Source of the DNA: Patescibacteria group bacterium
GTDB lineage: Bacteria; Patescibacteriota; Patescibacteriia; 2-01-FULL-39-33
Assembly: GCA_038065695.1 (NCBI GenBank)
Contig: JBBTQN010000020.1
Span: forward strand, 1-56,731
Length of the DNA: 56,731 nucleotides
Reading direction: 5' to 3'
Positions within the stretch are counted from its first letter, which is position 1, and each line of letters begins with the position of its first letter. Position numbers and translations under genes: made by a program. The notes beneath the pieces are model-generated. The model saw only the letters and a program-made list of their open reading frames with translations, had not been told where the DNA came from and made no database searches. Of the stretch, positions 1-56,731 are shown piece by piece.

Positions 1-806
1 ATTTTGGAATTTTCAATGCCGATGATTTCCGCCTTGATGGTCTCTCCGACTTTGACAAAATCATTCGGGTTGTCTATCCTTTGCCAAGCGATTTCGGAAA
101 TGTGAATCAGGCCTTCCAGTTTGTCAAATTCCACGAAGACGCCGAAATCAGTGACGGCCGTGACGCGGCCCTCCACAACATCGCCGATTTTGTATTTGTC
201 GATCACATGTTTTTGCGTCTCTTCCCAAGCCGCTTTCTCGCTGACAATGAGCTTGTCCTCGGCCTCGTTGGCGTCAAGGACTTTAACGTCGAATTTTTTA
301 TTGATATAACTTCGCAAGATTTCCAAAATGCGATTTTTGTCGCCGCCCGGAATGCGCGGATAATTTTCCGGCGAGAGCTGGGAGACGGGCAAAAAGCCCA
401 TCGTGTTTTCCACCTTGACCATCAGTCCGCCTTTGTTGGCGTCGGTCACTTGGACCGAGATAATCGTGCCGTCTTTTTCCAGTTGCTTGATATTCTGCCA
501 AGATTTTTGGCGGCCGGCGTACCGGAAAGACAATTCCACTTCGCCGTTTTCATTTTCCAGTTCCAAAACAGTCGCTTCCACTTCGTTGCCAACTTCAAGG
601 TTTCGGTACTCGTCGGATTCGCCGTACCTTTCTTTGCCGCGGACGATGCCGGTCGCGATGCCGCCCAAATCAATGTGGACTTCGCTTGAGTCGGCAAAAA
701 TTATCGTGCCTTTGACCAAGTCGCCGACTTTCGGAAAATTAAAATACTGCTTTTCGTCAAGCAGTCTTTTCATCTCGGATTCTTTTTTGTTTTCGTCTGA
801 AATCAT
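1..806 (-). CDS. rpsA: 30S ribosomal protein S1-like multi-S1-domain RNA-binding protein; the 3' end runs off the window
   Basis: Open minus-strand frame from the ATG at 806, absent from the ORF track because it has no in-window stop. My translation: MISDENKKESEMKRLLDEKQYFNFPKVGDLVKGTIIF...GDVVEGRVTAVTDFGVFVEFDKLEGLIHISEIAW, which shows repeated S1-fold motifs. The + ORF 81..689 is its antisense shadow. Confidence 0.85.
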   Translation of the reverse strand, partial: MISDENKKESEMKRLLDEKQYFNFPKVGDLVKGTIIFADSSEVHIDLGGIATGIVRGKERYGESDEYRNLEVGNEVEATVLELENENGEVELSFRYAGRQKSWQNIKQLEKDGTIISVQVTDANKGGLMVKVENTMGFLPVSQLSPENYPRIPGGDKNRILEILRSYINKKFDVKVLDANEAEDKLIVSEKAAWEETQKHVIDKYKIGDVVEGRVTAVTDFGVFVEFDKLEGLIHISEIAWQRIDNPNDFVKVGETIKAEIIGIENSK

Positions 807-977
807 AACTTCATATATTAGCCCCGCTTTTACAGAGGAGCCCCATTTGGTTTTGGCCGAACGGGAGGTTGATTAAGGACTAAAAGGCAGTATAGCAGGT
901 CTTTTTCTGGATGTCAAAATTTGGCTTTTATTGGCTTGAGTTTGCGTGGCGATATGATATAGTTGATATATTCTAAG

Positions 978-1075
978 TAATTTTTAATTTTGTAATTTTT
1001 AAATAATGATTTAATTTTTAATTTTTAAACATTAAATCATTAAAAATTATTTACAAAATTAAAAATTAAAAATTC
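978..1075. repeat. AT-rich imperfect palindrome in the divergent S1/RNHCP intergenic region
   Basis: The arms share taattttgtaa and aatgatttaat / attaaatcatt in inverted orientation around ttttaatttttaaac. Read by eye. Confidence 0.45.
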
Positions 1076-1081
1076 TACACC

Positions 1082-1408
1082 ATGTCCACTAAATTTATTA
1101 AAAAGAAGGAAAATTTTATCTGTGAACATTGCGGGAGAGAGGTGAAGGGCACCGGCTACACCAATCATTGCCCGAATTGCCTCTGGTCTAAACACGTGGA
1201 TGTCAGTCCGGGCGACCGAGCCGAGGAATGCGGCGGTCTGATGAAGCCGGTTGATTTTTATTTGAAAAAGCAGGAGTGGGTCGTCGTCCATGAGTGCGAG
1301 AAATGCGGGGAAAGAAGGCGCAACGTATTGTCGGATGAAGATAATTTTGACGAAGCGGTGAGATTGAAAAAGGAGATAAACGATAAGGTTATAAAGAAGA
1401 GCGTTTGA
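1082..1408 (+). CDS. RNHCP domain protein (small zinc-ribbon-like)
   Basis: CEHCG...GYTNHCPNCLWSKHVD...ECEKCG matches the RNHCP-domain signature as I remember it. An extended -10 (tgctataat) follows, serving the next gene. Confidence 0.75.
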   Translation: MSTKFIKKKENFICEHCGREVKGTGYTNHCPNCLWSKHVDVSPGDRAEECGGLMKPVDFYLKKQEWVVVHECEKCGERRRNVLSDEDNFDEAVRLKKEINDKVIKKSV

Positions 1409-1487
1409 CAGAAATATTTATTCGTGCTATAATTAACAGAGTTAAAAATAACAGTTGGAATGGTTCTTTTCAGAAAGGAGAGAGGCG

Positions 1488-2036
1488 ATGAAGACGGAAA
1501 AATTGTCGTTGGCGTTGGTGATTATTATTCTGTTGATTTTGATGGTTCTGGGCACTTGTTGCGCGCACAACCCGAAGAATTTTTTGTCGATGAACAGCGG
1601 CGAATATCGCGCCTTCCTGTACTTCAAGGAGGTATATTTCGCCACCAAAGTCGGCAAAGCAGATTTAGAAAAGGAGGCGGATTGGCGCCAGGATTGGGCC
1701 AAGTCGCCGGAAGATTACGCGGCGTTTTTGAAAAACAAGCTGCCGTTTATGAATGTCGTGGAGCCGACCTCAAAAGACCTCAAGTTTTTAACGGAGCAGA
1801 GCGAGCTATTGGAACTCTTCTGGGAGTGGAGCAAAATCAATCCCCGCCATCTCACCGCCGACCAAAGAGATTTTTTTGAACATTTCCGGCAATGGGAAAA
1901 AGTCCGGACGATAGAGGAAGAAAAAGATGACCGGGAATTTATTAGCGCCTTTCCTTGGATTGATCCTGACCAACTCTCTATTCGGGACAAGGTATTTCTG
2001 TCTGAAGCCGGCTCAGCGATTGTCTATTCGATGTAA
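1488..2036 (+). CDS. Putative secreted protein or lipoprotein, paralog of 10493..11017
   Basis: Start moved to MKTEK, which has an AGGAGAG RBS. It has an N-terminal hydrophobic segment ending in GTCC. It shares the blocks RAFLYFKEVY and FPWIDPDQLSIRDKVFL with the other copy (RALAYFKSVY, MPWIRLDPKKWTNKDKVFL). Confidence 0.6.
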   Translation: MKTEKLSLALVIIILLILMVLGTCCAHNPKNFLSMNSGEYRAFLYFKEVYFATKVGKADLEKEADWRQDWAKSPEDYAAFLKNKLPFMNVVEPTSKDLKFLTEQSELLELFWEWSKINPRHLTADQRDFFEHFRQWEKVRTIEEEKDDREFISAFPWIDPDQLSIRDKVFLSEAGSAIVYSM

Positions 2037-2048
2037 CTCACAAAAAAC

Positions 2049-2087
2049 CAGCCACCAAGCTTTCGCGCGGTGGCTGTTATTTTTTTA
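2049..2087. terminator. Bidirectional intrinsic terminator between convergent genes
   Basis: 8-bp stem cagccacc/ggtggctg with an A-run upstream and a T-run downstream. Confidence 0.7.
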
Positions 2088-2100
2088 TCTAAAAATATAT

Positions 2101-2973
2101 TCAATCTGTTATTTCGTTACATTGATTTAAGAGACTATAACAATAGGGATAACCGCTTGGATGGCGCATGCATTCTTCAGCTTTAGCCATATCGCATAAT
2201 TTAGTGCGATCTGAATATCCACCAGTGCCCACGCATAATGTTTTACATGGTGGTACATTTGTCCTTTTTGGTTGACAAAACGGAGGCAGGCCAAGCCTAT
2301 CTTTGCATTCTTCGTTGTCTCCGCAGCAGATTGACTGTCCATCTCTGGTTCTTCCGCAAGGATTACTGCATGTACGATTGGGTATGCAGTACCCGGCTCG
2401 CATTCCCATGTAAGATGCTTGAGCACACCTTTGATCTGGAGAACAGCAATTGTTTTGGACTTTATCCCCATCTTTATCAGGTATTCCTCTGCATAGTGTA
2501 TTCGGCGATTGGCAGCTTTGTTCAGTTGGTCGGCAGAATTTATAGCCCAAATGGCTATCTGATTCTTCTCCGGGCGCGCAGCAAGCATCGCCATTCAAGG
2601 TATAATTTGGCGGGCAAGTGCCAGCGGGAGGGCTGCAAGCTTCAAGATTGGAACAGACGTGGACTTCACTGCTTGTTTCTCTTTCAGCTTCGCAGGTGCT
2701 TTTAGGCATTGGCAAATGCGGTATCATTATGTCGCAGTTAAAAGGCGCTAATTTACCCATCGTGAAACAACAAACAGTAGGATTTGGCTCGGGCTCTTGG
2801 GGTGTTGCGCAAACTGTTTGGCCGAATATCTGGAAGCAAAGCGATGGAAAACTAAATGCCATTTTAGTGGCTGCAAAACCGATTCCAATAGCGACTGCGG
2901 CGATAGCCACAAAAGTGACGGCCATTATCGCGGTTTTGTTTTTTGTTTTAGTGAGGGTGAGTTTTGGGGGCAT
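2101..2973 (-). CDS. Membrane-anchored or secreted cysteine-rich protein, function unknown
   Basis: N-terminal TM segment (AIMAVTFVAIAAVAIGIGFAA), then about 30 Cys by my count, including several CC pairs. I recognise no family. Confidence 0.6.
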   Translation of the reverse strand: MPPKLTLTKTKNKTAIMAVTFVAIAAVAIGIGFAATKMAFSFPSLCFQIFGQTVCATPQEPEPNPTVCCFTMGKLAPFNCDIMIPHLPMPKSTCEAERETSSEVHVCSNLEACSPPAGTCPPNYTLNGDACCAPGEESDSHLGYKFCRPTEQSCQSPNTLCRGIPDKDGDKVQNNCCSPDQRCAQASYMGMRAGYCIPNRTCSNPCGRTRDGQSICCGDNEECKDRLGLPPFCQPKRTNVPPCKTLCVGTGGYSDRTKLCDMAKAEECMRHPSGYPYCYSLLNQCNEITD

Positions 2974-3022
2974 GGGTTTAATTTTTAAACTGATGTAATA
3001 ATTATATCAAGATATAATAAAT

Positions 3023-3058
3023 AAAAAAAGCCATCCGAGCGGGAGCGGGGATGGCGTG
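3023..3058 (-). repeat. GCCATCC..GGATGGC hairpin family, copy 1 (orphan; no minus-strand gene upstream of it)
   Basis: aaaaaaagccatccgagcgggagcggggatggcgtg. This is the same module as at 7016, 7704, 12234 and 17010. Confidence 0.7.
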
Positions 3059-3088
3059 ATTGGTTGAGGGTTTTAAATTTGACAAAAT

Positions 3089-3117
3089 TTGACAAAATTA
3101 TCCATTTTTACTAAAAT
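3089..3117 (+). promoter_or_regulatory. Sigma70-like promoter for the radical SAM operon
   Basis: TTGACA, 17 nt spacer, TAAAAT. The -35 lies in a direct repeat atttgacaaa x2. Confidence 0.6.
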
Positions 3118-3186
3118 GTAACGTTAGCCAAAAAATCACGGTTATGTGGTATGATTTGGGTGAGTACATTGAAAAAGGAGGCCGCC

Positions 3187-4638
3187 ATGAGTGGCAATAT
3201 TCGCATTGGAAAAGGAATGGCGGCGTTTCAAAATACGGCCGTCAATCAGAAAGAGATTTTGGTTAAATCTTCTTTTGTCCAAGTCATTCAAAATAGAGAT
3301 CGGGCCGTAATTTGGCACTCGCTCTTTGGCAATCCCCAAATTGTCTCTAACGAAGTGGTTGAATTGTTTGATTTTTTCTCCAGGTCTAACTCGCTTAGCT
3401 CTCTTACTGATGAGTATGATATTAATGAAGACGGTCAGAGAGTGATTCGCGGTTTGATTGCCACTTGTTATCTTATCCCCGTTAATTTTGACGAAAGAGG
3501 AATTCTCTCGGCCAGAATGAAAGACAGGGAAGCGGAAGTCATCAGTGGATCGCAAGTTGATTATCTTGGATTGATCATGGCCGAAGTTTGTAACTTCGCT
3601 TGCGTTTATTGTATTCATTTCAGCAATCTCGGAACGTCAGATCGAGTCAACAGCCCCCAAAAAATCATGGCTTTTGAAACCGCCAAGGATGCCATTGATG
3701 GTTATTTGTCGATCTTGCGGCAACATGGCAAAAAAACGGCCAATATTAACTTTGGTGGTGGCGAACCGCTTCTTGCTTGGCTGATTATTGAGCGGTTGCT
3801 CCGTTACTGTCAGACAGAGTACGGTTCGGAATTCGAGTTCAAGTTTTCGATTAACACGAACGCCTCTTTAATCACTCCCGCAATCGCGAAAAGACTCAAG
3901 GAACATGGAGTGAAAGTATCCTCAAGCCTTGATGGCCTTCGCGAGGGAAATGATTTGGTTCGGCAAACACAGTCAGGCCGAGGGACCTTTGACGAGATTA
4001 CGCGCGGCTTTGATTGTCTCGCCGAACATGGTTACCCTTTGGACGGAATTGCGGTTACGATCAATGAGAGGAACTTGCCGTTTCTTAACGAGGCTATTAT
4101 TGACTGGGCTGCCGCGCATCACATGGGCGAAGTTCGAATCGACATTGACGTGGTCGGCATAATTGATATTTCAATTGACAAAATTGCCACCAGGTTGATG
4201 ATGGTAAAGCGACATGCCAAGAAATACGGAATTGAAATCGCTGGTTTTTGGTCTCGACCAGTGGAAAATCTGAATAATTCCGCGTTGATATCGCATGTTG
4301 CTTTTTGTGGCGGAGCTCGTGGCAACAGCTTATGTGTCAGTCCTGCTGGTGGCATTTACAGTTGCGGTTATAGCAACATTCAAATCGGCAGCTTGGATAA
4401 AATGGCATCGTTACACGAAGTTGGAGGGGAATATCACCATTTTGTCCTCGGCCACCTTACGGGCAATATAGAGATGTGCCGCGGTTGTGCTATCGAAGGT
4501 CAATGCAATGGTGGTTGCAATATCACCCATGAATTCGCTGGTGTCAATAAAACGGCAAAAGTTGAACGCATGTGTTCTTTTTATCGCAGAATGACAACGG
4601 AGCTTCTTCTTGAACAGCTTAAAGATGTAGGCAGTTAA
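3187..4638 (+). CDS. Radical SAM/SPASM-domain peptide-modifying enzyme with an N-terminal extension of about 100 aa
   Basis: CX3CX2C in MAEVCNFACVYC. The C-terminal SPASM pattern is CRGCAIEGQCNGGC (CX2CX5CX3C) with extra upstream Cys. Start moved to MSGNIR, which sits behind AAAGGAGG. Confidence 0.9.
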   Translation: MSGNIRIGKGMAAFQNTAVNQKEILVKSSFVQVIQNRDRAVIWHSLFGNPQIVSNEVVELFDFFSRSNSLSSLTDEYDINEDGQRVIRGLIATCYLIPVNFDERGILSARMKDREAEVISGSQVDYLGLIMAEVCNFACVYCIHFSNLGTSDRVNSPQKIMAFETAKDAIDGYLSILRQHGKKTANINFGGGEPLLAWLIIERLLRYCQTEYGSEFEFKFSINTNASLITPAIAKRLKEHGVKVSSSLDGLREGNDLVRQTQSGRGTFDEITRGFDCLAEHGYPLDGIAVTINERNLPFLNEAIIDWAAAHHMGEVRIDIDVVGIIDISIDKIATRLMMVKRHAKKYGIEIAGFWSRPVENLNNSALISHVAFCGGARGNSLCVSPAGGIYSCGYSNIQIGSLDKMASLHEVGGEYHHFVLGHLTGNIEMCRGCAIEGQCNGGCNITHEFAGVNKTAKVERMCSFYRRMTTELLLEQLKDVGS

Positions 4639-4677
4639 GTTGTTTCAGAAATTATTAAGTGAAAGGAGGTGAATGCG

Positions 4678-4773
4678 ATGAAGAAGCAGAAAAAGCAGTT
4701 GCGTCTCACAGCTGAGGCCTTGCCCAAACAAAAGGTGCTCTGCACCTGTCGTCAACCCAGCAATTGTCACTGA
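4678..4773 (+). CDS. Candidate RiPP precursor peptide (31 aa), not in the ORF track
   Basis: GGAGG lies 8 nt before the ATG. Translation: MKKQKKQLRLTAEALPKQKVLCTCRQPSNCH, then a stop. It lies directly 3' of the SPASM enzyme and directly 5' of a terminator. Confidence 0.6.
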   Translation: MKKQKKQLRLTAEALPKQKVLCTCRQPSNCH

Positions 4774-4787
4774 TAAACAGTGACACA

Positions 4788-4814
4788 CCCCAACTTTTTA
4801 GTTGGGGCTTTTTT
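4788..4814. terminator. Intrinsic terminator after the peptide gene
   Basis: Stem ccccaac/gttgggg, 6-nt loop, then cttttttat. It abuts the stop of the convergent MFS gene. Confidence 0.75.
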
Positions 4815-5997
4815 ATATGGTATTATTTTTTGGTCGATAAACATACAAAATAAATCCTACGCTAAGCGTGATTAGGCCTAAAAATATCAAGCTGTTTGTT
4901 ATGGGCAGTCGATCAATCAAGAGGCCAAAAATAGGAAAAAAAATAATTCCCGCCAGGCTGTCAAAAAAATTTTGAATTGACAGGACGGTAGCACGGGTAT
5001 CGGAAGAAATTCGTCGTTGGATGTAGTCCTTTAAAATCGGATATTGGAATCCTTTACTAAAATAATAAAAAATGAAAAAAAATAAGGTAATCGCCAATGT
5101 CGGGTATGACATTAAAAGAAAAGATATTCCTGGAATGAAAAAAATTAAAAAAAGCGCTGATTTTTCCCGCAAAAATGCTTCAATTTTGTGAGCGTACATT
5201 GAACAGACAGCTTGAAAAAATAAAATAATTGAAAATATATAGCCGATAAAAACAACATTAACGCCCTTAGCTATTAGGAGCGGCTGACTTAATAAGCTGG
5301 CAAAAATTCCCATCATTAGAGAAAGAAAAACAGTAAATATTATATACCATCGTATAATCGGGGCTTGGATGGAATTTTTTAAACCCAAAATAAGAATTGT
5401 AAGGTAATTATCATTTGATTTTTTATGGGGTTTATTTTTTGGTTCATGCATTAAAAAATAAGATAGAGCGGCGAAAAAAAGCAAGAGGCCGTCAATAAAG
5501 AAAGGCCATTTATAATTAATAGAAAAGAGATAAGCGCCAAAAGGTGCAGCGATAACTCCAGCAATTGAGAAAAAGGCATAACTTTTTCCTTCAATTTTAT
5601 TGTAAAGATTTGATTGATTATTTTCAATTAGTGAATCATATATGAGCGCCGTATCGGCGCCAGAGCGCAAAGCCGCCCCGATGCCAAAAATAATTTGCGC
5701 TAAAGCAAAAATAAGAAAAGAATTTCCTAGGCCGATTAAGACCGTGGCGATAGCGACTATTAATACGCCCATTGAAATAACGTATTTTCTGCCAATCCGA
5801 TCTGCCAAGGCGCCGGTGGGAATTTCCAATGCAAAAGAAGCGCATAAAAATATGGATTCCAAAAGTCCAATTTCAAAATAACTCAATCCTCGTGCCAGAT
5901 AATATAAAATGGTAATAGGAACAATAAACGAAGCGCCAGAAAATATATGCGCCACGTAGTATTTTATAGTGTTTGATTGAGTATTAGCAGAAGCCAT
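4813..5997 (-). CDS. MFS transporter
   Basis: About 12 hydrophobic segments and the MFS motif-A-like GALADRIGRK. The gene is visibly AT-rich. Confidence 0.85.
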   Translation of the reverse strand: MASANTQSNTIKYYVAHIFSGASFIVPITILYYLARGLSYFEIGLLESIFLCASFALEIPTGALADRIGRKYVISMGVLIVAIATVLIGLGNSFLIFALAQIIFGIGAALRSGADTALIYDSLIENNQSNLYNKIEGKSYAFFSIAGVIAAPFGAYLFSINYKWPFFIDGLLLFFAALSYFLMHEPKNKPHKKSNDNYLTILILGLKNSIQAPIIRWYIIFTVFLSLMMGIFASLLSQPLLIAKGVNVVFIGYIFSIILFFQAVCSMYAHKIEAFLREKSALFLIFFIPGISFLLMSYPTLAITLFFFIFYYFSKGFQYPILKDYIQRRISSDTRATVLSIQNFFDSLAGIIFFPIFGLLIDRLPITNSLIFLGLITLSVGFILYVYRPKNNTI

Positions 5998-6104
5998 AAA
6001 TATGATAATTACCTTTTATAATTACTTTTTTTATATTGACAAATGATTAAAATTATTATATCCTATCTTTTGGGATTTGTATATTAAAAACAAGGAGAAA
6101 ACAC

Positions 6105-6911
6105 ATGAATAGCGGTCGGATTTTTGCGGAAAGTTATGACTGGGAATATCGGAATAAAAAAGACGATTTAGAGTTTTACCAAAAGCTTGCCGGCAGATTG
6201 GGAGGGCCGATTCTTGAATGCGGTTGCGGTACTGGCCGAATAGCGTTGGCTATGGCGGAAAAGGGATCGCCAGTCGTTGGCGTGGATATTGATCCGTATT
6301 CCTTGCAAATAATGAAGAAAAAAATCAAGAAGATTAATCTTGGAAGTCGGTGTTCTGCAATTTGCGATGATATTACAAAATTGGACGCTAATGCCGCGCT
6401 TAGTCAAAGGATGTTTAAAATGATTTTATTTTCTTTTGACATTTTTTCGTATCTATTTCCATCTACGCGAGGATTATATTCCACAAAAGAAGATGTGCAA
6501 AAGGTCCAACGGTCTGTTCTGGAATGGAGCAAAAGACATTTAGATAAGAATGGAGTGGTTGTGATTGATGTTTTCGGATTAGGGGAGCATATTGAACCAT
6601 ATGTTCTTCGGCACCATTACACGATGACAGATAATCAGGCGGGGATTGTGAGGAGCTGTTTTTCTGCTTTCCAGCCCGATCAAGATCCTGACTTTTTCCA
6701 GCTCCATTTTTTTATAGAAGAAATAAAGAATGGAGCCATGAGGAAGTTTCACCGCATGTTGCGCGGATATCGGCAAGATATTATTGAACTGAAGAATCTC
6801 GCCGAGAGCGTCGGTTTAGAGATTACGGAGGTATATGATAATATAAGTTTCCGTCCATGCAAATTAAAACCGAATATTTATGGGGCAGTGATAATTTTTA
6901 AACTGCCATAG
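6105..6911 (+). CDS. Class I SAM-dependent methyltransferase
   Basis: Motif I ILECGCGTGRIALAMA followed by VVGVDIDP. Confidence 0.85.
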   Translation: MNSGRIFAESYDWEYRNKKDDLEFYQKLAGRLGGPILECGCGTGRIALAMAEKGSPVVGVDIDPYSLQIMKKKIKKINLGSRCSAICDDITKLDANAALSQRMFKMILFSFDIFSYLFPSTRGLYSTKEDVQKVQRSVLEWSKRHLDKNGVVVIDVFGLGEHIEPYVLRHHYTMTDNQAGIVRSCFSAFQPDQDPDFFQLHFFIEEIKNGAMRKFHRMLRGYRQDIIELKNLAESVGLEITEVYDNISFRPCKLKPNIYGAVIIFKLP

Positions 6912-7015
6912 AATGATTTTGAGCTAAAGAAAAGTTTTTATACTTTCTTTAGCTTTTTTTGTTGTTTATTATGGTCACTATTGGAAAAAGTAATTTTTTA
7001 AATAGATTGAATAGA

Positions 7016-7054
7016 AAAAGCCATCCGAGCGGAAGCTGGGATGGCTTGTTGGTA
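7016..7054 (-). terminator. GCCATCC..GGATGGC hairpin family, copy 2 (terminator of 7107..7637)
   Basis: aaaaagccatccgagcggaagctgggatggcttgttggt. Read on the minus strand, this is a hairpin followed by a T-run. Confidence 0.7.
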
Positions 7055-7106
7055 TTAAAAACTGAAACTTGACATTCAAATCCTGAAATCAATTTAAAAC
7101 CGTGCA

Positions 7107-7637
7107 TTAAATCAGGTTTTCCAACCCCAATTCAGACAGTTTATTTTTCATAAGTTCATTTATCCTTTTTTCATTTGTTTGGTGATCGTCCGTGTCTGAA
7201 TAAGAACCAAGAAGATGAGTTATCTCATGAACTAAAACATGTTGCCACCATTCGTCATTATTAATGTCTCTTATTCGCACATAAACAGATGAAATTTTTG
7301 GATTGTAGCTTCCTCCCGGGCCGAACGGTACCAAGATAATATTATATTTTTTCGGTTCTGTCACTTTCAATTCTGCCGCCATTGATGTGGCGAATTTACT
7401 TCCAATTTCTTCCCACCACTTTTTTATTTTTGGAATTAAGGGTTGGATTTCTGTCTTCCAATCAGTTTGATTAAAAAATCTTATGGCCGCTTCAGGGTAT
7501 GTTTCATTTTTATTTTTTTCCGGCATTATCGGTTTTAATCCCCATTTTGAAAAATTACCGTTTTCAAAGTTTTTTACGGTTAATTCCAAGTCGTTCAATA
7601 TCGGTTCCAGGGAAATTATAATTAATATGTCGGGCAT
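7107..7637 (-). CDS. Hypothetical cytoplasmic HExxH (zinc metallopeptidase-like) protein
   Basis: The only recognisable motif is VLVHEITHLLG. No signal peptide. Confidence 0.5.
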   Translation of the reverse strand: MPDILIIISLEPILNDLELTVKNFENGNFSKWGLKPIMPEKNKNETYPEAAIRFFNQTDWKTEIQPLIPKIKKWWEEIGSKFATSMAAELKVTEPKKYNIILVPFGPGGSYNPKISSVYVRIRDINNDEWWQHVLVHEITHLLGSYSDTDDHQTNEKRINELMKNKLSELGLENLI

Positions 7638-7703
7638 AGTTAACAGGTATGTTTATTTGAATCTAATTTACCACAGATTTATTTTTTTATTAAGCGGAAT
7701 TTA

Positions 7704-7744
7704 AAAAAAGCCATCCGAGCGGAAGTTGGGATGGCTTGTTGGTG
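7704..7744 (-). terminator. GCCATCC..GGATGGC hairpin family, copy 3 (downstream of the FadL-like gene)
   Basis: aaaaaaagccatccgagcggaagttgggatggcttgttggtg. Confidence 0.7.
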
Positions 7745-7747
7745 TTT

Positions 7748-7784
7748 CCCCTCCTTTATTCAAGGAGGGGATTAAGGGGAGGTC
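7748..7784. repeat. CCCCTCC/GGAGGGG hairpin (half element)
   Basis: cccctcctttattcaaggagggg followed by attaaggggaggtc. This is the same head as the composite elements at 27229, 31259, 41018 and 55184. Confidence 0.6.
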
Positions 7785-8980
7785 TAAAATTTCCACGAGG
7801 CAGAAATGGAGCCGGTGAAAATGTCCGCTTCGTATTTGCCGGGAGCTCGCTTGCCCCAGCCGGGTTTGACTTCTCGGTCGCCCCAGCCGTAGGTGGCGCC
7901 GAAGTTGAAAGAGAAATTTTCTTTTTCATATTTTGCGCCCAAAGCCGCGCCCCAGCCACTGGTATCGGGAGTGAGCTGGCTTACGGTCGTGTCCGGAATG
8001 GCTTTGGTCATATAGCCAGTACCGGCGTTGACCGTCCAATAATCGTTTAACCGATAGCGCGCTCCGAGATGGATGCTCGCGTCGTCCCGCCAATCAAGAT
8101 TTTGTTTTTTCTTGAGTGGCAGGTCGTGGAAGCGAAGCGTCATCTCATTCACAGTGTTGGAGTAGCCCCACCAGTTGGCGTCTATGGCCAAAGTGAGGCG
8201 GTCGGTCGCTTGCCAAGCGATGCCGGCGCCGATTCGCGGCGGAAATGTGAACTCGCTGTCAAAGCCATCGCCGAAATTAAGCACTGTTGGCCCGATTTTA
8301 GTGAAGCCGATAAAATTGATTTTTGACTCGCTCATATAGGTGAGTCCGAGCGTCAATTTTTCTGTTGGCCGATACATTACACCGACAATGCCGCCGATTC
8401 CCCAGCCGTTGGCTTCGCTATCGGTCATGAGCGGAGTGAATTTATTTAAGATATCGTAAGGGGTTTTGTATTTGAATTGGCCCCAGCCGATATTTATTCC
8501 CGCGCCGACGCATAGCTTGTCGTTCAATTTCAGCGAGAGAGCTGGCGTGACATTGACGAGCCCGATCATCCCCTCGCTTTCCACGATTCCCGCTTTTAGG
8601 TCGCGACTGAATTTTCCGCCGAGTCCGTAGGGAGAGGTGATGCCAATTCCCCAATTCGCCCAGTCGTTAATCGGCGCGACAAATCCGAGGAGCGGCATCA
8701 GGTAAAAGACGCCATCGTCGGATTTTTGCGAGCCGCCTTTGGTGGTGATTTTAAATTTAGGCAAGACCAAGTCAACGCCGAAATCCGCGTAAGCCGAATC
8801 AAACCGCGACATCCCCGCCGGGTTGTAGTAGAAGAGCGACGCGTCATCCGCGATGGCGTTGTAGGCACCGCACATTGAGCCGGCATTGGGACCGAGCGAA
8901 TTATCAATCCGATTAACCCCGCCAGCCGTTGCCGGCAGGCAAAAAGCGCCAGCGATTAAAATTGAAAGAACGGTTCTCAT
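7784..8980 (-). CDS. FadL/OmpP1/TodX-like outer-membrane beta-barrel transporter
   Basis: Signal peptide MRTVLSILIAGAFCLPATAGG. It has an NPAGM motif near the N-terminus, alternating beta-strand patterning, many Gly and aromatic residues, and a C-terminal ...SASWKF with terminal Phe. Confidence 0.7.
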   Translation of the reverse strand: MRTVLSILIAGAFCLPATAGGVNRIDNSLGPNAGSMCGAYNAIADDASLFYYNPAGMSRFDSAYADFGVDLVLPKFKITTKGGSQKSDDGVFYLMPLLGFVAPINDWANWGIGITSPYGLGGKFSRDLKAGIVESEGMIGLVNVTPALSLKLNDKLCVGAGINIGWGQFKYKTPYDILNKFTPLMTDSEANGWGIGGIVGVMYRPTEKLTLGLTYMSESKINFIGFTKIGPTVLNFGDGFDSEFTFPPRIGAGIAWQATDRLTLAIDANWWGYSNTVNEMTLRFHDLPLKKKQNLDWRDDASIHLGARYRLNDYWTVNAGTGYMTKAIPDTTVSQLTPDTSGWGAALGAKYEKENFSFNFGATYGWGDREVKPGWGKRAPGKYEADIFTGSISASWKF

Positions 8981-9039
8981 CTTTTTTCCTCCTTTTCCTC
9001 CTTTTTTTTGCCAAAAACCACTAATTTCAAGAACTTATT

Positions 9040-9068
9040 ATTTTAGAGTATTTTTGACAAAATGTCAA
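9040..9068 (-). promoter_or_regulatory. Sigma70-like promoter for the FadL-like gene
   Basis: Read on the minus strand: TTGACA, 17 nt spacer, TAAAAT. Confidence 0.55.
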
Positions 9069-9096
9069 TTGGCAAAATTTTTTAAATAATAATATT

Positions 9097-9117
9097 CCCC
9101 GCCCCCTTGGGGCGGGG
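9097..9117. other. Perfect 9-bp all-GC hairpin between divergent promoters
   Basis: ccccgcccc ctt ggggcgggg. Confidence 0.6.
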
Positions 9118-9184
9118 TAATTCATTGTGATTAAATTTAATAAGAATGGTATAATTAAAGAAATTAAAAATGAATTAACCTTTT

Positions 9185-10408
9185 ATGCCCAAAAGAAAGG
9201 CCATTGTCAGAATTAAAATTAAAAATAGAATTATTAGTGGTGTTTTTATTTCAGTTGCTATTATTATGGTGATTGTGGGTTTGAGTTTTTCCATTCCTTT
9301 ACTTTCAAATAAATTACCGGCCTCAATTTGTATCCCCGGTTTTGGTTGCTGGTCTTTTGAATTGCCGGTCCATTGCCTGTTTGGCCGGAATCCCAATTTT
9401 CTTTGGGGTGGTATGCTTGAATCGGTTTGGGGTCTTAATACAACCGATAGTCGCTGCCAAAAAAATTATTTTGAAGATTACGGCTATCATTATAACCCAG
9501 CCATTGAAAACTGTTCCTTACCGATACATACGGCTTGGTGCGGAAAAACTGATGAAGCCAAATACTATGATTGGCTTGGCTATTGCGTTTTGGCTTCAGT
9601 CCCTTATAACAACCCGCCTTGCTCCTGTCGCGACGGTACGATGGCAATGAGCGGCACCTTAAGTTCAATTGTCAGCGGTCGGGAAGGTTTTATCAGAACC
9701 ATAGGCCAAAAAACTTATGACAGCAGCTTTCCCGCTCAATTTCCTTTAATCACTGAAGAGGAGATTAAATTGTTTCAAGGCGTGATGAGCGGCTGTTTTT
9801 GCGGCCGCGGCCGAGGGACACTGCCCCAGCCCGGTTGGAAAAAAGATTTGACCCAGGACCCGTCCCAGGCGCAAATCGTATCTTCAGTAGTCTTGACCAG
9901 TAGCGGCGGTTCGGCCGGCTTTGTCAGAAATACCGTTCGCGGCCAGTATTATTTTATCAATAAAGCCGAAACGTTATTTGCCCTAATGGGAGGAAACATT
10001 GACCCGAAGTATCTTTCATATTCAGGAGAATGTACGCCATTACCTGCTGGCTGCCAGATAACGGATAGCTATACCACCGCCGGACATACCACCCCGGCTT
10101 CAGCTCATTATTTTGGCGCGGCTTTAGATATCAGTTGCGGTGAACCGGCGGTAGCTTCCGGAAACTGCACCGGTAAGACCCTTGAAGTTCTAAATAAAGT
10201 GATGAAGTATAATAATGGCTTTAATATTTTGCGCGAATGTAATCAAACTGAAAAGAGTTGTTGGAGTATTGGCGGAACAACCCAGATAATCCACATTGAT
10301 TTGAAAACCACCCGGGATGGTAGCCCGACTGATGGGAGACCCTGTTTGTTTACTGATTGCAATGCCAGGAATCCTGAAACCGATTGCGGTCCGGCCAATA
10401 CTCCGTAA
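9185..10408 (+). CDS. Membrane-anchored Cys-rich protein with a C-terminal LAS/M15-like zinc peptidase motif set
   Basis: N-terminal TM segment and about 20 Cys. The C-terminal ITDSYTTAGHTTPASAHYFGAALDIS and QIIHIDL resemble the SxHxxGxAxD ... H motifs of M15 D,D- or L,D-carboxypeptidase-like enzymes. Confidence 0.6.
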   Translation: MPKRKAIVRIKIKNRIISGVFISVAIIMVIVGLSFSIPLLSNKLPASICIPGFGCWSFELPVHCLFGRNPNFLWGGMLESVWGLNTTDSRCQKNYFEDYGYHYNPAIENCSLPIHTAWCGKTDEAKYYDWLGYCVLASVPYNNPPCSCRDGTMAMSGTLSSIVSGREGFIRTIGQKTYDSSFPAQFPLITEEEIKLFQGVMSGCFCGRGRGTLPQPGWKKDLTQDPSQAQIVSSVVLTSSGGSAGFVRNTVRGQYYFINKAETLFALMGGNIDPKYLSYSGECTPLPAGCQITDSYTTAGHTTPASAHYFGAALDISCGEPAVASGNCTGKTLEVLNKVMKYNNGFNILRECNQTEKSCWSIGGTTQIIHIDLKTTRDGSPTDGRPCLFTDCNARNPETDCGPANTP

Positions 10409-10440
10409 TATTAAATTTAAAGTTTTATCACAAAACGAAA

Positions 10441-10475
10441 ACGACCCAGATATCAGAGACACCGGGTCGTTTGTT
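10441..10475. terminator. Possible terminator hairpin between convergent genes
   Basis: Stem acgaccc/gggtcgt with a 16-nt loop and a weak T-tract. Confidence 0.4.
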
Positions 10476-10492
10476 ATTGAGGAGTAGAGTGA

Positions 10493-11017
10493 TTAGGGAC
10501 ACGCCTTTTGTCCCATGAGAAAGACCTTGTCTTTATTGGTCCATTTTTTTGGATCTAGCCGGATCCACGGCATATTTCCGAACAATTCTTTCTCATCTTG
10601 GGTCAGTTCTCTATTGCCCCATTGGCAGGCGGCTAAGTCTTTTTTCTGCCAGTCGGTCAAATTGTTCATATTAATCTGGCAATAAGCCCAGTAAGCCCAA
10701 AGCTGAGCCTCACCTTTGACCAAGAACTCGCAGTCCCGGATTGCTGACTTGTCTACGTTGACAAAGCGGAATTTTTCGCCAACAAACTTTCTGAAGTCTG
10801 CTGACATTGCTTCGACTTGGACTCGCAGAGCTTGTTTATCATTCAACGTTGTTGAAGGTATCCGACTAGCTTCTAGGACTTCAAACGCCTGATAGACGCT
10901 TTTGAAGTAGGCAAGGGCCCGGGTCTCGGTGGGGTCGACGGCGTAATGAGATCTCGCACAGCCGTAAATGGCCGTGCACGCCGTGAAGGCAATAAATACC
11001 ATCACAATCCTTTTCAT
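10493..11017 (-). CDS. Putative lipoprotein, paralog of 1488..2036
   Basis: Signal peptide with a lipobox-like AIYGC. Conserved blocks shared with 1488..2036 are listed under that feature. Confidence 0.6.
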   Translation of the reverse strand: MKRIVMVFIAFTACTAIYGCARSHYAVDPTETRALAYFKSVYQAFEVLEASRIPSTTLNDKQALRVQVEAMSADFRKFVGEKFRFVNVDKSAIRDCEFLVKGEAQLWAYWAYCQINMNNLTDWQKKDLAACQWGNRELTQDEKELFGNMPWIRLDPKKWTNKDKVFLMGQKACP

Positions 11018-11139
11018 TGCTAATCTCCTCTAAATATCGCTCTAAATCCTAGCCACAACAGGCAACTAGGACTTTTGAGACAGTAAAATGAACATATTAT
11101 GATTATATCATATATATATAATTTTGTCAAATTTTAACC

Positions 11140-12235
11140 CAAGTTCAATGATCAAGTGCAACACTTCGTGTATAATAGCATTTCAACTATTAAACATGGA
11201 GTTATATGGGAAAACAATATAAACAGTTGGATTTAAAAGAAAGAGAGCAACTTCATCTATTAATTTGGGACAAGCTATCGATTAGGCAAATAGCTAAAAT
11301 AATGGGTAGAAGCCCCTCGACAATCAGTCGAGAAATTGAGAGGAATACTCCACCCCTGGTCAGACGTTACACGCCCCATTTAGCCCAAGAAGCATACCAT
11401 GAACGCAAAGTGAAAGTCAGACAAAGGCCTCGTCTCAAAGATCCTTTGATTGTCGCTTACTTGATTGAGAAATTGAAACTGGATTGGTCGCCCGAGTTGA
11501 TTGCCGGCAAGTGGAGCAAGGATCATCCTAATCTGCCCATTAGCCATGAAGCGATTTACCAATACATCCACGCTTCAGCCAATCCGGGCGATGAGAATGA
11601 TTTGAGACCGTATCTTAGACGAAAACACAAGAGAAGAAAAAGAAAATATATACCTTTTAAAACCGTGAGAACCACGATTCCCGAGCGAATTGGCATCGAA
11701 ATGAGGCCACTGGCCGTGGCAGACAGAAGACAATATGGCCACTGGGAAGGCGACTCCGTAGAGTCCAGGCGAGAACAGAAAACTTGTTTAAGGACTTTAG
11801 TCGAAAGAAAATCAAGATATTTATGCGCAGTTAAAATTGAACGCAAGACAGCCGAATTAGCTTCGCAAGCGACGATTGATTTATTGGGTCGATATCCAAA
11901 ATCGATGCGACGCACCTTAACTCAAGATAATGGCACAGAGAATGCCAGCCACAAAATTATTACTCAAACCATCGACACCAAATGTTATTTTGCCAATCCA
12001 TACCGTTCCTATGAACGAGGCACTAATGAACAAACCAATGGATTAATCAGGCAGTATTTTCCAAAAGGAACTGATTTCAAACAAGCTTCAATCAAAGACA
12101 TTAGAGAGGCGGAAAGAAGGCTTAACGGCCGGCCAAGAAAAGTATTAGATTTTTACACCCCATCTGAAAAGTTTTATGAACTAATCACTAACCAAAATTT
12201 AGCGTTAGAAACTTGAATCCAGCATTTTATGATTA
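11140..12235 (+). mobile_element. IS30-family insertion sequence; the ends are not confidently defined
   Basis: Contains the IS30 transposase gene. I could align only weak terminal inverted similarity (left ..tgatcaagtgc.., right ..aaacttgaatc..). Confidence 0.45.
11206..12216 (+). CDS. IS30 family transposase
   Basis: N-terminal HTH (LSIRQIAKIMGRSPSTISREIERN). DDE region with HWEGDSV ... LTQDNGTENASH ... YERGTNEQTNGLIRQYFPKG. Confidence 0.9.
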   Translation: MGKQYKQLDLKEREQLHLLIWDKLSIRQIAKIMGRSPSTISREIERNTPPLVRRYTPHLAQEAYHERKVKVRQRPRLKDPLIVAYLIEKLKLDWSPELIAGKWSKDHPNLPISHEAIYQYIHASANPGDENDLRPYLRRKHKRRKRKYIPFKTVRTTIPERIGIEMRPLAVADRRQYGHWEGDSVESRREQKTCLRTLVERKSRYLCAVKIERKTAELASQATIDLLGRYPKSMRRTLTQDNGTENASHKIITQTIDTKCYFANPYRSYERGTNEQTNGLIRQYFPKGTDFKQASIKDIREAERRLNGRPRKVLDFYTPSEKFYELITNQNLALET

Positions 12236-12269
12236 AAAAAGCCATCCGAGTGGGAGCTGAGATGGCGTG
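12234..12269 (-). terminator. GCCATCC..GGATGGC hairpin family, copy 4 (terminator of the GNAT gene)
   Basis: aaaaaaagccatccgagtgggagctgagatggcgtg. Confidence 0.65.
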
Positions 12270-12277
12270 CCCTTAAA

Positions 12278-12787
12278 CTATTTTATTTCCAGAACCATTT
12301 TCAAAGTTTTTGGCAGGTTTCTATTTTCTGGGTATTTTTTTATTACTAATTTTTTAAATCCGGATTTTTTATAGCTTCGAATAGCTCTTGCGTTATCCGG
12401 CCTGACTTCAAAATAAATTTTAGTAATACCAAGCACTGTCGCTTTCTTAATAACCGATTGGATGGCTTTCGTGCCGTAGCCCTTGCCCCAGTATTTTTTT
12501 TCGCCGATAATGATTTGGGTTTCAAACCAGCTGTTTTTTCTTTTCGCCAAAGAAATGTGGCCTATCATTTTTTTATTTAAAGCTATAATGAAATGATGGT
12601 CGTTTTTATTTCCAAGCATTGCTAAAAAATATTTTTTCACTTCTTGGTCGGACAACCGTTTAAAGACCCCGCTCGTCAATTTAAGTAGCTCTTTATTCCT
12701 CCACCATTGAGAAAAATATTTTTCGTCCGAGGTTTTAAGTTTTCTTAGAGATATTTTAGGCATAGATTTATAAGTAAATAGTAGCAT
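12278..12787 (-). CDS. GNAT family N-acetyltransferase (RimJ/RimL-like)
   Basis: Acetyl-CoA-binding-like segment WGKGYGTKAIQSVIKKA, then RPDNARAIRSYKKSGFKK. Confidence 0.85.
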   Translation of the reverse strand: MLLFTYKSMPKISLRKLKTSDEKYFSQWWRNKELLKLTSGVFKRLSDQEVKKYFLAMLGNKNDHHFIIALNKKMIGHISLAKRKNSWFETQIIIGEKKYWGKGYGTKAIQSVIKKATVLGITKIYFEVRPDNARAIRSYKKSGFKKLVIKKYPENRNLPKTLKMVLEIK

Positions 12788-12826
12788 TTTTTATGGAAAT
12801 GTAAAAAAATTTTCTAAATACGGAAT

Positions 12827-12855
12827 TTGACAAGCAGGCTATTTTATCCTAAGAT
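12827..12855 (+). promoter_or_regulatory. Sigma70-like promoter for the 12925..16874 operon
   Basis: TTGACA, 17 nt spacer, TAAGAT. A 7-bp hairpin tcagaat/attctga follows in the leader. Confidence 0.6.
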
Positions 12856-12924
12856 AGCGTTGGATTCAGAATTGTAAATTCTGACTGGAACATTGACAAT
12901 TTCATTCCAAAAGGAGAGATAGAC

Positions 12925-13464
12925 ATGCGTACTAATAGAGAAACTGCTTTCAATACTCTTGATAGTAAAGGAAGCGCAAAAGCGGATCAGATGCACCAGC
13001 TCTTTTTGGAGTTGGGCGTTGATTTCGCGTCAGGGGTGCCTTGTGGCGTATTGAGGCACATCATCAAGAATTTTGAAGATGATGCTAAAATACTCCATAT
13101 CCTGGCAAATAGTGAGTCAGAAGCCGTAGGGTTGGTTGCAGGAGCGTATCTTGCCGGTAGAACGCCCGTTATCTATATGCAAAACTCGGGCCTTTTTGCG
13201 GCCTCAAATGACATTGCATCCCTCCTAATCCCGTACGAGATTCCCATATTTTTTGTGGTATCTTACCGTGGATGCGAGGGTGAGGATGCTGTTCAACATT
13301 TGACGACTGGAGGATCAACGGAAATGTTAATAAAATCATTCGGTTTGCCATTTATGGTTTTAGAACAGCATGATCTGGATAATCTTATTAGATCAATGTT
13401 TAAAGAAATGCACAAAAGTAGACTATCGACAATTCTACTACTAAAGCGAGGATGGCAAAAATGA
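12925..13464 (+). CDS. ThDP-dependent sulfopyruvate/phosphonopyruvate decarboxylase-like, alpha subunit
   Basis: About 180 aa. The N-terminal GVDFASGVPCGVL and overall layout are typical of the split ComD/Ppd N-terminal half. It overlaps the next gene by 13 nt. Confidence 0.7.
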   Translation: MRTNRETAFNTLDSKGSAKADQMHQLFLELGVDFASGVPCGVLRHIIKNFEDDAKILHILANSESEAVGLVAGAYLAGRTPVIYMQNSGLFAASNDIASLLIPYEIPIFFVVSYRGCEGEDAVQHLTTGGSTEMLIKSFGLPFMVLEQHDLDNLIRSMFKEMHKSRLSTILLLKRGWQK

Positions 13465-14018
13465 ACAGAAAAGAAGCGATCGAGACCATAATGGCCACGA
13501 TTGACCTAAAAGATGCCGTTGTTTCTACTACGGGATTAATCTCTCGAGAAATTTTCGAGAAATTTGATTCTAATAGAAACATTTACGTTCCTGGTTCAAT
13601 GGGTCTGGCGTCATCGATTGGGTTGGGTCTGGCCATTTCGTGTCCGGACAAGAGAATTGTTGTGATTGATGGGGATTCAAGCTTACTAATGAATCTTGGC
13701 ACTATTGTGACAATAGGCAATAAACAACCCAATAATCTGCTTCATATCGTCATTGATAATAGTGCTTATGGTTCTTGCAGTGAAGAAAAATCCATGTCCG
13801 ATTCCGCTCATTTTGACAAGCTGGCGTTAGATGTCGGTTATCAATATGTGCGGGTGGTTAGTAGTCAAAAAAAATTGAAACATGCTATACTGACGTTTAG
13901 TCGAGGGCCGGGATTCATTCTGGCGAAGATTAAACTGGGCGGACGTCGAGATTTTCGTCGTCCGCTGGATCTGGCCAATGTCAAAAACAGATTCATGCTA
14001 TTTTTGCATCAAACTTAG
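13452..14018 (+). CDS. ThDP-dependent sulfopyruvate/phosphonopyruvate decarboxylase-like, beta subunit
   Basis: ThDP-binding motif IVIDGDSSLLMNLGTIVTIG...LLHIVIDNSAYGS (GDG/S ... NN-type). Confidence 0.75.
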   Translation: MAKMNRKEAIETIMATIDLKDAVVSTTGLISREIFEKFDSNRNIYVPGSMGLASSIGLGLAISCPDKRIVVIDGDSSLLMNLGTIVTIGNKQPNNLLHIVIDNSAYGSCSEEKSMSDSAHFDKLALDVGYQYVRVVSSQKKLKHAILTFSRGPGFILAKIKLGGRRDFRRPLDLANVKNRFMLFLHQT

Positions 14019-14032
14019 AAAGGAGAAAGACC

Positions 14033-14875
14033 ATGATGTTTAAAGGAAAAAATATCTTCAATGCGTCTTTTGACGTATTTGCCAACAACTATCATTCCGT
14101 TCGACCCGGATATCCCGCCCTCCTATTCGAGGATGTTAGGGATCGGTGTGGAATTGATGTCAATTCGCGTCTATTGGAAATAGGCGCGGGTAGCGGAATC
14201 GCAACCATCGAGCTGGCCAAGCTCGGTTGCCATATTGTAGCTATTGAGCCCGGCGCTCATTTAGCCACAATAGCCAGAAAACAAACTAAGAGATTTAAAA
14301 ATGTCGAAATTGTTGAAGGGACATTCGAGAATTTTCAGACAGCCGACAAGTTCGATGCTATTCTGGCTTTCACGGCTTTCCATTGGCTTAGCGAGGGCGA
14401 CAAATTTCAGCAAGTTCTTGATTTACTCAATGATTCGGGCAGTCTTATTTTGGTCTGGAATAGCTTTTTCCAGAGCGACTCGCCGGCAACCATCGACGTA
14501 AACAGGGCTTACCGCGAATGCCTGCCCGAAGTCTACCCGGAAGAGTCTATCGTCGCTGACGTCAATAAGGGTGTTTTATCAAAATTGAATCGCAGAGAAC
14601 AGGAGGCGGTTGCTAACCCCCTCTTCTATCCGGTATTTTTGAGAAAATACCTTACTGCGTATAACTACGATGAACGGACGTATCCGAAACTTCTCAACAC
14701 TTTTCCAAAAGTCGTTGAAGTTGAAAACAAGAAACGCCTGGCATTCCTTGAACGCATCTCCGAGATTGTTAAACGGCATGGAAAGATTTCCGTACCGGTC
14801 ATGACAACCCTCATTGTCTGCCAAAAAAGAAACTACCTTCTTGAGGCAGTCGCAACCCATTCCAAAGGAGCGTGA
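14033..14875 (+). CDS. Class I SAM-dependent methyltransferase
   Basis: LLEIGAGSGIATIELAKLGCHIVAIEPG. Confidence 0.85.
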   Translation: MMFKGKNIFNASFDVFANNYHSVRPGYPALLFEDVRDRCGIDVNSRLLEIGAGSGIATIELAKLGCHIVAIEPGAHLATIARKQTKRFKNVEIVEGTFENFQTADKFDAILAFTAFHWLSEGDKFQQVLDLLNDSGSLILVWNSFFQSDSPATIDVNRAYRECLPEVYPEESIVADVNKGVLSKLNRREQEAVANPLFYPVFLRKYLTAYNYDERTYPKLLNTFPKVVEVENKKRLAFLERISEIVKRHGKISVPVMTTLIVCQKRNYLLEAVATHSKGA

Positions 14876-14878
14876 GCC

Positions 14879-15970
14879 ATGTTAGACATCAATGTGATCG
14901 CACGGCTTGCAGAAAAGTATGGCGCACCTCTGGAAGATGTTTTGTTTATTGCTCTCAATACGAACGGGATTAACCTCGATTGCGACTACAACAGAATGCG
15001 GACGGCCTTTCATTTGGCTGATAGCAATCTATTTAGTTATGCAAAACAGCGAGGCGAGCTAGATTACTACTTCGCCTTGCCGGTGAATCAGGCAAGTCCA
15101 TTCACTCTGGTCGACAAAACCCTGTTTTTGCAGGATACGGTCATTGGCCAGACGATTGGGCAAACGGAAGACATTTGCGACTCCCATTATCCTCGCAGGA
15201 AAGGGACGTCGCTGAATCTTAACCCAAACTCCCGGACATCCTGTCATGGTTGTCAGTTTTGCTACACCGCATACCAGGTTCCTTATGACAGAAAGAGACT
15301 GAAAACCGCCTCCGATCTAAAGGACTTCTTCGAAGATTGGATGATCAAGTTCGGTCTGACCGATTTGTCTCATCTGATCCAGGTTTCTGTCGTCACTGGT
15401 TGTTATGAGAGCAGTGACGAAATCTGCCAGTTTCTGCGTACATTGAAAGGCGTACTCTCGGAATATAAGTTTGCTGGCAAGATTTTTTATCTCGGTTCCC
15501 AGATTACAACCAAGGAACAACTGAGTATTCTGTCCAAGATCAAGCCCTTCGGCATCTGCCTGTCGCTTGAGACTTTCGAACGACGAGAACTGTTGCGGGA
15601 CAAAAAGAGACTGATCGGTCTCCAGGATGCCTGCGAATTAATGGATCTCGCCCAGGAGTTGGGATACGAAGTCAATTTTACCTATATTGTAGGTATGGAA
15701 TCATTGCGTGTGATGGAGTATCACTTCGGCGTTCTCAAGAATCACGTCAATAAGTTTCCCACCATCAATGCTCTGCAGATGCATAAGTATCACGAGGCGA
15801 CGTTAATGGCTCCGGACGCCCACCGTCTTGAGTATTACTTGGAGGCAAGGCAACTTCTCGAACGACTTTTCGCTGAGACAAGCATGAGGCCACTGGTATG
15901 GGAAGATTACCGTAGTTTATGGTTTCTAACATTCAACAAGGAGCCGCTCTATGGAATCCGTACTCCCTAA
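14879..15970 (+). CDS. Radical-SAM-like Fe-S enzyme with a non-canonical CX2CX2C cluster motif
   Basis: SRTSCHGCQFCYTAY replaces CX3CX2C. Downstream TIM-barrel-like elements VSVVTGCYES, GICLSLETFERRELL and NFTYIVGMESL resemble radical SAM core strands. Confidence 0.55.
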   Translation: MLDINVIARLAEKYGAPLEDVLFIALNTNGINLDCDYNRMRTAFHLADSNLFSYAKQRGELDYYFALPVNQASPFTLVDKTLFLQDTVIGQTIGQTEDICDSHYPRRKGTSLNLNPNSRTSCHGCQFCYTAYQVPYDRKRLKTASDLKDFFEDWMIKFGLTDLSHLIQVSVVTGCYESSDEICQFLRTLKGVLSEYKFAGKIFYLGSQITTKEQLSILSKIKPFGICLSLETFERRELLRDKKRLIGLQDACELMDLAQELGYEVNFTYIVGMESLRVMEYHFGVLKNHVNKFPTINALQMHKYHEATLMAPDAHRLEYYLEARQLLERLFAETSMRPLVWEDYRSLWFLTFNKEPLYGIRTP

Positions 15971-15984
15971 CCATCAAATATGGG

Positions 15985-16019
15985 TTGCACTGTCTCAGCG
16001 GATAGTGCAATCCTTTTTA
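15985..16019 (+). terminator. Intra-operon terminator or attenuator hairpin
   Basis: Stem ttgcact/agtgcaa, then tccttttta. Confidence 0.5.
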
Positions 16020-16046
16020 TTTACTCGCCTTAGAAAGGAGGTGTTC

Positions 16047-16874
16047 ATGTCTAATCAAATCGGATTCGAATACAGCAATGAAGGAGGAGAGACGGCATTT
16101 GAGACCTTTTTAAGATACAGCAATGAAAAAGATAAATCATCCGAAGTATTAGGGAGAATTCTCAATCGTTTGCTTGTTGAAGAAGGCATGACTGTCTTGG
16201 ATATTGGAAGCGGTAATGGCGAGTATCTGAGACTATCATTAATCAAAGCCAAGATTCCAAGGAAGACAATGCTCACTCTTCTTGAGCCGAGTAAGGATCT
16301 GGCAGAGCGATTGATAGTTGCGACAAAGCAATTTCCGGACGGTTCCATTGCCAAAGTAATACATTCAACACCTGAAGATTTTGTAACTGAAGATCGGTTT
16401 GATGTAATTTTGATCTCGCACGTTCCTCTCGCAAAAAATCAGGCAGATAAATTGCCGGCGATTTACCGGAAAATACTTGGGTTGTTAAAACCAAGAGGCT
16501 CTCTGATTATTGTATTGAGAGGAAAAGATGACATCCACGAGTTTAGAACCGTGTTCAAGTCTCAGCTTATGGGTATAAATTATCGATCCATGACGATTGA
16601 TGACGCAGTGGAAACACTCAGCTTTCTTGCTAAGAGTGTTCCATTGAATATATCTATGCACACGGCTAAGGCCGAATTGCACGTGCCGTATTGCGATAAT
16701 ATACGGGACGCAATCTCGATTGTCGAATTCTTCTTAAATAAGAGGTGGGATGAAATTCCGAACAATATTCGCGAAGCAATCATGAGTTATATTCGTCAAA
16801 AAAATGGCGTTTTAAAGCACATCGATTGCTTTGCTGTTGCAAGGAAAACTAATCCTTTTATGTCTGCTCCTTAA
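16047..16874 (+). CDS. Class I SAM-dependent methyltransferase
   Basis: Start moved to MSNQIG behind GAAAGGAGG. Motif VLDIGSGNGEYL. Confidence 0.8.
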   Translation: MSNQIGFEYSNEGGETAFETFLRYSNEKDKSSEVLGRILNRLLVEEGMTVLDIGSGNGEYLRLSLIKAKIPRKTMLTLLEPSKDLAERLIVATKQFPDGSIAKVIHSTPEDFVTEDRFDVILISHVPLAKNQADKLPAIYRKILGLLKPRGSLIIVLRGKDDIHEFRTVFKSQLMGINYRSMTIDDAVETLSFLAKSVPLNISMHTAKAELHVPYCDNIRDAISIVEFFLNKRWDEIPNNIREAIMSYIRQKNGVLKHIDCFAVARKTNPFMSAP

Positions 16875-16876
16875 TC

Positions 16877-16909
16877 AGACCGGTTTCAACGAGACGCCGG
16901 TCTTTTTTA
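16877..16909 (+). terminator. Intrinsic terminator
   Basis: Stem agaccgg/ccggtct followed by ttttt. Confidence 0.8.
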
Positions 16910-17009
16910 TTAGTAATTATTTTTTCTAAGATTAGGTGAGTTAACATTAGTCACCCTTATCTTACCAGAGAGTAACCCTTTAATGTTAACTGTTTTAATT
17001 TTGGTTTTT

Positions 17010-17043
17010 AAAAGCCATCCGAGCGGGAGCCGGGATGGCGTGG
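17010..17043 (-). terminator. GCCATCC..GGATGGC hairpin family, copy 5 (terminator of 17101..17706)
   Basis: aaaagccatccgagcgggagccgggatggcgtgg, followed by the hairpin cccctccttgttttaaggaggg at 17050..17071. Confidence 0.7.
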
Positions 17044-17100
17044 AAGTATCCCCTCCTTGTTTTAAGGAGGGAAATTATAATTTTTAGGTACTGCTGGCAT

Positions 17101-17706
17101 TTAATTTTTCTGCGCCACTAACCTTACTACTCCGTGCTGATGTGGTTCTTCGTAGCCGACATGACCATGGTCATCTATTAATTTTTCTTCGTAAAGTATA
17201 ATCTCAAAATCAGAAAATAATCTTTTTAGTTCTCCTGGCTCAAAAAAGCAACGATGCTGGTTAGCTGGTATTTGGTATAAGGGATCGTCCTTGGTGAAGC
17301 CAGCAATAATTACAAAACTGTCTTTCTTTAAAGCCTCTTTCATTTTCTGAATGATGGCTAAAGCCTCATTTTTTTCTAAAAACTGCAAGGAATTAAAGGC
17401 ATTAATAATTTGATATCGATCCTTTTCAATATTAAAATCTTTAATATCCTCACAAAATAATTCAATCGCGTCTTTTAAATGATTATTTTGTTTAAGATAT
17501 TGTTTGATTTTGTTAATATTAATTTTCGATTGATCAACGGCCGTCACTTTAAAACCATATTTGGCCGCAAATAGAGAATCTCGGCCTTGGCCGCAGCCCA
17601 AATCCAAAAACCCGCCACTGGGTTTTACCCGCGGCCAAATTAACTGTAAAAGCTTATTGGGTTTTTGGCCCAAAACACCATTCTGATTTATTGAATTATT
17701 ATTCAT
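17101..17706 (-). CDS. Class I SAM-dependent methyltransferase (TehB-like size)
   Basis: FLDLGCGQGRDSLFAAKYGFKVTAVDQS. Confidence 0.85.
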   Translation of the reverse strand: MNNNSINQNGVLGQKPNKLLQLIWPRVKPSGGFLDLGCGQGRDSLFAAKYGFKVTAVDQSKININKIKQYLKQNNHLKDAIELFCEDIKDFNIEKDRYQIINAFNSLQFLEKNEALAIIQKMKEALKKDSFVIIAGFTKDDPLYQIPANQHRCFFEPGELKRLFSDFEIILYEEKLIDDHGHVGYEEPHQHGVVRLVAQKN

Positions 17707-17783
17707 AATTAAAATTTATTATATAACCCATATAATTTTTGAGAAAAAAGCGATAGCTTTCTCTGTTTGCTATCGCTTGAAAT

Positions 17784-18806
17784 TCAGCATCGCCAGCATT
17801 GCGGATCCTTATCAAAGAAATTGCCGGTAGTCCCTGCCGCAACGGCATGACAACCCCGGCAATAATTTAATAGGTCGCAATCTTTGCAGCCGGCTAGATT
17901 TTCAATTCGGCGATATTGTTCCATCGCCGGTGAAAGAAAAATTTCTCTGAAACTTTGTTGATCAGTGTTGCCGACCAAGCTGTCAAATCGCCGGCAGGCA
18001 TAAACAGTCCCATTCGGCAAAACTGTCATATGCTTAATGGCGCAATTACAGCCATCAATGACAATACCTTTCTCGACACAAAGACTATAAAGACCATTTT
18101 CATAGAGAAAAGCAATCCAGAGATGGTCTTTTAGGGAAAAAATCGTTCCCTTGTCGCTTAACTCGCAGTAAACCTGCCACATATCAGTGAGAAATTGGCG
18201 GTATAGCGGTGGCGGCATATTATATTTAGAATCTTCGCGTTGATTAGGACAATAGCGAGCAAAAGCAAAACTATTTACCCGATGTTCAACGCAAAGTTTG
18301 GCCACTGCCGGAATTTCTTGATAATTAAGAAGTGATACCGTCGCCATAATCATAGTCCGAATGTTGGCTTCAAGTAAAAGCGGCAGTGCTTCTAAAGTGG
18401 CTTTAAAGGAACCCGACTTACGTAAAGAGTCGTGGGTCGCCTTTAAGCCATCCAAGGACATTTGATAGCTGGCGCAACCAAGTAGCTTGAGCTGTTTTGC
18501 CACTTCAGAGCTAAGATGGAACGGGTTACCAAGAATAGTAAATGGTACTTTCTTACTTTGGATATATTCCAACAGTTCCCAGATGTGAGAATAAAGAAGT
18601 GGGTCGCCGCCAGTGATTGAGAAGTACGGCGAAACCGACGTTTCTTGGCAAAAACTAAGGAAATCATCCACAATATTTTGACATTGTTGAATATTGGGTT
18701 GGGTGTGCAAACTTTCATTTACAAATTTCCTCCAAATATAGCAATGTTGGCATCGCTGATCGCATTCATTGGTTATATGCCATTGCAGTCCAAAAATTTT
18801 AGGCAT
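17784..18806 (-). CDS. Radical SAM/SPASM-domain peptide maturase
   Basis: CX3CX2C in NECDQRCQHCY. C-terminal Cys cluster CKDCDLLNYCRGC plus CNCAIK...ACRRF and QCWRC. The start is probably the second ATG (MPKIF), 6 nt after AGGAG. Confidence 0.9.
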   Translation of the reverse strand: MPKIFGLQWHITNECDQRCQHCYIWRKFVNESLHTQPNIQQCQNIVDDFLSFCQETSVSPYFSITGGDPLLYSHIWELLEYIQSKKVPFTILGNPFHLSSEVAKQLKLLGCASYQMSLDGLKATHDSLRKSGSFKATLEALPLLLEANIRTMIMATVSLLNYQEIPAVAKLCVEHRVNSFAFARYCPNQREDSKYNMPPPLYRQFLTDMWQVYCELSDKGTIFSLKDHLWIAFLYENGLYSLCVEKGIVIDGCNCAIKHMTVLPNGTVYACRRFDSLVGNTDQQSFREIFLSPAMEQYRRIENLAGCKDCDLLNYCRGCHAVAAGTTGNFFDKDPQCWRC

Positions 18807-18833
18807 CACCATCTCCTTTCTCAGAATAGTGGT

Positions 18834-18861
18834 GGGGGAATATAGTTTTTAATATTCCCCC
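18834..18861 (-). promoter_or_regulatory. Perfect 10-bp stem-loop between the precursor and maturase genes
   Basis: gggggaatat / atattccccc with an 8-nt loop and no T-run. This resembles the processing or attenuation hairpins seen between RiPP precursor and enzyme genes. Confidence 0.55.
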
Positions 18862-18880
18862 GCTCTCGATCGTTTTTTGA

Positions 18881-19087
18881 TTAGTCGCCATTACAACTGC
18901 CACATTCACCATTGCAACCGCCGCCACAATTGCAGGAGCCGGCGCCGCAGGAATTGGCGCCAGCGACATCTCGTGCGAAAGCGCCTCTAGTGGAAGCGTT
19001 TGCTTGACGTAAAACAGCTTGAGCACTATGGCAACCAGTCCAAGCAACTTGTTGATTCCAGAAGTTAAAAACATTTAGATCTGGCAT
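18881..19087 (-). CDS. Candidate RiPP precursor (68 aa) with a Cys/Gly-rich C-terminal core
   Basis: Start moved to the ATG 7 nt after GGAGG. Translation: MPDLNVFNFWNQQVAWTGCHSAQAVLRQANASTRGAFARDVAGANSCGAGSCNCGGGCNGECGSCNGD. There are 6 Cys in the last 23 residues. Confidence 0.7.
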   Translation of the reverse strand: MPDLNVFNFWNQQVAWTGCHSAQAVLRQANASTRGAFARDVAGANSCGAGSCNCGGGCNGECGSCNGD

Positions 19088-19170
19088 ATTCTCACCTCCC
19101 TTCCGTTTCATTGATAGACCATCGTTTGTTTTAAGGTGCAGTTTATAACAGACTCCAAAGAACTATTTGA

Positions 19171-19199
19171 TTTTTATCAAATAACCGATTTAATGTCAA
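19171..19199 (-). promoter_or_regulatory. Candidate promoter for the precursor/maturase operon
   Basis: Read on the minus strand: TTGACA, 17 nt spacer, TAAAAA. Confidence 0.5.
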
Positions 19200-19214
19200 A
19201 TGCTTGTCAAATGT

Positions 19215-19243
19215 TTGACAGATTTTATCTTTTAATATAAAAT
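19215..19243 (+). promoter_or_regulatory. Candidate promoter for 19320..20315
   Basis: TTGACA, 17 nt spacer, TAAAAT. The -35 forms an inverted repeat tgtcaaa/tttgaca with the neighbouring sequence. Confidence 0.55.
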
Positions 19244-19319
19244 GCATTGTTTAAGTGGTATACTTAAAAATGTAGTTCTTTCAAAACCTAAGTTTTAACC
19301 AAGAAAGGAGGGGTTAATA

Positions 19320-20315
19320 ATGAACGGTCAGGCTGCTTCAATAATAGTGGAAATTGCCACCATTCCGGAACTGCCGGAAGTTGAGACCGGTACTGTATCT
19401 ATAACATTGCCGATTAAGTTGGCTAAGTTTGAAAGGCGGCGTTGGCCGTATGTTCTGACCATACCGATCTCTTGGCTTCTGACCCTTTGGGTTATTATTA
19501 AGAAGTCAATCTGTCGGTGGCAGGACAAACCCGAACCGAACATCAACACCTTCTGGTTTGATGGATTGGGTTTGTCTAACCGTGTGATCAAGGAAGGCGC
19601 TACATCCTGGAAAGCTCTGGATATCATCTACAATCATCCGTTCGGTCAAAGGAAAAGTATCGGCGGATTCGTTGATGATTTCTGGATTGGGATGATCAAT
19701 GCCCAAGCAGTTAGAAATCGTCTCAAGCTCGTTAAGCAAGAAATCAGGCGAGCAATCTTGCGGTTTAGCAACCACCAAGAAATTCGATTGCTTTCACTGG
19801 CTGCCGGCTCATCTCAAGGCATCATTGAGGTAATGGCCGAGTTGAAAACCAAGGGAATTCGAGTCCGCGCGTTACTATTGGATATTGACCAAACCGCTTT
19901 GGATTATGCTCAAGTTATGGCTAAACGCCATGGAGTTGACGATCAGATCGAGACGGTCAAAACAAGCATTGCGCAAGTGGCGCGAGTCTCAAGGGATTTT
20001 AGACCGCAAATCATAGAAATGCTTGGTTTGCTCGATTACATCCCACATGACAAAGCCATCCGGCTGGTCAGAAAAATTTGGGAATCCCTTGATTCTAAAG
20101 GAATTTTTTTGACCTGCAACATTAACCACAATATAGAGATGTACTTTCTGAAGTGGGTGATTAACTGGTCGATGATTTATCGTACTCCAGCTGAATTGGC
20201 GGAAATAATCACCAAATCTGGATTCAGCGATTACCGGCTCATCTATGAGCCGCTCAAGATCCATGGTTTGGTAATTGCCCAAAAGGAACAATACATATTA
20301 GTGGCTCAAGCCTGA
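19320..20315 (+). CDS. Membrane-anchored SAM-dependent methyltransferase-like protein
   Basis: One TM segment (WPYVLTIPISWLLTLWVII). Rossmann-like segment IRLLSLAAGSSQGIIEVMAEL...ALLLDIDQTALDYA. Confidence 0.65.
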   Translation: MNGQAASIIVEIATIPELPEVETGTVSITLPIKLAKFERRRWPYVLTIPISWLLTLWVIIKKSICRWQDKPEPNINTFWFDGLGLSNRVIKEGATSWKALDIIYNHPFGQRKSIGGFVDDFWIGMINAQAVRNRLKLVKQEIRRAILRFSNHQEIRLLSLAAGSSQGIIEVMAELKTKGIRVRALLLDIDQTALDYAQVMAKRHGVDDQIETVKTSIAQVARVSRDFRPQIIEMLGLLDYIPHDKAIRLVRKIWESLDSKGIFLTCNINHNIEMYFLKWVINWSMIYRTPAELAEIITKSGFSDYRLIYEPLKIHGLVIAQKEQYILVAQA

Positions 20316-20380
20316 GAGAAATGCTATAATAGTAAAGTAGCAGATCCTCAGGCTTTTATATTTCAATCGTAATTAAACTT

Positions 20381-22009
20381 ATGAATATTTATATAATATC
20401 CACTCTGATAAATTTTTCTGCTAGTTTGTTTTTAGGTTTTTTTATTTTTTTTAGTAATAAAAAAGAAAGGGTTAATGTCTCTTTCTCACTTTTTTCTTTT
20501 AATGTAGCTTTTTGGAGTTTGGGTTATTATTTTTGGCAGATTTCTAATAATTCGTACTGGGCCTTATTTTGGTCTCGTTTTTTAATGGCAGGAGCTATTT
20601 TTATACCCTTAACCTATCTCTACTTTGTTTATTGTTTTACTGGTTTATTAAATAGAAGAAAGAAATTTTTAATTTTTAGTTTTTTTATTTTATTTATATT
20701 TTTTATTTTAAATTTTTCCTCTCTTTTTGTTAATAGAGTAGAACCATTATTAAATTTTAAATTCTGGCCGATAGCTGGGCCCGCTTTTTCCACTTTTTTA
20801 TTTATTTGGTTTTTTTATGTTATATACTCAACATATATACTTTATAAAAAATATATTGTAGCTGAGGGTATTTTTCGAATCCAAATAATATATATACTGG
20901 TTGGTATGGTTGTGGGTTTTATTGGCGGCTCAACAAATTATTTTTTATGGTATAAAATTCCCATTCCTCCGATAGCTAATATTTTAGTAGCTTTTTATGT
21001 TGTGGCGGTGGCCTATGCCATAATTAAACATCATTTAATGAACATTAAAGTTATTGCTACAGAATTATTTGCTGCTTTATTAATTTTGATAACTTTTATA
21101 CAAATATTTCAAACCTCCATTTATTCTATTGTGATTAGAATGGTGGTTTTTGTAATAACTACCACTTTTGCATTTTTATTAATCAGATCCGTTCTTTTAG
21201 AAGTCCATCGGCGCGAGGAAATGGAGCGCTTGGCTAAAGAGCTCCAGAAGACCACCAAGAAATTAGCCGCGGCGAATAAAGAACTCCAAAGGTTGGACGA
21301 GGCCAAGTCCGAATTCCTTTCCATCGCCAGCCACCAGCTCCGTACCCCCTTAACCGTCATTAAAGGTTATATCTCAATGATCCAGGAAGGCAGTTTCGGC
21401 CAAGTGCCGAAGCTCATCGGACAGAGCTTGGAAAAAGTGTACATTTCCACCGAACGGCTCATCGGCTTGGTGGAAAGTTTGCTTAATATTTCCCGCATTG
21501 AATCCGGGCGATTGGAGTTTGACATCAAGCCGTTTGATTTGGCCGAGACGGTCAAAGTGATCGTGGATGACTTTCAGTCAAAAGCAAAAGTCAAAAATTT
21601 AAAGCTTGAATTCCATAGCGAGCCGAATTTGCCGTCGGTTTCCGCCGACCCGCAGAAAATCAAGGAAGTCATTTCCAACCTGATTGATAATTCCATCAAA
21701 TACACCACCAAGGGTAGCATCATGGTCGGTCTGCATCAAGAAAGCCAATCAGTGGTGTTCGCTTGCCAAGACACGGGCATCGGCATTTTGCCGGAGGATT
21801 TGCCGCGGCTGTTCAATAAATTCACGCGCGGCAAAGGGATGATGCAGGTCTATACCGAAGGCACGGGACTGGGGCTTTATTTCGCCCGCATGGTTTTGGA
21901 AAACATGGGCGGCCGCATCTGGGCCGAGAGCGCCGGCAAAGGCAAGGGAAGCAAGTTTGCGTTTTCTCTGCCACTATCAGATAAATCGAAGGCCAGAAAG
22001 ATAAAATAG
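20381..22009 (+). CDS. Sensor histidine kinase with a multi-TM N-terminal sensor
   Basis: About 7 TM segments, a coiled linker, H-box SIASHQLRTPLT, and N/G boxes (NLIDNSIKYT, GTGLGLYFARMVLENMGGRIW). Confidence 0.9.
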   Translation: MNIYIISTLINFSASLFLGFFIFFSNKKERVNVSFSLFSFNVAFWSLGYYFWQISNNSYWALFWSRFLMAGAIFIPLTYLYFVYCFTGLLNRRKKFLIFSFFILFIFFILNFSSLFVNRVEPLLNFKFWPIAGPAFSTFLFIWFFYVIYSTYILYKKYIVAEGIFRIQIIYILVGMVVGFIGGSTNYFLWYKIPIPPIANILVAFYVVAVAYAIIKHHLMNIKVIATELFAALLILITFIQIFQTSIYSIVIRMVVFVITTTFAFLLIRSVLLEVHRREEMERLAKELQKTTKKLAAANKELQRLDEAKSEFLSIASHQLRTPLTVIKGYISMIQEGSFGQVPKLIGQSLEKVYISTERLIGLVESLLNISRIESGRLEFDIKPFDLAETVKVIVDDFQSKAKVKNLKLEFHSEPNLPSVSADPQKIKEVISNLIDNSIKYTTKGSIMVGLHQESQSVVFACQDTGIGILPEDLPRLFNKFTRGKGMMQVYTEGTGLGLYFARMVLENMGGRIWAESAGKGKGSKFAFSLPLSDKSKARKIK

Positions 22010-22024
22010 CGGGCAAATAAAATT

Positions 22025-22045
22025 CCGCCTGAAAGGCGGTTTTTT
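22025..22045 (+). terminator. Intrinsic terminator after the kinase gene
   Basis: ccgcc tgaaa ggcgg tttttt. Confidence 0.65.
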
Positions 22046-22098
22046 AAACTTTATAAAGTTTGCCTATTTTTGACAAACTTTATAAAGTTTGGTAACAT
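22046..22098 (+). promoter_or_regulatory. Promoter flanked and overlapped by two identical 16-bp palindromes (operator-like)
   Basis: AAACTTTATAAAGTTT occurs at 22046..22061 and 22075..22090. TTGACA at 22070, 17 nt spacer, TAACAT. Confidence 0.5.
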
Positions 22099-22119
22099 AC
22101 CAAAATGGGATAGGAGCAT

Positions 22120-23052
22120 ATGACCACGCAACAAAAACTTAAAACAATTCAAAAAATGCTGGGATTGACGCAGACCGAGTTGGCCAAGCGGTTTGGCGTG
22201 TCTTTTGTCGCCTTTAATAATTGGTGGACAGGCAAATCAGTCCCCCGGTCCAAAAAACATCTTATCATAGAGGATTTATTTCTGGAGGTTACCGGCCAAA
22301 AGATAATCCCAGCAGATCAGTTGGCCAGCAAAGAACGGGCTTTGCGCCAGAAATCATCCGAGCATAAAAATATTTTGCAAAAAATATTGGATAATCCGGA
22401 CATCCGCGACCAGTTCATCTTGAAACTTACCTATAACAGTAATCGCATTGAGGGTAGTACGCTTACCGAGCCGGACACGGCCGCCATTATTTTTGACAAT
22501 GTCGCTCTGCCCGACAAGAGCTTGACTGAACAGCTTGAAGCGAAAAATCATCAGGCGGCACTCTTGTATTTATTTGATTATATCGCTAAAAAAGGGATGA
22601 TTGACGAGGATTTGGTTTTAAAATTGCATGGTATTTTAATGAATGGCATCCGGTCGGACGCGGGCGTGTACCGCCGTCACGCGGTGAGGATCATCGGCGT
22701 CAATCTGCCTACGGCGAATTACATGCGAGTGCCCGATTTGATGCCGGCGGTCGTGAAGAGCGCGGCAAAAAGAAACAAAGATATAATCAGTCAATCGGCT
22801 GAAGTCCACAGCAAGTTTGAACAAATTCATCCATTTTCCGACGGCAACGGCCGTGTCGGCCGGTTGCTCATGAGCGCGATGCTGTTGAAGGCGAATTTTG
22901 CCCCCGCGATCATCCGGCAGGAGAAAAAACAGCTCTATTATATCTATCTTTTTAAAGCGCAAACCGGAAATGATTTTAGCCAATTGGAATATTTTATCTA
23001 TGAAGCAGTTATGGATGGATTTAGGATTTTGGAGCGGAAAGATATGGAATGA
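22120..23052 (+). CDS. Fic family protein with an N-terminal XRE-type HTH
   Basis: HTH LGLTQTELAKRFGVSFVAFNNW. Fic motif HPFSDGNGRVGRLL. Confidence 0.9.
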   Translation: MTTQQKLKTIQKMLGLTQTELAKRFGVSFVAFNNWWTGKSVPRSKKHLIIEDLFLEVTGQKIIPADQLASKERALRQKSSEHKNILQKILDNPDIRDQFILKLTYNSNRIEGSTLTEPDTAAIIFDNVALPDKSLTEQLEAKNHQAALLYLFDYIAKKGMIDEDLVLKLHGILMNGIRSDAGVYRRHAVRIIGVNLPTANYMRVPDLMPAVVKSAAKRNKDIISQSAEVHSKFEQIHPFSDGNGRVGRLLMSAMLLKANFAPAIIRQEKKQLYYIYLFKAQTGNDFSQLEYFIYEAVMDGFRILERKDME

Positions 23053-23053
23053 T

Positions 23054-23175
23054 GTTTGGAAAATATGGGCGGCCGCATCTGGGCCGAGAGCGCCGGCAAA
23101 GGCAAGGGAAGCAAGTTTGCGTTCAGTTTGCCTTTGGCGGATAAGACGAAGGCGAAGAAGATAAAAACGCAATAA
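23054..23175 (+). pseudogene. Orphan copy B of the histidine kinase 3' end
   Basis: Reads (L)ENMGGRIWAESAGKGKGSKFAFSLPLADKTKAKKIKTQ*. A run of about 59 bases is identical to 21905 onward in the intact kinase. Confidence 0.8.
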
Positions 23176-23187
23176 AAAAGATAATAA

Positions 23188-24192
23188 ATGTCAAAAGAAA
23201 TAAAAAATAAGCCGATTGGTGAAATAGTCATTTATCAGGACAGAGGCAAAAATATTAAAATTGAAACAAGATTTGAAAACGAGACCGTTTGGCTCAATCA
23301 AGAGCAGATTTCTTCATTATTTGACGCTGAAAGGAGTGTCATTACCAAGCATCTTGGAAATATTTTTAAGTCTGGCGAGCTGGATGAAAAAAGCAATGTG
23401 CAAAAAATGCACTTTGCAAATTCTGATAAATTGGTTAAATTTTACAATTTAGACGCGATAATTTCCGTAGGCTACCGCGTAAATTCCCGTCGCGCCACCC
23501 AGTTTCGGATTTGGGCGACAAATGTCGTTAAAAATCATATTATAAGGGGCTATACAATAAACAAAAGCAGAATTTCCGACTTGAAAGAGAGGCAATTGTC
23601 GGAATTGGAATCAGCCGTCTCTCTGATTAAGAAAACAATAGAAACCAAAAGGTTATCGGGCGCTGAAGAACGGGGGTTATTGCGAGTGATTACAGATTAT
23701 GCCAATTCTTGGGTGTTATTGCAGAAATATGACAAAAATGAATTAAAGTTGCCCGGAAAAGTTAAAATCGCTAAATTCAAACTCACTTGCCAAGAGACGG
23801 AGAATGCCATTTTTGAGTTTAAAGACAAGCTTATTTCCAAAAGGATAGCGTCCGATTTGTTCGGAGTCGAAAGAGACAAGTCGCTTTCGGGTATTATTGG
23901 AAATTTATACCAATCCTTTGGCGGCAAAGAACTTTATTTCAGTATTGAGGAGAAGGCGGCGCATTTGTTGTATTTTATCATCAAAGATCATCCGTTTATT
24001 GACGGCAATAAACGGATCGGTTCATTTTTGTTTATTTTATTTTTGGCGCGTAATAATTATCTTCTAAAAAAGAACGGGGAAAAGAAAATAAATGACAATG
24101 CTTTGGTCGCTTTGGCGCTACTGATTGCCGAAAGCGACGCGAAACAGAAGGAGGTCATCATAAAATTAATAATGAATTTTATTAACGGTTAG
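23188..24192 (+). CDS. RhuM-family N-terminal domain fused to a Doc/Fic-type domain
   Basis: The N-terminal ...SVGYRVNSRRATQFRIWATNV... is typical of RhuM-like proteins. C-terminal Doc-type motif HPFIDGNKRIG. Confidence 0.85.
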   Translation: MSKEIKNKPIGEIVIYQDRGKNIKIETRFENETVWLNQEQISSLFDAERSVITKHLGNIFKSGELDEKSNVQKMHFANSDKLVKFYNLDAIISVGYRVNSRRATQFRIWATNVVKNHIIRGYTINKSRISDLKERQLSELESAVSLIKKTIETKRLSGAEERGLLRVITDYANSWVLLQKYDKNELKLPGKVKIAKFKLTCQETENAIFEFKDKLISKRIASDLFGVERDKSLSGIIGNLYQSFGGKELYFSIEEKAAHLLYFIIKDHPFIDGNKRIGSFLFILFLARNNYLLKKNGEKKINDNALVALALLIAESDAKQKEVIIKLIMNFING

Positions 24193-24195
24193 CTC

Positions 24196-24349
24196 GCTTT
24201 ATTTCGCCCGCATGGTTTTGGAAAATATGGGCGGCCGCATCTGGGCCGAGAGCGCCGGCAAGGGCAAGGGGAGTAAGTTCGCTTTTAGTTTGCCGCTCGC
24301 GGACAAATCTCAATCGAAGAAAATAAAAACTTCTGCCCCCCAGCGATAG
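24196..24349 (+). pseudogene. Orphan copy C of the histidine kinase 3' end (longest and most diverged)
   Basis: Reads LYFARMVLENMGGRIWAESAGKGKGSKFAFSLPLADKSQSKKIKTSAPQR*. Within the conserved part, its differences from the intact copy are mostly synonymous third-position changes. Confidence 0.8.
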
Positions 24350-24369
24350 TCGCTAATTTTTATGAGCAT

Positions 24370-24416
24370 TTGACTATTTACCATAATTATGGTAATATTA
24401 TACCATAACTATGGTA
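24370..24416 (+). promoter_or_regulatory. Promoter with two palindromic operators upstream of the MNT/HEPN pair
   Basis: TTGACT, 17 nt spacer, TAATAT. Palindromes TACCATAATTATGGTA (24379..24394) and TACCATAACTATGGTA (24401..24416). Confidence 0.55.
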
Positions 24417-24971
24417 ATTATAAATTTTATGAATTTTAAAAGTGAGACAGAAAATAAGATATTGAATTATTTTTTTATCAACTCCAAGGCGAGGCATTAT
24501 ATCAATGAACTGGCGAGAATTTTGGTTCTTGACCCCAAAAATACCCATCGCAAATTGGTGGAATTGGAGAAACGGGGAATTTTAAAAAGCGAATTTCTGG
24601 GCCGGCAGAGGTATTTTTTTCTGGATTCTGACAATCAGCTGACCAAAAAGTATCGCTCGATTTTTTTTCAAACCGTCGGGTTGGAAGCGCGATTAAAGAA
24701 AATAGCGGCCATGAATAAAAAAATAAAATCGGCTTATATTTTCGGCTCATACGCGATTGACAAAATGGATGCTTCAAGCGACTTGGATCTATTGGTTATA
24801 GGGAGCCATTCTTCAATTGAGCTTCATAAAGCGTTTAATAAAATCCAGCAAGAAATCGGACGGGAAATAAACGTGATTGACTTCAATGAATCGGAATTCA
24901 GACTTAGAAAGAAAAGAGGGGATGGTTTTTTAAAGAATATTTTTTCTCAAAAAACAATCAAGATAAAATGA
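24411..24971 (+). CDS. Nucleotidyltransferase (MNT-like) with an N-terminal winged-helix domain; the start may be at 24429
   Basis: Minimal NTase motif GSYAIDKMDASSDLDLLVIG. The stop overlaps the next start (ATGA). Confidence 0.75.
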   Translation: MVIINFMNFKSETENKILNYFFINSKARHYINELARILVLDPKNTHRKLVELEKRGILKSEFLGRQRYFFLDSDNQLTKKYRSIFFQTVGLEARLKKIAAMNKKIKSAYIFGSYAIDKMDASSDLDLLVIGSHSSIELHKAFNKIQQEIGREINVIDFNESEFRLRKKRGDGFLKNIFSQKTIKIK

Positions 24972-25369
24972 TAATTTTTGAAGACGATTATTTCCGGTTG
25001 ACGAATTTTGATGCTAAGCAGATTGGAGAATATATTGACTCGGCAGAGAGGGATTTATCAATCGCCAAAGAGTCGGATATTCCCGAAGTGGTTTTTAGAT
25101 TTGCTTATGACGCGATGATAAAATTGGGTATTATTTTAATCGCTAAGCAGGGATATCGAGTGAGAAGCGCGCCGGGACATCATATCAAAATTATAGAAAA
25201 AATGAGTTTAATTGTGGGAGACGAAGATATTGGAATAATAGGCAATAAAATAAGACAAAAAAGGAATTTGGATTTATACAGTGGCAAATTGTCTTTCTCG
25301 GAAAAAGAGAGTAAAGAATATTTTAAATTTATTGAGAGTATTTTTAAGCAGGCGCGTAATTTATTTTAA
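24968..25369 (+). CDS. HEPN-domain-like protein, partner of the MNT
   Basis: 133 aa, helical, translationally coupled to the NTase. It has an RQKRNLDLY segment like the R..N..Y region of HEPN partners. This is a family call from memory. Confidence 0.55.
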   Translation: MIIFEDDYFRLTNFDAKQIGEYIDSAERDLSIAKESDIPEVVFRFAYDAMIKLGIILIAKQGYRVRSAPGHHIKIIEKMSLIVGDEDIGIIGNKIRQKRNLDLYSGKLSFSEKESKEYFKFIESIFKQARNLF

Positions 25370-25405
25370 AAAATCCCCCGCCAAGGCAGGGGAGTTTTTT
25401 GTGAA

Positions 25406-27190
25406 TTATTTTTTTTCTTGGATTTCTTTTTTAATTTCTTCCACAAATTTTTCCAATTTCCGCGCCCCTAAATCTCCCTCGCCCCGTTTACGCACTGCCA
25501 CCGATTTTGAAACAGTTTCTTTTTCCCCGACCACCAAAATGTAAGGGGTTTTTTGTTTCTCGGCATTGCGGATGCGCTTGCCGAGTGATTCGTCGCTATC
25601 ATCTAGTTCGGCGCGGATGCCGGTTGATTTTAATTTTGATAGGACTTTTTCGCCCCAATCATTGAATTTTTCCGAGACCGGAATAATAACGACTTGAACC
25701 GGCGAGAGCCACGTCGGGAAGGCGCCGGCGTAATATTCAATCAAGAAGGCCATCACTCTTTCAATCGCGCCGATGGAAGAACGGTGGATGACAACCGCTT
25801 CTTGTTTTTTGCCTTTCTCATCAATATAGTTGAGCTCAAATCGCTTTGGCATGACAAAATCGTATTGGACGGTAAAAGCGGTGTCTTCTTTGCCGGCGAA
25901 ATTTTTTATCTGGATGTCAATTTTCGGGCCGTAGAAAGCGGCTTCACCTTCACTCTCAAAAAATGGCGCTCGGCGTTTTTTCAAAACCTCTCGCAAAATA
26001 TTTTCCGCGTTGTCCCAGGCCTTGTCGTCCTTGTAATATTTTTTTTCTTCTTTCCGGTCGCCGAGAGAGAGGCGATAACGGAAATTTTCTCCCTTTTTAA
26101 TCCCCATGACCGAGGCGACATATTCGATCAAATCCAAAGCTTCGTTGATTTGCTCTTTGGCTTGGTCAAGACGGCAGACAATATGGGAATCGGCCAGGCA
26201 GAAAGAACGTACGCGCATCAGGCCCGAGAGTTCGCCGGATTTTTCATAACGGAATTGTTTGGCCAACTCCGCGATTTTCAAGGGGAGCTCTTTGTAAGTG
26301 CGCGGCCGACTCAAGTACAGCTCAAAATGATGCGGGCAAGTCATCGGCCTTAAGATCAGTTCTTCATCGTCGATTTTCATCACCGGATACATTGAATCTT
26401 TGTAGTATGGATAATGGCCGGATTTTTTGTACAAATCCACTTTAGCCAAATCAGGCGTGTAGACATGCTGGTAGCCGCGTTTGATTTCTTCGTCAACGAT
26501 AAATCGTTCCAATTCCCGCCGGATGATAGAGCCCTTTTCGGTAAAAAGCGGCAAGCCCTTTCCGACGAGTTCGGAAAAAACAAAAAGGTCAAGGTCTTTG
26601 CCGATGACGCGATGGTCTCTTTTTTTGGCTTCCTCTAAAAGTTTTAAATAATCAGTCAGTTCTTGCTTGGTCTCATATGCCGTGCCGTAAATTCGTTGGA
26701 GCATTTTGTTTTTCTCGTCGCCGCGCCAATAAGCGCCGGCGATTTTCATCAACTTAAAATCTCCCAATTTTTTGGTGCTGGCCACGTGTGGCCCGCGGCA
26801 CAAATCTTCAAAATCGCCGACTGTGTAAAAACTCACTTTTTTTCTTGCCCCGTGTTTATCACCGGGGTCGCCGGCTTTTTGAAACTCTTTGATTAATTCA
26901 ATTTTGTATGACTGGCCCTTCATCTTCTTCAGCGCGTCTTCAATCTTTAATTCCGTTTTTTCAAATTTCAGATTTTTTTTAATCAGCTCCGCCATCTTTT
27001 TTTCAATTTTCGGCAGGTCGTCGGCGGAAAAGGTTTTATCTCCCAAATCAAAATCATAATAGAAACCATCTTCAATAGTCGGGCCGATGGCGAATTTTAT
27101 TTTATCACCAAAAAGCTCTTTGACCGCGTAGGCCAATATATGCGAAGTGGAATGGCGGATAATCTCCAGCTTATTTTGTTTTTGAGGCAT
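25406..27190 (-). CDS. thrS: Threonine--tRNA ligase (lacks an N-terminal TGS domain)
   Basis: HSTSHILA editing-domain motif, RPMTCPHH, and the class II core with HRSSIGAIERVMAFLIE. Confidence 0.95.
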   Translation of the reverse strand: MPQKQNKLEIIRHSTSHILAYAVKELFGDKIKFAIGPTIEDGFYYDFDLGDKTFSADDLPKIEKKMAELIKKNLKFEKTELKIEDALKKMKGQSYKIELIKEFQKAGDPGDKHGARKKVSFYTVGDFEDLCRGPHVASTKKLGDFKLMKIAGAYWRGDEKNKMLQRIYGTAYETKQELTDYLKLLEEAKKRDHRVIGKDLDLFVFSELVGKGLPLFTEKGSIIRRELERFIVDEEIKRGYQHVYTPDLAKVDLYKKSGHYPYYKDSMYPVMKIDDEELILRPMTCPHHFELYLSRPRTYKELPLKIAELAKQFRYEKSGELSGLMRVRSFCLADSHIVCRLDQAKEQINEALDLIEYVASVMGIKKGENFRYRLSLGDRKEEKKYYKDDKAWDNAENILREVLKKRRAPFFESEGEAAFYGPKIDIQIKNFAGKEDTAFTVQYDFVMPKRFELNYIDEKGKKQEAVVIHRSSIGAIERVMAFLIEYYAGAFPTWLSPVQVVIIPVSEKFNDWGEKVLSKLKSTGIRAELDDSDESLGKRIRNAEKQKTPYILVVGEKETVSKSVAVRKRGEGDLGARKLEKFVEEIKKEIQEKK

Positions 27191-27228
27191 ATTCTAAAAT
27201 TTTTAATTTTATAAATAAATTTAGTCTT

Positions 27229-27316
27229 CCCCTCCTTTCCAAGGAGGGGTTAGGGGAGGTTATGAAAGTCACGAATTACAGAATAACTTTCAAAACCCCT
27301 CTTAATCTCCCCTTGG
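27229..27316 (+). repeat. Composite CCCCTCC/GGAGGGG palindromic element (two hairpins plus spacer)
   Basis: cccctcctttccaaggagggg ttaggggaggt ...tgaaagtcacgaattac...actttca... tctccccttggagaggggaga. Confidence 0.75.
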
Positions 27317-27512
27317 AGAGGGGAGAAATTTTATTATTTAAAATCATATAATTATCTTATCAATTTCGCTTATTTCCGTCAATTTTTTAAATTCAGGCGG
27401 CGGCTATTGACTTTTCTTTGGTTTTTATTTAAAATGCGGGTAGTTATTGGTTCTTATCAATTAGCGGTTTAGCGTTTTTGTTGAAAAAACAAGGGAAATA
27501 CAAGCAAAAACA

Positions 27513-27635
27513 AGGAAAGGAGGGATGAGCTTGACCTGATGAAATAGGAGTTTCTAAGGCAATTTCCGTTGGAAAACATTGGCAAAAGGTGAAAACTTGG
27601 CAATTGGGCCAAGTAAACATAAGGAGGAGTTTGAA
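27513..27635 (+). promoter_or_regulatory. Conserved upstream leader, copy 1
   Basis: Shares AGGAAAGGAGGGATG, then TTGAC 18 nt on from the block start, and CTTGGCA(A)TTGGGCCAAG with the region upstream of the paralog at 28545. Confidence 0.45.
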
Positions 27636-28286
27636 ATGAAAAGCAAGCTGTTTTTGATGACGATAGTTATGTTGATGATCGTGGCGTTCGTGACCCCGGC
27701 GGCGTTCGCGAGGGACGTGAAGGTCGTGCGGCACGGCAGCGAAGTGACGGTGGTGCCGGTGAAAGACAAGGCGCCGACGGTCGTCGCCCAGGCGAAGAAA
27801 GAAGCGAAGCCCGAGGCGGAAGCAACGGTGCCGGCTAAGAAGGTGGCGAAGAAGGCAGAACCGACTTTTAGTAATCGCGAGCAGAGCGTCGGTCGGCTTA
27901 TCTGCGGACCGCTCAAGGCGTGTGGGAAGGTTTTTGTGGATGTGGTTGATACAATAACTTTCCAGAGGCCGGCGGCGGTTTTCAATATCCTCCGTGACGT
28001 GCGTCGCGAAGGATTCGATATCGGCGAAGGTATTCTCCTTCTCGCAACCGGCGATGAGCCCATTCCGATTGAAGACATGGGCGAGCTCAACACGGCGATC
28101 ACCGACGCGGGCGTGGACTGGTTGGTTGACGGCATTTTGTACGGCGTCGGCACGGGCGTCGCGCTTCATAACTCTCATTACGAAAGCCAGGTCTTTCATC
28201 ATCTGCGCGATTGGAAGATAGGCGCGTGGACGGCGGCCGGCGTGGCGGCGTCTGACCTCATCGGCTCAACCGCCGACGAAGATTAA
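27636..28286 (+). CDS. Secreted protein of unknown function, tandem paralog 1
   Basis: Signal peptide MKSKLFLMTIVMLMIVAFVTPAAFA. The C-terminal half aligns with the paralog (VGELNTAITDAG.. vs VGELNQAIRDAG..). Confidence 0.7.
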   Translation: MKSKLFLMTIVMLMIVAFVTPAAFARDVKVVRHGSEVTVVPVKDKAPTVVAQAKKEAKPEAEATVPAKKVAKKAEPTFSNREQSVGRLICGPLKACGKVFVDVVDTITFQRPAAVFNILRDVRREGFDIGEGILLLATGDEPIPIEDMGELNTAITDAGVDWLVDGILYGVGTGVALHNSHYESQVFHHLRDWKIGAWTAAGVAASDLIGSTADED

Positions 28287-28317
28287 ACCGCAATCGCGGT
28301 CAATAATAATACCAATT

Positions 28318-28354
28318 GGGCGGATTCCAAAGCAAGGAATCCGCCCTCTTTTTA
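28318..28354 (+). terminator. Intrinsic terminator (11-bp perfect stem)
   Basis: gggcggattcc aaagcaa ggaatccgccc, then tcttttta. It is homologous to the terminator at 29325. Confidence 0.85.
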
Positions 28355-28544
28355 TCCTCCACCTTTCTTAAGGAAAGGTGGGGATTTTATTGTCTAATTG
28401 ATAATTTTCCCCCTGGGGATAAAGCTCTTGACCTTTGTTTCGTCTTGTTTTAAGATGTTCGTATAATACCTTGGTCTTTTAAAAGATAGTGGATATGTAA
28501 TTTTTTGGTTGAATAGTCAAAACTCTGAAAAGAGTTTAAAAGAG

Positions 28545-28645
28545 AGGAAAGGAGGGATGTGATTGACTTAAAAAAAATAGCTTAAGTGAAAGTTGGTTTG
28601 GAAAAACCTTGGCATTGGGCCAAGACAACAATGGAGGACAAAACA
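28545..28645 (+). promoter_or_regulatory. Conserved upstream leader, copy 2
   Basis: See 27513..27635. Confidence 0.45.
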
Positions 28646-29290
28646 ATGAGAAGCAAACGTTTTTTGACGATCACTCTGGCGATGCTTATTTTGGTAGCGT
28701 TTTTGATGCCGGTGGCGATGGCCAAGGAGGCAAAGGCACCAGCGAAGCAAGAAGCCAAGGCCGAAAAGGGAGGCGGGGCGGACAATGTGGTCAAGAGCTT
28801 TTTCACTCTGGTCGGCCGTCCATTGCTGGCGCCGTTCTTCGCCATCAAAAATGTGGTGGACAACGGCGGCACGCCTTTACGCTGGGTGAATAGCGCGGTC
28901 CGGTCAGTACGGGAAGATGTCTTTGACGCGCCGGTTGACGCGGCAAAGTTCCTCGCCTCGCCTTTTGGCGTAGAACCGACGCCTCTTGATGATGTTGGCG
29001 AGTTGAATCAGGCCATACGAGACGCCGGTCCGGTCGCCGAAGCCATAGCCGATGGAGTGTTTGTCGGGGCGGTCGTTGGGGTAGCGCAAAATAATCATCG
29101 CGCTCTCTTTGGTGCCGGTCACCTAAACCATAAATGGGAAAAAGCGGTCATGGTTGGTGCCGGCGCTTCGCTCGGGTCGCAAGCGTTGGATCCGACTAGT
29201 TCCAATTCCAACAGCGATAGACCAAAGGGCGTATTGGGCAAGCTCGTGCGACACGGCACCGAGGCAAGACGCGTCGTCGAGAAGAATTAA
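28646..29290 (+). CDS. Secreted protein of unknown function, tandem paralog 2
   Basis: Signal peptide MRSKRFLTITLAMLILVAFLMPVAMA. Confidence 0.7.
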   Translation: MRSKRFLTITLAMLILVAFLMPVAMAKEAKAPAKQEAKAEKGGGADNVVKSFFTLVGRPLLAPFFAIKNVVDNGGTPLRWVNSAVRSVREDVFDAPVDAAKFLASPFGVEPTPLDDVGELNQAIRDAGPVAEAIADGVFVGAVVGVAQNNHRALFGAGHLNHKWEKAVMVGAGASLGSQALDPTSSNSNSDRPKGVLGKLVRHGTEARRVVEKN

Positions 29291-29324
29291 GAGATCAATA
29301 AGATGATCGTCTATTGAAGTTAAA

Positions 29325-29368
29325 CGGGCGGGTTCCAAAGAAAAGGAACCCGCCCGATTTTTATTTTT
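29325..29368 (+). terminator. Intrinsic terminator (12-bp perfect stem)
   Basis: cgggcgggttcc aaagaaaa ggaacccgcccg, then a T-rich tract. Confidence 0.85.
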
Positions 29369-29435
29369 AAGTGAATTTATATGACAAATCTGTAATTTTC
29401 CGCTAAACTGTTATTAGTCATAAGCTAAAAGCCAT

Positions 29436-31169
29436 ATGTCAGATTACGCGATTCAAAAGTTAAAATTCCAAATCCTTGATTTGGTGGCGCAGGCGTTCGG
29501 CCCGGAGACGGACCGAAAACAACTGGAAATCACCGTGCCGCCGGATTCTTCGCTGGGCGACTTAGCCGTCCCTTGTTTTTATTTTTCCAAATTATCCCGC
29601 CGTTCGCCCAACCAGATCGCCTTGGAACTGGAAGAAAAAATCCATCCGGGCGGCGTCATCAAATCAATTAAAGCCGTCGGGCCTTATCTTAACTTTTTTA
29701 TTGACGCCAAAATTTTCGGCCGGGAAGCGATTAAAGAAATAATTAAAAAGAAGGAAAAATACGGCCAGCTCGCTTTGGCGGCGGAAAAGATAATGCTGGA
29801 ATATTCCCAGCCCAACACTCATAAGGAATTCCACATCGGCCATTTGCGCAACGCGGTTTTGGGCGCGAGTTTGGTCAATGTTTTGCGTTTTTCGGGATAC
29901 AAGGTGGTGCCGGTCAACTACATCGGCGATATCGGCGCTCACGTGGCGAAATGCCTTTGGGCGCTTAATCGGTTCCATAAAGACGAGAAGCCGCCGGAAA
30001 ACAAAGGCAAATACCTGGGGGTAATTTACAGTGAAGCGGTCAGAAAGACCGAAGCCAATCCGGAGTTTAAAAAAGAAGCGGATGAGGTGCTGATGAAATT
30101 AGAGCATGGCGATAAATATTTTATCGCTTTATGGAAAAAAACGAGAGAATGGAGCTTGGACGAATTCAATGAGATCTACAAGTTGCTCGGTGTTTCGTTT
30201 AAGCGGGTTTTTTTTGAAAGCGAAGTGGAGAAACCGGGCAAAAAAATCGTTTCCGAACTTTTGGAGAAAAATATCGCCGAGAAATCAGACGGCGCGGTCA
30301 TCGTCAATCTGGAAAAATACGGCCTGAAAAATTTTATCCTCTTGAAGTCAGATGGTTCGTCCCTTTATTCCACTAAAGACCTGGCTTTGGCGAAATTGAA
30401 ATTCCAAAAATACAAGATTGAAGCAAGTTTAGTGGTCACCGATTCACGCCAGAATTTTTATTTTGAACAATTATTTAAGACGTTAGAACTAATTGGTTTC
30501 AACCCCAGTGATAAACACGGGGCAGGTAAAAAATTGGTTCATATCCCTTATGAGTTTGTTACCCTAAAAGAAGGCGCGATGTCCTCCCGAAGCGGCAACG
30601 TTGTCTTGTTTGAAGATTTTTACGCCCAAGTGCTGGCGCAGTCAAAAGCCGAGACTAAAAAGCGGCACACCGACTGGCCGGACAAGAAGATTGATGAGGT
30701 CGCCGGAAAAATCGCTTTGGCCGCCATCAAATTCAACTTGCTCAAAGTCGGCAACAGTAATATAATTGTTTTTGACATTGACGAGGCGTTGAGTTTTGAC
30801 GGATTCTCCGGACCGTACATCCAATACACCACCAGCCGAATTATGAGCGTTCTTAAAAAAGCGAAATTTGTCACCGTCGGGTCGGCGGATTTCGGCAGAT
30901 TGAAGGAAGAATTGGAAAAGGAATTGATTTTGAAAATCGCCGAGTTTCCGGAGGCGGTGAAAGAAGCCGCGGAAAATTATCAGCCGAGCGAGGTGGCGAA
31001 ATATTTATTTGAACTATCGCACCTATTCGCTAATTTTTATCAGGAAGTGCCGATTCTATCCGCTGAAGAAAAAACGAGATATGCCCGTTTGGCGCTATGC
31101 GCCGCGGTGAGGCAGGTCTTGGTAAACGGCTTGGAGCTCTTGGGGATTGACGCCTTGGAGGAGATGTAA
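29436..31169 (+). CDS. argS: Arginine--tRNA ligase
   Basis: Class I HIGH (EFHIGHLRN), typical length, and a C-terminal DALR-type anticodon-binding region ending ..LEEM. Confidence 0.95.
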   Translation: MSDYAIQKLKFQILDLVAQAFGPETDRKQLEITVPPDSSLGDLAVPCFYFSKLSRRSPNQIALELEEKIHPGGVIKSIKAVGPYLNFFIDAKIFGREAIKEIIKKKEKYGQLALAAEKIMLEYSQPNTHKEFHIGHLRNAVLGASLVNVLRFSGYKVVPVNYIGDIGAHVAKCLWALNRFHKDEKPPENKGKYLGVIYSEAVRKTEANPEFKKEADEVLMKLEHGDKYFIALWKKTREWSLDEFNEIYKLLGVSFKRVFFESEVEKPGKKIVSELLEKNIAEKSDGAVIVNLEKYGLKNFILLKSDGSSLYSTKDLALAKLKFQKYKIEASLVVTDSRQNFYFEQLFKTLELIGFNPSDKHGAGKKLVHIPYEFVTLKEGAMSSRSGNVVLFEDFYAQVLAQSKAETKKRHTDWPDKKIDEVAGKIALAAIKFNLLKVGNSNIIVFDIDEALSFDGFSGPYIQYTTSRIMSVLKKAKFVTVGSADFGRLKEELEKELILKIAEFPEAVKEAAENYQPSEVAKYLFELSHLFANFYQEVPILSAEEKTRYARLALCAAVRQVLVNGLELLGIDALEEM

Positions 31170-31258
31170 TAAATAAAATATTGAAAATATTTTATTAAAT
31201 TCCAAATCCCAAATTACAATTTCCAAATAAATTCCAAATTATAAATATTCATTAAATT

Positions 31259-31356
31259 TCTCCCCTTTCCAAGGGGAGATTAAGAGGGGTTTTGAAACTC
31301 ACTCTATAATTCGTGACTTTCATAACCTCCCCTAACCCCTCCTTAGAAAGGAGGGG
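31259..31356 (-). repeat. Composite CCCCTCC/GGAGGGG element, inverted copy of 27229..27316
   Basis: The reverse complement of the 27229 element aligns along its whole length, including the spacer (tttgaaa..taattcgtgactttcata). Confidence 0.75.
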
Positions 31357-31401
31357 AATTTGATTTGTAGATTTGTGGGAATTTTTCTATAATATACTCA
31401 T

Positions 31402-31776
31402 ATGCCTAATCCTCGCAAAATATTACTCGTTGAAGACGAGCCCGAACTGATCCATATTTTCGGGGCGGTTTTAAAGCAGTCCGGTTTTGAGGTGGAGATC
31501 GTGATGGATGGCGAAAGCGCTTTGAAAAAAGTAAAGAGTTTTCAGCCCGATTTGGTTCTCTTAGATTTGGTTATTCCGGAAATTGACGGCTATGAAGTGC
31601 TCTCTCGGATTAAAAAAGACAAAAAAACCAAAGATATCCTGGTTTATGTCTGGAGTAATTTGGCGCAGAACGGCGAGATTAAGAAAGCGGAAAAATTGGG
31701 CGCCGACGGTTATCTCATCAAGACCGATTACGTGCCGACTAAATTGGTGGAAAGAGTCAAGGAAATACTAGCGTAG
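31402..31776 (+). CDS. Stand-alone response regulator receiver domain (CheY-like)
   Basis: LLVEDEPEL, DLVLLDLVIPEIDG, and a conserved K near GADGYLIKT. Confidence 0.9.
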   Translation: MPNPRKILLVEDEPELIHIFGAVLKQSGFEVEIVMDGESALKKVKSFQPDLVLLDLVIPEIDGYEVLSRIKKDKKTKDILVYVWSNLAQNGEIKKAEKLGADGYLIKTDYVPTKLVERVKEILA

Positions 31777-31882
31777 CTTTTTAGGTTGTAGCTTGTTAGC
31801 TTATTAGGGATATTTATAAAAGTTGTTGAAAACAAATCCTAAAAAGCTAAAAAATTAAGAAGCTAAAAAGCTAAGAAGCTAA
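31775..31882. repeat. Inverted arrays of AGCTT/AAGCT-containing oligomers forming a long imperfect hairpin
   Basis: Left arm agctttttaggttgtagcttgttagcttattagg. Right arm cctaaaaagctaaaaaattaagaagctaaaaagctaagaagcta. Confidence 0.55.
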
Positions 31883-31886
31883 CATT

Positions 31887-32078
31887 ATGAAACCAATCGT
31901 GAATGACACTTGTATTGCTTGCGGTACTTGCGAGGCGATTTGCCCCGCAGTTTTTAAAGTGGAGGAAAAAGACGGCAAAATGATTGCCGTAGTTTTAGCT
32001 GCGGATTACGAAGCGGAAAAAGCCAAAATTGACGAAGCGATTGCTTCTTGCGCGACGCAGTCGATTAGTTGGGAATAG
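31887..32078 (+). CDS. Small [4Fe-4S]/[3Fe-4S] ferredoxin
   Basis: CIACGTCEAICP plus a distal Cys. 63 aa. Confidence 0.85.
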   Translation: MKPIVNDTCIACGTCEAICPAVFKVEEKDGKMIAVVLAADYEAEKAKIDEAIASCATQSISWE

Positions 32079-32121
32079 GATTAAAAAATTAAGAAATTAA
32101 AAAATTAATAAAATAATGTAG

Positions 32122-32151
32122 AGACGCCCCGTTGGGGCGTCTTATCTTTTT
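32122..32151 (+). terminator. Terminator of the GAGACG..CGTCTC hairpin type
   Basis: agacgcccc gtt ggggcgtct, then tatcttttt. Confidence 0.75.
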
Positions 32152-32214
32152 GACAAAAACAGCCAAAATTTGTAAGATACATTTATAATTTTCAGAAATT
32201 TTTAATTATCAGAT

Positions 32215-32769
32215 ATGAAAAAAGTCGTTATTATTCATGGCTGGGGAGCGGATCCAAATAGTGACTGGTTTCCTTGGCTCAAGGGTAAATTGGAAGAGAG
32301 GGGGTTTTCGGTTTTTGTTCCCGCGATGCCCAATACGGATAATCCGAAAATTAAGGAATGGGTGGATTTTTTAAAGGATAATTTGTCCCCACTTGATGAA
32401 GATACATATCTCATCGGGCATAGTATCGGTTGTCAGACAATAATGAGATATTTAGGATCGTTTGAAGAGGCAAAAGTAGTGGGTATTATTTTGGTTGCTC
32501 CTTGGTTTAGCTTAATGAATTTGGAAGAAGGCGAAGAAGAGATAGCAAAACCTTGGCTTGAAACACCCATTGATTTTGAAAAAGTAAAGAGAGCGACCGA
32601 AAATATTATTGCCTTATTTTCCGACAATGATTCGGTAGTGCCGATAGACAATGAGAAAAAAATAAAAGAAGTTCTGGGCGCAAAAACAATAATTTATAAA
32701 AACAAAGGGCATTTCAACGCCGAAGATGGGGTAAAAGAATTACCGGAAATTTTAGAATTCATAAAATAA
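32215..32769 (+). CDS. Small alpha/beta serine hydrolase (YdeN/RBBP9-like)
   Basis: VIIHGWGADPNSDWFPWL and the nucleophile elbow IGHSIGC. 184 aa. Confidence 0.75.
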   Translation: MKKVVIIHGWGADPNSDWFPWLKGKLEERGFSVFVPAMPNTDNPKIKEWVDFLKDNLSPLDEDTYLIGHSIGCQTIMRYLGSFEEAKVVGIILVAPWFSLMNLEEGEEEIAKPWLETPIDFEKVKRATENIIALFSDNDSVVPIDNEKKIKEVLGAKTIIYKNKGHFNAEDGVKELPEILEFIK

Positions 32770-32771
32770 TT

Positions 32772-35700
32772 ATGGATAAGTCAAATCTTATCATCAACAA
32801 GGAAAAAGAAATTCAAAAATTTTGGGAAGAGAATAAAATTTTTGAAAAGACGCTTGAGGCCACCAAAAGCGGCAAAGCTTTTAGTTTTTACGATGGTCCG
32901 CCATTCGCGACCGGCACGCCTCACTATGGACATTTGGTCGCGAGTATCATGAAAGATGTCGTCCCGAGGTACCAGACGATGAAAGGACGCTATGTAGAGC
33001 GCCGCTGGGGCTGGGATTGCCACGGACTCCCGATAGAAAATATCGTAGAAAAAGAATTAGGATTTAAAAGCAAGAAGGATATTGAGGATTTTGGCGTGGA
33101 AAAATTCAACGCCCAGTGCCGATCAAAAGTTTTGATTTATGTGGAAGAATGGAAAAAAACCATTCATCGCTTGGGGCGCTTCGTGGACATGGAAAATGAT
33201 TACAAAACGATGGATTTGGATTTTATGGAAAGCGTTTGGTGGGTGTTTAAACAGCTTTGGGATAAGGGTTTGATTTATGAAGGATACAAATCCATGCACA
33301 TCTGTCCGCGTTGCGAGACGACTTTATCGCAATCAGAGGTGAGTGAGGGCTACCGCGACATCAAGGATTTATCTCTCACGGCAAAATTTGAGCTCGTGGA
33401 CGAGCCCGGCACTTTTATCCTAGCTTGGACGACCACGCCTTGGACGCTTCCCGGCAATGTGGCCTTGGCGGTGGGAGAGAAAATTGATTATGTGATGATT
33501 AAAAAAAAGAATTTGGAAAAAGGCGAAGAAAAAGAAAATTTTATTTTAGCCAAGGAAAAATTTTCCGTTTTACAAGATGATTATGAAATTATAAAGGAAT
33601 TTAAGGGCGAAGAATTGATTGGCAAAAAATACCAGCCGCTTTTTCCATACTATAAAGATAAAGATTTAAAAAATAAAGAAAATTTATATTTGGTGGTCAG
33701 CGCGGATTTCGTGACGACCGAAGACGGCACGGGCGTGGTCCACATCGCGCCGGCTTATGGCGAGGAAGATTTGATGCTGGGCAAAAAAAAAGATTTGGCC
33801 TTCATCCAAAATGTCACTTTAAGCGGTCATTTCACCAATGAAGTGGAGGATTTCAAAGGCCTCCACGTGAAGCCGGCCGGACACACCAAAGAAACCGACA
33901 AAAAAATCATCAAATATTTGAAAGATAATGATTTGCTTTTTGACGAACAGGAATACGAACACAGTTATCCGCATTGCTGGCGGTGCGACACGCCGCTCAT
34001 TAATTACGCGACTTCGTCTTGGTTTGTGAACGTGACGAAAATAAAAGATAAAGCGATAAAATTCGCCAAAGATATTAATTGGTCGCCGGCGCATATCAAA
34101 GAGGGCCGTTTCGGCAAATGGCTGGAGGGCAGCCGCGACTGGTCCATCTCCCGCCAGAGATTTTGGGCTTCAGTCATCCCGATTTGGCGCTGCGAGTGCG
34201 GCGAGAAAAAAGTCATCGGCTCCATTGCCGAATTGGAAAAAGAAAAAATAACCAAAAATAATTTTTTTCTCATCCGCCACGCCGAGTCGGAAAAGAACAT
34301 CCTTGGCATTTTTGATGGCAAGAAAGACAGCGCGTATTCCTTGACGGAGAAGGGCCGAAAACAAGCGGAAGAAGCGGCTAAAAAACTGAAAAAATTAAAG
34401 ATTGATTTGATTATTTCCTCCGAACTCCGGCGCGCCAAAGAAACGGCGGAGATTATCGCGGGAGAATTGGGTTTGGAAGCGCAGTTTGATCCTCGCTTAA
34501 ACGAAGTGTATTTGGGAAAGCGGGAAGGAAAGCCGTATTTAGACGAAGACGGAAAAAGTTTCACCCAAAAATGGAAAATGGAATATGATAAAAGGCTGGA
34601 AGAGGGTGAGAGTGTAAAAGATGTGGAAGAAAGAATGTTGTCCGCTTGGCAAGAACTGGATGAGAAATACGCCGGCAAAAACATTTTATTAGTTTCGCAC
34701 GGTGACACTTTGCGCGCTTTAAAAGGCGTTTTATTAGGACTAAAAAACGGCGAGATTTTCAGCCGCGAGAAAGTATTGGATTTTTGTGAAATTGAAGAAT
34801 TAAAAGAAAAAGTTTTTGACCTTCACAAAGATTTCATTGATAAGATTGAAATTAAATGTCCGAAGTGCGGCCAGTCAATGAAAAGAATCCCCGATGTGAT
34901 TGATTGTTGGTTTGAATCCGGCTCAATGCCTTACGCCCAGCTTCATTATCCGTTTGAGAATAAAGAAAAATTCGAGCATAATTTCCCCGCCGAGTTCATC
35001 GCCGAAGGCGTGGACCAGACGCGGGCTTGGTTTTACTATCTCCATCTCATCGCGACGGCGATAAAAAATAGCCGCGCTTTTGCCAATGTGATCGCCAACG
35101 GCATTGTTCTGGCCGAAGACGGCAGGAAGATGGCGAAAAAACTGAAAAATTATCCGGAGCCGGATTTGGTGATGGAAAAATATGGCGCCGACGCTTTGCG
35201 GTATTATCTTTTATCTTCGCCGGTGATGGCCGCGGAAAATCTTAATTTCTCCGAGTCGGGCGTCAAAGAAGCGTTTCAGAATGTGGTGATGCTCATGGGT
35301 AATATTTTGAAGTTTTATAAGATGTACGAAGATAAATTACAAATTCAAAATTACAAATTACAAATAAATTTAAAATTCAAAATTCAAAATTCAAAATTTA
35401 ATGTTGATAATGTTTTAGACCTTTGGCTTGTCGCCAAGCTGAATTCGCTCATCAAAGAAACGACCAAAGCGATGGAGGCCTATGATTTGCCGCGGGCGAC
35501 CAGGCCGATTGCCGGATTTATCAATGAATTTTCCACTTGGTGGCTTCGCCGCAGCCGCGACCGATTTAAAAACGAGGGCGCGGATAAAGATAATGCCTTG
35601 GCCGTTTTCCGCTACGCGCTTCTCTCGCTTTCAAAAGTGATGGCGCCGTTTATGCCATTTATCGCCGAGCATGTTTATCGTGAAATTGACGGAGAGCTTG

Positions 35701-36248
35701 AATCTGTCCATTTGGAATCGTGGCCCAAAGCGGAAAAGATAGATGAAGATGTTTTAAAACAGATGGAAGAAGTGAGAAAAATCGTGGAGCTGGGACTGGC
35801 CAAGCGCGCCGAGGCGGGGATCAAGATCCGACAGCCACTCGCTACGCTCAAAATTCCAAATTCAAAATTCCAAATTCCAAATAACCAGGAAGAATTTATT
35901 TCTCTTATTAAAGATGAGCTCAACATTAAGGAGATTATCTTCTCTAAAGAAATTGAAGAAATTGAATTAGATTTGAATTTAACCGAAGAATTGAAGGTGG
36001 AAGGCGTGCTTCGCGAATTGGCGCGCTCCATCAACGATTTAAGGAAGAAGCAGGGGTTGACCGTGGGCGATAAAGTGAAAATCCATTGGCACAGCGACGG
36101 CGAACTGATTAAAAAAGTTTTTGCCGACCAGAAATTAGTTGAAGAGTTAAAACGCGCGACTATCGCCGAGGAATTTACCCAACAAAAAAACGATGGCAAG
36201 GAGATCGGGGTGAATGGCGAGAAAATAATTTTATTATTGACAAAATAG
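32772..36248 (+). CDS. ileS: Isoleucine--tRNA ligase (type 2) with an inserted histidine-phosphatase domain and low-complexity inserts
   Basis: HYGH, KMAKKL (KMSKS), WSISRQRFW, WRCECGEKK and CPKCGQSMKR zinc knuckles. The insert carries RHAESEKN ... SSELRRAKETA ... LVSHGDTLRAL. Confidence 0.95.
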   Translation: MDKSNLIINKEKEIQKFWEENKIFEKTLEATKSGKAFSFYDGPPFATGTPHYGHLVASIMKDVVPRYQTMKGRYVERRWGWDCHGLPIENIVEKELGFKSKKDIEDFGVEKFNAQCRSKVLIYVEEWKKTIHRLGRFVDMENDYKTMDLDFMESVWWVFKQLWDKGLIYEGYKSMHICPRCETTLSQSEVSEGYRDIKDLSLTAKFELVDEPGTFILAWTTTPWTLPGNVALAVGEKIDYVMIKKKNLEKGEEKENFILAKEKFSVLQDDYEIIKEFKGEELIGKKYQPLFPYYKDKDLKNKENLYLVVSADFVTTEDGTGVVHIAPAYGEEDLMLGKKKDLAFIQNVTLSGHFTNEVEDFKGLHVKPAGHTKETDKKIIKYLKDNDLLFDEQEYEHSYPHCWRCDTPLINYATSSWFVNVTKIKDKAIKFAKDINWSPAHIKEGRFGKWLEGSRDWSISRQRFWASVIPIWRCECGEKKVIGSIAELEKEKITKNNFFLIRHAESEKNILGIFDGKKDSAYSLTEKGRKQAEEAAKKLKKLKIDLIISSELRRAKETAEIIAGELGLEAQFDPRLNEVYLGKREGKPYLDEDGKSFTQKWKMEYDKRLEEGESVKDVEERMLSAWQELDEKYAGKNILLVSHGDTLRALKGVLLGLKNGEIFSREKVLDFCEIEELKEKVFDLHKDFIDKIEIKCPKCGQSMKRIPDVIDCWFESGSMPYAQLHYPFENKEKFEHNFPAEFIAEGVDQTRAWFYYLHLIATAIKNSRAFANVIANGIVLAEDGRKMAKKLKNYPEPDLVMEKYGADALRYYLLSSPVMAAENLNFSESGVKEAFQNVVMLMGNILKFYKMYEDKLQIQNYKLQINLKFKIQNSKFNVDNVLDLWLVAKLNSLIKETTKAMEAYDLPRATRPIAGFINEFSTWWLRRSRDRFKNEGADKDNALAVFRYALLSLSKVMAPFMPFIAEHVYREIDGELESVHLESWPKAEKIDEDVLKQMEEVRKIVELGLAKRAEAGIKIRQPLATLKIPNSKFQIPNNQEEFISLIKDELNIKEIIFSKEIEEIELDLNLTEELKVEGVLRELARSINDLRKKQGLTVGDKVKIHWHSDGELIKKVFADQKLVEELKRATIAEEFTQQKNDGKEIGVNGEKIILLLTK

Positions 36249-36478
36249 TTAAGATGTGCTATAATTGTAAGTTGAATAAAAAATCCTTTTTTTCGTCATT
36301 GCGAGCCCTGCAAAGCAGAGCGTGGCAATCCCTATTTTTAAAGATACTATAAATGAGCCGAGCGTTTTGGAAGTCAAATTGGCTTTTAAAACGTTCGTCT
36401 CATTTGGAGAGACGAAAACCTTCATCTCCGGGTTGAAAAAGGAGATATGTTCGTTTCAGAAAAGGAAAGGAAACGTCC

Positions 36479-37243
36479 ATGAGTAAGAAAAGTGGAAATG
36501 TCCTGTTGAGTCCGGAGCAGAAGTTGGAGTTGGGTCTGGCGATGACTAAGGCGATACCTTGGGATATGTCCCCGGAATTGGCTCAGAAGTGTATTGGCAG
36601 TCGCTTTCTCAAAAGCGGCGTGCGGCAATTACTGATGCCATCAGAACCGGAAAGATCGATGGCAGTACTGGATGCCGACAGTGTCGTCGGTCAATTCGCC
36701 GAGGAGTGGGAGCGGCTCTACCGCGACAAGTTCGGCCTAACCGCTGACTTCTCGCAAGTTCGGGTGCCGGTTGTGCCCACAAATTTCAGCGGGTTCAACT
36801 GGCTGATGTTTGTAGCCAAGGGATTGACTCCCAACGCCGTGTACGCGGTTTGCGAGTCAATGTTTCCTTGCTACCGATACATATCGGATTTGGACGCGGC
36901 GGTGAAGGGCAGGAACGACCGCGAGCCGATCGAGCATTATGCCGTCTGGCTTCGCGACCGCGCGGAACCTGACGAAGAACTAAAAAAACTCTCGGCCAAT
37001 CAACTGGCGGCCTATGGCGTAGCAGGCAACACCTTATTGGAGGCGTTGCTTCTGGAGCCGTGGTATTTCTCCCGTTCCAAGGGCCAGCACCTCAATGTGG
37101 CCAATTGGAATTTGTGTAGTGGTTCGCGTTGCTCTGATGGCAGGGTCCCGCACGTCGGCTGGCGCGACGGCAAGTTTCGGGTTTATTGTTGCAGCTCTGA
37201 CGGTGCCAACGGCAATTTGCGGGCTCGCCTCGCAGTTTCCTAA
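36479..37243 (+). CDS. DGR target (variable) protein
   Basis: No signal peptide. The C-terminal 41 codons constitute the VR (SGSRCSDGRVPHVGWRDGKFRVYCCSSDGANGNLRARLAVS). Confidence 0.8.
   Translation: MSKKSGNVLLSPEQKLELGLAMTKAIPWDMSPELAQKCIGSRFLKSGVRQLLMPSEPERSMAVLDADSVVGQFAEEWERLYRDKFGLTADFSQVRVPVVPTNFSGFNWLMFVAKGLTPNAVYAVCESMFPCYRYISDLDAAVKGRNDREPIEHYAVWLRDRAEPDEELKKLSANQLAAYGVAGNTLLEALLLEPWYFSRSKGQHLNVANWNLCSGSRCSDGRVPHVGWRDGKFRVYCCSSDGANGNLRARLAVS
37118..37240 (+). repeat. DGR variable repeat (VR)
   Basis: 123 bp, colinear with the TR. My alignment gives 18 mismatches, 17 of them opposite TR adenines. Confidence 0.85.
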
Positions 37244-37525
37244 CCCTTCGTTCCCTTTTTAACTTTAACCCTAAACCACAGTGCTGTGTTGATTTTTCAA
37301 TATGGCACTTTTCTTTTATAATAAAATAAGGTTAATATAATCAGTCCTGCCCTTCGCGAAGGGTAGGACAATGGTTTACCTTTAAATTTAGGAAACTGCT
37401 TATCCAATTCTGGCGGACAGCTATTTTTTAAAATAGTCAGTCCCAAACAGAGCCGGCTAAGAGCCGGAAAACCCAGGCGATTTTATATAAAATTGCCGGT
37501 GCGAATGATGGAATTGGATGATATA

Positions 37526-37648
37526 AGTGGTTCGCGTTACTCTGATGGCAATGTCCCGAACGTCAACTGGAACGACGACAAGTTTCAGGTTAATTGTAAC
37601 AACTCTGACAATGCCAACGACAATTTGCGGGCTCGCCTCGAAGTTTCC
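37526..37648 (+). repeat. DGR template repeat (TR)
   Basis: Adenine-rich (AAC/AAT codons) at exactly the positions that vary in the VR. The 3' GC-rich segment gcgggctcgcctcg is shared with the VR. Confidence 0.85.
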
Positions 37649-37661
37649 GGCAGAGAAAGTC

Positions 37662-38018
37662 CTATTTCGGACTTTCTTTTGCTATCCAATTGAGCCAATC
37701 AGTATTCATTTTGGAAATTTCAATCAGCCGGCCCTCAAGGCCAAGATAATTTTTTCCATTTATAATATTTGATTCATTGGCTAGCCGTACTAATTGTTTT
37801 AGCACCTCAATTTTTATGCGCAAAATTTTTAAATGATCTGACTTTTCGTTTTTCGGCAAATAGGCGGCAGTGATTGATAGCTCCAGCGATTCCAGACACA
37901 TATTTTCTATCTTTAAGCCAAGACTGAAACGATCCCTCTTGTTTATTTGCTTATTATTTTGATAAATTAGTTTATAAAAATCAGTTATCTTATGAATCAG
38001 AGGAATATTATTAGACAT
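37662..38018 (-). CDS. Four-helix-bundle protein, Avd-like DGR accessory candidate
   Basis: 118 aa, helical, resembling the S23-ribosomal/four-helix-bundle family. It lies between the TR and RT but on the opposite strand. Its 5' end overlaps the RT start by 27 nt. Confidence 0.65.
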   Translation of the reverse strand: MSNNIPLIHKITDFYKLIYQNNKQINKRDRFSLGLKIENMCLESLELSITAAYLPKNEKSDHLKILRIKIEVLKQLVRLANESNIINGKNYLGLEGRLIEISKMNTDWLNWIAKESPK

Positions 38019-38830
38019 AATTTTAAAGATATTATTTCTTTAGAAAACTTATTTTTATGTTGGAAAGAATTTAGAAAAGGCAAAAGGGAAAAGTTGGATG
38101 TCCAAGAATTTGAATTCAATTTAGAGGATGATATTTTTCAGCTTCATTTTGAGTTATCCAACCAATCCTATCACCACGGCCTTTATCACACCTTTAATAT
38201 CTGTGATCCCAAGCCCAGAAAGATTTCCAAGGCATCAGTCAGGGACAGATTAGTTCATCACCTTATCTCCAATGAACTTTATCATATTTTTGAGCCAAGT
38301 TTTATTTACCACTCATATTCATCTCGTAAGGATAAAGGCACCCATCTGGCAGTTCTGAATTTAGAGAAGGCCCTAAGAAAAGTCAGCCGAAATTATCGCC
38401 AATCAGCTTTTGTCCTCAAGTGCGACATTAAGAAGTTTTTTGCCAGCGTGCCTCACCAGAAACTATTTGAGATAATAAAAAGAAAAATCAAGGATGAAAA
38501 ATTCCTTTGGCTGATTGAGGAAATTATAGAGAGTTTCGCTTAAAAATCCATCCTGATAAAATTATCATTATAAAATTCAGGCAAGGCGTTGATTTTCTGG
38601 GTTATGTCGTCTTGCCGCGTTATAAAACACTGCGGACGAAGACCAAAAGGAGAATGTTTAAAAAATTGTTTGTCAAGAGCAAGTCGGTAAAAAATGGAGA
38701 ACTAAATGAAGAGCGATTCAGGCAAACAATCCAATCGTATTTAGGTTTGTTAAAACATTGTCGAGGATATAAAATTCAGGAAAAGATAAGAGAATTGGTA
38801 GTCATTGAAAAAAAACCGATAAAAGATTAA
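37992..38830 (+). pseudogene. DGR-type reverse transcriptase with an internal deletion and frameshift (catalytic core missing)
   Basis: The N-terminal part has DGR-RT-like motifs (NLFLCWKEFRKGKREK, ICDPKPRKISKASVRDRLVHH, YSSRKDKGTHLA, VLKCDIKKFFASV) and stops at 38543. The -1 frame continues with LKIHPDKIIIIKFRQGVDFLGYVV... No xGxxxSQ or YxDD segment occurs in any frame. Confidence 0.7.
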
Positions 38831-38839
38831 GATAGAAGC

Positions 38840-39421
38840 ATGATCGCTTACCTAAAGGGCCAAATTAAATCCAAATCAGCCGCGCTCAAAAAAGACGCCT
38901 GGCTGGTTTTGGTCGCGAATAGTGTGGGATACAAGGTTTTTGTCTCGCCGTCATTTTGGGAAAAAGCCAAAGAGGACGAGGAGCGGGAAATTTTCATTCA
39001 TACTCACGTGGCCGAGGGCGTCTTGGATTTATACGGTTTCGCGACTCGCGAAGAATTGGAATTTTTCGGCGTCCTGATTTCCCTTTCCGGCATCGGGCCG
39101 AAAAGCGCGATGGATATTTTGGCCAAAGCCAAAGTGGCTGATTTGAAAAGCGCGGCGCAAACGGGCAACGCCGATATTTTAAGCAAGGTTTCGGGCATCG
39201 GGCCGAAGACGGCGCAAAAAATCGTCTCGGGGCTCAAAGAAAAATTCGGCGGCCTTGACGGCGATGTCTCCGGCTGGGAAAACGGCTTTGGCGAGGCCTT
39301 GGAGGCCTTAATCGGCCTGGGCTACAGCGCTTATCAAGCGCGCGAAGCGCTCTTAAAATGCCAATCTATAGATATCGGCGATAAAGTGAAAGAAGCGCTC
39401 AAGATTTTGGGCGGAAAATAA
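38840..39421 (+). CDS. ruvA: Holliday junction branch migration protein RuvA
   Basis: MIAYLKGQI..., two HhH motifs (LSGIGPKSAMDIL, VSGIGPKTAQKIV) and a C-terminal domain III. Confidence 0.9.
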   Translation: MIAYLKGQIKSKSAALKKDAWLVLVANSVGYKVFVSPSFWEKAKEDEEREIFIHTHVAEGVLDLYGFATREELEFFGVLISLSGIGPKSAMDILAKAKVADLKSAAQTGNADILSKVSGIGPKTAQKIVSGLKEKFGGLDGDVSGWENGFGEALEALIGLGYSAYQAREALLKCQSIDIGDKVKEALKILGGK

Positions 39422-39476
39422 ATTTTTAAATTAAATAGCCGCGGGAGATATTATTCTCACGCGGCTTTTTGTGTCT

Positions 39477-40004
39477 TCAAAGGGCTTGGGCAATGCTGAT
39501 CATTATGAGAGGCGTCATCAGCCGGATGTCGTCTTCGGTCATGCCGGATTCCTTGTCTTTCATGGCCAGGATCGTTTTGTCGCAAACCAGTTGGACAGCT
39601 TCTTTATCCGTCATCGCAATCTCAAATGATTCAGGGATGGATTTCTTCGCTTCCTTGGCCTGCTTGTATTTGGCCCTGATCAGAGTCAAGACATCGGGAT
39701 CGTCTTTTAAGACGTCGGTAATTGCCTGCTCCAGTATTTTCAAATCCACCATCATGGACAGATCTGATTCTTCACTCCCCTGCTTCATGGCTTCGAGTTT
39801 TTGTTGCTTCTCTTTGATTCGTTTTTGTGTTTCTTCCAAGGCAGCCTGTTTTTTTTCCAGACCTGCGTCTATTTTGTGAAGATAGTAAGCAGCTGTCCCC
39901 ACTCCTCCTACCAATATCAGTATTGATATTAGTACCACTAAGGCGTTTTTAGTTTTCTCTTTCATGACTCTTTCCTCCTTTGTTTTTCCCTTGTTAATGT
40001 CCAA
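39477..40004 (-). CDS. Membrane-anchored coiled-coil protein, unknown function
   Basis: Single TM segment (ALVVLISILILVGGVGTAAYY), then charged helical sequence. Confidence 0.55.
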   Translation of the reverse strand: MDINKGKTKEERVMKEKTKNALVVLISILILVGGVGTAAYYLHKIDAGLEKKQAALEETQKRIKEKQQKLEAMKQGSEESDLSMMVDLKILEQAITDVLKDDPDVLTLIRAKYKQAKEAKKSIPESFEIAMTDKEAVQLVCDKTILAMKDKESGMTEDDIRLMTPLIMISIAQAL

Positions 40005-40144
40005 AAATATTGTGGCTTTACCCTACCCTAAAAAATAAATAATGTCAAGCGGTCAAGATTATTTGAAAAAATTTTGAATTAGTGTTAAATTCTAATTGAG
40101 TTAAGGAATAGCACTTTTTATTTTCAACTTGGGAGGGAAAAAAG

Positions 40145-40951
40145 ATGAGTATTTCAGCGGCCGTGATGATTCTTTGTCTGGTTTTTTCAGCCGATGGCGG
40201 CGAAGGCAATTTGGAGAAAAATGAACCCACTTTTGAGATCCAACAATTGAGCGAGATTTTCACTTCGGAAGTATCGGATTTTCAGCCGGAAGAAGATTAT
40301 GTTCAGTTTGTTAAGCAGGATATTTTAAGCCAGGTGAGTGGTTGGTCGGAGAGCCAATATTTTGTCTATGCCGACAGAAATCCGGAGAAGCAGCTTATTC
40401 TGGTCGGTTTTTGGGACAGCGGCAGTCGGGATATTTCTATTATCGGCTGGGACAAGATTTCCACCGGTGATCCGAAACACGGCAAAGATTACCATCTGAC
40501 GCCGACGGGGATTTTTGAGAACACGACGGACAATGTCGGCTATCGCGCGCGAGGCACGAAAAACAGCAAGGGCTGGCGAGGGCTCGGCGCGAAAGGCAGC
40601 CGAGTTTGGGATTTCGGCTGGCAGAAAACATTCAAGCCGAGAAAAGGCAAGCTGGAAGAGCGGACGATTCGACTTCTCTTGCACGCGACCGATCCGGATC
40701 AAGGCGAATTGAGATTGGGCAAACCCGACTCTAAGGGTTGCGTCAGAATCACCGCCAAGCTCAACAAGTTTTTGGACCATTTCGGCATCATTGACGCCGA
40801 ATATGAAAAGGCGGAGAAAGAAAAACCTTCTTGGTTGCTCCGCAAAGACCGGCAGCCGGTTGAGCGCGCGGGGAGGTATCTCATTGTCGGCGATTCAGCG
40901 GCGGCGACAGAAACCGCCATCGCTCAAAACAAGCAAACCACTCCCGATTGA
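40145..40951 (+). CDS. L,D-transpeptidase (YkuD-type) domain protein
   Basis: Signal peptide. Catalytic segment LLLHATDPDQGELRLGKPDSKGCVRIT (H ... S-x-G-C-[VI]-R). Confidence 0.8.
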   Translation: MSISAAVMILCLVFSADGGEGNLEKNEPTFEIQQLSEIFTSEVSDFQPEEDYVQFVKQDILSQVSGWSESQYFVYADRNPEKQLILVGFWDSGSRDISIIGWDKISTGDPKHGKDYHLTPTGIFENTTDNVGYRARGTKNSKGWRGLGAKGSRVWDFGWQKTFKPRKGKLEERTIRLLLHATDPDQGELRLGKPDSKGCVRITAKLNKFLDHFGIIDAEYEKAEKEKPSWLLRKDRQPVERAGRYLIVGDSAAATETAIAQNKQTTPD

Positions 40952-41017
40952 TTTTCGGGAGTTTTTTTGTTAGAATGTGCCAAGATAGTAGCATGATTTG
41001 AATTATGAAACTATATT

Positions 41018-41111
41018 CCCCCTCCTTACGAAGGAGGGGGTTAGGGGGAGGTTAAGGGGTTTTTTATTGTTTTAACCCCACCCCAACCCTCCCCTTCGTA
41101 AGGGGAGGGGG
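41018..41111. repeat. Composite CCCCTCC/GGAGGGG palindromic element
   Basis: ccccctccttacgaaggaggggg ttagggggaggttaagggg...aaccccaccccaaccctccccttcgtaaggggaggggg. Confidence 0.75.
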
Positions 41112-41143
41112 AAAAAGAGAGAAGTTTCTTAGTTAAAAATAAT

Positions 41144-42484
41144 ATGATAAAAAATATCATCAAAAAATTCATCCCCCAATCGGTTTTGGGTTTTTACCAT
41201 AAGTCGTTGGCAATCGCGGCGAATGTTTTATTTGGCCGGCCGTCGGAAAAAATAATCGTCATCGGTGTTACCGGCACCAACGGCAAATCCACGACGGTGT
41301 CGCTTATCGCCAAGATTTTGGCCGAGGCGGGACACCAAGTTGGCGCGACTTCCACCGTGATTTTTAAAGTGGGCGAGCACGAATGGCTCAATGATAAAAA
41401 AATGACGATGCTCGGCCGATTCGCCTTGCAAAAATTATTAAAGCAAATGATTGACGCCGGTTGCCAGTATGCCGTGATTGAAACTTCATCCGAAGGCATC
41501 AAACAATTTCGTCACTTAGGCATCCACTATGATGTTTGCGTCTTTACCAATTTAACGCCGGAGCATTTGGAAGCGCATGGCGGGTTTGCCAATTATAAAA
41601 AAGCGAAATTGAAATTATTTGAGAAGCTGGAGAAACAAAAAAACAAGAAATCAAAAAATCAAAAAATCAAAAAAACTATTGTCGTTAATGGCGATGATAA
41701 ATATGTGAGCGAGTTCTTAAACTTTAAAGTAGATGAGAAAATTATTTTTGGATTGAATAATAATAACCAGTTACCGGTTACCAGTTACCAGTTACTGATC
41801 GCCAAAGATATTGAATTTAAAAAAACAGGAATTTTTTTTGTTGTTGAAAATATTAATTTTGATTTAAAATTATTTGGCAAGTTCAATGTGTATAACGCGT
41901 TGGCCGCTATCGCGGTGGCAAAATCGCAAGGCGTCAGTTTGGAAGTTTGTAAATCGGCTTTGGAAAAAGTGAGCGGGGTGCCGGGCCGAATGGAGTTTAT
42001 AGATGCCGGACAATCTTTCAAAATCTTAGTTGATTACGCGCCGGAGCCGGAAAGTTTGAGGCAACTTTACCAAGCAATTGCGGACCATCAACTTTCGGCA
42101 GGAGGGAAAATAATTCATGTCCTAGGCTCTTGTGGGGGCGGTAGGGATATTTCCAGAAGGCCTGTTTTAGGCCAGATTTCAGCCCAGAAGGCCGATATAG
42201 CCATAATCACCAATGAAGACCCATATGACGATGATCCGGCCATTATTATTGACCAGGTGGCTTCAGGGGCACTATCAGGAGGCATGGTTTTAGGACAAAA
42301 TCTGTTTAAAATTTTAGACCGGCGCGAGGCCATCCGGAAAGCGATCAGCTTGGCCAAGCCGGGCGATTTGGTGCTTCTCACCGGCAAAGGCGCGGAACAG
42401 GCGATTTGCGTGGCCGATGGAAAAAAGATTCCGTGGGATGAGAGGGGAGTGGTGAGAGAAATATTGAAAATTTCTAATTTCTAA
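41144..42484 (+). CDS. murE: Mur ligase, MurE-like (UDP-MurNAc-tripeptide synthetase)
   Basis: P-loop GVTGTNGKSTT, FNVYNALAA, and C-terminal ITNEDPYDDDP at the position of the DNPR motif. It contains in-frame oligomer-array inserts. Confidence 0.85.
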   Translation: MIKNIIKKFIPQSVLGFYHKSLAIAANVLFGRPSEKIIVIGVTGTNGKSTTVSLIAKILAEAGHQVGATSTVIFKVGEHEWLNDKKMTMLGRFALQKLLKQMIDAGCQYAVIETSSEGIKQFRHLGIHYDVCVFTNLTPEHLEAHGGFANYKKAKLKLFEKLEKQKNKKSKNQKIKKTIVVNGDDKYVSEFLNFKVDEKIIFGLNNNNQLPVTSYQLLIAKDIEFKKTGIFFVVENINFDLKLFGKFNVYNALAAIAVAKSQGVSLEVCKSALEKVSGVPGRMEFIDAGQSFKILVDYAPEPESLRQLYQAIADHQLSAGGKIIHVLGSCGGGRDISRRPVLGQISAQKADIAIITNEDPYDDDPAIIIDQVASGALSGGMVLGQNLFKILDRREAIRKAISLAKPGDLVLLTGKGAEQAICVADGKKIPWDERGVVREILKISNF

Positions 42485-42600
42485 TTAACCTAATTTTTAA
42501 ATGATGAACGCCAATTTTTTAATATATTGACATATTTATTGGTTTTTGATAGTCTTAGTTCATAGAACATTGGACAATTTAATAAAAGGAGGAAAGAAAG

Positions 42601-43176
42601 ATGATGACAGTATCAAGGCAGCTTAAAGAATTTTGGAATTCGTTCGCGGTGTTAATCAATTTGGGCGTGCCAGTATCGTCTATTTTGATAATTTTGACCG
42701 AAGGCATAGGCGGCGGTCCGGTCGGGAGGGCCGTTAAGTCTATAATAGAAGGGTTAAATACCGGCTCAACTTTATCTGCGGAGATGGCGAAAACGCGCAT
42801 GTTTTCCAAAGTGGAACTCAATATGGTTCGGGGCGGAGAAATTGGTGGCATGCTGGATGTAGTGATTAGTAGAATTGCTTCAGGAAAGATGACGACCATG
42901 GCCTCGCAGTATGAGAGATTTTGGACCGATTTGCATCAGCTTCTTTCATGCGGCGTGCCCATCTTGTCGGCGATAGAGATATCCTCGGCGCATTGTGAAG
43001 ACCTCCTTAAAGAGGCCATTAAGAAGATTCGCAACAGCGTCAAAGAGGGCGAGGTTTTCTCGAAGTCGATGAAGGAATCGGGCATGTTTTCCGAGTTGGA
43101 AATAACATTAATTGATGTTGGCGAAGAAACTGGCACTCTTGATAGTGCGATTCAACAAATCGTAAATCTTTGCTAA
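42601..43176 (+). CDS. PilC/GspF-like protein with two cytoplasmic repeats and no transmembrane segments
   Basis: Two repeats of the platform-protein N-domain pattern (..GVPVSSIL..GSTLSAEMAK..VRGGEIGGMLDVV.. and ..GVPILSAIE..GEVFSKSMKE..IDVGEETGTLDSA..). 191 aa with no hydrophobic helices. Confidence 0.6.
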   Translation: MMTVSRQLKEFWNSFAVLINLGVPVSSILIILTEGIGGGPVGRAVKSIIEGLNTGSTLSAEMAKTRMFSKVELNMVRGGEIGGMLDVVISRIASGKMTTMASQYERFWTDLHQLLSCGVPILSAIEISSAHCEDLLKEAIKKIRNSVKEGEVFSKSMKESGMFSELEITLIDVGEETGTLDSAIQQIVNLC

Positions 43177-43263
43177 GTTATTTTGTTGCTAAGTTATTTT
43201 GTCACACTCATTTCCAAAATTGGAAGTGAGTTTTTTTATTTAGGCGTCTAACAATAGACAAGG

Positions 43264-43389
43264 GAGACGTCCCAGCGGGCCGTCTCTACAACGGCACCAC
43301 GAAAACGGTTGTAGCAAATGTAGAGACGGGGCGTTGCCATGCGTCTCAAAACAAAAGGCAAAATACAGAGACGCATTCAATGCGTCTCT
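43264..43389. repeat. Cluster of three GAGACG..CGTCTC hairpins
   Basis: gagacgtcccagcgggccgtctc, gagacggggcgttgccatgcgtctc, agagacgcattcaatgcgtctct. Confidence 0.7.
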
Positions 43390-43410
43390 ACAATTTTTAT
43401 TAAAAAAAGA

Positions 43411-43440
43411 GGCGGTTCCGTAAAAACGGAATCGCCTTTT
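43411..43440 (-). terminator. Intrinsic terminator of the B12-radical SAM gene
   Basis: Read on the minus strand: ggcgattccg ttttta cggaaccgcc, then tcttttttt. Confidence 0.8.
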
Positions 43441-43455
43441 GGGTTTGAGGGATCA

Positions 43456-45156
43456 TTAAGATCCTAAATTGTTGTTTTGTTTTTTCAGTTCAGCTTCCGC
43501 GGCGCGAAGCCGGGCTGGAAAATCGCCCTCGGCGTATTTCTTGAGCCAATTTCTGACAATAAGCGAACCGCCAAAGCGAATGGCTGAAGTTTGGAAGAAT
43601 TTTCTTCGCCAAACTCGGAAAGAAGTGGTGATATACCGAACTTTCAGGGTGGGCAAGGTCAGGACAGAGGGAGGGACAATAACCATAAAGCGCAGGAAAC
43701 TGTCGATTATTTTGACCAGATGAACGGGATTGTAGAAGCCGGCCATAATCCGAATCACCGCTCTTTGGTATTCTTCCGGCAAGGCGCCATCATCAGGAGG
43801 GATTATCGGATATTGCCCGTCATAGAATTTCCAGCCGATTTGGCTAAGAGGATAAATCCGTCCTTCAGCCATCAAGCGGTCTCGAAGTTCAGTGCCGGGA
43901 AGCGGAATGGTGAACAGCACTTGGACGGTTCTGATTTTGGCGTCTTTAATGAATCGCCGATAGATCCGCACCACATCATCAACGGCCAGCTTCGTTTTTG
44001 GTTCATCTTTTTTTCTGGGGTAGAAGATGATGAACATGCCATGGATATTAAAACCGAGACGGTGGAAGACCAATGTCCGGTCAATCATGTCTTTGGCGAG
44101 AAGTCCTTTTCTCATCGCCTTCAAGTCTTCGTCAATAGGCGATTCATAGCCGATGCAGACATTATCCACGCCGGCTTTTCTCATGGCTTTGAGGAGATCC
44201 AAATGGTCAGACCCAGAGAGGCGGATTTGGACCGTGAAAGACAGACGGATGCCTGTTTCTTTCTCATAACCCGCGATCAGCTCAAAGGCCTTAATAGTTT
44301 CCTGGATATCGTCGGTGAGTTGGTGATTGCCGCCGACCTGGTCATCCACGAGGAAAAATTTTGTCGCGCCGAAATTTTCCACCAAGTAGACGATATTTTC
44401 AAATAATCTTTCCGCCGGCGAGCACCTGGGCTTGCCTTTGACGGCGCAGAATTCGCAGTTGAACGGACAACCGCGCCACCAACTGACCGGAAAAATTTTG
44501 ACCTTGGCATACATAAGCAGGCCAAAGTCGGGGAACGGGTAAGCGCTGAAATCGGTGATCGGGGGCCTCTTCTCGGTCTTGACCATTTGACCGTCCTTGT
44601 CGAGATAGGCAACGCCCTTAACGTGATTGATCGTTCCGGCATTTTGCCAAGCCGATAAAAGCTCCTTGATTATTTCTTCACCATCGCCGCTGTTGGCTAC
44701 TTCAACGCCGTCTATTTTCTCATGGTAAGCATAAGCAACCACATCAATATTGTTTGAGAGCGCTTCTTCGGGCAAATTGCTGACATGGCTGCCGCCGGCG
44801 ATAGTTTTGACGCCAAGCGATTTGTAAAGAGCGGCCACCTCGAAAAGACGAGGAATAGTGGAGCTTAAAGAACCATAAAAACCGACGACATCAGCCGGCC
44901 TCATTTCTTGAAGCTTTAAGTGGTCCGGCCGGCCAAATTTGTCTTTCGGACAAAAATGACCAAATCTGCTTTTGCGGCGCGACCGATGGGAACAATTGTT
45001 TTCATCAACTATTTCCACCTCCCAGCCGAGTAATCTACTGACAATGGTGGCAATAACAATCGCGCCAAGAGTGGTTGTTCTTCTGGCAACGTGACTGTAA
45101 ATATTGCCGGAATCCGGATAGGCCGGAATAATCATTCTAAACCTGAATCTTTTCAT
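43456..45156 (-). CDS. B12-binding-domain radical SAM protein
   Basis: Start moved to MKRFRFRMIIP behind AAGGAG. It has an N-terminal Rossmann-like B12-type domain and the motif CX3CX2C in RGCPFNCEFC. Confidence 0.8.
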   Translation of the reverse strand: MKRFRFRMIIPAYPDSGNIYSHVARRTTTLGAIVIATIVSRLLGWEVEIVDENNCSHRSRRKSRFGHFCPKDKFGRPDHLKLQEMRPADVVGFYGSLSSTIPRLFEVAALYKSLGVKTIAGGSHVSNLPEEALSNNIDVVAYAYHEKIDGVEVANSGDGEEIIKELLSAWQNAGTINHVKGVAYLDKDGQMVKTEKRPPITDFSAYPFPDFGLLMYAKVKIFPVSWWRGCPFNCEFCAVKGKPRCSPAERLFENIVYLVENFGATKFFLVDDQVGGNHQLTDDIQETIKAFELIAGYEKETGIRLSFTVQIRLSGSDHLDLLKAMRKAGVDNVCIGYESPIDEDLKAMRKGLLAKDMIDRTLVFHRLGFNIHGMFIIFYPRKKDEPKTKLAVDDVVRIYRRFIKDAKIRTVQVLFTIPLPGTELRDRLMAEGRIYPLSQIGWKFYDGQYPIIPPDDGALPEEYQRAVIRIMAGFYNPVHLVKIIDSFLRFMVIVPPSVLTLPTLKVRYITTSFRVWRRKFFQTSAIRFGGSLIVRNWLKKYAEGDFPARLRAAEAELKKQNNNLGS

Positions 45157-45772
45157 GAAAGTTCTCCTTCTTTTGGTTTTTTGCTTGCCTCGCCATAGCC
45201 CTTGGGCGAAGGCGGGTCGGTTTTGTAAGGGAATGGTAGCATATTTCACAAAAGCATAAAAGCATAAAAACACTCTCTTGTTTTAATGTTTTTTGTATTT
45301 TAATAAAATGAGAGTCGCATTTGGGTATATTAAATCAACTTAGATTAACAAAACAACTCACAAAATTAATTCTGTGTTTTTGTGACGGTGTGGATAACCT
45401 ATGGATAATAAATAATTAAAAACAAGAAATAGTCGTAAATAGAGGAATAATTTTTTAAAAAAATATCTAAATTTAGCCAAAATATAATTAAATTTGACAA
45501 CCAAAATATTTTTTTCCGCCAGCTGGCGGATTACGGTTGACTTTTCAACAGGGTTTGTGTTAATATTGGATTATCTGGTTTTTAGCGGTATTTTTCAAAA
45601 AAAATTACCAAAATCCCGCTATAGAAATCATTGGGTTAATAACCTCAATTGATAGTGGGTAAACGAAAAAATCAAAACTCAAATTAGAATAAACTCATTT
45701 CTTTTTCTCGGCTTTGCCGCCTGACCTAAGGCCCAACTAAGCGGGGAAATCAGAAAGAATGAGGGTTTTTTT

Positions 45773-48700
45773 ATGTCCGCTCAAACAAAAAAAACAATTC
45801 ACGAGAGAAAAAGCTTTTCCGCTAGAAAGAGCATCGTGCCGGTGCCTGATTTGATTGAACTGCAAAAAAAGTCCTACCAGTGGTTTTGGGATGAAGGCCT
45901 GGCCGAGCTTTTTGAGGAAATTTCCCCCATCACCGATTTTATCGGCCGCGATTTGGAAATCTATTTTGGCGATTATGTTTTGGACGAGCCGAAATTCGAC
46001 GAGGTCACGAGCAAAGAGAAAAATATCTCCTTTGAATCGCCCCTGCGCGTCAATGTGAAACTCGTCAACAAGAAGACGGGACAGAATATCGAGCAGGAAG
46101 TGTATTTGGGTGATTTTCCGATTATGACCGACCGCGGCACTTTTGTCGTCAATGGCATTGAGAGAGTCGTCGTTTCCCAGCTGATTCGTTCCGCGGGAGT
46201 TTTTTTTACTTCGCAAGTTGGCGTCGGCCGCAACCTCTACGGCGCGAAAGTGATTCCCAATCGCGGTTCGTGGCTGGAATTTGAGACCGACGGCGCCGGC
46301 GTGATCTGGGTGAAAATCGACCGGAAAAGAAAAGTGGCGGCGACTTCGCTCCTGCGCGCTTTCGGTTTCGCGACCGACCAAGAGATTTTGGATTTGTTCA
46401 AAGACACGGATAACAATGTGAGCACGCGCTACATCGAAGCGACGATTAAAAAAGATATTACCAAAAGCGAGCCCGAAGGCCTGATTGAAGTGTACAAGCG
46501 CATCCGGCCGGGGGATTTGGCGACGCCGGACAACGCGAAGCAATTGATTGATAATATGTTTTTTAATTTTTCCCGTTATGATTTCGGCCGCGTCGGCCGG
46601 TACAAGCTTAATCAACGTTTCAGCCAAGAGATGCTGATCAACAAAAAAAATAGAGTCTTACTCAAAGACGACATCGTCAATATTTTAAAAGAAATCATCC
46701 GGCTCAACAACAGCCAAGAGGCAGCCGATGACATCGACCATTTGGGCAATCGGCGAATCAGGGCGGTCGGGGAACTGGTCCAGAACAAATTCCGTATCGG
46801 TTTGGCGAGAATGGAAAGAATCATCAAAGACCGGATGAGCACTTTGGATATTACCACTTTAACGCCCAACAAGCTCATCAACGCCCGGCCGGTGATTTCC
46901 ACGGTCAAGGAATTTTTTATGTCTTCCCAGCTTTCGCAGTTTATGGACCAAGTGAATCCGTTGGCGGAATTGGAGCACAAAAGGAGATTGTCGGCGATGG
47001 GTCCGGGCGGTTTGTCGCGCGAGCGCGCCGGCTTTGAAGTGCGCGACGTGCACCAGACCCACTACGGCCGCATCTGCCCGATTGCGACTCCCGAAGGCCC
47101 GAATGTCGGGCTCGTCGGCCACTTGGCTTCTTACGCGAGAGTCAACGAATACGGCTTTATTGAAACGCCCTATTATAAAATCGTCAAAGGCGAAAACGGG
47201 CGCGCCAAGGTGACGGCTGAAATCGTTTATCTGGACGCGTTTGAAGAAAGCAAAGTAACGACCACGCCTTTTACCGTCAAGCTGGACGAAGACGGTTATT
47301 TTTTGGAAGAAAAAGTGGAAGCGAGAGTAAAATTAAATCCGACCGTTATTGAAGTGAAAAAAGTCGATTATATGGATGTGGCGTCCAACCAAATTGTTTC
47401 GGTCGCCACCTCGCTCGTGCCTTTTTTGGAGCATGACGACGGCGTCCGGGCGCTCATGGGCACGAATATGCAGCGGCAAGCGGTTTCCTGCATCCGGCCG
47501 GAAGCGCCCTTGGTGGGCACCGGCATGGAAGCGAAAGCGGCTTATGACAGCGGACACTTGATAATCGCCAAAGAAGACGGCGAAGTCGTTTCCGTCGGCG
47601 ACGGCAAAATTGAAGTCTTGAATAAATTGAACCGTTTGGATGTCTATCGGATGAATAAATTCATCCGTTCCAACGCTTCCACCTGCATCAATCAAACTCC
47701 AATCGTAAAAAAGGGCCAGAAAGTGAAGAAGGGCGATATTTTGGCGGACGGCCCGGCGACTGACCATGGCGAACTGGCTTTGGGCAAGAATATTTTGGTC
47801 GCTTTCATGCCTTGGCAGGGCTCAAATTATGAAGACGCCATTATTCTCTCCGAGCGTTTAATCCATCAAGACCGGTATTCTTCCATTCATATTGAAAATT
47901 ATGTCTGCGAAGTGCGCGAAACCAAGCTTGGTCCGGAAGTGGTCACCTCCGACATTCCCAATGTGAGTGAAGAGAAATTAAAAGATTTAGACGAGGAAGG
48001 AATAATCAGAATCGGCGCCAATGTGAAATCCGGCGATATCTTGGTCGGCAAAATCACCCCCAAAGGAGAAACCGAGCTCTCGGCGGAAGAAAAATTGTTG
48101 CGGGCGATTTTCGGCGAAAAAGCGAGAGACGTGAGGGACTCGTCTTTGTATTTGGAGCACGGCTCTTCGGGCAAAGTGATTGACATCAAGATTTTTTCTC
48201 GCGAGAACGGCGACAAATTGCCGGCGGGAATGATCAAAATGGTTCAGGTGACCGTGGCCTCGCTAAGAAAAGTCCAGGTCGGCGACAAGATGGCCGGGCG
48301 GCACGGCAACAAAGGCGTGATTTCGCGCGTGGTGCCGATGGAGGACTTGCCGCACTTGGCCGACGGCACGCCCATGGACATTGTTTTGTCTCCTTTGGGC
48401 GTCGTCTCCCGCATGAATTTGGGGCAGATTCTGGAAACTCATTTGGGTTTAGCGGCCAAAGCGCTGGGATATAAAGTGATGACGCCGGTTTTTAACGGCG
48501 TGTCGGAAGATCAGATTCGGGAAGAACTTAAAAAAGCGGGTTACAGCGAAGACGGCCGGATTCAGCTTTATGACGGTCGCACCGGCAATCCTTTTGCCAA
48601 CCAGACGACCGTGGGCTATATCTATATGTTGAAGCTCAATCATTTGGTTGAAGATAAGATCCATCAGCGCTCCATCGGCCCGTATTCTTTGATTACCCAA

Positions 48701-49006
48701 CAGCCCTTGGGCGGCAAAGCGCAATTCGGCGGCCAAAGATTCGGTGAAATGGAAGTCTGGGCGCTCGAGGCTTACGGGGCGGCTCACACCTTGCAGGAAA
48801 TTTTAACCATAAAATCGGACGACATTATCGGCCGTTCTAAGACCTATGAAGCCATTATTAAAGGCGAGCCGATCAATAATTTAAATATTCCGGAAAGTTT
48901 CAATGTCTTGGTGCGAGAGCTCAAAGGATTAGGGCTTAACGTGGAGCTTTTAAACAACGGCAAGGTGATTGCCGAAAAAGTGGATCGGGAAGAGAATAGG
49001 AGATAA
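45773..49006 (+). CDS. rpoB: DNA-directed RNA polymerase subunit beta
   Basis: Conserved blocks include [33 protein letters not shown] and [14 protein letters not shown]. Confidence 0.97.
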
Positions 49007-49066
49007 TTTTTTAAAAAGATAACAATAACTTTAGACTTTCGACTTTAGACTTTTGACTTAATTATT

Positions 49067-52000
49067 ATGTTTGACGATCGCGAACAAAATCTGAATTTCA
49101 ACGCTATTCGTTTGCGGCTGGCTTCGCCGGAAAATATTTTGTCGTGGTCGCACGGCGAAGTGTTGAAGCCGGAAACGATAAACTATCGGACGCAGAAGCC
49201 GGAAAAGGACGGTTTGTTTTGCGAGCGGATTTTCGGTCCGGTCAAGGACTGGGAATGCTATTGCGGCAAATACAAAAAAATCCGCTATAAAGGAATAGTC
49301 TGTGACAAGTGTGGCGTGGAAGTGACCAAGTCATCAGTGCGCCGCGAGCGGATGGGGCACATTAAATTGGCGGCGCCGGTTTCCCATATTTGGTTTTTGC
49401 GCGGCGTGCCGAGTCGCATCGGCTTGGCGCTTGATTTGTCGGTCCAATCCTTGGAAAAAGTGATTTATTTCGCCAGCTTTATCATCATCAGCGTCAATGA
49501 AGAATTGAAAAATGAAACCTTAGGCCAATTAAGAAGCGAATACAAGCAGTACAAAAAACAGATTGAAAACGATTTTGACCGCAAAATCAACCAAATTAAA
49601 GAAGCCAAAGGCGAAGGAGTAAGCGAGGAAGTGATAAAATTAGTCCATCAAAAAGAAGAAAAACTCAAAGAATTGGAAAACACGATGATTTCCGCGGAAG
49701 CCGAGCTGAAAGAAATCAAGCCGCTTAAAATTATTTCCGAACACATTTTTCATGATTTATCTTTGAAATACGGCCACATCTTTGATGCCGGCAACGGCGC
49801 GGAAGCCGTCCGCGACCTTTTAGCCAAAATCGATTTAGACAAGACGATTAAAGAGCTCCAATCTCAAATGGCGGAAGCGACTGGCGCGAGGCGCGACAAA
49901 TTGATTCGCCGGATTAAATTTTTCAATCATCTGATTAAGAACCAGCTGCGGCCGGAATGGATGATTTTAGTAGTGGTGCCGGTCATCCCGCCTGATCTGC
50001 GGCCGATGGTGCCCTTGGACGGCGGCCGTTTCGCCACTTCCGACTTGAATGATTTGTATCGCCGCGTGATCAACCGCAATAATCGGCTCAAACAGCTATT
50101 GGAGCTCAACGCGCCGGAAGTCATCACGCGAAACGAAAAAAGGATGCTTCAAGAAGCGGTTGATTCTTTAATTGACAACAATGCCCGCCACGGCAAGACC
50201 GTGGTCGCTTCCACCGGCCAGAAACGGATGCTCAAATCCATCGCCGATATGCTCAAAGGCAAGCAGGGGCGTTTCCGTCAGAATTTGCTCGGCAAGCGCA
50301 TTGATTACAGCGGCCGGAGCGTCATTGTCGTCGGTCCGGATTTGAAGCTTGACCAATGCGGCATTCCGAAAATCATGGCCTTGGAACTTTTCAAGCCGTT
50401 CATTATTTCAAAATTGATTCAGCGCGGGATTGTCCACAATGTGAGAAGCGCGAACAGATACATTGAGGCGGGACACGACGAAATTTGGGACCTCTTGGAA
50501 GAGGTGGTTAAAGGCGCTTATGTCCTCTTGAACCGCGCGCCGACTCTCCACCGGTTGGGCATTCAGGCCTTCAAACCGATTTTAATTGAAGGCAAAGCGA
50601 TCAAGATCCATCCTTTGGTCTGTTCGGCTTTCAACGCCGACTTTGACGGCGACCAAATGGCGGTCCATGTGCCCTTGACCGCCGGCGCGATTAAAGAAGC
50701 GAAAGAAATCATGCTCTCCGTCCACAACCTGCTCAAGCCGGCGCACGGCCAGCCGATCGTCACTCCGAACCAGGACATCGTCTGGGGCTGTTATTATTTG
50801 ACCGATTTGAAAGAGGCGAAAAAAATCAAGGCTTTTGTTTCCGTGAGTGAAGCCCAAATCGCTTGGGACAAAGGCATCATCGGTTTGCAGGACAAAATCA
50901 AAATTAAATTCAGCAAGCATCCGGAAAAGAAAAGGCGGAAATCAGCCAAAGCGGCGCCCAAAGCCGAAATTTTGGAAACTAGCTTGGGTCGGATTTTTTT
51001 CAATCAGGTTTTGCCCGAGGATTATGAATTCGTGAATGAACGAGTTAATAAAAAATTATTAGGCAAAATTTTAGGTGATATTTTTTATCGTTTCGGGCCG
51101 GAAGAGACCGTCCGAGTCCTTGATAATTTAAAAAATTTAGGTTTCAAATATCTCACTTATTCGGCCCAGTCTTTGGGCATGGGTGATTTGGTTCAAGTAA
51201 AGGGACGCGAGGAATTAATTGTGCAAGGCAATCAGGAATTGGACGCGATTGAACAGCAATATCAGATGGGGCTCTTAACCGAAGATGAACGGCACCAAAA
51301 AATTATTGACAATTGGCTTGGCGTTAACAATAAGATTTTGGAAAAAGTCAAAAAATCGCTTTCGCCGGACAATCCGATTTTCGCGATGATTGACTCGGGC
51401 GCCCGCGGTTCTTGGGGGCAATTGTCCCAGATGATCGGCATGAAAGGCCCGGTGGTCAACCCGGCTTATGAAGTTATTGAATTGCCAGTCAAAGGCAATT
51501 TCAAAAAAGGATTTGACGTTTTGGAATTTTTCATTTCCACTCACGGCGCGAGAAAGGGCTTGACCGACACGGCGCTTCGCACCTCCTCGGCCGGCTATCT
51601 CACTCGCCGTCTAGTTGATGTGGCGCAGGACGCAGTAGTCAACAGCGAAGATTGCGGCGACACTGTGGGTTTGGTACTAACCAAAGCGGAAAGTGAAGCG
51701 ATGAATGAGACTTTGGCCGACCGGATTTTAGGCCGCTATGTGATCGAGCCGATCAAGCACCCGAAAACCGGCAAGACGGTGGTCGGTAAGGGAGAATTGG
51801 TGGATGAAGAAAAAATTAAAGATATTAGGGAATTGGATTTGGACGATGTGTCCATTCGTTCTGTTTTGACTTGTAAAAACGCCCGCGGCGTTTGCCGCAA
51901 ATGCTACGGTTATGATTTGGCTTACAATAAGCCGGTCGCTTTAGGCACGGCCGTCGGCATTATTGCCGCCCAAAGCGTGGGCGAGCCGGGCACCCAGCTC

Positions 52001-52990
52001 ACGATGAGAACTTTCCATACCGGCGGCGTGGCCTCCGAGGGCGACATTACCCAAGGTTTGCCGCGGGTGGAAGAAATTTTTGAAGCGCGCGCGCCCAAGG
52101 CCAAGGCGATCATCGCCGAAGAGGGCGGCCTGGTCAGTATTAAGGAAGGCAAGCGGGAAATCAAAGACGCTAAAGGCAAAAGCATTATGGTCGCTTCCGA
52201 CCGGGATCGGGTTATCCAAGTTAGCTATCAAAATAGCGTGGAAAAAAAGATTCCTTTCGGCGCGAAAAAAGACAAAATCCAGCTGAAAGTGAAAGACGGC
52301 GCGAAAGTGGAAGTCGGCCAGACGGTTTTTGAAAACAAAGACGGTGGCGCAATCAACTCAACCGTGGAAGGCAAAGTAAAAATTAATTTGGACTCTGTTT
52401 TGATCGTTGGCGAAGAGTTGGCGATCAAGGAATATGTGGTTCCGTCAAGCAAACTTATTTTAGTGGGCGAGGGCGATTCTGTTGAAGCCGGCGACGCCTT
52501 GACCGAAGGCAGTTTGGATTTGCATCAGATTTATCGGCTTAAAGGCCAGAATTTCGTCCAAAGATATATTGTTAAAGAAATTCAGCATATTTATTCTTCC
52601 CAAGGCCAGAAGCTCAATGACAAACATGTGGAAGTGATTATCCGCCAGATGTTTTCCAAGGTTTATATTAAAGACGCCGGCGACAGCGACTATATGCCCG
52701 GCGAAGTGTTGGAATACATTGATGTTCAAAACGCCAACGCGGAATTGGTCAAGCGCGGTAAAAAAGAAATTATTTTTGACCGGCTACTGATGGGCATTAC
52801 CAAAGTTTCTTTGTCCACCAGGAGCTGGCTGGCGGCGGCGTCTTTCCAAGAGACGGCGCGGGTTTTAATTGATGTGGCGGTGACCGGCCGCGTGGATGAC
52901 CTTTCCGGCCTCAAAGAAAACATCATCATCGGCCGGCTCATTCCGGCCGGGACGGGGTTTAACCCGCAACTCCCAGCCAGTAGTCGGTAA
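49067..52990 (+). CDS. rpoC: DNA-directed RNA polymerase subunit beta'
   Basis: Zinc finger [23 protein letters not shown], catalytic NADFDGDQM, and the [13 protein letters not shown] block. Confidence 0.97.
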
Positions 52991-53022
52991 CTGGTAACTG
53001 GTAATTGGTAATTGGTAATTGG
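52986..53022 (+). repeat. Heptamer tandem array (GGTAACT/GGTAATT x5) starting on the rpoC stop codon
   Basis: ggtaact ggtaact ggtaatt ggtaatt ggtaatt gg. The reverse-complement heptamer array lies inside murE at 41767..41795. Confidence 0.8.
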
Positions 53023-53111
53023 AATATTTTTTAATTAAAATCCTCGCAGAGATGCGGGGTTTTTTTGTATTTGGATTTCTAATTTTTCGCGCTTTCTGTT
53101 AAAATAAAGTC

Positions 53112-53810
53112 ATGAAAAAGGCGATATTTTCCTCAATTTTATTATTGATTTTCCTCGTTTCCGGCGGCGGGATTTTTGCCGCGATGAATTCCACCAACTA
53201 TCAGATTTGGGCGGATACTTTTTCGGTTGGCGGCGATGATATTTCAAGCTCCACGAGTTATAATCTGCGTGACACGCTCGGCGAACAGTCAATTGACCGC
53301 GCTTCCTCCACCAATTACGGCGCTCGCATCGGTTTTCGGGAAATGATTAAAGACGGCGTTCTTTCCCTAAGCGTGGGAGCCGCCTCGGTGGCTTTGGGGA
53401 CACTAAGCCAGACCAGCGCCAAGACGGGAACGCACACTTTAACAGTAGAAAGCAATTCTGATTTGGGATTGAGCGTCACTTATTCGGGCGCCACTTTGAC
53501 TTGCTCAAGTTGCGGTGGTACTAATACAGTTACCGGCATCGGTACTACGGCGGTTGCTTCTTCAGTCGGCACCAGCCAGTTCGGTTTAAACTCGATTTAT
53601 TCCAGCGGCGATACCACGCCCTCGGCTACCGCTCAATACAGCGACGCCGCCAAGTACGCTTTTAACAGCGGTGCCCAAATTATCAGCGCTTCCTCGGCGA
53701 TGGCTTCATCAGCTGTTTTTAATATCAATTATTTGGCCAATATCAGCGGGTCGGAGACGGCCGGTTCTTACACGACCACGATTACTTACACCGCGACCGC
53801 TAACTTTTAG
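53112..53810 (+). CDS. Secreted Ser/Thr/Gly-rich beta-type surface protein
   Basis: Signal peptide, repeated S-x-NY motifs (NSTNYQIW, STSYNLRD, SSTNYGARIGF) and a C-terminal YTATANF. Confidence 0.6.
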   Translation: MKKAIFSSILLLIFLVSGGGIFAAMNSTNYQIWADTFSVGGDDISSSTSYNLRDTLGEQSIDRASSTNYGARIGFREMIKDGVLSLSVGAASVALGTLSQTSAKTGTHTLTVESNSDLGLSVTYSGATLTCSSCGGTNTVTGIGTTAVASSVGTSQFGLNSIYSSGDTTPSATAQYSDAAKYAFNSGAQIISASSAMASSAVFNINYLANISGSETAGSYTTTITYTATANF

Positions 53811-53846
53811 TTCATAAAGTTCATAAAGTTATAAAGTTCATAAAGC
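53811..53846 (+). repeat. 9-mer tandem array (TTCATAAAG-type), left flank of the four-helix-bundle gene
   Basis: ttcataaag ttcataaag ttataaag ttcataaag. Confidence 0.8.
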
Positions 53847-53852
53847 TATTTT

Positions 53853-54197
53853 ATGAAGATAGAAAAATTTGAAGATATAATCGCTTGGAAAAAAGCCGGG
53901 GAATTGTCATATACTATTTATCAAAATTTTAAAAACTGTAGAGATTTTAGTTTAAGGGATCAAATTCAGAGAGCGGCAGTTTCAATAATGAATAATGTTG
54001 CTGAGGGTTTTGAAAGACGCACAAATAAAGATTTTAAAAATTTTCTTTTTATGGCAAAAGGTTCTTGTGGTGAAGTAAGATCAATACTTTATTTGTCATT
54101 TAAATTAGAATATATAAATTCTAAACAATTTAAAGGAAGCTACGATTTATCCGTGGAAATTTCAAAATTATTGTCCGGTTTGATAAAAACTTTATAA
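53853..54197 (+). CDS. Four-helix-bundle protein (23S rRNA intervening-sequence protein family)
   Basis: Typical family pattern: FEDIIAWKKAGELSYTIYQ...DQIQRAAVSIMNNVAEGFER...FLFMAKGSCGEVRS. Confidence 0.85.
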   Translation: MKIEKFEDIIAWKKAGELSYTIYQNFKNCRDFSLRDQIQRAAVSIMNNVAEGFERRTNKDFKNFLFMAKGSCGEVRSILYLSFKLEYINSKQFKGSYDLSVEISKLLSGLIKTL

Positions 54198-54225
54198 CTT
54201 TATAAACTTTATGAACTTTATAAAC
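54190..54225 (-). repeat. 9-mer tandem array, right flank, inverted relative to 53811..53846
   Basis: ctttataa ctttataaa ctttatgaa ctttataaa. It overlaps the stop of the 4HB gene and the ATG of the next gene. Confidence 0.8.
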
Positions 54226-55179
54226 TATAGAAAATGTTTATTTTTCTTGATTTGTTTTGTTTCAGTTTTCTTTTTTTCAATTTTTTCCGTTTCCGCCGCG
54301 ACGATTTCTCCGCCCATTATTGAAGTCGAGGTTGACCCCGGCCAGTCAGTTACTAAAACCATCAAAGTTTTTAACGAGACTGACAGCGATATCGCGGTCA
54401 AGGGCTATTTGGAGCTCTTCAAACCAAAGGGGGAAAGGGGAGAGGTGGAAATTTTGCCGCCGGAAATCGGCGGGCAGGTTTTATCTTGGGTGAAGTTGCC
54501 GTTAAATTCAGTTTCTTTGGAGCCAAGCGAAATAGTTGAAGCGCCGGTGATAATTACTATTCCCAAAAACATCCCGGTCGGCGGCTACTATGTCGCGGCA
54601 ATGTGGGAATCGTCCGCTTTTCCGGCTGACCAAACAAAACAAGTAAAAATTAACAGCCGGGTCGGCGTTTTGCTTCTCATCCGAGTCAAAGGCGAAGCGA
54701 AAGAAGAGCTGTCGATTCTGAATTTTCAAGCCGTCGGCGCGAGTCCTTTCTGGGGCGAAAATTTTTACCGCCGTTTGCCGGTGAACTTTTACGCCCGTTT
54801 GGAAAATACCGGCAATGTCCATTTGAAGCCGACGGGTTTGGTGATTATTAAAAATATTTTCGGCCGGGTGGCGGCAAGCATCCCTTTTAATTCTGACGGC
54901 CGATATATTTTACCGCAAAGCAAAAAGCAATTTGACTCGGTTTGGTCAAAGGGCGGCAATAGCGGCAGCGGCTTTTGGCCAGGCCTCAAAGCGGAAATCA
55001 CCGGACTTTCCCTCGGCCGGTATACGGCCCAGGTCCAAGTGGATTATGGCGCGAAAAAGGAACGGCTATATTCGGGCGAGGCGAGTTTCTGGGTGGTGCC
55101 GTGGCGGACAATTCTGATGGCGGGAATTATTTTATTTATAGTTGTTATTTTTAGAAAGATTTTTAGATCAAGAAAATAA
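54211..55179 (+). CDS. Cell-surface protein, DUF916/CscA-like, with a C-terminal TM anchor
   Basis: Signal peptide, ISPPIIEVEVDPGQSVTKTIKVFNETD (Ig-like chaperone or surface fold pattern), and C-terminal MAGIILFIVVIFRKIFRSRK. The family call is from memory. Confidence 0.55.
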   Translation: MNFINYRKCLFFLICFVSVFFFSIFSVSAATISPPIIEVEVDPGQSVTKTIKVFNETDSDIAVKGYLELFKPKGERGEVEILPPEIGGQVLSWVKLPLNSVSLEPSEIVEAPVIITIPKNIPVGGYYVAAMWESSAFPADQTKQVKINSRVGVLLLIRVKGEAKEELSILNFQAVGASPFWGENFYRRLPVNFYARLENTGNVHLKPTGLVIIKNIFGRVAASIPFNSDGRYILPQSKKQFDSVWSKGGNSGSGFWPGLKAEITGLSLGRYTAQVQVDYGAKKERLYSGEASFWVVPWRTILMAGIILFIVVIFRKIFRSRK

Positions 55180-55183
55180 AAAT

Positions 55184-55279
55184 CCCCCCTCCTTGTTTTA
55201 AGGAGGGGGCGAGGGGGAGGTCTTGAAATAATTTTATCTTAAGACCCCTCCCTACCCTCCCCTTAAAACAAGGGGAGGG
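55184..55279. repeat. Composite CCCCTCC/GGAGGGG palindromic element
   Basis: cccccctccttgttttaaggaggggg cgagggggaggtc ... gacccctccctaccctccccttaaaacaaggggaggg. Confidence 0.75.
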
Positions 55280-55287
55280 ACGACTTT

Positions 55288-56731
55288 ATGAAGAAATTTT
55301 TATTTATATCAATAATTCTGATCGCTTTCGTGGTCTTTGGCCATTTCGTTTTCGCCGACACCCAATCCGGCAGTGTGGATGTGACGGCGACCGTGCCGTC
55401 CTCGGTTGCTTGCGGCAATGGCGTAATTGAGGGCAGCGAGGCCTGCGATAACGGGGCCAGTAATGGCGTGTGTTCAGCGACCTGTTCTTCAAGTTGTACG
55501 GTAAATAGTTGTGGCGGCGGCGGTCCGCCTCCTCCGCCTCCGCCGCCACCTCCCTGCGAAGGCGATGATTGCCCTCCTCCGCCTCCTCCGCCTCCGCCGC
55601 CACCTCCCTGCGAAGGCGATGATTGTTTTCCGCCGCCCCAACCGCCATGCGAAGGAGAAGATTGTCCGCCTCCTCCCCCACCCCCACCCCCTCCTTGCGA
55701 AGGCGAGAGTTGCATTCCGCCGCCGATTCTCCCTCCGCCGCCGCCCGGCTACAGCCCCACCCAACAATACCCCGTTTATTATTTTTATGTGAGTGGCGGC
55801 CTCCAAATTTTTCCCGTCCAGAATTCGCTTTATATTTTGAGCGGCTATGATTTGACGATCAGGACCATCAAAAGCTTATTGCCCAAACCGGCTTCTTTAA
55901 TTGCCGCCACTTTTAATCAGGAAAATTATTTTTTGGTTTTAAATGAAAGCCAGGATTTTTATCAGGCAAAAATAAAAATGCCGACGAATCCAGGCAGTTT
56001 TATTTTGGTTATTAAAACCAATTATGAAGATGATTCCTCGGTCGTTCAAAATTGGCAAGTGGTGGTCAGCCCTTGGGGGCAGGTATATTATCAGACGCCG
56101 AAAGGCGAAGAAGAGTCATTGCCGCAAGCGACCGTTTCCATTTATAAAGACGGCGTTTTGGTGGGCGAATATGAAATCAATAATCCGCAAGAAACGGATC
56201 AGGCGGGTCAATACGGCTTTATGGCGCCGAACGGCCGCTACACTTTGAAAATAAACAAAAAAAATTATTGGCCGTACAGCCGGGAAATCAGCGTGGAAAA
56301 TAATCTCGTCAATTATCGGATCACTTTGACGGAAATGCCGAAGGTCGTCCAGAATATTCAAAAATTGATTCAAAACCCGCTCACCCAAAAAGCAAATCGA
56401 TATACTTCTCCGGCTGTTGCCACCGCCATCACCATCAACGCGGCCTTTGCCATTCCTTGGTGGAATTTTATCCAATATCTCACCTATCTATTCACCGAGC
56501 CATTCGCCTTCCTCTTCCGCCGGCGCCGGAAAAATTGGGGTACGGTCTATAACTCCATCACCAAGGCGCCGATTGATTTGGCGGTGGTGCGGCTCTATCA
56601 GGCCGACAGCAAGAAACTTTTGCGTTCCCGCGTTACCGATAAAAACGGGCGATACAGTTTCTTAGTCAATGAAGGCCGGTATTATTTGGAAGTGGTCAAG
56701 CCGAAATTTGATTTTCCTTCCGAGATTTTAA
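55288..56731 (+). CDS. Large secreted protein with a Cys-rich repeat, four polyproline-CEGxxC repeats and carboxypeptidase-regulatory-like beta domains; the 3' end runs off the window
   Basis: Open frame not in the ORF track because it has no stop in-window. Translation: MKKFLFISIILIAFVVFGHFVFA..CGNGVIEGSEACDNG..PPPPPPPPPPCEGDDC (x4 variants)..GRYTLKINKKNYW..DKNGRYSFLVNEGRYYLEV. Confidence 0.8.
   Translation, partial: MKKFLFISIILIAFVVFGHFVFADTQSGSVDVTATVPSSVACGNGVIEGSEACDNGASNGVCSATCSSSCTVNSCGGGGPPPPPPPPPPCEGDDCPPPPPPPPPPPPCEGDDCFPPPQPPCEGEDCPPPPPPPPPPCEGESCIPPPILPPPPPGYSPTQQYPVYYFYVSGGLQIFPVQNSLYILSGYDLTIRTIKSLLPKPASLIAATFNQENYFLVLNESQDFYQAKIKMPTNPGSFILVIKTNYEDDSSVVQNWQVVVSPWGQVYYQTPKGEEESLPQATVSIYKDGVLVGEYEINNPQETDQAGQYGFMAPNGRYTLKINKKNYWPYSREISVENNLVNYRITLTEMPKVVQNIQKLIQNPLTQKANRYTSPAVATAITINAAFAIPWWNFIQYLTYLFTEPFAFLFRRRRKNWGTVYNSITKAPIDLAVVRLYQADSKKLLRSRVTDKNGRYSFLVNEGRYYLEVVKPKFDFPSEIL
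55511..55746 (+). repeat. GC-rich coding tandem repeat (polyPro-CEGDDC units)
   Basis: ccgcctcc/gccgccacctccctgcgaaggcgatgattg recurs with variations. Its antisense frames yield the spurious poly-Gly and poly-Arg ORFs in the track. Confidence 0.85.

What the first reader, a model, noticed from the sequence alone, without database searches (positions are those of the whole stretch)
3089..7637. Unannotated 31-aa Cys-rich peptide gene directly after a radical SAM/SPASM enzyme: candidate novel thioether-type RiPP locus
ORF 4678..4773 is absent from the ORF track. It has GGAGG 8 nt upstream and a clean terminator after it. It encodes MKKQKKQLRLTAEALPKQKVLCTCRQPSNCH, with a Lys-rich leader-like half and 3 Cys in the last 10 residues. 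The upstream enzyme has the canonical CX3CX2C plus a SPASM CX2CX5CX3C motif. It also has about 100 extra N-terminal residues that could be a peptide-recognition domain (inference). A convergent MFS exporter, a SAM methyltransferase and a cytoplasmic HExxH protein (possible leader peptidase, inference) complete a plausible precursor-maturase-tailoring-protease-export set. I do not recognise the core sequence from any described sactipeptide, ranthipeptide or SCIFF family.
Basis: partly seen in the sequence, partly recalled or inferred. Interest (0 to 1): 0.75.

Follow-up and report, generated by a model that had tools for sequence, protein, structure and literature searches.

The report
Conserved radical-SAM peptide cassette of CPR bacteria
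The unannotated 31-residue peptide gene is real: it is the constant partner of a radical-SAM peptide-modifying enzyme in an undescribed gene cassette found in hundreds of ultra-small (CPR/Patescibacteria) bacteria, including mouth and rumen Saccharibacteria, and it probably makes a small cross-linked bioactive peptide.

Summary
ORF 4678..4773 encodes MKKQKKQLRLTAEALPKQKVLCTCRQPSNCH. It has GGAGG 8 nt upstream and a terminator after it. It follows a 483-aa RRE + radical SAM + SPASM enzyme (3187..4638).

The peptide is clearly a conserved partner. A 24-38 aa ORF ending in T-C-x-x-P-S-N-C-(H) accompanies the enzyme in 55 of 55 genome loci and 69 of 69 metagenome loci with readable downstream DNA; one has a divergent core, one lacks a core Cys. 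The invariant residues use synonymous codons. rpoB shows the window is itself a Patescibacteria genome.

The enzyme passes no named NCBIfam family. Its nearest solved relative is the cyclopropyl synthase TigE, but it carries GFW in place of the defining GYW.

- **HExxH protein:** not a partner.
- **MFS pump:** a genuine partner in a sub-lineage; its four closest homologues all sit beside the cassette.
- **Methyltransferases:** occasional.
- **Usual third gene:** a GNAT acetyltransferase or a Pol-beta nucleotidyltransferase, swapped at least 20 times. The window's GNAT lies at 12278..12763, apparently split off by a block that carries an IS30-type transposase.

Best reading: an undescribed RiPP family whose third slot provides self-protection or export. 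The chemistry is unknown; a thioether is the leading guess.

The parts
3089..3117 (+). Promoter-like site TTGACA-17-TAAAAT upstream of the enzyme gene
   Evidence: 11 of 12 consensus matches. This is a consensus match only. The TTGACAAAAT motif recurs upstream of other genes in the region.
3187..4638 (+). RRE + radical SAM + SPASM peptide maturase, 483 aa
   Evidence: PF04055 at 61.5 bits. The best NCBIfam hits are all peptide maturases and all fall far below their cut-offs. More than 120 homologues at 55-61% identity, almost all from Patescibacteria. The start is set by AGGAGG at 3177-3182 plus ATG 3187.
3256..3462 (+). N-terminal RiPP-recognition-element (RRE)-like domain
   Evidence: The family profile aligns from its N-terminal positions onto TigE from residue 7, which spans the crystallographic RRE (residues 3-85) (PMC10878394). 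The AF2 model shows four short strands followed by three helices, with pLDDT about 70-88.
3589..3612 (+). CX3CX2C radical SAM cluster motif (CNFACVYC)
   Evidence: Invariant in the 25-sequence alignment and present in 120 of 120 homologues.
4243..4251 (+). GFW motif, at the position of the GYW motif of cyclopropyl synthases
   Evidence: Aligned with TigE G338-Y339-W340. GFW occurs in 117 of 120 homologues and in most of the top representatives.
4306..4575 (+). SPASM-type auxiliary-cluster region with 8 conserved Cys (C-x8-C-x9-C ... CX2CX5CX3C ... C)
   Evidence: It aligns with the TigE SPASM domain. The Pfam SPASM model itself was not reported at E<=0.01.
4665..4669 (+). Shine-Dalgarno GGAGG for the peptide gene
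   Evidence: The same GAAAGGAGGTGA context is conserved in related loci, often overlapping the end of the enzyme gene.
4678..4773 (+). Precursor peptide gene, 31 aa, not annotated in public gene calls
   Evidence: Conserved beside the enzyme in 55/55 genome loci and 69/69 metagenome loci with downstream DNA (one with a divergent core, one lacking the first core Cys).
4744..4770 (+). Conserved core T-C-R-Q-P-S-N-C-H
   Evidence: In the motif-selected 56-sequence set, C(-6), S(-2), N(-1) and C(0) are invariant, T is present in 54 and P in 52, with synonymous codon use. Exceptions seen elsewhere: L103 has PTNC and L143 has Y in place of the first Cys.
4788..4817 (+). Intrinsic terminator after the peptide gene
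   Evidence: (z = -3.17).
4813..5997 (-). Convergent MFS transporter; accessory partner of a cassette sub-lineage (probable export or self-protection)
   Evidence: PF07690; nearest NCBIfam hits are drug-efflux pumps, below cut-off. Its four closest homologues (62, 54, 53 and 51% identity) all adjoin the enzyme plus peptide. Homologues at 47-49% identity do not.
6105..6911 (+). Class I SAM methyltransferase; occasional accessory gene (weak association)
   Evidence: Homologues lie near the cassette in L022, L149 and L081/L169 only.
7057..12232 (.). Block that apparently interrupts the cassette and is not part of it: HExxH protein, FadL-type porin, two unknown proteins, IS30-like transposase
   Evidence: The block is absent from the otherwise collinear L081/L169 arrangement. 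It is bounded by copies of a 45-nt hairpin at 7016-7045 and 12237-12266. It contains a transposase and a gene at 53% G+C against 44% for the window.
12278..12763 (-). Cassette-type GNAT acetyltransferase, displaced 7.5 kb from the peptide
   Evidence: PF13302 and PF00583. It is 46-66% identical to the GNATs encoded after the peptide in 21 genome loci (in 19 of them the next gene). It hits 58 loci at >=45% identity, whereas other GNATs in the flanking DNA reach <=36%.

Best explanation
This is a compact RiPP (ribosomally synthesised, post-translationally modified peptide) operon. It belongs to an undescribed family that is widespread in CPR/Patescibacteria.

Shown:
- One transcription unit (predicted promoter at 3089, terminator at 4788) carries the maturase gene and, 39 nt later, a strongly ribosome-bound 31-codon gene.
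- This pair is inseparable across more than 120 loci.
- The peptide has a basic leader with a conserved (V/I)-K-x-L-P-K-x-K-V-L motif and a nearly invariant C-terminal core, T-C-x-x-P-S-N-C-(H).

Inferred:
- The enzyme's N-terminal RRE domain binds the leader motif.
- The radical SAM cluster cleaves SAM, and the 5'-deoxyadenosyl radical abstracts a hydrogen from a core residue.
- One or both invariant Cys are joined to a nearby residue as a thioether ring (-2 Da per link). The C-x3-S and C-x4-N spacings match those used by PapB (C-x3-D) and CteB (C-x4-T).
- The two auxiliary clusters, apparently fully ligated by 8 Cys, take up the electron.

The third gene slot is filled interchangeably by one of three options: a GNAT acetyltransferase, a Pol-beta nucleotidyltransferase, or an MFS pump (in the window's sub-lineage, with a methyltransferase and a GNAT). 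These families share mainly their use in resistance to small antibiotics. The most economical inference is that the slot protects the producer from, or exports, a bioactive and probably toxic product. Microcin C offers a parallel, with its MccC pump and MccE acetyltransferase.

In the window, the cassette is the MFS variant. Its GNAT has been separated from the rest by an inserted block of about 5 kb that carries an IS30-type transposase.
For: Pair conservation:
-. The pair also stays together when gene order is permuted (L105/L106: peptide-NTase-enzyme) or when the peptide is on the opposite strand (L005/L073).

Coding selection:
-.

Enzyme class:
-. TigE, CteB, ChlB, anSME and SuiB are the top structural neighbours. 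The profile alignment covers the RRE of TigE.

Third slot:
- NTase next to the cassette in 33 genome loci and GNAT in 21, of 60.
- 42 NTase against 39 GNAT on 96 distinct enzyme sequences, with at least 20 switches on a neighbour-joining tree.
- Near-identical cassettes differ only in this gene (L001 against L002).
- In L078, L032, L085 and L094 a remnant of the NTase C-terminal part follows the GNAT, so one displaced the other.
- The GNAT's nearest solved relatives are AAC(6') and SpeG. The NTase's nearest named models are Lnu, ANT and MntA, all below cut-off.
- MFS association.

Host and distribution:
- Host phylum from rpoB: 82-85% identical to Patescibacteria sequences.
- No members on viral contigs and no defence-system match.
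Against: - No chemistry is tested. The nearest characterised enzyme (TigE) forms C-C bonds, not thioethers.
- PapB and SCIFF family scores are far below cut-off.
- Eight conserved SPASM-region Cys suggest that Aux I has no open site for a substrate thiolate, unlike CteB.
- No protease is conserved, and most loci carry no exporter, so it is not shown that a leader is removed or that the product leaves the cell.
- GNAT and NTase could be tailoring enzymes rather than immunity proteins.
- A core that is nearly invariant across whole classes is unusual for antibiotics and typical of cofactor-type RiPPs.
- The neighbour-joining switch count depends on a rough tree.
- The insertion scenario rests on one collinear comparison locus (L081/L169), whose GNAT is only 25-31% identical to the cassette type.
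Confidence: 0.6

Rival explanations
1. The operon and substrate are as proposed, but the chemistry is different. The enzyme does not form a thioether. It installs another radical SAM modification on the core: a C-C or C-O cross-link, cyclopropanation like its nearest relative TigE, epimerisation, or anSME-like oxidation of the conserved Ser or Cys to an aldehyde.
For: - The nearest characterised relative by sequence and by fold is the C-C-bond-forming TigE.
- The family sits inside a broader G-x-W clade that includes GYW enzymes.
- Eight SPASM-region Cys imply fully ligated auxiliary clusters, as in anSME and SuiB.
- Ser/Thr at -2 is conserved; the only substitution seen is Ser to Thr in L103.
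- The C-x-x-P-S segment loosely recalls the sulfatase C-x-P-x-R motif.
Against: - The defining GYW tyrosine is replaced by Phe in 117 of 120 members. The TigE Y339F variant is inactive (PMC10878394).
- The core has no repeated Val/Ile motif.
- Two invariant Cys at fixed spacing are the classic signature of thioether substrates.
- The Pro spacing differs by one residue from the sulfatase motif.
Confidence: 0.3
2. The peptide is the precursor of an intracellular cofactor, metallophore or redox molecule, analogous to PQQ or mycofactocin, rather than a secreted or toxic natural product. The GNAT or NTase is then a biosynthetic step.
For: - The core is nearly invariant across very distant CPR classes while the leader drifts.
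- Enzymes are 50-60% identical across classes.
- Most loci have no exporter and no protease.
- Cys, Cys and His at the C-terminus could bind a metal.
Against: - The distribution looks patchy, and the enzyme tree does not follow rpoB relatedness: the L037/L108 genome has 83% rpoB identity but 53% enzyme identity.
- Two chemically different enzymes, or a drug-type pump, occupy the third slot. That is hard to reconcile with a fixed biosynthetic step.
- No cofactor-dependent enzyme is co-located.
- The last residue and the C-terminal extension vary (H, K, G, R, AKS, RKS, HKS), unlike mycofactocin.
Confidence: 0.15
3. The GNAT and the nucleotidyltransferase are alternative tailoring enzymes that decorate the modified peptide (acetylation or nucleotidylation), giving two product variants. 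They are not immunity proteins. The MFS is simply the exporter.
For: - GNATs tailor several RiPPs, for example N-acetylation in microviridins and goadsporin (own knowledge).
- The third gene is tightly linked and co-directional with the peptide.
- Methyltransferases are sometimes inserted in the same slot.
Against: - Cores are the same whichever enzyme is present (L001 against L002).
- At least 20 swaps on the enzyme tree and direct displacement remnants suggest functional equivalence rather than product diversification.
- The nearest relatives of both enzymes are small-molecule resistance enzymes.
Confidence: 0.25
4. The small ORF is not a gene product of interest. It is a chance ORF, a translated attenuator, or a conserved RNA element. 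The enzyme acts on a substrate encoded elsewhere, like an anaerobic sulfatase-maturing enzyme.
For: - The ORF is missed by every public gene call.
- The anSME model gives a sub-threshold hit at 97 bits.
Against: - Co-occurrence is 100%, including across strand and order rearrangements.
- Synonymous codon variation at invariant residues.
- A strong Shine-Dalgarno sequence.
- An RRE domain on the enzyme.
- The anSME score is far below its cut-off of 349.
- No sulfatase is in the neighbourhood.
Confidence: 0.02

Closest known systems
Radical SAM cyclopropyl synthases TvgB/TigE (PDB 8VPO; PMC10878394)
   Same: - Closest solved relative by sequence profile (E 1.4e-48, full length) and by fold (Foldseek E 8e-23).
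- Same three-domain build: N-terminal RRE, radical SAM barrel and SPASM domain.
- Shares the G-x-W motif position next to Aux I.
   Different: - The motif is GFW, not the family-defining GYW; the Tyr ligates Aux I and Y339F is inactive.
- An extra conserved Cys (C-x8-C-x9-C) could take over that ligand position.
- The substrate has no repeated Val/Ile motif. It has a single Cys-containing C-terminal core.
- Only about 19% identity in the structural alignment.
Ranthipeptide/SCIFF thioether synthases PapB and CteB (NF047865, TIGR03974; PDB 5WGG)
   Same: - Best NCBIfam hit is PapB, over positions 3-322 of its 330-position model.
- CteB is the second structural neighbour.
- The substrate logic is similar: a short peptide, leader bound by the RRE, and a Cys donor 4-5 residues from a polar acceptor (C-x3-D in PapA, C-x4-T in CteA; own knowledge).
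   Different: - Scores are far below cut-off: 116 against 340 and 88 against 425.
- The core has no Asp or Glu and is not a six-Cys SCIFF peptide.
- Eight rather than seven SPASM-region Cys.
- The chemistry is untested.
Anaerobic sulfatase-maturing enzyme (anSME, TIGR03942; PDB 4K37)
   Same: - Radical SAM plus SPASM fold with fully Cys-ligated auxiliary clusters.
- Acts on a Cys or Ser in a short Pro-containing motif.
   Different: - Score of 97 against a cut-off of 349.
- anSME has no RRE and no dedicated adjacent peptide.
- The motif spacing differs.
- No sulfatase is nearby.
Microcin C locus (mccABCDEF) as an analogue for the third slot (own knowledge, not tested here)
   Same: A tiny ribosomal peptide plus one maturase, with self-protection supplied by an MFS pump (MccC) and a GNAT acetyltransferase (MccE C-terminal domain). 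These are the same two protein families found beside this cassette.
   Different: - The maturase there is a ThiF-like adenylyltransferase, not a radical SAM enzyme.
- The product is a peptidyl-nucleotide.
- There is no evidence here for a Trojan-horse mechanism.
PQQ and mycofactocin systems (PqqA/PqqE, MftA/MftC)
   Same: A very short precursor with a strongly conserved C-terminal motif and a variable N-terminal part, modified by an RRE-dependent SPASM enzyme. The core is conserved across wide phylogenetic distances.
   Different: - No dedicated peptidase or downstream redox enzymes.
- The C-terminal residue is variable.
- The distribution looks patchy and does not follow the rpoB tree, suggesting horizontal transfer.
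- The accessory genes are of the resistance type.

Membership tests
Radical SAM superfamily | CX3CX2C motif and a PF04055 match above the gathering score | tested here: met
   CNFACVYC at 3589-3612. PF04055 scores 61.5 bits against a cut-off of 29.5.
SPASM-domain radical SAM enzymes | C-terminal CX2CX5CX3C plus flanking Cys that bind two auxiliary 4Fe-4S clusters | tested here: met
   The motif and 8 conserved Cys are present. The region aligns to the TigE SPASM domain. Caveat: the Pfam scan at E<=0.01 returned only PF04055, not the SPASM model.
RiPP maturase with RRE | N-terminal winged-helix peptide-binding domain and an adjacent precursor peptide | tested here: met
   The profile aligns across the TigE RRE. 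The AF2 model shows strands followed by three helices. A peptide is adjacent in all loci with downstream DNA. Binding itself is not tested.
PapB-family ranthipeptide maturase (NF047865) | Score above the curated cut-off of 340 bits; Cys-Asp/Glu core motifs | tested here: not met
   116 bits. The core has no Asp or Glu.
SCIFF maturase (TIGR03974) / SCIFF peptide | Score above 425 bits; a six-Cys-in-forty-five precursor | tested here: not met
   88.5 bits. The peptide has 2-3 Cys and no NCBIfam hit.
Sactipeptide maturases (RumMC, and similar) | Family HMM above cut-off; Cys-to-alpha-carbon thioethers | tested here: not met
   RumMC scores 77.5 bits against 720. The chemistry cannot be tested here.
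Cyclopropyl synthases (TvgB/TigE) | Strictly conserved GYW motif (Tyr ligand to Aux I) and repeated Val/Ile-containing core motifs (PMC10878394) | tested here: not met
   GFW in 117 of 120 members. There is a single non-repetitive core.
Anaerobic sulfatase-maturing enzyme | TIGR03942 above 349 bits; sulfatase substrate with C/S-x-P-x-R; no RRE | tested here: not met
   97 bits. An RRE is present, a dedicated peptide is adjacent, and no sulfatase is nearby.
Thioether-type RiPP (ranthipeptide in the broad sense) | Cys sulfur linked to a beta or gamma carbon of another residue (-2 Da per link) | not testable with these tools
   Only the spacing of the invariant Cys, Ser and Asn is suggestive.
Known anti-phage defence systems (PADLOC) | Match to a defence-system protein model | tested here: not met
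   Only generic radical SAM core (viperin) and generic minimal-NTase matches were found. No family member was found on viral contigs.

The most novel reading that the evidence does not exclude
The cassette encodes a CPR-wide, structurally fixed effector molecule made by a new radical SAM reaction on the C-x3-S-N-C core, not a simple ranthipeptide thioether. Ultra-small episymbionts would use it against, or to communicate with, their host bacteria or rival symbionts. The interchangeable GNAT, nucleotidyltransferase and MFS genes would be its dedicated self-resistance determinants. This would be the first widely conserved natural-product system specific to the Candidate Phyla Radiation.
Probability: 0.25. 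Interest if true: 0.85.

Novelty: new variant of a known kind. Interest (0 to 1): 0.66.

Why it matters
CPR/Patescibacteria make up a large share of bacterial diversity. They live as ultra-small episymbionts and are regarded as poor in biosynthetic gene clusters. [quoted passage not shown]

Here a single, tiny and easily synthesised cassette, whose precursor gene is invisible to gene callers, turns up in hundreds of CPR contigs. The sources include groundwater, rumen, and MAGs labelled Nanosynbacter and Nanosyncoccus. Its core is nearly invariant.

If the product is bioactive, it is a candidate mediator of symbiont-host or symbiont-symbiont interaction. That question is otherwise hard to approach, and some Saccharibacteria can be co-cultured with their hosts.

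For enzymology, the family is a natural 'Tyr to Phe' sister clade of the cyclopropyl synthases, with a Cys-containing substrate. It is therefore a good place to find either a new thioether topology or new chemistry.

For annotation, a peptide HMM would recover a whole missing gene family.

Tried and rejected
1. HExxH protein (7107..7637) as leader peptidase. There were 0 hits in 60 genome loci apart from one related genome (L037/L108). It lies inside the apparently inserted block. hhalign shows no relation to the separate 230-aa HExxH family present in 7 of 60 loci.
2. A second recurrent small 'ORF' about 200 nt downstream (MSWVLCCSG...). I read this as the +1 frame of the conserved N-terminus of the nucleotidyltransferase gene, based on positions and sequence; it is not a separate feature.
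3. An apparent enzyme-peptide fusion in L038. This was an artefact of my stop-codon scan; a stop precedes the peptide ORF.
4. A simple inversion flanked by inverted repeats to explain the displaced GNAT. No convincing inverted repeats were found. The 'repeats' are promoter-like TTGACAAAAT motifs. Comparison with L081/L169 favours an insertion instead.
5. Defence-system or toxin-antitoxin reading. PADLOC gave only generic matches, and there are no members on viral contigs.
6. Searching the protein database with the peptide profile.
7. Literature searches for the motif, for CPR or Saccharibacteria radical SAM RiPPs, and for relatives of TvgB/TigE. No description of this family was found.
8. The AF2 model of the enzyme has only moderate confidence (mean pLDDT 63), so it was used for domain topology only.

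Full report
**1. The observation**

The ORF at 4678..4773 is exactly as described. It reads ATG ... TGA and encodes MKKQKKQLRLTAEALPKQKVLCTCRQPSNCH. GGAGG lies at 4665-4669 with an 8-nt spacer. An 8-bp G+C-rich hairpin at 4788-4807 is followed by a T-run, and it folds better than all 200 shuffles, z = -3.2.

The upstream gene encodes a radical SAM protein with CNFACVYC and CRGCAIEGQCNGGC motifs. Its start is most likely ATG 3187, preceded by AGGAGG, which gives 483 aa and matches the database entry P0001. A promoter-like TTGACA-17-TAAAAT sits at 3089-3117. Public gene calls for this contig list the enzyme and its neighbours but not the small ORF.

**2. Is the small ORF a real gene?**

The enzyme has more than 120 homologues at 55-61% identity, nearly all labelled Patescibacteria/CPR. 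I fetched 60 loci from species-representative genomes and 80 from metagenomes.

- Genome loci: in all 55 that contain the enzyme's 3' end plus downstream DNA, there is a 24-38 aa ORF ending in C-x3-S-N-C-(H/K/G/R). It usually lies 5-60 nt after the enzyme's stop and has a GAAAGGAGG ribosome-binding site that often overlaps the end of the enzyme gene. The five loci without it are truncated contigs or an enzyme fragment.
- Metagenome loci: 66 match the same pattern. The three remaining loci with downstream DNA carry variants: PTNC in L103, Y in place of the first Cys in L143, and a divergent core SCEHYGPPCDQ behind a recognisable ALPKRRKF leader in L138.
- Rearrangements: the pair stays together when the order is permuted (peptide-NTase-enzyme in L105/L106) and when the peptide is on the other strand (L005/L073).
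- Codon use: in the 56 motif-selected sequences, Cys(-6), Ser(-2), Asn(-1) and Cys(0) are invariant yet use mixed synonymous codons. Thr(-7) is present in 54 of 56 and Pro(-3) in 52 of 56.
- Leader: it carries a conserved (V/I)-K-x-L-P-K-x-K-V-L motif.

This is protein-level purifying selection on a partner gene, not a chance ORF.

**3. The enzyme**

Pfam reports PF04055 only. All of the strongest NCBIfam hits are peptide maturases plus anSME: PapB 116 bits against a cut-off of 340, nif11-type, anSME 97 against 349, and SCIFF 88 against 425. Every score is far below its cut-off, so the enzyme belongs to no named family.

A profile of 25 members finds TigE (PDB 8VPO) over its full length at E 1.4e-48, followed by CteB and anSME. 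Foldseek on the moderate-confidence AF2 model (pLDDT 63) ranks TigE, CteB, ChlB, anSME and SuiB. The alignment spans the crystallographic RRE of TigE (residues 3-85; PMC10878394). The model shows strands followed by three helices at residues 36-104 of the 495-aa frame.

Cyclopropyl synthases are defined by a strictly conserved GYW motif whose Tyr ligates Aux I, and the Y339F variant is dead (PMC10878394). At the aligned position this family has GFW in 117 of 120 members. It also has an additional invariant Cys (C-x8-C-x9-C), giving 8 Cys in the SPASM region.

An exhaustive HMM search finds 374 representative clusters at E<=1e-30. The highest-scoring ones are mostly GFW, grading into GTW, GSW, GMW and GYW relatives. 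The family is therefore a distinct GFW clade within a broader G-x-W group that includes the cyclopropyl synthases.

**4. The neighbours**

Clustering all flank ORFs of the 60 genome loci gave only two further recurrent families, usually the next gene after the peptide:

- a Pol-beta-type nucleotidyltransferase of about 238 aa, in 33 loci;
- a GNAT of about 160 aa, in 21 loci.

Over 96 distinct enzyme sequences the split is 42 NTase to 39 GNAT, with at least 20 switches on a neighbour-joining tree. Nearly identical cassettes differ only in this gene (L001 against L002). In L078, L032, L085 and L094 the GNAT is followed by a remnant of the C-terminal part of the NTase, so one gene displaced the other.

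The GNAT's nearest solved relatives are AAC(6') aminoglycoside acetyltransferases and SpeG. The NTase's nearest named models are Lnu, ANT and MntA, all sub-threshold.

- **HExxH protein.** It recurs in one related genome only (L037/L108) and shows no relation to a separate HExxH family seen in 7 of 60 loci.
- **Methyltransferase.** The window-type MTase recurs near the cassette in L022, L149 and L081. A different 212-aa MTase sits between the peptide and the GNAT in six distinct loci (seven locus records, two identical).
- **MFS pump.** It looked unsupported from the enzyme side, appearing in 1 of 140 loci. A search centred on the MFS changed that. The MFS belongs to a tight subfamily of 12 clusters at 45-62% identity, after which identity drops sharply to <=33%. 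Its four closest members (62, 54, 53 and 51%) all lie beside an enzyme plus PSNC-type peptide. They are convergent in L166, L167 and L081/L169, and co-directional directly after the peptide in L168. Members at 47-49% identity do not. The MFS is therefore a genuine partner in a sub-lineage.

**5. The window's own arrangement**

L081 and L169 overlap and together read enzyme(+), peptide(+), MFS(-), MTase fragment(+), GNAT(-).

The window reads the same, except that about 5.2 kb lies between the MTase and the GNAT. This block (7057-12232) holds the HExxH protein, a FadL-type porin at 53% G+C, two unknown proteins and an IS30-like transposase. It is bounded by copies of a 45-nt hairpin at 7016-7045 and 12237-12266.

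The window's GNAT (12278..12763, minus strand) is of the cassette type. It is 46-66% identical to the GNATs that follow the peptide in the 21 genome loci. It hits 58 loci at >=45% identity, whereas other GNATs in the flanking DNA reach <=36%. I infer that the block is an insertion which split the cassette. This rests on one comparison locus, whose GNAT is of a different subfamily.

**6. Host**

The window carries rpoB, rpoC and several aminoacyl-tRNA synthetases. Its rpoB is 82-85% identical to Patescibacteria sequences, including Buchananbacteria. The cassette is thus in its usual phylum. The source is a Hainich groundwater MAG.

Labelled hosts of other loci include Azam-, Ryan-, Magasanik-, Portnoy-, Brenner-, Uhr-, Peregrini-, Berkel- and Saccharibacteria, including Nanosynbacter, Nanosyncoccus and rumen lineages. 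A few contigs are binned as Omnitrophica, Acidobacteriaceae or Anaerolineales. Some bin labels, such as 'Gammaproteobacteria', are doubtful.

The enzyme tree does not follow rpoB relatedness: L037/L108 shares 83% rpoB identity with the window but only 53% enzyme identity. This suggests horizontal spread. No member was found on viral contigs, and PADLOC gave nothing specific.

**7. Mechanism**

Shown: a two-gene transcription unit, an RRE-radical SAM-SPASM maturase, and a leader-plus-core peptide under selection.

Inferred: the RRE binds the leader motif. The 5'-deoxyadenosyl radical abstracts a hydrogen in the core. A cross-link then forms, most simply a thioether from an invariant Cys to Ser, Asn or Thr. 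The C-x3-S and C-x4-N spacings resemble those of PapB and CteB substrates (own knowledge).

Against the thioether model, the closest characterised enzyme makes C-C bonds, and the eight Cys suggest that Aux I has no open site.

The third slot is filled by an acetyltransferase, a nucleotidyltransferase or a drug-type MFS pump. These three unrelated families share mainly their use in antibiotic resistance. This points to self-protection or export of a bioactive product, as in the microcin C locus with MccC and MccE (own knowledge). Tailoring roles, or a cofactor-like product, are not excluded.

**8. Novelty**

No Pfam or NCBIfam model matches the peptide. No curated family accepts the enzyme. Eight of ten allowed literature searches found no description. 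[quoted passage not shown]

The kind of system, a radical SAM/SPASM RiPP, is known. What appears new is:
- this family itself;
- its CPR-wide, nearly invariant core;
- its GFW enzyme clade;
- its minimal three-gene architecture with an interchangeable resistance-type third gene.

Noticed in passing
window 3026-3055, 7016-7045, 7706-7735, 12237-12266, 17010-17039: Five copies of a 30-45 nt hairpin element (AAAAGCCATCC-N12-GGATGGC), all in the same orientation; 0 are expected by chance. Four lie just past the 3' ends of minus-strand genes, like a shared terminator. The copy at 3026 has no such gene and sits just upstream of the maturase promoter. Two copies bound the apparently inserted block.
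   Followed up: partly
window 7784-8980 (-): A FadL/TodX-type outer-membrane beta-barrel gene (PF03349, E 6e-46) at 53% G+C, in a 44% G+C Patescibacteria contig. This group is not generally thought to have an outer membrane. The gene lies in the block that also carries an IS30-like transposase, and the same arrangement occurs in independent assemblies (L067, L068).
   Followed up: partly
window 32772-36248 (+): A class I aminoacyl-tRNA synthetase of 1158 aa with a complete histidine-phosphatase (PF00300) domain at residues 499-664 (E 6e-44), between the tRNA-synt_1 catalytic-domain match and the anticodon-binding domain.
   Followed up: no
window 1455-2036 (+) and 10493-11017 (-): Two paralogous putative lipoproteins with no family match (27% identity, E 9e-16, shared PWI...DKVFL end). 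One lies upstream of the cassette and one lies in the inserted block. Two Cys-rich proteins with a hydrophobic N-terminal segment (2101-2973 and 9185-10408) also have no Pfam match.
   Followed up: partly
window 11206-12216 (+): IS30-like transposase (HTH_38 plus rve), directly next to the displaced GNAT.
   Followed up: partly
window 43456-45273 (-): A second, unrelated radical SAM gene with a B12-binding domain (605 aa), lying just upstream of rpoB.
   Followed up: no
L078 8796-9116, L032 1997-2317, L085 2302-2598, L094 5963-6334: Remnants of the C-terminal part (residues from 116-141 to the end, 238-239) of the cassette nucleotidyltransferase lie directly after (in L094 overlapping the end of) the GNAT gene. 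This is a footprint of one third-slot gene replacing the other.
   Followed up: yes
L003 689-1393, L005 5127-5909, L029 2055-2786, L031 9061-9762, L040 9239-9937, L045 3505-4074, L059 3842-4471: A family of roughly 190-260 aa proteins with an invariant HExxHF motif and a PRFL motif lies within 7 kb of the cassette in 7 of 60 genome loci, at variable distance and on either strand. It could be an occasional peptidase partner or could be coincidental.
   Followed up: partly
L138 about 5100-5230: A sister enzyme, about 53% identical with GSW in place of GFW, is followed by a peptide with the same type of leader (ALPKRRKF) but a different core, SCEHYGPPCDQ. The wider enzyme clade therefore serves other Cys-x6-Cys cores.
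   Followed up: no
L018 1915-2553, L094 4843-5478, L078 7626-8258, L088 1804-2439, L077 6949-7584, L021 4443-5077, L022 7604-8233: A 212-aa class I methyltransferase lies directly after the peptide gene in these loci (L018 and L094 are identical); in all but L022 the GNAT follows it.
   Followed up: partly

Follow-up and report, generated by a model that had tools for sequence, protein, structure and literature searches.

The ACGX system pairs a maturase described by the NCBIfam/TIGRFAMs model TIGR04340 with an ACGX-repeat peptide described by TIGR04341. It has been defined only computationally, TIGR04340 being a model of the type 'hypothetical equivalog', and a literature search returned no experimental work on the ACGX system and no mention of it together with radical SAM. 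The closest characterised family is SbtM (TIGR04082) of the SbtM/SbtA thio(seleno)oxazole system, for which a Cys (or Sec) of a small peptide is the substrate; in work by Lewis et al. from 2021, SbtM reportedly abstracts hydrogen at the Cys C-beta. anSME (PDB 4K36-4K39), a SPASM enzyme of about 370 aa without RRE, abstracts hydrogen from the C-beta of Cys or Ser in its peptide substrates, which are sulfatases with genes elsewhere and no small peptide encoded next to it. In SCIFF, ranthipeptide and sactipeptide systems (CteB, PapB, SkfB), a small Cys-rich precursor comes first and is followed by a radical SAM/SPASM maturase of about 450 aa with an N-terminal RRE. SbtM converts Cys to thiooxazole (PMC11002830), and 5-thiooxazoles, which are easily S-alkylated, have been found in metallophores (bioRxiv 2025.11.18.689057).

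The window analysed here, a 56,731-nucleotide stretch from a Patescibacteria group bacterium, contains genes for a Cys-rich precursor peptide, a radical SAM/SPASM maturase and a TehB-like methyltransferase in this order on the minus strand (Table 1). This three-gene cassette is real and common among ultra-small groundwater bacteria, and all features named in the initial annotation lie where it placed them. We regard it, with a probability of roughly 0.6, as a minimal RiPP-type cassette that stands as a sub-type of its own within the ACGX system and works by the mechanism proposed below. The maturase family is already catalogued; the peptide type, the methyltransferase partner and the chemistry have not been described before.

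Table 1. Features of the cassette and its immediate surroundings (positions in the window)
Feature	Position	Strand	Description
Hairpin 3′ of methyltransferase, convergent junction	17049-17073		10 bp, CCCCUCCUUG / CAAGGAGGGG on plus strand
TehB-like class I SAM-dependent methyltransferase	17101-17706	minus	201 aa; conserved third gene of the cassette
Promoter-like site 5′ of methyltransferase	17718-17745	minus	TTCTCA-16-TATAAT, 10/12 matches
Terminator-like element, maturase/methyltransferase gap	17744-17778	minus	10-bp hairpin AAGCGAUAGC / GCUAUCGCUU, then U-run
Radical SAM/SPASM maturase gene	17784-18812	minus	342 aa (340 aa if the start is Met3)
Precursor-maturase spacer hairpin	18834-18861	minus	Stem GGGGGAATAT / ATATTCCCCC, 10 perfect bp, 8-nt loop, no T/U-run
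Precursor peptide gene	18881-19087	minus	68 aa; ORF from ATG after GGGAGGTG
Promoter-like site of precursor gene	19170-19199	minus	TTGACA-18-AAAAAT, 10/12 matches
Divergent promoter-like site	19215-19243	plus	TTGACA-17-TAAAAT, 11/12 matches
Divergent methyltransferase gene	19320-20315	plus	Methyltransf_20 match (E 1.2e-11), hydrophobic N-terminal segment

The maturase scored 413.8 bits against TIGR04340 (rSAM_ACGX), above the curated cutoff of 400, with 336 of its 342 residues covered. The initial annotation had missed this catalogued family, although homologues carry the 'ACGX system' name at NCBI and JGI and annotation pipelines already give Patescibacteria proteins this TIGR04340 label. The runner-up model was that of SbtM, at 228.5 bits over the whole radical SAM and SPASM region (cutoff 350; model positions 195-515 only), and every family after these two scored 107 bits or less. 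Size and domain layout equal those of the ACGX system. The only Pfam domains found were Radical_SAM (residues 13-173) and SPASM (255-313), with a CX3CX2C motif at Cys17/21/24 and seven invariant SPASM cysteines (255, 273, 309, 312, 318, 321 and 339). The proposal that the enzyme lacks an RRE extension was borne out, as in the ACGX system: the domain search detected no N-terminal RRE (PqqD-like) domain, and one would have no room, because the CX3CX2C motif lies at residues 17-24 and the C-terminus only three residues past Cys339, the last invariant SPASM Cys. The best PDB matches of the AF2 model (pLDDT 92.4) were anSMEcpe, which is matched full-length and is RRE-less too, SkfB, SuiB, TigE and CteB. 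The TM-scores of the predicted model to anSME were about 0.70-0.76, but sequence identity is merely 18-19% and the anSME model TIGR03942 gave 66.5 bits (cutoff 349).

As in the ACGX system, the Cys-rich precursor is encoded directly 5′ of the maturase on the same strand. The minus-strand peptide with ribosome binding site and Cys-rich tail, as originally described, is present: GGGAGGTG is a strong Shine-Dalgarno sequence, the ORF runs uninterrupted to a TAA stop, and the tail CGAGSCNCGGGCNGECGSCNGD has 6 Cys in 22 residues, its core CGAGSCNCGGGCNGEC being followed by GSCNGD. Translated from another ATG further upstream, at 19111, the peptide would have 76 aa; homologues begin at the 68-aa position. 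Unlike SbtA, the precursor contains no selenocysteine codon (no in-frame UGA) and offers many Cys sites instead of one; an Rfam scan of the whole window gave no match, SECIS included. Its conservation extends to 14 database proteins and to 23 cluster representatives; when 1.84 billion representatives were searched with a profile, only 23 peptides came back, all of identical architecture. The family core CGxGSCNCGGGCNGEC is near-invariant and holds 14 of the 16 invariant alignment columns. Pairwise codon differences in the core (561 synonymous vs 54 non-synonymous) show that the 68-aa ORF is translated and that purifying selection acts strongly on its core.

The precursor departs from the ACGX repeat peptide. 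TIGR04341 (target_ACGX) matched neither the 68-aa form, the 76-aa form nor the core alone, even at E = 10, whereas positive controls from classic loci scored 31-58 bits (cutoff 28), and a single core takes the place of the tandem SACGSACGAGDK or TACGSD repeats of classic ACGX loci. The leader motif N[YF]W...HSAQAVL is conserved within the small peptide family, and its general form W...[KRH][ST]AQx[YVF][LM] is common to both systems. With a leader HMM built from this peptide family, Clostridial CxC-type precursors scored 11-25 bits and classic ACGX leaders 4-8 bits, the maximum for 1000 shuffled decoys being 6.6 bits. The Clostridial scores are clearly above this maximum, and the homology to classic leaders is only marginal.

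Every complete close relative keeps the peptide, hairpin, maturase and TehB-like methyltransferase in this order (peptide, radical SAM gene and methyltransferase in loci L001-L004, L006-L012, L042 and L086-L092), in agreement with the precursor-maturase cassette and partner methyltransferase originally proposed. The refuting conditions set by the initial annotation did not apply: relatives conserve the peptide, with its gene immediately 5′ of the maturase gene. In about 74 of the 80 genome loci with maturase homologues, a small Cys-rich ORF on the same strand ends 0-170 nt before the maturase gene, which argues against substrates encoded elsewhere. The maturase to which the peptide is strictly linked scores above the TIGR04340 cutoff. 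The initial annotation had offered a metallothionein-like peptide as an alternative. On such a reading, an ordinary unmodified metal binder would be encoded beside a radical SAM enzyme and a methyltransferase serving unrelated substrates. The Cys/Gly-rich tail, with its CxC and CxxxC spacing, is indeed reminiscent of metallothioneins. Yet no Pfam or NCBIfam model, metallothionein included, matched the peptide, the conserved 45-residue leader appears to be common to other precursors of the maturase family, and peptide-maturase adjacency persists across phyla while other neighbours vary, the peptide gene always being maturase-linked. Owing to this strict linkage, the plain metallothionein reading is very unlikely, to the point of being hardly credible; a metal-binding role of the modified product is possible.

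The third gene sets the sub-type apart. The methyltransferase is present in 25 of 30 loci from two radical SAM clades with dense-Cys cores (CPR/Saccharibacteria, 18/20; Clostridial CxC, 7/10) and at none of the 56 classic ACGX-repeat loci, so that it accompanies a maturase only where the precursor has a dense CxC/CxxC core. Classic loci instead have an HxlR regulator (42/56), a Zn-ADH/quinone oxidoreductase (28/56) or a nitroreductase (22/56) as neighbours, none of which accompanies the cassette here. The methyltransferase scored 73.7 bits against Pfam TehB (cutoff 20.4) and stayed below all TehB equivalog cutoffs (89 vs 303, 73.6 vs 218 and 70.5 vs 219.5 bits); it is therefore TehB-like in fold and family and no equivalog. 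Among solved structures, TehB proteins come closest, with an alignment that begins near residue 26 and reaches residues 178-180 of 201. The methyltransferase probably modifies the small peptide alongside the radical SAM enzyme.

TehB-type enzymes methylate small-molecule chalcogens, and the methyltransferase may thus not target the peptide at all. The peptide, modified or not, could then be a thiol-rich carrier or buffer of metalloids, metals or electrophiles, and the TehB-like enzyme would methylate the small species that the peptide binds, be it Se, Te, As or a reactive electrophile, making the locus a detoxification module and no natural-product pathway. The TehB likeness over most of the methyltransferase, the stress/detoxification-type genes next to sister-clade maturases listed above, a thioredoxin-reductase-like gene behind the cassette in loci L086-L089, and the invariant core without conserved exporter or protease are consistent with this. 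The equivalog scores far under cutoff argue against it, as does the catalytic His-Arg pair of TehB, which appears to be His-Gly here (in a C-terminal region outside the HMMER alignment); the tight maturase-methyltransferase gaps in relatives, 7-72 nt and thus in the translational range, are at least equally compatible with a peptide substrate that both enzymes share. We consider a detoxification module improbable.

For the RiPP-type cassette, we propose that the maturase, which has no RRE, recognises its substrate by the conserved leader motif W...[HR][ST]AQx[VY][LM] and applies 5′-deoxyadenosyl radical chemistry to the core cysteines, most likely with a first hydrogen abstraction at the Cys C-beta. 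This starting point is proposed because it is reported for SbtM, the closest characterised family, and established for anSME, the best structural match. The preferred outcome would be oxidation of core Cys to 5-thiooxazole-type units, with thioether cross-links as the main alternative; the methyltransferase would then methylate the modified peptide, where an enzyme of the TehB/TPMT type could plausibly S-methylate a thiol or heterocyclic thiol. Transfer of the chemistry is a guess, given that the SbtM score of 228.5 is under the cutoff of 350 and that the N-terminal domain of SbtM, about 190 residues, is absent here; thiooxazole and thioether chemistry alike are inferred for the maturase. No conserved protease, exporter or immunity gene was found at related loci, which together with the near-invariant core suggests a housekeeping product, for example a metal- or metalloid-binding or redox-active peptide, and not a diversifying antibiotic.

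A wider claim seems doubtful to us, namely that CNCGGGCNGEC peptides are a new RiPP class that only ultra-small symbiotic prokaryotes have, the Patescibacteria/CPR and possibly also DPANN archaea. In such a class, an RRE-less radical SAM enzyme would make thiooxazole-type units, or others derived from Cys, out of several close cysteines, a TehB/TPMT-like enzyme would S-methylate them, and the product would be an invariant, non-secreted metal/metalloid-binding or redox peptide. If true, S-methylated thiooxazoles made by a radical SAM and TehB-like pair would be new chemistry, and the peptide would serve the housekeeping of organisms whose metabolism is minimal.

The same architecture would also fit a maturase that forms intramolecular thioethers of the sacti-, ranthi- or NxxC-type, from Cys S to the alpha, beta or gamma carbon of Asn, Glu, Asp or Gly, giving a compact polycyclic product whose carboxylate or leftover thiol is capped by the methyltransferase. 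The full SPASM domain with its seven invariant auxiliary-cluster cysteines points in this direction, and thioether-forming SkfB and CteB are among the near structural neighbours. The Asn and Glu of CNGEC are invariant or nearly so and give NxxC and CxxE spacing, which equally fits thioether acceptor sites and so counts against the thiooxazole preference. CxxxD/E, the spacing of PapB-type ranthipeptides, occurs inside classic ACGX repeats (ACGAGD), and Cys-Asn beta-thioethers made by radical SAM enzymes have precedent (PMC11002830). However, the maturase scored only 64.9 bits against PapB (NF047865; cutoff 340), 55.5 against StsB (cutoff 625) and 43.3 against SkfB (cutoff 300), far under the 228.5 for SbtM, and methyltransferase-linked Clostridial cores such as DCSCNCSSGCSACSSSC are nearly without Asp, Glu or Asn acceptors. 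The SCIFF maturase model was absent from the best 25 families of the maturase, and the peptide fits no SCIFF or related precursor model, which upholds the earlier view that it differs from SCIFF and ranthipeptides. Thioether formation in place of thiooxazole-type units is possible, though we hold it to be unlikely.

The perfect 10-bp stem-loop without T-run, noticed earlier between precursor and maturase, was recovered in the 68-nt gap and is conserved in relatives. The 91-nt stretch around it had a folding z of -3.97, and 1 of 200 shuffles was equally stable. All 14 distinct relatives that share the core type have a hairpin in this spacer; its stem sequence varies, and in several of them a U-run follows. 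It may hold precursor mRNA above enzyme mRNA. Between maturase and methyltransferase in the window, a terminator-like hairpin and a separate promoter-like site, both missed by the initial annotation, part the two genes and speak against a single unit.

The cassette had also been described as belonging to a 7.5-kb block with four methyltransferases. Such a larger pathway would include the divergent membrane methyltransferase and the ThDP-decarboxylase/methyltransferase/radical-SAM-like operon (12925-16874). These genes are physically adjacent in the genome of the window, their promoter regions overlap, and a sub-branch of the relatives (L009-L012, L042, L090-L092) has a different second methyltransferase within the cassette. 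That enzyme is, however, unrelated to the Methyltransf_20 gene of the window (BLASTP E = 1.3), and homologues of the latter or of any ThDP-operon gene were found near the cassette at 0 of 85 related loci, which rules both out as parts of the system. They recur only on a contig of the same strain (L093), so the block is an adjacency in one genome and no conserved unit. The region also contains an IS30-like transposase, Fic genes and toxin-antitoxin-like genes and is therefore variable. A larger pathway is highly improbable.

The description of the divergent gene as methyltransferase-like and membrane-anchored agrees with its domain match and hydrophobic N-terminal segment. The overlapping divergent promoters described before correspond to closely spaced promoter-like sites, of which that of the precursor gene overlaps two palindromes and adjoins the plus-strand site; promoter consensus matches in the region are in modest excess over shuffles (15 vs 9.6 +/- 2.9). 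At the other end of the cassette, the hairpin 3′ of the methyltransferase probably marks the transcript end.

The minus strand carries a compact cassette of a precursor peptide gene, a radical SAM/SPASM maturase gene and a TehB-like methyltransferase gene, and a Methyltransf_20-like gene is transcribed divergently from it. As the peptide, hairpin, maturase and methyltransferase were all present on the minus strand and the Methyltransf_20-like gene was divergent, the features described for 17101-20315 in the initial annotation were confirmed. The 68-aa form of the peptide is favoured since homologues begin at the position of the second of the two candidate ATGs in the window; a search across the window for a second precursor copy found none.

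Positions of the peptide cassette and of other features in the window
Feature	Position	Strand	Remark
FadL/Toluene_X outer-membrane-protein gene	7784-8980		within a local GC peak (0.525)
IS30-like transposase gene (HTH_38 + rve)	11206-12216		near FadL/Toluene_X gene
ThDP operon	12925-16874	plus	unrelated to peptide cassette by comparative context
Final hairpin	17049-17073		after methyltransferase gene
Methyltransferase gene, 201 aa	17101-17706	minus	
Promoter-like TTCTCA-16-TATAAT	17718-17745	minus	between maturase and methyltransferase
10-bp hairpin then U-run, terminator-like	17744-17778	minus	between maturase and methyltransferase
Radical SAM/SPASM gene, 342 aa	17784-18812	minus	
Perfect 10-bp hairpin	18834-18861	minus	between precursor and maturase
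Precursor ORF, 68 aa, MPDLNVFNFWNQQVAWTGCHSAQAVLRQANASTRGAFARDVAGANSCGAGSCNCGGGCNGECGSCNGD	18881-19087	minus	
Strong Shine-Dalgarno, GGGAGGTG	upstream of precursor ORF	minus	
Palindrome ATTTGAT-AAAA-ATCAAAT, perfect	19182-19165		overlaps -10 element
Promoter-like TTGACA-18-AAAAAT	19199-19170	minus	precursor promoter candidate
Half-site TTTGACA	19200-19194		
Half-site TTTGACA	19211-19205		spaced 11 nt from the preceding one
Half-site TGTCAAA	19220-19214		
Methyltransf_20-like gene	19320-20315	divergent from cassette	hydrophobic N-terminus
HisKA_7TM histidine-kinase gene	20381-22009		
133-nt direct repeat, three copies	21874-22006, 23034-23166, 24196-24328		75-83% identity, spacing ~1160 nt
Fic/DOC gene	22120-23052		
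Fic/DOC gene (RhuM + Fic)	23188-24192		
Nucleotidyltransferase/HEPN-like pair	24411-25369		after repeat/Fic array

The terminator-like hairpin with its U-run and the promoter-like site 5′ of the methyltransferase gene raise the possibility that this gene is transcribed separately from the maturase gene in this genome; the gap between the two genes in relatives is only 7-72 nt. The three TTGACA-type half-sites and the palindrome in the divergent promoter region (19165-19220) may be operators of some regulator, or may have arisen by chance in AT-rich DNA.

The maturase scored 413.8 bits against the NCBIfam model TIGR04340 ('radical SAM/SPASM domain protein, ACGX system'; cutoff 400). The runner-up was TIGR04082, the model for the thio(seleno)oxazole maturase SbtM, at 228.5 bits (below its cutoff of 350) and with an alignment spanning only the C-terminal 320 positions of the model; all other family models gave ≤107 bits. 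The CX3CX2C motif (Cys17/21/24) and seven SPASM cysteines were invariant in an alignment of 53 sequences. The AF2 model (pLDDT 92.4) had its best structural match in anSMEcpe over the full length, followed by SkfB, SuiB, TigE, CteB, ChlB and PqqE. Pfam detected Radical_SAM and SPASM domains and nothing more, and the sequence leaves no room for an RRE; the initial annotation had likewise seen no obvious RRE extension. The maturase matched 2883 database clusters at E ≤ 1e-20, and the 'ACGX system' name is already attached to many relatives in Patescibacteria and Clostridia; TIGR04340 has thousands of members, including those of gut Bacteroidales, Clostridia and methanogens. Thus, the maturase family is already catalogued and the cassette is of a known kind, belonging with the rSAM/SPASM RiPP cassettes assigned to this system. 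In the literature searched there was no characterisation of the ACGX system, no paper on it together with radical SAM, and nothing relevant on rSAM RiPPs of Patescibacteria (CPR).

The peptide, in contrast to the precursors of classic ACGX loci, did not pass TIGR04341, the ACGX-repeat peptide model that partners TIGR04340, and its core is non-repeat; classic peptides from related loci scored 31-58 bits (cutoff 28). No NCBIfam or Pfam model matched the window peptide even at E = 10. SCIFF, ranthipeptide, sactipeptide and metallothionein assignments were therefore rejected, in agreement with the earlier remark that sequence and enzyme size differ from those of SCIFF or ranthipeptide systems, and at the expense of the metallothionein alternative offered with it. 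Alignment of fourteen homologues revealed an invariant core, CGxGSCNCGGGCNGxC, and >90% of the sequences have Glu as the residue preceding its final Cys; the leaders share the motif N[YF]W...HSAQAVL. When 1.84 billion cluster representatives were searched with a profile, just 23 peptides (47-90 aa) were retrieved, all of the same architecture. Pairwise comparison of the core in twelve distinct DNA versions counted 561 synonymous versus 54 non-synonymous codon changes, showing that the core is translated and under strong purifying selection. From these sequence comparisons, the peptide is regarded as a real and conserved new sub-type.

The peptide ORF was conserved and adjacent to the maturase gene in relatives, and the order peptide, maturase, TehB-like methyltransferase was found in every complete locus of the same core type (L001-L004, L006-L012, L042 and L086-L092 among the related loci), supporting the proposed precursor/maturase/methyltransferase cassette. 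The wider proposal of a 7.5-kb block with four methyltransferases was not borne out: neither the Methyltransf_20 gene nor the ThDP operon had a counterpart near the cassette in 85 related loci, and both were shared only with the same-strain contig L093 (Hainich groundwater 0.1-um fraction). A HisKA_7TM kinase gene was near the cassette in only 3/20 loci. In one sub-branch (L086-L089), a thioredoxin-reductase-like Pyr_redox_2 gene lies directly 3′ of the methyltransferase gene (~6632-7591 in L086). Another (L009-L012, L042, L090-L092) has an extra UbiE-like methyltransferase gene, on the opposite strand between the maturase and TehB-like methyltransferase genes and unrelated to the Methyltransf_20 gene of the window. 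A second radical SAM paralogue is near the cassette in L004 and L012. CPR-type core cassettes also occur on contigs labelled Micrarchaeota (L010; a DPANN archaeon) and Gammaproteobacteria (L006, L012, L042); either these contigs are mis-binned, or the cassette has passed horizontally from one ultra-small symbiont to another.

A strong hairpin was present in the peptide-maturase spacer in 14/14 distinct loci of this core type; stem sequences vary, and U-runs follow several of them. The 91-nt stretch around the window hairpin had a folding z-score of -3.97. Over its full length the window gave no match in Rfam and tRNA scans, so neither a riboswitch nor another known RNA element coincides with the hairpins. 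Hairpins of this kind in the operons of lantibiotics and other RiPPs terminate transcription partially or stabilise the mRNA, which leaves the precursor transcript in excess, and the spacer hairpin would likewise hold the precursor transcript in excess over the enzyme transcript.

Scanning of 185,579 species genomes yielded at least 572 maturase relatives, of which 80 loci were read; about 74 of these had an adjacent Cys-rich precursor. Clades were taken from a neighbour-joining tree of the maturases. The TehB-like methyltransferase accompanied 18/20 loci of the CPR/Saccharibacteria clade (dense-Cys cores) and 7/10 of a Clostridial CxC clade (e.g. DCSCNCSSGCSACSSSC), and HxlR, Zn-ADH/quinone oxidoreductase, nitroreductase and PNPOx-ferredoxin genes were absent from both. 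In contrast, the classic ACGX-repeat clade (L017-L085; gut Bacteroidales, Lachnospiraceae, Methanobrevibacter and others) had the methyltransferase in 0/56 loci, HxlR in 42/56, Zn-ADH/quinone oxidoreductase in 28/56, nitroreductase in 22/56 and PNPOx-ferredoxin in 13/56. An HMM built from CPR-type leaders scored Clostridial leaders at 11-25 bits (decoy maximum 6.6) and classic ACGX leaders at a marginal 4-8 bits. The family thus splits in two, which provides two candidate functional contexts that can be tested, methyltransferase-linked dense-Cys cores versus HxlR/oxidoreductase-linked ACGX repeats. The electrophile/redox-stress type neighbours of the classic clade may hint at a function of the whole family.

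In the proposed pathway, the conserved leader would be bound by the maturase without an RRE, and the core cysteines would be attacked, most likely via C-beta H-abstraction, which is established for anSME and has reportedly been observed for SbtM. We favour an SbtM-like oxidation of core Cys to 5-thiooxazole units, to be followed by methylation by the TehB/TPMT-type enzyme. SbtM forms a thiooxazole with a net loss of four hydrogens (PMC11002830), and 5-thiooxazole units are metal ligands and readily S-alkylated (bioRxiv 2025.11.18.689057). Thioether cross-links installed by the maturase are the leading rival, given that the invariant N-G-E-C fits the NxxC/CxxE pattern. The third option is detoxification, with the methyltransferase acting on a metalloid bound by the peptide, a reading hinted at by the stress-type gene neighbours seen in the classic clade.

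No protease, exporter/transporter or immunity gene was conserved beyond the three cassette genes in related loci; their absence and the invariant core argue that the product probably has a housekeeping role and is not an antibiotic. Genomes of CPR bacteria are very small and encode few biosynthetic pathways. That several CPR lineages have kept the cassette, with its 16-residue core essentially frozen, suggests that the product is physiological (metal handling, redox or detoxification) and not a variable antibiotic. The combination of features appears to be undescribed: the invariant core is non-repeat and fails TIGR04341, the TehB-like partner is obligate and the hairpin is conserved. This CPR sub-type offers a compact, well-defined set of substrate, enzyme and tailoring enzyme for solving TIGR04340 chemistry.

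In the ThDP operon, the ThDP subunits (179 and 188 aa) are split and sulfopyruvate/phosphonopyruvate-decarboxylase-like. The other products are methyltransferases of 280 and 307 aa and a 363-aa protein that has only a weak Radical_SAM match, matches no NCBIfam model and carries a CHGCQFC (CxxCxxC) motif, which is unusual; no PEP mutase was identified among the neighbouring ORFs scanned. Close to the window end (~55438), a plus-strand frame contains a Cys-rich stretch, EACDNGASNGVCSATCSSSCTVNSC, with no maturase adjoining. The FadL/Toluene_X outer-membrane protein would be unexpected if the contig comes from a CPR bacterium, to which the closest relatives of the cassette point; it may reflect horizontal transfer, a different host or chimeric assembly. 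The 133-nt repeat forms the 3′ end of the HisKA_7TM gene and recurs after each Fic/DOC gene, an arrangement that looks like tandem, cassette-style insertion of Fic genes.

Follow-up and report, generated by a model that had tools for sequence, protein, structure and literature searches.

A histidine kinase gene in an uncultured groundwater bacterium, a member of Ca. Buchananbacteria (CPR/Patescibacteria), is followed by two further copies of its own 3' end, each preceded by a single gene. How did the end of one gene come to be present three times, and how did the genes between the copies get there? To answer this, we analyzed the whole stretch of DNA that surrounds the locus (56.7 kb, hereafter the window) together with related loci.

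Three kinase ends and the genes between them

By repeat search and alignment, the last 112-135 nt of the kinase gene are present as three directly oriented copies (A, B, and C), with an HTH-Fic gene between A and B and a RhuM-Doc gene between B and C (Table 1). The repeat search matched 21874-22006, 23034-23166, and 24196-24328, giving spacings of 1160 and 1162 nt. Self-blastn recovered every pair, with identities of 87.7% over 114 nt for A-C (E 2e-34), 86.6% over 112 nt for A-B (E 9e-32), and 85.1% over 114 nt for B-C (E 4e-30). An exact 59-nt run (21905-21963) is common to A and B, and the two diverge on both of its flanks. Copy B begins 1-2 nt past the Fic stop codon (TGA, 23050-23052), and copy C begins 4 nt past the RhuM-Doc stop codon (TAG, 24190-24192). 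Each copy has its own stop codon, and the translated tails read SDKSKARKIK, ADKTKAKKIKTQ, and ADKSQSKKIKTSAPQR; the three stop codons are different ones, each near the normal position, and there are no frameshifts. The initial annotation of this DNA had described a kinase end present three times, starts within a few bases of a preceding Fic-type stop codon, separate stop codons with differing basic tails, and about 59 bases of identity between copy B and the intact gene, and all four descriptions were borne out. No conserved hairpin or attC-like fold was found in the tail copies (z about 0 for A and C), and the repeat search returned no inverted repeats at their flanks or termini.

Table 1. 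Features of the kinase locus in the window
Feature	Position	Strand	Basis
Histidine kinase gene, intact, insertion target (HisKA_7TM, HisKA, HATPase_c)	20381..22009	+	Pfam, orthologues, conserved synteny
Tail copy A, present kinase 3' end (LYFARMVLENMGG...SLPLSDKSKARKIK, stop)	21874..22009	+	
35-nt core identical in A, B, and C; candidate crossover region	A 21905..21939; B 23065-23099; C 24227-24261	+	
Intrinsic-terminator-like hairpin and T run, immediately 3' of copy A	22025..22045	+	
Fic promoter TTGACA-17-TAACAT, with two copies of palindrome AAACTTTATAAAGTTTG flanking or overlapping it	22046..22098	+	
HTH-Fic gene, cassette 1 cargo, 310 aa	22120..23052	+	Pfam PF02661
Tail copy B, displaced kinase end (CLENMGG...SLPLADKTKAKKIKTQ, stop)	23054..23175	+	
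RhuM-Doc gene, cassette 2 cargo, 334 aa	23188..24192	+	Pfam PF13310 and PF02661 (Virulence_RhuM and Fic)
Tail copy C, displaced original kinase end with native downstream DNA still attached	24196..24349	+	
Spacer with promoter-like site and TACCATAAnTATGGTA palindromes	24350..24410	+	Homologous to L005 spacer between kinase stop and MNT
MNT nucleotidyltransferase gene (NTP_transf_2/Polbeta); resident downstream pair 24411..25369	24411-24971	+	Pfam
Small MNT partner gene, HEPN-like by position only	24968-25369	+	No Pfam match
Threonyl-tRNA synthetase gene; convergent, and the conserved flank to the right of the insertion site	25406..27190	-	Pfam, synteny

The HTH-Fic protein carries the Fic motif HPFSDGNGRVGR and, as read from the translation, an N-terminal SNRIEG resembling an inhibitory helix, and the RhuM-Doc protein carries the Doc-type motif HPFIDGNKR. 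Two perfect 17-nt palindromes lie upstream of the Fic gene (22046-22090) and are a probable operator for the HTH-Fic protein. Both cargo genes had been credited with operator-bearing promoters of their own; this holds for the Fic gene but not for the RhuM-Doc gene, whose ATG lies 12 nt past the copy B stop codon with no promoter-like site in between. The MNT/HEPN pair reported downstream was recognized by Pfam in its MNT member; the partner is called HEPN-like from its position only.

Empty sites and the origin of the displaced ends

Synteny across this region, in which the kinase gene converges on ThrRS, ArgRS, and RR genes, is kept in related Ca. Buchananbacteria, and most relatives have a single kinase end; the nearest kinase relative is 68% identical. 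In five relatives (L030, L031, L032, L034, and L035) the kinase and ThrRS stop codons are about 100-134 nt apart, a gap that represents the empty site. In L005/L036 the kinase gene is followed directly by MNT and then HEPN genes, and the operator-bearing spacer between the L005 kinase stop codon and MNT aligns with the DNA after copy C. Since the same intergenic DNA follows an intact kinase gene in L005, copy C is the displaced original end. The suggestion that the kinase end is a hotspot for toxin or defense cassettes fits in part, as the kinase-ThrRS interval varies within the clade, but two other kinase-tail arrays, described below, carry other cargo.

We compared the three copies over 27-34 conserved codons and found 11 synonymous changes between A and C, 8 between A and B, and 9 between B and C, with no non-synonymous changes in any pair and no indels in the conserved core. 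About 60% of changes would be expected to be non-synonymous in decaying orphans, and the probability of seeing none is about 4e-5. The A-C count agrees with the earlier remark that copy C differs from the intact gene mainly at synonymous positions. Because the core differences are purely synonymous, we conclude that the tails are not decaying duplicates but diverged while they were part of functional kinase genes in related lineages, and that they were brought together recently. Copies A, B, and C are also each other's closest relatives (86-90% nt identity) and have an amino-acid core in common that is absent from every other lineage sampled, which points to close relatives as the donors.

We propose, at roughly even odds (a probability of about 0.5), that the array arose by successive insertions at the kinase end, which brought in imported replacement 3' ends through general homologous recombination without a dedicated integrase. 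Two small cassettes would have been inserted in turn into the last ~120-150 nt of the conserved kinase gene, each incoming DNA consisting of one gene coupled with a separate allele of the final 35-45 kinase codons. Recombination within the shared kinase sequence would join the imported end to the kinase, so that the kinase gene stays intact while its previous end is orphaned on the downstream side of the inserted gene. The RhuM-Doc cassette would have come first and the HTH-Fic cassette second, with the newest cassette adjoining the kinase body. Exchange of ends in this manner would make C the original end, and B would have arrived with the RhuM-Doc cassette and A with the Fic cassette. The copies may be mosaic: on the right side of a crossover within the 59-nt block, A would derive from the Fic cassette, and B would combine a left part from the Fic cassette with a right part from the RhuM-Doc cassette. 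Identity between A and B over this block, with divergence on both sides, is what is expected around a crossover. That the inserted ends displace resident ones had been suggested from the start, and the native end at C, the empty sites, and the synonymous-only divergence uphold this.

The incoming DNA could have taken either of two forms. A circular or circularly permuted molecule of kinase tail plus gene from a related strain might integrate by a single crossover ("ends-in," Campbell-type), or a tail-gene-tail donor fragment might recombine within the tail. The direct repeats could later allow the cassette to be released as a circle of ~1.16 kb, available for another transfer. Natural competence, which has been demonstrated in Patescibacteria (PMC10633639), may have provided the route of uptake. 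Once in place, the promoterless RhuM-Doc gene would be transcribed by read-through from upstream, and the Fic cassette would have supplied a terminator, promoter, and operator. Homologous recombination explains the spread of cassettes among tail-sharing genomes but not the first linkage of a gene to a tail, the event that would have given rise to the first tail-bearing cassette. We regard insertion of this kind as a rare route of gene movement.

Relation to known systems

Integrase elements that insert into the 3' ends of protein genes and bring a replacement end include phage 21 and e14 in icd of E. coli and ICESt3 at fda in streptococci, where CIMEs also accrete; tandem accretion is seen at tRNA genes as well. 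The kinase array resembles the icd and fda elements in that a substitute 3' end with synonymous differences keeps the target intact while the displaced end lies on the far side, and it resembles the fda CIMEs in its tandem accretion, which there includes elements without their own integrase. It differs in having no integrase nearby or in the window, in its single-gene units of ~1.16 kb, and in its variable repeat boundaries.

Orphan C-terminal modules lie downstream of rhs and cdiA toxin genes (Rhs/CDI orphans). They have also been described downstream of tpsA toxin genes (PMC3848433). There, too, a new 3' end with a linked gene replaces the old one, which is pushed downstream into tandem arrays and retains a stretch of conserved upstream sequence; in the window, however, the target is a histidine kinase, the variable part spans only ~10 residues, and the linked genes do not encode immunity to it. 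T4-type phages undergo PeSL-mediated modular shuffling with repeat-mediated mini-circles (Arbiol et al. 2010, PMC2839356). Single-gene modules between short homologous repeats, small circles that carry a gene elsewhere, and the lack of a module recombinase are common ground, whereas PeSLs are dispersed promoter/terminator motifs and the repeat in the window is taken from the 3' coding sequence of a specific host gene. The Campylobacter pcp system forms a homology-mediated circular intermediate that is re-inserted by homologous recombination (PMC10770853), and the recombinase-less microcin H47 island is excised between direct repeats (PMC5426353). These offer a parallel in that direct repeats allow excision or circle formation although the element encodes no site-specific recombinase, with homologous re-insertion afterwards, but they involve other organisms and cargo and no gene-end replacement.

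Insertion with long target duplication has been described for restriction-modification (RM) genes (Nobusato et al. 2000; Furuta, Abe & Kobayashi 2010, PMC2853133). These genes, without mobility genes and mostly in naturally competent species, are inserted with 30-420-bp target duplications by an unknown mechanism; a related genome with an empty site has the repeat sequence in one copy, and some repeats overlap the 3' end of the gene next to them (PMC2853133). The kinase array is alike in its defense-type cargo, direct repeats, and absence of a transposase or integrase, and unlike in its Fic/Doc-type genes, its CPR host, and the stacking of two insertions at one site. In addition, RM repeats are near-identical, whereas those of the window are 85-88% identical with synonymous-only core differences, which argues for imported ends. 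Integrase-free insertion with long target duplication is the best fit, and in the window homologous recombination with imported alleles most likely completed it.

Recurrent arrays and competing explanations

An unlikely competitor is a recombinase encoded elsewhere in the genome, acting on non-autonomous, CIME-like cassettes whose attP includes the kinase 3' end and whose tandem accretion uses the 35-nt core as the crossover site. That core is exact in all three copies and could just as well be an att-site core; an intact gene with a replacement end, a displaced far-side end, and tandem accretion form the classical integrase footprint, and the visible part of the genome is 56.7 kb. In agreement with the initial annotation, Pfam searches of the major ORFs found no tyrosine or serine recombinase in the window, in or beside the array. 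Precomputed and new Pfam matches, covering called genes and scans, likewise revealed none in L046 and L018, two sequences from other CPR genomes that hold further kinase-tail arrays with different cargo.

In L046 (JGI Ga0265296_1001782) tail copies lie at 4808-4988, 7955-8014 (partial), and 10584-10764, with radical-SAM, S41 peptidase, HD, and GNAT genes as cargo. In L018 (Ca. Giovannonibacteria) the kinase tail at 1057-1161 recurs at 7099-7204, past ~6 kb of cargo; jointly, the two arrays also include HisRS and C39-peptidase genes. Synonymous and non-synonymous changes in their core codons number 10 and 1 in L046 and 14 and 3 in L018. The left boundaries of the orphans are all different (about -120, -150, -170, and -93 nt from the stop codon), and the region equivalent to the 35-nt core is missing from the L018 repeat and the L046 middle copy. 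These boundaries and the missing core favor homology-driven insertion over one fixed att site. The integrase-type element implied at first is not supported. At 4 of the 5 junctions, 0-4 nt separate the cargo stop codon from the start of the orphan. Such regularity exceeds what random breakage would give and may point to a dedicated process or to strong streamlining.

Direct repeats of adjacent host sequence flank RhuM-Doc/Doc genes in 5 of 10 independent contexts, compared to 3 of 467 other ORFs (Fisher P = 7e-8). Besides the window, these are the phage contig L050 (155 nt, 100% identity, around an essentially bare Doc ORF), L053 (45 nt, 98%), L058-63 (21 nt, 90%), and L070 (55 nt, 94.5%). The repeats are unrelated to each other and lie at unrelated targets, among them the 5' end of a gene that lies downstream, a pattern that would not be expected of one site-specific enzyme. 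In the window, L050, L053, and L058, the unique DNA between the repeats is the ORF plus 1-19 nt, and L064 and L066 encode identical proteins with different DNA directly upstream of the ATG.

A purely host-driven mechanism does not predict so strong an association, and we considered whether the cargo itself drives the movement. RhuM-Doc genes, possibly together with HTH-Fic genes, would then be selfish mobile units the size of one ORF that promote or select for insertion of themselves at the ends of genes. Breaks induced by the toxin and then repaired could bring this about, as could post-segregational killing if it stabilizes rare insertions. The enrichment, the close fit of the repeats to the ORF, and the L064-L066 comparison all speak for this, yet we think it improbable: Pfam detected no nuclease or recombinase domain in the Fic/Doc proteins, and none is known for RhuM-Doc or HTH-Fic proteins; the L046 and L018 arrays share this architecture but lack any Fic/Doc gene; and addictive genes may simply be retained better, which would produce the enrichment without any role in insertion.

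Just as doubtful is a true target-site duplication made in place, either by filling in staggered breaks ~110-160 nt apart after fragment capture or by replication template switching, with the copies diverging later. It would account for the identical L050 flanks and for repeat lengths that vary from 21 to 159 nt, as break repair would give, and it is the process named in the RM literature (PMC2853133). However, an unconstrained orphan should gain mostly non-synonymous changes, whereas all 8-11 core differences per window pair are synonymous without indels and those in L046 and L018 are mostly so, and the three window copies have different stop codons.

There is very little to recommend the idea that the copies are spare ends for programmed switching of the kinase C terminus, in which recombination would change the basic tail; the copies do differ mainly in their last ~10 residues with reading frames intact, but direct repeats would lead to irreversible loss of the cargo, there is no invertase, and most relatives have one end. 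Least credible is an assembly artifact or a chimera of kinase ends from co-existing strains, even though many related CPR populations are present in the source metagenome, since copies only 85-88% alike, with unique genes between them, are too divergent for assembler collapse or expansion, and analogous structures occur in JGI, NCBI, and IMG/VR records from different pipelines. Independent assembly also speaks against an artifact: a contig from a second sample (ERZ1292638) carries all three copies with 1 nt difference from the window over 21.6 kb, and one from ERZ1292629 is identical to the window.

The kinase-tail array and its displaced ends

The window originates from a groundwater metagenome of the Hainich aquifer, is identical to ENA contig ERZ1292629 Hain_H43_01um_R1_193, and has a single mismatch over 21.6 kb to a contig assembled from another sample (ERZ1292638); its closest genomes are those of Ca. 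Buchananbacteria (Patescibacteria/CPR). Direct copies of the last 112-135 nt of a histidine kinase gene (hereafter the tail) occur in it three times, as A, B, and C, with pairwise identities of 85-88% and E-values of 1e-30 to 1e-34. A 59-nt stretch is identical in A and B, and a 35-nt core is common to all three. Copy B starts 1-2 nt past the stop codon of an HTH-Fic gene and copy C 4 nt past that of a RhuM-Doc gene. Each copy keeps the kinase frame and closes with its own stop codon and a different basic tail, the A-type allele ending in ...LSDKSKARKIK and the B-type in ...LADKTKAKKIKTQ. We found the same array in all six contigs that carry the exact kinase protein, among the contigs listed; the kinase of the next relative is only 68% identical.

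The two inserts are 1.16 kb each, far below 20 kb, and each holds a single gene (Fic or RhuM-Doc) and no mobility gene. As with integrase-type elements, the flanking direct repeats take in the kinase 3' end, and the target reading frame is restored. The repeat units measure 1160 and 1162 nt (21874 to 23034 to 24196) although the cargo genes differ by 72 nt, and we treat these near-equal lengths as a coincidence. The initial annotation had described three direct copies with separate stop codons and basic tails, both of which we confirmed, and had given each unit its own operator-bearing promoter. That last detail holds for Fic, which is preceded by a terminator hairpin, a TTGACA-17-TAACAT promoter, and two perfect 17-nt palindromes, and is wrong for RhuM-Doc, which starts 12 nt past the B stop codon with no promoter-like site in that interval. 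The architecture it proposed was largely right, while its mechanism is unproven.

Coordinates of the features discussed
Feature	Contig	Coordinates	Strand	Remark
7TM-HisKA-HATPase_c histidine kinase	window	20381-22009		Pfam
Tail copy A	window	21874-22009
35-nt core in A	window	21905-21939
A/B identical stretch, in A	window	21905-21963
Fic terminator hairpin	window	22025-22039
Fic operator palindromes	window	22046-22090
HTH-Fic gene	window	22120-23052		Pfam
Tail copy B	window	23054-23175
RhuM-Doc gene	window	23188-24192		Pfam
Tail copy C	window	24196-24349
MNT nucleotidyltransferase	window	24411-24971		Pfam
Small partner ORF of MNT	window	24968-25369		no Pfam hit; HEPN-like by position only
Threonyl-tRNA synthetase (ThrRS)	window	25406-27190	minus	convergent
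AAAAAGCCATCCGAGCGGRAGCNGGGATGGC hairpin, five copies	window	3022-3064, 7012-7056, 7702-7746, 12235-12269, 17010-17042
ORF between hairpin copies	window	7107-7637
FadL/TodX-type transporter gene	window	7784-8980	minus	Toluene_X, E 6e-46
IS30-like transposase	window	11206-12216		HTH_38 + rve
IS30-like transposase with GNAT gene	window	11206-12787
~120-nt element, inverted copies	window	27227-27344, 31238-31358
Diversity-generating retroelement (DGR)	window	36479-38543
DGR VR	window	37118-37240
DGR TR	window	37526-37648
DGR bAvd	window	37662-38018	minus
DGR reverse transcriptase (RVT_1 ORF)	window	37992-38543		only 183 aa; may be truncated or frameshifted
23S rRNA-intervening-sequence protein gene	window	53853-54197		region 53808-54227
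Kinase end	L046	4808-4988
Truncated tail copy	L046	7955-8014
Full orphan tail	L046	10584-10764		94% identical to kinase end
485-aa ORF	L050	1707-3164
Repeat-flanked Doc region	L050	3465-4373
Doc-only gene	L050	3627-4217
Repeat-flanked RhuM-Doc region	L053	4923-6076
Putative 23S rRNA-intervening-sequence protein gene with repeats	L008	9642-10188

Comparison with orthologous loci revealed which end is the original one. The gene order (kinase, convergent ThrRS, ArgRS, response regulator) is conserved among relatives, and in five of them (L030, L031, L032, L034, and L035) the stop codons of kinase and ThrRS lie only ~100-134 nt apart; this interval is the empty site. Relatives have one kinase tail, followed by ThrRS after ~100 nt in L030-L035 and by MNT in L005. 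In L005 and L036, MNT and HEPN homologues (62-65% identity) come directly after the kinase, and the spacer between the kinase stop codon and MNT, TACCATAAnTATGGTA palindromes included, aligns with the DNA following copy C. This spacer match, together with the empty sites in relatives, identifies C as the former kinase end with its native downstream DNA still attached, bearing out the earlier proposal that it is a displaced end. Between A and C lie 2.3 kb of inserted DNA.

Copy C had also been described as differing mainly at synonymous positions, and in the conserved core all three copies do so without exception. Within the 27-34 conserved codons, the numbers of synonymous and non-synonymous differences are 11 and 0 between A and C, 8 and 0 between A and B, and 9 and 0 between B and C, with no indels. 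An amino-acid core, LENMGGRIWAESAGKGKGSKFAFSLPL, is common to the three copies and absent from every other lineage sampled, and at the DNA level the copies are one another's nearest matches (86-90%). A and B match exactly in the middle and diverge to either side, a mosaic that is the expected trace a crossover within the tail would leave. Flanking copies that are 85-88% identical and carry 8-11 purely synonymous core differences imply imported alleles. On the simplest reading, each insertion would have brought a kinase end that evolved in the working kinase gene of a close relative, and the displacements would be recent.

Repeats in other lineages and around RhuM-Doc genes

Kinase tails are also repeated elsewhere. 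A contig of another Buchananbacteria (L046; JGI Ga0265296_1001782) has its own three-copy array, in which two blocks, radical-SAM/SPASM and S41-peptidase/HD/GNAT, lie between the tails and ThrRS comes next; its core codons show 10 synonymous differences and 1 non-synonymous difference, with five further non-synonymous ones in the last two codons. In a Ca. Giovannonibacteria contig (L018), whose kinase is only ~45% identical, the last 31 kinase codons recur 6 kb downstream, immediately after the TAG stop codon of a C39-peptidase-like gene, with 14 synonymous and 3 non-synonymous differences. Pfam hits, precomputed and new, show no recombinase in either array. At 4 of 5 junctions in the kinase-tail arrays, the orphan begins 0-4 nt past the cargo stop codon. 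A further locus with two core matches (L042) was rejected as an array, being two full paralogous kinases. The GNAT encoded beside the IS30-like transposase of the window is 66% identical to the in-array GNAT of L046, and members of this family in many CPR lineages are 70-79% conserved, a pattern suggestive of horizontal mobility.

We gathered relatives of RhuM-Doc irrespective of repeats and found direct repeats of adjacent sequence flanking RhuM-Doc/Doc in 5 of 10 independent contexts. These repeats are the tail in the window (114 nt, 85%); the final ~70 nt of the preceding gene together with the spacer as far as the following ribosome-binding site in the IMG/VR phage contig L050 (155 nt, 100%); the 5' end of the UDP-glucose dehydrogenase gene lying downstream in the Parcubacteria scaffold L053 (45 nt, 98%); the last codons and stop of femAB in L058-L063 (21 nt, 90%); and a stretch that includes the cargo stop codon in L070 (55 nt, 94.5%). 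As a background, we tested 475 ORFs of at least 100 aa across all loci collected before L064 and L070, which were tested separately. Seven were positive: four RhuM-Doc/Doc genes, the window Fic gene, and two others. Adding L064 and L070 takes the RhuM-Doc count to 5 of 10, and Fisher P for its enrichment is 1e-6 to 7e-8. One of the two others, the window ORF at 7107-7637, was rejected as a cassette because the repeat pair around it is a multi-copy intergenic hairpin.

Several of these loci deserve description in their own right. In L050 (IMGVR_UViG_3300047561_001846), a perfect repeat stands on both sides of a Doc-only gene whose product matches the C-terminal half of the window RhuM-Doc at 51% identity, and the unique insert is the bare ORF; the upstream gene whose end is duplicated encodes 70 aa, and a 485-aa ORF is a putative large terminase. 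In L053, the duplicated UDP-glucose dehydrogenase head differs allelically and in frame. A 1132-nt Logan contig (L054) consists only of the L053-type RhuM-Doc gene, with a 23-nt overlap between its ends that reflects either a repeat-induced assembly break or a circle. L064 and L066 (JGI Ga0484788_000074 and Ga0376493_001710) come from different samples and share the same RhuM-Doc protein and identical downstream DNA but have unrelated DNA just upstream of the ATG, and several samples yield contigs that stop ~122 nt before this gene, a pattern suggestive of a recombination breakpoint at the ORF's 5' edge. RhuM-Doc, a widespread toxin-type family, is therefore a concrete model gene, strongly enriched for repeat-flanked, ORF-precise insertions in bacteria and one phage.

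Mechanism of insertion

We put the probability at about 50% that the array was built by general homologous recombination within the tail, inserting units of kinase tail plus gene from a related strain, a mechanism we favor because the repeats in the window are allelic. Such a unit would enter the cell (experiments have demonstrated natural competence in one Patescibacteria group, Saccharibacteria [PMC10633639]) and would recombine inside the tail, by a single-crossover type of event if it is circular or a permuted fragment, or from a tail-gene-tail donor. The donor end would be swapped onto the kinase and the resident end displaced, and, through the direct repeats, the unit could leave again as a circle of ~1.16 kb. 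Precedents for a cycle of release and re-insertion include the PeSL mini-circles of T4-type phages (PMC2839356), homology-mediated circles in Campylobacter (PMC10770853), and recombinase-less island excision (PMC5426353). RhuM-Doc would have arrived first, promoterless and read through from the kinase, and Fic second, with its own terminator, promoter, and operator.

Homologous recombination leaves the first linkage of gene and tail, the 0-4-nt junctions, and the RhuM-Doc enrichment unaccounted for, and we therefore retain three rivals. A site-specific recombinase acting in trans is unlikely: it could explain the 35-nt core in A, B, and C, but orphan left boundaries differ in every array, and the region equivalent to the core is absent from the L018 repeat and the L046-t2 copy, which fits less well with a single fixed att site. 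True duplication of the target in place is improbable, since all core differences are synonymous, whereas drift of the orphans after such an event should have made ~60% of them non-synonymous (P ~4e-5 for 11/11 between A and C). Mobility driven by the cargo, for which the flanking repeats of RhuM-Doc/Doc in half of its contexts speak, we hold to be just as improbable. Also unlikely is the idea that RhuM-Doc/Doc genes (possibly also HTH-Fic) are new ORF-sized selfish mobile genes, of which essentially the bare frame would move, without transposase or integrase, to the ends of host or phage genes, duplicating or replacing a variable 20-160 nt of the neighboring gene end, with involvement of the encoded protein or of damage caused by it. 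Programmed switching of the kinase C terminus is very unlikely, and an assembly artefact is extremely so, as the structure recurs in two contigs assembled independently and an assembler could not have produced copies so divergent.

Neither Pfam scans of every major ORF in the window (56.7 kb) nor precomputed Pfam hits for ERZ1292638 and L046 yielded a tyrosine or serine recombinase, in agreement with the initial annotation, which saw none in or adjoining the array. The only recombination-relevant hits in the window were an IS30-like DDE transposase, the DGR reverse transcriptase, and RuvA. We rejected the transposase as the agent; it lies 9 kb upstream, and no inverted repeats were found bounding the cassettes. 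Single-strand DNA folding of either strand gave z ~0 for A and C, and the hairpin of B is private, so the tails share no conserved hairpin. An integron/CALIN attC array was rejected, there being no conserved fold, no GTTRRRY at the junctions read, and no integrase in the window. The tail mismatches are of all types and not adenine-specific, which excludes a DGR origin, and an Rhs/CdiA-type orphan array was rejected because the main gene is a 7TM histidine kinase and the orphan parts are its HATPase_c end. Fic and B share a frame across the TGA, but the frames of RhuM-Doc and C differ, and we treat the apparent read-through fusion as a coincidence. In a search for a donor phage or plasmid, the kinase core pattern had 0 matches in IMG/VR. 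Fic had no viral relatives and RhuM-Doc had three, including L050; against GenBank phages, RhuM-Doc gave only N-terminal RhuM-domain matches.

Insertion of restriction-modification (RM) genes with long target duplication also involves direct repeats (30-420 bp) and no mobility genes, by an unknown mechanism; the repeats sometimes overlap the 3' end of a neighboring gene, and most cases come from naturally competent species (PMC2853133). The window shares repeats longer than 30 bp, a single copy at the empty site of relatives, and a short insert lacking transposase and integrase. The architecture is thus common to both, but the RM-specific definition does not extend to a Fic and RhuM-Doc cargo, and the flanking copies in the window are not near-identical, in contrast to those of L050. 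Phage 21/e14-icd and ICE/CIME accretion likewise have repeats that include the target 3' end and restore the ORF, but no tyrosine or serine recombinase was found in the window.

How accessory and defense genes enter genomes without a visible mobility enzyme has been an open question since long target duplication by RM genes was described in 2000. What is new here is that the flanking copies are probably imported alleles, not copies of resident sequence, and that a recurrently mobile gene family provides a handle. Imported alleles indicate homologous recombination with tail-bearing donor DNA, which makes the mechanism testable. Three lineages of the CPR, whose genomes are small, show the process at the same kinase gene. 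In annotation, short orphan 'HATPase_c' ORFs, like other fragments of gene ends, can be taken as markers of recent gene gain.

Other features of the window

A second gene-3'-end repeat in the window has an entirely different, known cause. It belongs to a DGR in which the 3' end of a 254-aa gene has an 85%-identical copy 408 nt further down, and 17/18 mismatches fall at adenines of TR, the downstream copy. A ~120-nt element (copies 91% identical) lies in leader orientation just upstream of ThrRS on the minus strand and of the response regulator on the plus strand, and contains two C-rich/G-rich hairpins (CTCCCCT..AGGGGAG and CCCCTCCTT..AAGGAGGGG); a scan of the whole window matched no Rfam family, this element included. 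The five copies of the intergenic hairpin AAAAAGCCATCCGAGCGGRAGCNGGGATGGC, a terminator-like or REP-like repeat family, all fall within the first 17 kb. A FadL/TodX-type outer-membrane transporter gene lies in a stretch of 52% GC; such a beta-barrel would be unexpected in CPR, and the gene may be foreign DNA, or the contig may be mis-binned or chimeric on its left side. A '23S rRNA-intervening-sequence protein' gene near the right end has ~50-nt inverted repeats on both sides, and the kinase-ThrRS interval of L008 holds a putative 128-aa gene of the same name surrounded by 34-nt direct and inverted copies.

Follow-up and report, generated by a model that had tools for sequence, protein, structure and literature searches.

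Few enzymes have been studied as thoroughly as the aminoacyl-tRNA synthetases (aaRSs), in which CP1 editing provides the textbook example of a nested second catalytic domain. The CP1 editing domain is universal in IleRS, ValRS and LeuRS and acts on aminoacyl esters, and LysX, in which LysRS is joined to MprF, is a bifunctional aaRS fusion. The principle behind both systems, in which a synthetase hosts or is fused to a second hydrolytic or transferase domain that acts on its products, is the same as that proposed here for an isoleucyl-tRNA synthetase gene (ileS) found in 56,731 nucleotides of DNA from a Patescibacteria group bacterium (the window). Unlike CP1, the guest in this case is a predicted phosphatase and is lineage-restricted. 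A curated precedent for an IleRS with an extra enzymatic domain is NF040702 (isoleucine--tRNA ligase, N-acetyltransferase domain-containing), although it comes from another lineage and carries another domain. Specifically, the window protein scores 300.3 bits against this family and three of its relatives (P0179, P0257 and P0352) score 241-300, as compared with a cut-off of 1999, and no GNAT match was found in the window protein.

With respect to the guest, the branch-1 phosphatases PhoE (1H2E/1EBB), CobC (6E4B), GpmB, PspA and the S. pombe dPGM (1FZT) share its predicted fold and all of its catalytic residues within ~170-210 aa, yet none of them is nested in another enzyme. Branch-1 His_Phos domains have been joined to nucleotide- or RNA-directed enzymes in mycobacterial MutT1 (Nudix and His_Phos) and RnhC/Rv2228c (RNase H and a CobC-like acid phosphatase), which are end-to-end rather than nested fusions. 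The window domain misses both family cut-offs, with 87 bits against NF005567 (RNase H/acid phosphatase). In the literature searched, including AARS Online and a 2026 survey of 96,219 IleRS sequences, neither IleRS nor ValRS was described as containing a phosphatase. The feature described here is a second nested domain with intact phosphatase residues, present in many Patescibacteria lineages at several sites in IleRS and also in ValRS.

The host synthetase and its inserted domain

Judged from its sequence, the host protein is probably the organism's ordinary, orthologous type-2 IleRS. It matches the NCBIfam equivalog TIGR00392 at 886.8 bits (cut-off 621.4), with one stretch on either side of the insert, and Pfam places tRNA-synt_1 at aa 14-497 (profile positions 2-272), along with a second stretch of tRNA-synt_1, Anticodon_1 (aa 883-1023) and a C-terminal DUF5915. 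The HIGH and KMSKS signatures, the CP1 editing motif, and the anticodon-binding and C-terminal domains are all present (Table 1). In alignment A1, H51 and G53 of the HIGH signature are invariant and Y52 and H54 are at least 90% conserved. In WTTTPWT, the editing motif of IleRS, W219, T220, T221, P223 and W224 are invariant and T222 and T225 are at least 90% conserved. C474 and C476 of the CP3 zinc knuckle are invariant across 69 IleRSs, whether the insert is present or absent. The same host domains, including CP1, CP2 and CP3, make up the type-2 (eukaryote/archaeal-like) enzymes of Priestia megaterium (IleRS2, 8C8V), Thermus thermophilus (1ILE) and yeast (7D5C/8WND), and the Cys pattern of the knuckle is shared with the T. 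thermophilus enzyme, in which a zinc motif has been described in CP3 (PMC7191050).

An AlphaFold2 (AF2) model of the full protein has a mean pLDDT of 87.1 and a pTM of 0.79, and a Foldseek search with the whole model matched synthetases only, among them IleRS2 8C8V (TMt 0.83) and 1ILE (TMt 0.88). Orthology is further backed by synteny with insert-less orthologues, and no second ileS was found within the window. The mupirocin-resistance enzymes MupA/MupB (NF000257/NF000258) were considered and rejected, with scores of 745.8 and 718.3 bits against 1900.

Table 1. Positions of ileS, its signatures, the inserted domain and the preceding gene in the window
Feature	Coordinates	Strand	Evidence or conservation
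Serine hydrolase gene, PF06821	32215..32769	+	Pfam E = 1.9e-26; ends 2 nt before ileS ATG
ileS, type-2 isoleucyl-tRNA synthetase, host of insertion	32772..36248	+	ORF, 1158 aa
HIGH signature, HYGH, aa 51-54	32922..32933	+	Read from sequence
CP1 editing-site motif WTTTPWT, aa 219-225, intact	33426..33446	+	Read from sequence
First Cys pair of CP3 zinc knuckle, C474-E-C476-G	34191..34202	+	Conservation
Inserted histidine-phosphatase domain with short linkers, aa 495-680	34254..34811	+	Pfam, clean indel
R502-H503, RHG motif (here RHA)	34275..34280	+	R and H in 243/243 aligned embedded domains
R554, second phosphate-pocket arginine	34431..34433	+	246/247 embedded domains
E613, predicted proton donor, GES motif	34608..34610	+	244/247 embedded domains
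R621, further near-invariant arginine of the domain	34632..34634	+	245/247 embedded domains
H643, second catalytic histidine, SHG motif	34698..34700	+	247/247 embedded domains
Second Cys pair of CP3 zinc knuckle, C696-P-K-C699	34857..34868	+	At least 90% conserved in A1
DCWFESG block, start of second Rossmann-fold half	34902..34922	+	Sequence, alignment
KMSKS signature, KMAKK, aa 786-790	35127..35141	+	Read from sequence

The insert comprises 186 aa in frame, replaces a 5-8-residue linker of the CP3 subdomain (boundaries taken from PMC7955072 and PMC7191050), and lies between the two Cys pairs of the zinc knuckle. Solved IleRS structures have nothing at this position. In the alignment with yeast IleRS 8wnd, query residues 10-490 correspond to chain residues 13-490 and query residues 680-1067 to chain residues 496-893, so that ~189 residues stand in place of a 5-residue linker. 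Against the closest insert-less relatives (P0297, P0303, P0305 and P0300) the insertion is a clean indel, ...LEK-EKIT-[K495...F680]-DLHKD. Pfam His_Phos_1 (PF00300) matches aa 499-664 (nt 34266-34763) with E = 5.7e-44 and 150.6 bits, as compared with a gathering cut-off of 21.7, and covers profile positions 2-168 of 194. Over its full length the insert aligns with 1FZT and 1H2E, both of them solved structures, and its best PDB sequence matches are 1FZT, 1EBB/1H2E, 9MMH and CobC 6E4B (E = 3e-21 to 1e-13). In the AF2 model, strands and helices alternate and pLDDT is 85-96 over aa 491-680, both junctions included; the phosphatase is joined through very short linkers and is predicted by this model to be rigidly docked. 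The CP2-3 linker, where CP3 begins, forms part of the lining of the tRNA CCA-end pocket (PMC7955072), which would hold the phosphatase at the periphery of the synthetic site.

Both Arg, both His and the Glu that form the catalytic core of branch-1 histidine phosphatases are present in the insert, with H503 as the predicted phospho-accepting nucleophile. Each of R502, H503, R554, E613 and H643 is retained in 243-247 of the 247 embedded domains analyzed, at overall identities of ~30-50%; the Ala that takes the place of Gly in the RHG motif recurs in 18 of the 247. The specific phosphatase and mutase equivalogs of NCBIfam all remain below their cut-offs for the insert. Phosphoglycerate mutase TIGR01258 (55.8 versus 81.7) and archaeal dPGM NF038349 (110 versus 225) were both rejected, and the segments that align with NERYYG and WRRSYD of 1FZT read NEVYLG and WKMEYD. 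The Arg of NERYYG and the Arg-Arg of WRRSYD are the basic substrate-binding residues of dPGM, and the first of these positions is I, V or L in the embedded domains. CobC alpha-ribazole phosphatase (TIGR03162; 108.9-113.9 bits versus 162.9), PspA (83.6 versus 350) and SixA (40 bits versus 74.5) were rejected as well. As the phosphoglycerate-binding residues of true mutases are not kept, the domain is best described as a PhoE/CobC-like phosphatase rather than a mutase. Overall, the insert is a complete PhoE/CobC/GpmB-like histidine phosphatase that looks catalytically competent; we hold the architecture and the intactness of the catalytic residues to be very probably correct, and from these residues we infer catalytic activity of the nested domain.

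An initial annotation of this locus had described much of the above. Its interval for the insertion, 34243-34815, agrees in extent with the exact insert to within 11 nt, but it starts one base off the reading frame, which runs from 34242. The in-frame interruption of about 190 residues, the short linker at the same place in other type-2 enzymes (5 residues in yeast 8wnd), the five motifs quoted for the domain (RHAESEKN, SSELRRAKETA, LNEVYLGKREG, GESVKDVEERM and LVSHGDTLRAL) and the intact catalytic residues were all recovered in our analysis, and the profile match given above falls in the stretch of roughly aa 495-685 where PF00300 had been expected. The host was indeed otherwise intact, with HYGH and KMAKK in place and TIGR00392 above its cut-off. 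The label "phosphoglycerate-mutase-like" holds for the fold and does not extend to the mutase family, since the dPGM and CobC cut-offs are missed and the substrate-binding arginines are replaced. The nucleotide, aminoacyl-adenylate or alarmone-type substrates that it proposed are speculative candidates.

The chance that the arrangement is an artefact, such as a chimeric assembly, a frameshift, or an intein-like element that is removed after translation, appears vanishingly small. Nothing was found in its favor, although in one relative (L002), on a contig of 733 kb, ileS is broken up into four ORFs, which could reflect assembly indel errors or a pseudogene. The identical 1158-aa protein is nonetheless present on six contigs, more than 150 diverged homologues have the same architecture, composition is uniform across the gene (GC is 0.42-0.46 in the insert, similar to the flanks), and AF2 folds the whole protein confidently. 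As for an intein, whose termini the initial annotation had already found to be missing, no Pfam intein or Hint family matched. The insert begins with KNNFF and ends with KEKVF ahead of DLHKD, and therefore has neither an initial Cys, Ser or Thr as junction nucleophile nor a terminal His-Asn.

Distribution, insertion sites and linked genes

An exhaustive search with a junction-spanning query, clustered at 50% identity, returned 149 clusters at E <= 1e-30. They come from many lineages of Patescibacteria (CPR), and almost all share the architecture; of the 150 clusters listed, almost all are long proteins matched across the whole query. An IleRS motif was also present in 154 of the 235 proteins that had a His_Phos match in the set analyzed at that point. 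Insertion sites were mapped pairwise after masking of the domain. The site occupied in the window (site A) accounts for 215 domains, and three further IleRS sites are used: A2, inside the second Cys knuckle; B, after a stretch of 18 residues; and C, ahead of the anticodon-binding domain. A single IleRS can contain up to four His_Phos copies, and tandem copies each retain the catalytic residues. Recent intragenic duplication was rejected as the source of the domains at A2, B and C, which have only 35-45% identity to any other copy, and the A2 domains form their own clade.

The insert is absent from relatives that share 73% core identity and have their genes in the same order (argS - response regulator - ferredoxin - ileS), and a rough neighbor-joining tree of 196 sequences calls for at least 13 changes between its presence and absence. 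In Patescibacteria the arrangement is old; it has mostly been passed on vertically and has repeatedly been lost or replaced. The ortholog survey suggested in the initial annotation thus revealed a large, old family that includes ValRS rather than a one-off. Both circumstances that had been named as fatal to the claim, namely that comparable insertions without phosphatase motifs are normal at this site or that the assembly is chimeric, are contradicted by the data, as insertions at the site carry the motifs and the identical protein recurs on six contigs.

In eight GTDB species, a His_Phos domain lies between the two Cys pairs of the corresponding CP3 knuckle of ValRS. The four ValRS hosts scanned all pass the valS cut-off (740-928 bits versus 704), and a search with the ValRS junction returned, among the matches listed, few ValRS-embedded fragments (P0406-P0408, P0412 and P0428). 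The ValRS domains have 45-56% mutual identity as compared with ~40% identity to the IleRS domains. A single origin for the inserts of the two synthetases was rejected, because the ValRS domains form a separate clade and are distinguished by the residue that follows the conserved Glu. This position is hydrophobic in the IleRS-linked subfamily and Arg in about half of the stand-alone set. Among the GTDB matches listed, no genome has more than one IleRS/ValRS-linked copy.

The closest stand-alone homologues of the domain also show a link to ileS. Seven of the ten examined are encoded upstream of an insert-less ileS, five of them co-directionally within ~0.55 kb (L083/L084, L022, L028, L029 and, with a gap of 2 nt, L088) and two more at a distance of 2.4-2.5 kb (L032 and L091); stand-alone homologues from other phyla are encoded away from ileS. 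In the window as well as in L087 and L088, ileS has orphan response-regulator genes upstream of it. Related IleRS and ValRS proteins also bear NUDIX, GNAT, HAD, PF06821 serine-hydrolase or rhodanese modules, in some cases together with His_Phos (GNAT in P0179 and P0257; NUDIX in the IleRS relatives P0352 and P0353).

Candidate functions of the nested phosphatase

The reading that we favor, at a probability of about one half, is a bifunctional enzyme in which the phosphatase nested in CP3 works with the IleRS around it. In terms of chemistry, H503 would attack a phosphate held by R502, R554 and H643, E613 would protonate the leaving group, and the phospho-histidine would then be hydrolysed, as is standard for the superfamily. 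The phosphatase would act together with IleRS (or with ValRS in other lineages) and be no random passenger, and its substrate might be a phosphorylated nucleotide-type small molecule that is made at, or aimed at, the synthetic site. Candidates would include AMP, ADP and Ap4A-derived by-products, or an aminoacyl-adenylate-like compound or inhibitor. Functional coupling to IleRS/ValRS, which is argued from the further IleRS sites, the ValRS clade, the stand-alone genes adjacent to ileS and the other modules, seems to us somewhat better than an even bet. Against the favored reading, tRNA-directed or CoA/thioester chemistry would account for the other inserted module types just as well. The substrate class, by comparison, is guessed, and the nucleotide-type small molecule is a tentative choice that may well prove wrong.

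A less probable account, though one with appreciable weight, treats the domain as a broad-specificity phosphatase of the ordinary kind, or as the phosphoglycerate mutase of the cell, which these small genomes express within or beside a highly expressed essential gene, and which occupies permissive surface loops and has no mechanistic link to aminoacylation. Many close relatives have equally conserved cores and function without the insert; together with the 13 or more gains and losses, this implies that the domain is dispensable or replaceable in trans, which also fits such a role. The single linked copy per genome among the GTDB matches listed would likewise fit a housekeeping enzyme that could reside anywhere, the other modules are generic small enzymes, the top PDB match is the short dPGM 1FZT, and CP3 is structurally variable among IleRSs (PMC7191050). 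Against this stands the capture of one domain type at four sites in IleRS and, as an independent event, at the homologous position in ValRS, as well as its occurrence as the immediate upstream neighbor of ileS in insert-less genomes. Internal insertion is impossible by simple read-through fusion of neighbors, and the two kinds of linkage are therefore independent events. The tandem copies, up to four and all with catalytic residues, are also hard to reconcile with a mere passenger, and a mutase in particular is disfavored by the missed dPGM cut-offs and by VYL and WKMEYD in place of RYY and WRRSYD.

The phosphatase could instead have a macromolecular target, either a 3'-phosphate or 2',3'-cyclic-phosphate tRNA end that is healed before charging, the phosphorylated synthetase, or a phospho-histidine signalling protein, but we consider this improbable. 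HipA-type toxin kinases inactivate aaRSs; there is, however, no sign of aaRS-directed kinases nearby. The HAD, NUDIX, GNAT and rhodanese families each have RNA- or tRNA-directed members, which would suit a tRNA-end substrate, yet activity on RNA ends is not known for any His_Phos enzyme. With respect to signalling, the orphan response-regulator genes mentioned above are suggestive, but a response regulator is in synteny with or without the insert, and the SixA score is well short of its cut-off. MutT1 of mycobacteria provides a precedent, as its His_Phos domain reportedly dephosphorylates sensor histidine kinases (PMC12407098), and the start of CP3 at the linker lining the tRNA CCA pocket (PMC7955072) would place the domain close to a tRNA end. 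That same location has a bearing on a regulatory sensor, which we regard as still more improbable. Here the domain would bind, or be transiently phosphorylated by, a phosphometabolite and, through rigid attachment to CP3, gate tRNA 3'-end entry or adenylate formation, such that translation is tied to energy status. The short linkers and high AF2 confidence over the junctions suggest rigid coupling of this kind, and a sensor based on a phospho-enzyme would also conserve the catalytic residues. Stand-alone versions beside insert-less ileS nevertheless argue for an enzyme that acts in trans, and the three other, distant IleRS insertion sites are hard to fit with one allosteric path.

In a broader reading, the IleRS and ValRS of Patescibacteria may be platforms for cis-acting accessory modules, most often His_Phos but also NUDIX, HAD, PF06821, GNAT and rhodanese, and may thus host unrecognised synthetase-linked chemistry beyond CP1 editing; we put this forward as speculative and on balance unlikely. 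Compounds resembling aminoacyl-nucleotides might be destroyed or salvaged on the enzyme, among them non-cognate adenylates after their release, antibiotics of the host bacteria that mimic adenylates, or by-products of the Ap4A type; another option would be the healing of damaged tRNA 3' ends before charging. Should the target of the phosphatase indeed be a product, an inhibitor or a tRNA end, this would constitute a new form of quality control or self-protection associated with a synthetase, and the organisms concerned are epibionts of hosts that produce antibiotics.

The architecture also has a bearing on annotation. Most proteins with the insert are called "class I tRNA ligase family protein", or even "histidine phosphatase family protein", by NCBI and do not bear the name isoleucine--tRNA ligase. 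As a result, CPR metabolic reconstructions may list IleRS or ValRS as absent and credit the cell with a phosphatase or "PGM".

Finally, the serine hydrolase gene that precedes ileS in the window is a possible functional partner, because the same family is nested beside His_Phos in the ValRS of L037 (Ser_hydrolase at aa 629-770, His_Phos at aa 817-1000). By tblastn, the window serine hydrolase has 27% identity to L037 and 57% identity to L046, where the match lies 2.2 kb from a stand-alone His_Phos.

A histidine phosphatase domain within the CP3 subdomain of IleRS

The isoleucyl-tRNA synthetase (IleRS) encoded in the window is a type-2 enzyme, and the guest domain nested within it belongs to PF00300. 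Aligned with its closest relatives lacking the insert, the protein shows a clean indel (...LEK-EKIT-[K495...F680]-DLHKD...), and GC content is unchanged across the insert. The initial annotation, made from the sequence alone, had placed the domain at 34243-34815, correct to within 11 nt; all of the motifs that it quoted were found in the protein, and a PF00300 profile scan agreed with its assignment. Its expectation of a short linker at this point in other type-2 enzymes also held, as residues 13-490 and 496-893 of yeast IleRS correspond to window residues 10-490 and 680-1067 in alignments to solved structures, so that ~189 residues stand where yeast has a 5-residue linker. The host, as had likewise been proposed, is otherwise intact: the ileS equivalog TIGR00392 matches at 886.8 bits (cut-off, 621.4) in two stretches on either side of the insert, and both catalytic stretches, Anticodon_1 and DUF5915 were matched by Pfam.

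Positions of the features discussed, within the window or within IleRS
Feature	Nucleotides	Residues	Strand	Basis or remark
FadL/TodX-type outer-membrane transport protein	7784-8980		-	PF03349, E = 6e-46
PF06821 serine-hydrolase gene	32215-32769			stops 2 nt before ileS ATG
ileS ORF	32772-36248	1158 aa	+	ORF translation
Class-I synthetase catalytic domain, first of two stretches		aa 14-497		Pfam (profile 2-272)
Inserted segment	34254-34811	K495...F680	+	indel versus closest insert-less relatives
His_Phos_1		aa 499-664		Pfam, E = 5.7e-44; 150.6 bits versus gathering score 21.7
Low-complexity stretch, KLQIQNYKLQINLKFKIQNSKF	35334-35399	aa 855-876		loop before anticodon-binding domain
Anticodon_1		aa 883-1023		Pfam
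Diversity-generating retroelement	36479-38543			directly downstream of ileS
Retroelement target gene	36479-37243	254 aa		56% GC versus ~42% background
Variable region	37118-37240
Template repeat	37526-37648			85% identical
bAvd-like gene	37662-38018		-
Short reverse-transcriptase ORF	37992-38543	183 aa		partial RVT_1

An AlphaFold2 model built from a 69-sequence alignment (mean pLDDT 87.1, pTM 0.79) reached pLDDT values of 85-96 over the insert and both junctions, with only about five residues between the CP3 helix (aa 485-491) and the first phosphatase strand (aa 497-502); values below 50 were confined to residues 866-877 and 1-3. It could be superposed on solved type-2 IleRSs (8C8V, TMt 0.83; 1ILE, TMt 0.88), and in the matched structures, including these two, nothing occupies the insert position. 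In yeast IleRS, CP3 comprises residues 459-526, and the CP2-3 linker ahead of it (residues 453-465) forms the lining of the pocket for reveromycin A and the tRNA CCA end (PMC7955072); CP3 varies structurally among IleRSs and binds zinc in T. thermophilus (PMC7191050). The insert maps to mid-CP3, between yeast residues 490 and 496, and is bracketed by two Cys pairs, C474-x-C476 and C696-x-x-C699, the former invariant and the latter at least 90% conserved among 69 relatives with or without the insert. The guest domain thus lies in the loop that connects the halves of a zinc knuckle and whose ends are naturally near each other.

With respect to the kind of domain, the best solved sequence relative is the short dPGM of S. 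pombe (1FZT, E = 3e-21), followed by PhoE (1EBB/1H2E, E = 2e-19), CobC (6E4B and 6NRU) and the phosphoserine phosphatase 4IJ5. No specific NCBIfam equivalog reached its curated cut-off (CobC, 108.9 versus 162.9 bits; archaeal dPGM, 110 versus 225; GpmB, 85 versus 261; PspA, 84 versus 350; SixA, 40 versus 74.5), and the window protein falls outside the dPGM, CobC, SixA, MupA/MupB or ileS_w_GNAT families of that collection. The 1FZT positions ...NERYYG... and ...WRRSYD..., which we take to be the phosphoglycerate-binding residues of dPGM structures, read NEVYLG and WKMEYD in the window, and the position of the first dPGM Arg (NERYYG) is hydrophobic in embedded domains generally. A phosphoglycerate mutase was rejected on these grounds, and the missed cut-offs and replaced positions lead us to conclude that the insert is probably a generic branch-1 histidine phosphatase. 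Of the earlier description "phosphoglycerate-mutase-like", the superfamily assignment therefore stands and the mutase reading does not.

The predicted catalytic residues, which had been described as apparently intact, are all present and were kept in nearly all of 247 embedded domains aligned to the family HMM: R502 and H503 in 243 of the 243 covering the position, R554 in 246, E613 in 244 and H643 in all 247. R621 was found in 245, and the structural residues L524, T525, G528, S550, A559 and E578 each exceeded 90%. Since overall identity among these domains is only ~30-50%, such near-invariance points to strong purifying selection on the catalytic machinery; the inserts also evolve faster than the host core, averaging 52% identity where cores share 70-80%. 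Taken together, these comparisons show a complete predicted phosphatase domain, with conserved catalytic residues, built into CP3 of the cell's IleRS.

Distribution, further sites and history of the insertion

The ortholog survey suggested by the initial annotation took the form of a HMMER search, run exhaustively over 1.84 billion representative proteins, in which the query (aa 461-721) spanned both junctions; it returned 149 clusters at E <= 1e-30. Of the 150 matches listed, nearly all are long proteins covering the whole query in a single stretch, with the common motif order SRQRxW, His_Phos, DxWFxSG. At 60-64% identity, the nearest full-length relatives also have the insert; they are Patescibacteria, some of them named, for example as Candidatus Buchananbacteria. 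Among the matches listed for GTDB species representatives, the embedded form occurs in Paceibacterota, Jorgensenbacteria, Giovannonibacteria, Yanofskybacteria, Minisyncoccia, Saccharibacteria and Peribacteria/Peregrinibacteria. This spread leaves practically no room for an artefact: six contigs of up to 95.5 kb carry the identical protein (P0286), composition stays uniform throughout the window, which speaks against the chimeric assembly raised at the outset, and an intein signature, already thought absent from the termini, was found neither by Pfam scan nor in the insert-junction alignment.

Most insert-bearing IleRSs are labelled "class I tRNA ligase family protein" or "histidine phosphatase family protein, partial" by NCBI, and insert-less relatives "isoleucine--tRNA ligase", so automated reconstructions may miss ileS or valS in these genomes. 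In one 733-kb contig (L002:4337-7857), a homologous insert-bearing ileS is broken into four consecutive ORFs (489, 195, 113 and 186 aa) with argS-ileS synteny retained, and could reflect assembly indel errors or a pseudogene.

Guest domains mapped onto an insert-less reference after masking fell at four IleRS sites. Specifically, 215 lie at site A, that of the window; 10 at A2, inside the second Cys knuckle, mostly mutual nearest matches and mostly second copies alongside a site-A domain; 11 at site B; and 11 at site C, directly before the anticodon-binding domain. Six two-copy GTDB loci were found among the matches listed, all from Peribacteria or Peregrinibacteria, and one partial IleRS (P0121) holds four copies. 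Copies at different sites share only 35-45% identity, which rules out recent duplication as their source. By our reading, the low-complexity loop of the window IleRS would correspond to site C, where other IleRSs carry His_Phos.

In at least eight GTDB species, the synthetase around the domain shares only 23-29% identity with the window IleRS, and four that were scanned pass the valS equivalog NF004349 (740-928 bits, cut-off 704). In three of these ValRS loci (L020, L025 and L030), the domain lies between the CP3-knuckle Cys pairs (...WYCLSCN-[His_Phos]-CMKCGG...DTLDTWFSSG), a position homologous to site A of IleRS. The fourth, a Dojkabacteria ValRS (L037), has the domain immediately ahead of its DTWFSSG block, and the Cys pairs are absent from the flanks examined. 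Guests in ValRS group into a clade of their own, with 45-56% mutual identity.

With the guest masked, insert-bearing P0289 and insert-less P0297 are equally close to the window core (73.5% and 73.3%). A rough neighbor-joining tree of 196 cores, approximate, distance-based and drawn from a biased sample, requires no fewer than 13 changes between presence and absence and places "present" at the root. Insert identity follows core identity (Spearman 0.40, 8001 pairs), with discordant pairs such as window/P0289 (core 73.5%, insert 36%) and window/P0287 (69% and 52%). The resulting picture would be one of an old insertion, largely vertical descent, repeated precise loss and some replacement. The insert-less locus L087 (75% N-terminal and 62% C-terminal identity) shares the window order argS, response regulator, ferredoxin, ileS, which supports the window gene being the ortholog of an ordinary ileS rather than an extra paralog; this is probably the organism's sole IleRS and its sole His_Phos.

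Linkage of phosphatase and synthetase, and possible function

In a small sample of 10 close stand-alone homologues, five are followed on the same strand, within ~0.55 kb, by an insert-less ileS (P0010/L083-L084, 132-nt gap; P0012/L088, 2-nt gap; L022; L028; L029), two more lie 2.4-2.5 kb upstream (L032, L091), and three are elsewhere (L085, adjoining smpB; L046; L092). No ileS was found near stand-alones from Firmicutes, cyanobacteria or archaea at the loci examined. As an internal insertion cannot come from neighbor read-through, adjacency, four-site IleRS nesting and ValRS nesting represent independent events, which by gene arrangement appear to link the same two functions.

Further modules accompany the domain: NUDIX in IleRSs P0353 and P0352 (the latter with a C-terminal rhodanese), GNAT in P0257 and P0179, and HAD plus a PF06821 serine hydrolase (aa 629-770) in the Dojkabacteria ValRS (L037:1607-5431). 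A 57%-identical copy of the window PF06821 gene lies 2.2 kb from a stand-alone His_Phos (L046). GNAT and His_Phos also occur together away from synthetases, as overlapping genes in L089:4201-5531 (a NAT_N/GNAT_C acyltransferase gene reaching over the start of the His_Phos gene) and as a fusion in P0058, which suggests a GNAT-phosphatase partnership independent of IleRS.

We assign a probability of about 0.6 to the phosphatase being active and its activity functionally tied to IleRS/ValRS. As a tentative guess, its substrate might be a phosphorylated nucleotide-type small molecule made at, or aimed at, the synthetic site, which would fit the companion modules: NUDIX enzymes split derivatives of nucleoside diphosphates, MccE/RimL-type GNATs acetylate antibiotics of the aminoacyl-nucleotide class, RBBP9 (a PF06821 member) hydrolyses a nucleoside analogue esterified with an amino acid, and HAD enzymes are phosphatases. 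That the domain is a housekeeping enzyme carried as a passenger finds its strongest argument in the close relatives that manage without the insert; set beside the repeated linkage to two synthetases, we hold this rather unlikely. A phosphatase acting on the tRNA end or on a phosphoprotein seems improbable, and a regulatory sensor has only a slim chance of being correct.

As a domain fusion, an insert-bearing IleRS is ordinary, and the sequences are already public; what is unusual is the position, the conservation, the IleRS/ValRS convergence and the apparent absence from the literature. CP1 editing and LysX are precedents for the principle, as are the NCBI IleRS-with-GNAT family, RnhC (RNase H plus His_Phos) and MutT1 (Nudix plus His_Phos). 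The literature searched, including the AARS Online paper with its table of domain superfamilies, yielded no account of an aminoacyl-tRNA synthetase with a nested phosphatase, nor was one described in IleRS in a 2026 preprint annotating 96,219 IleRS sequences.

Other features of the window

The window also encodes a FadL/TodX-type protein, and to our knowledge Patescibacteria are generally thought to have no outer membrane. The IleRS and synteny of this contig indicate Patescibacteria, and its uniform composition gives no indication of a chimera despite this gene. The target gene of the retroelement has no Pfam match, and mismatches in the template repeat fall nearly all at template adenines.
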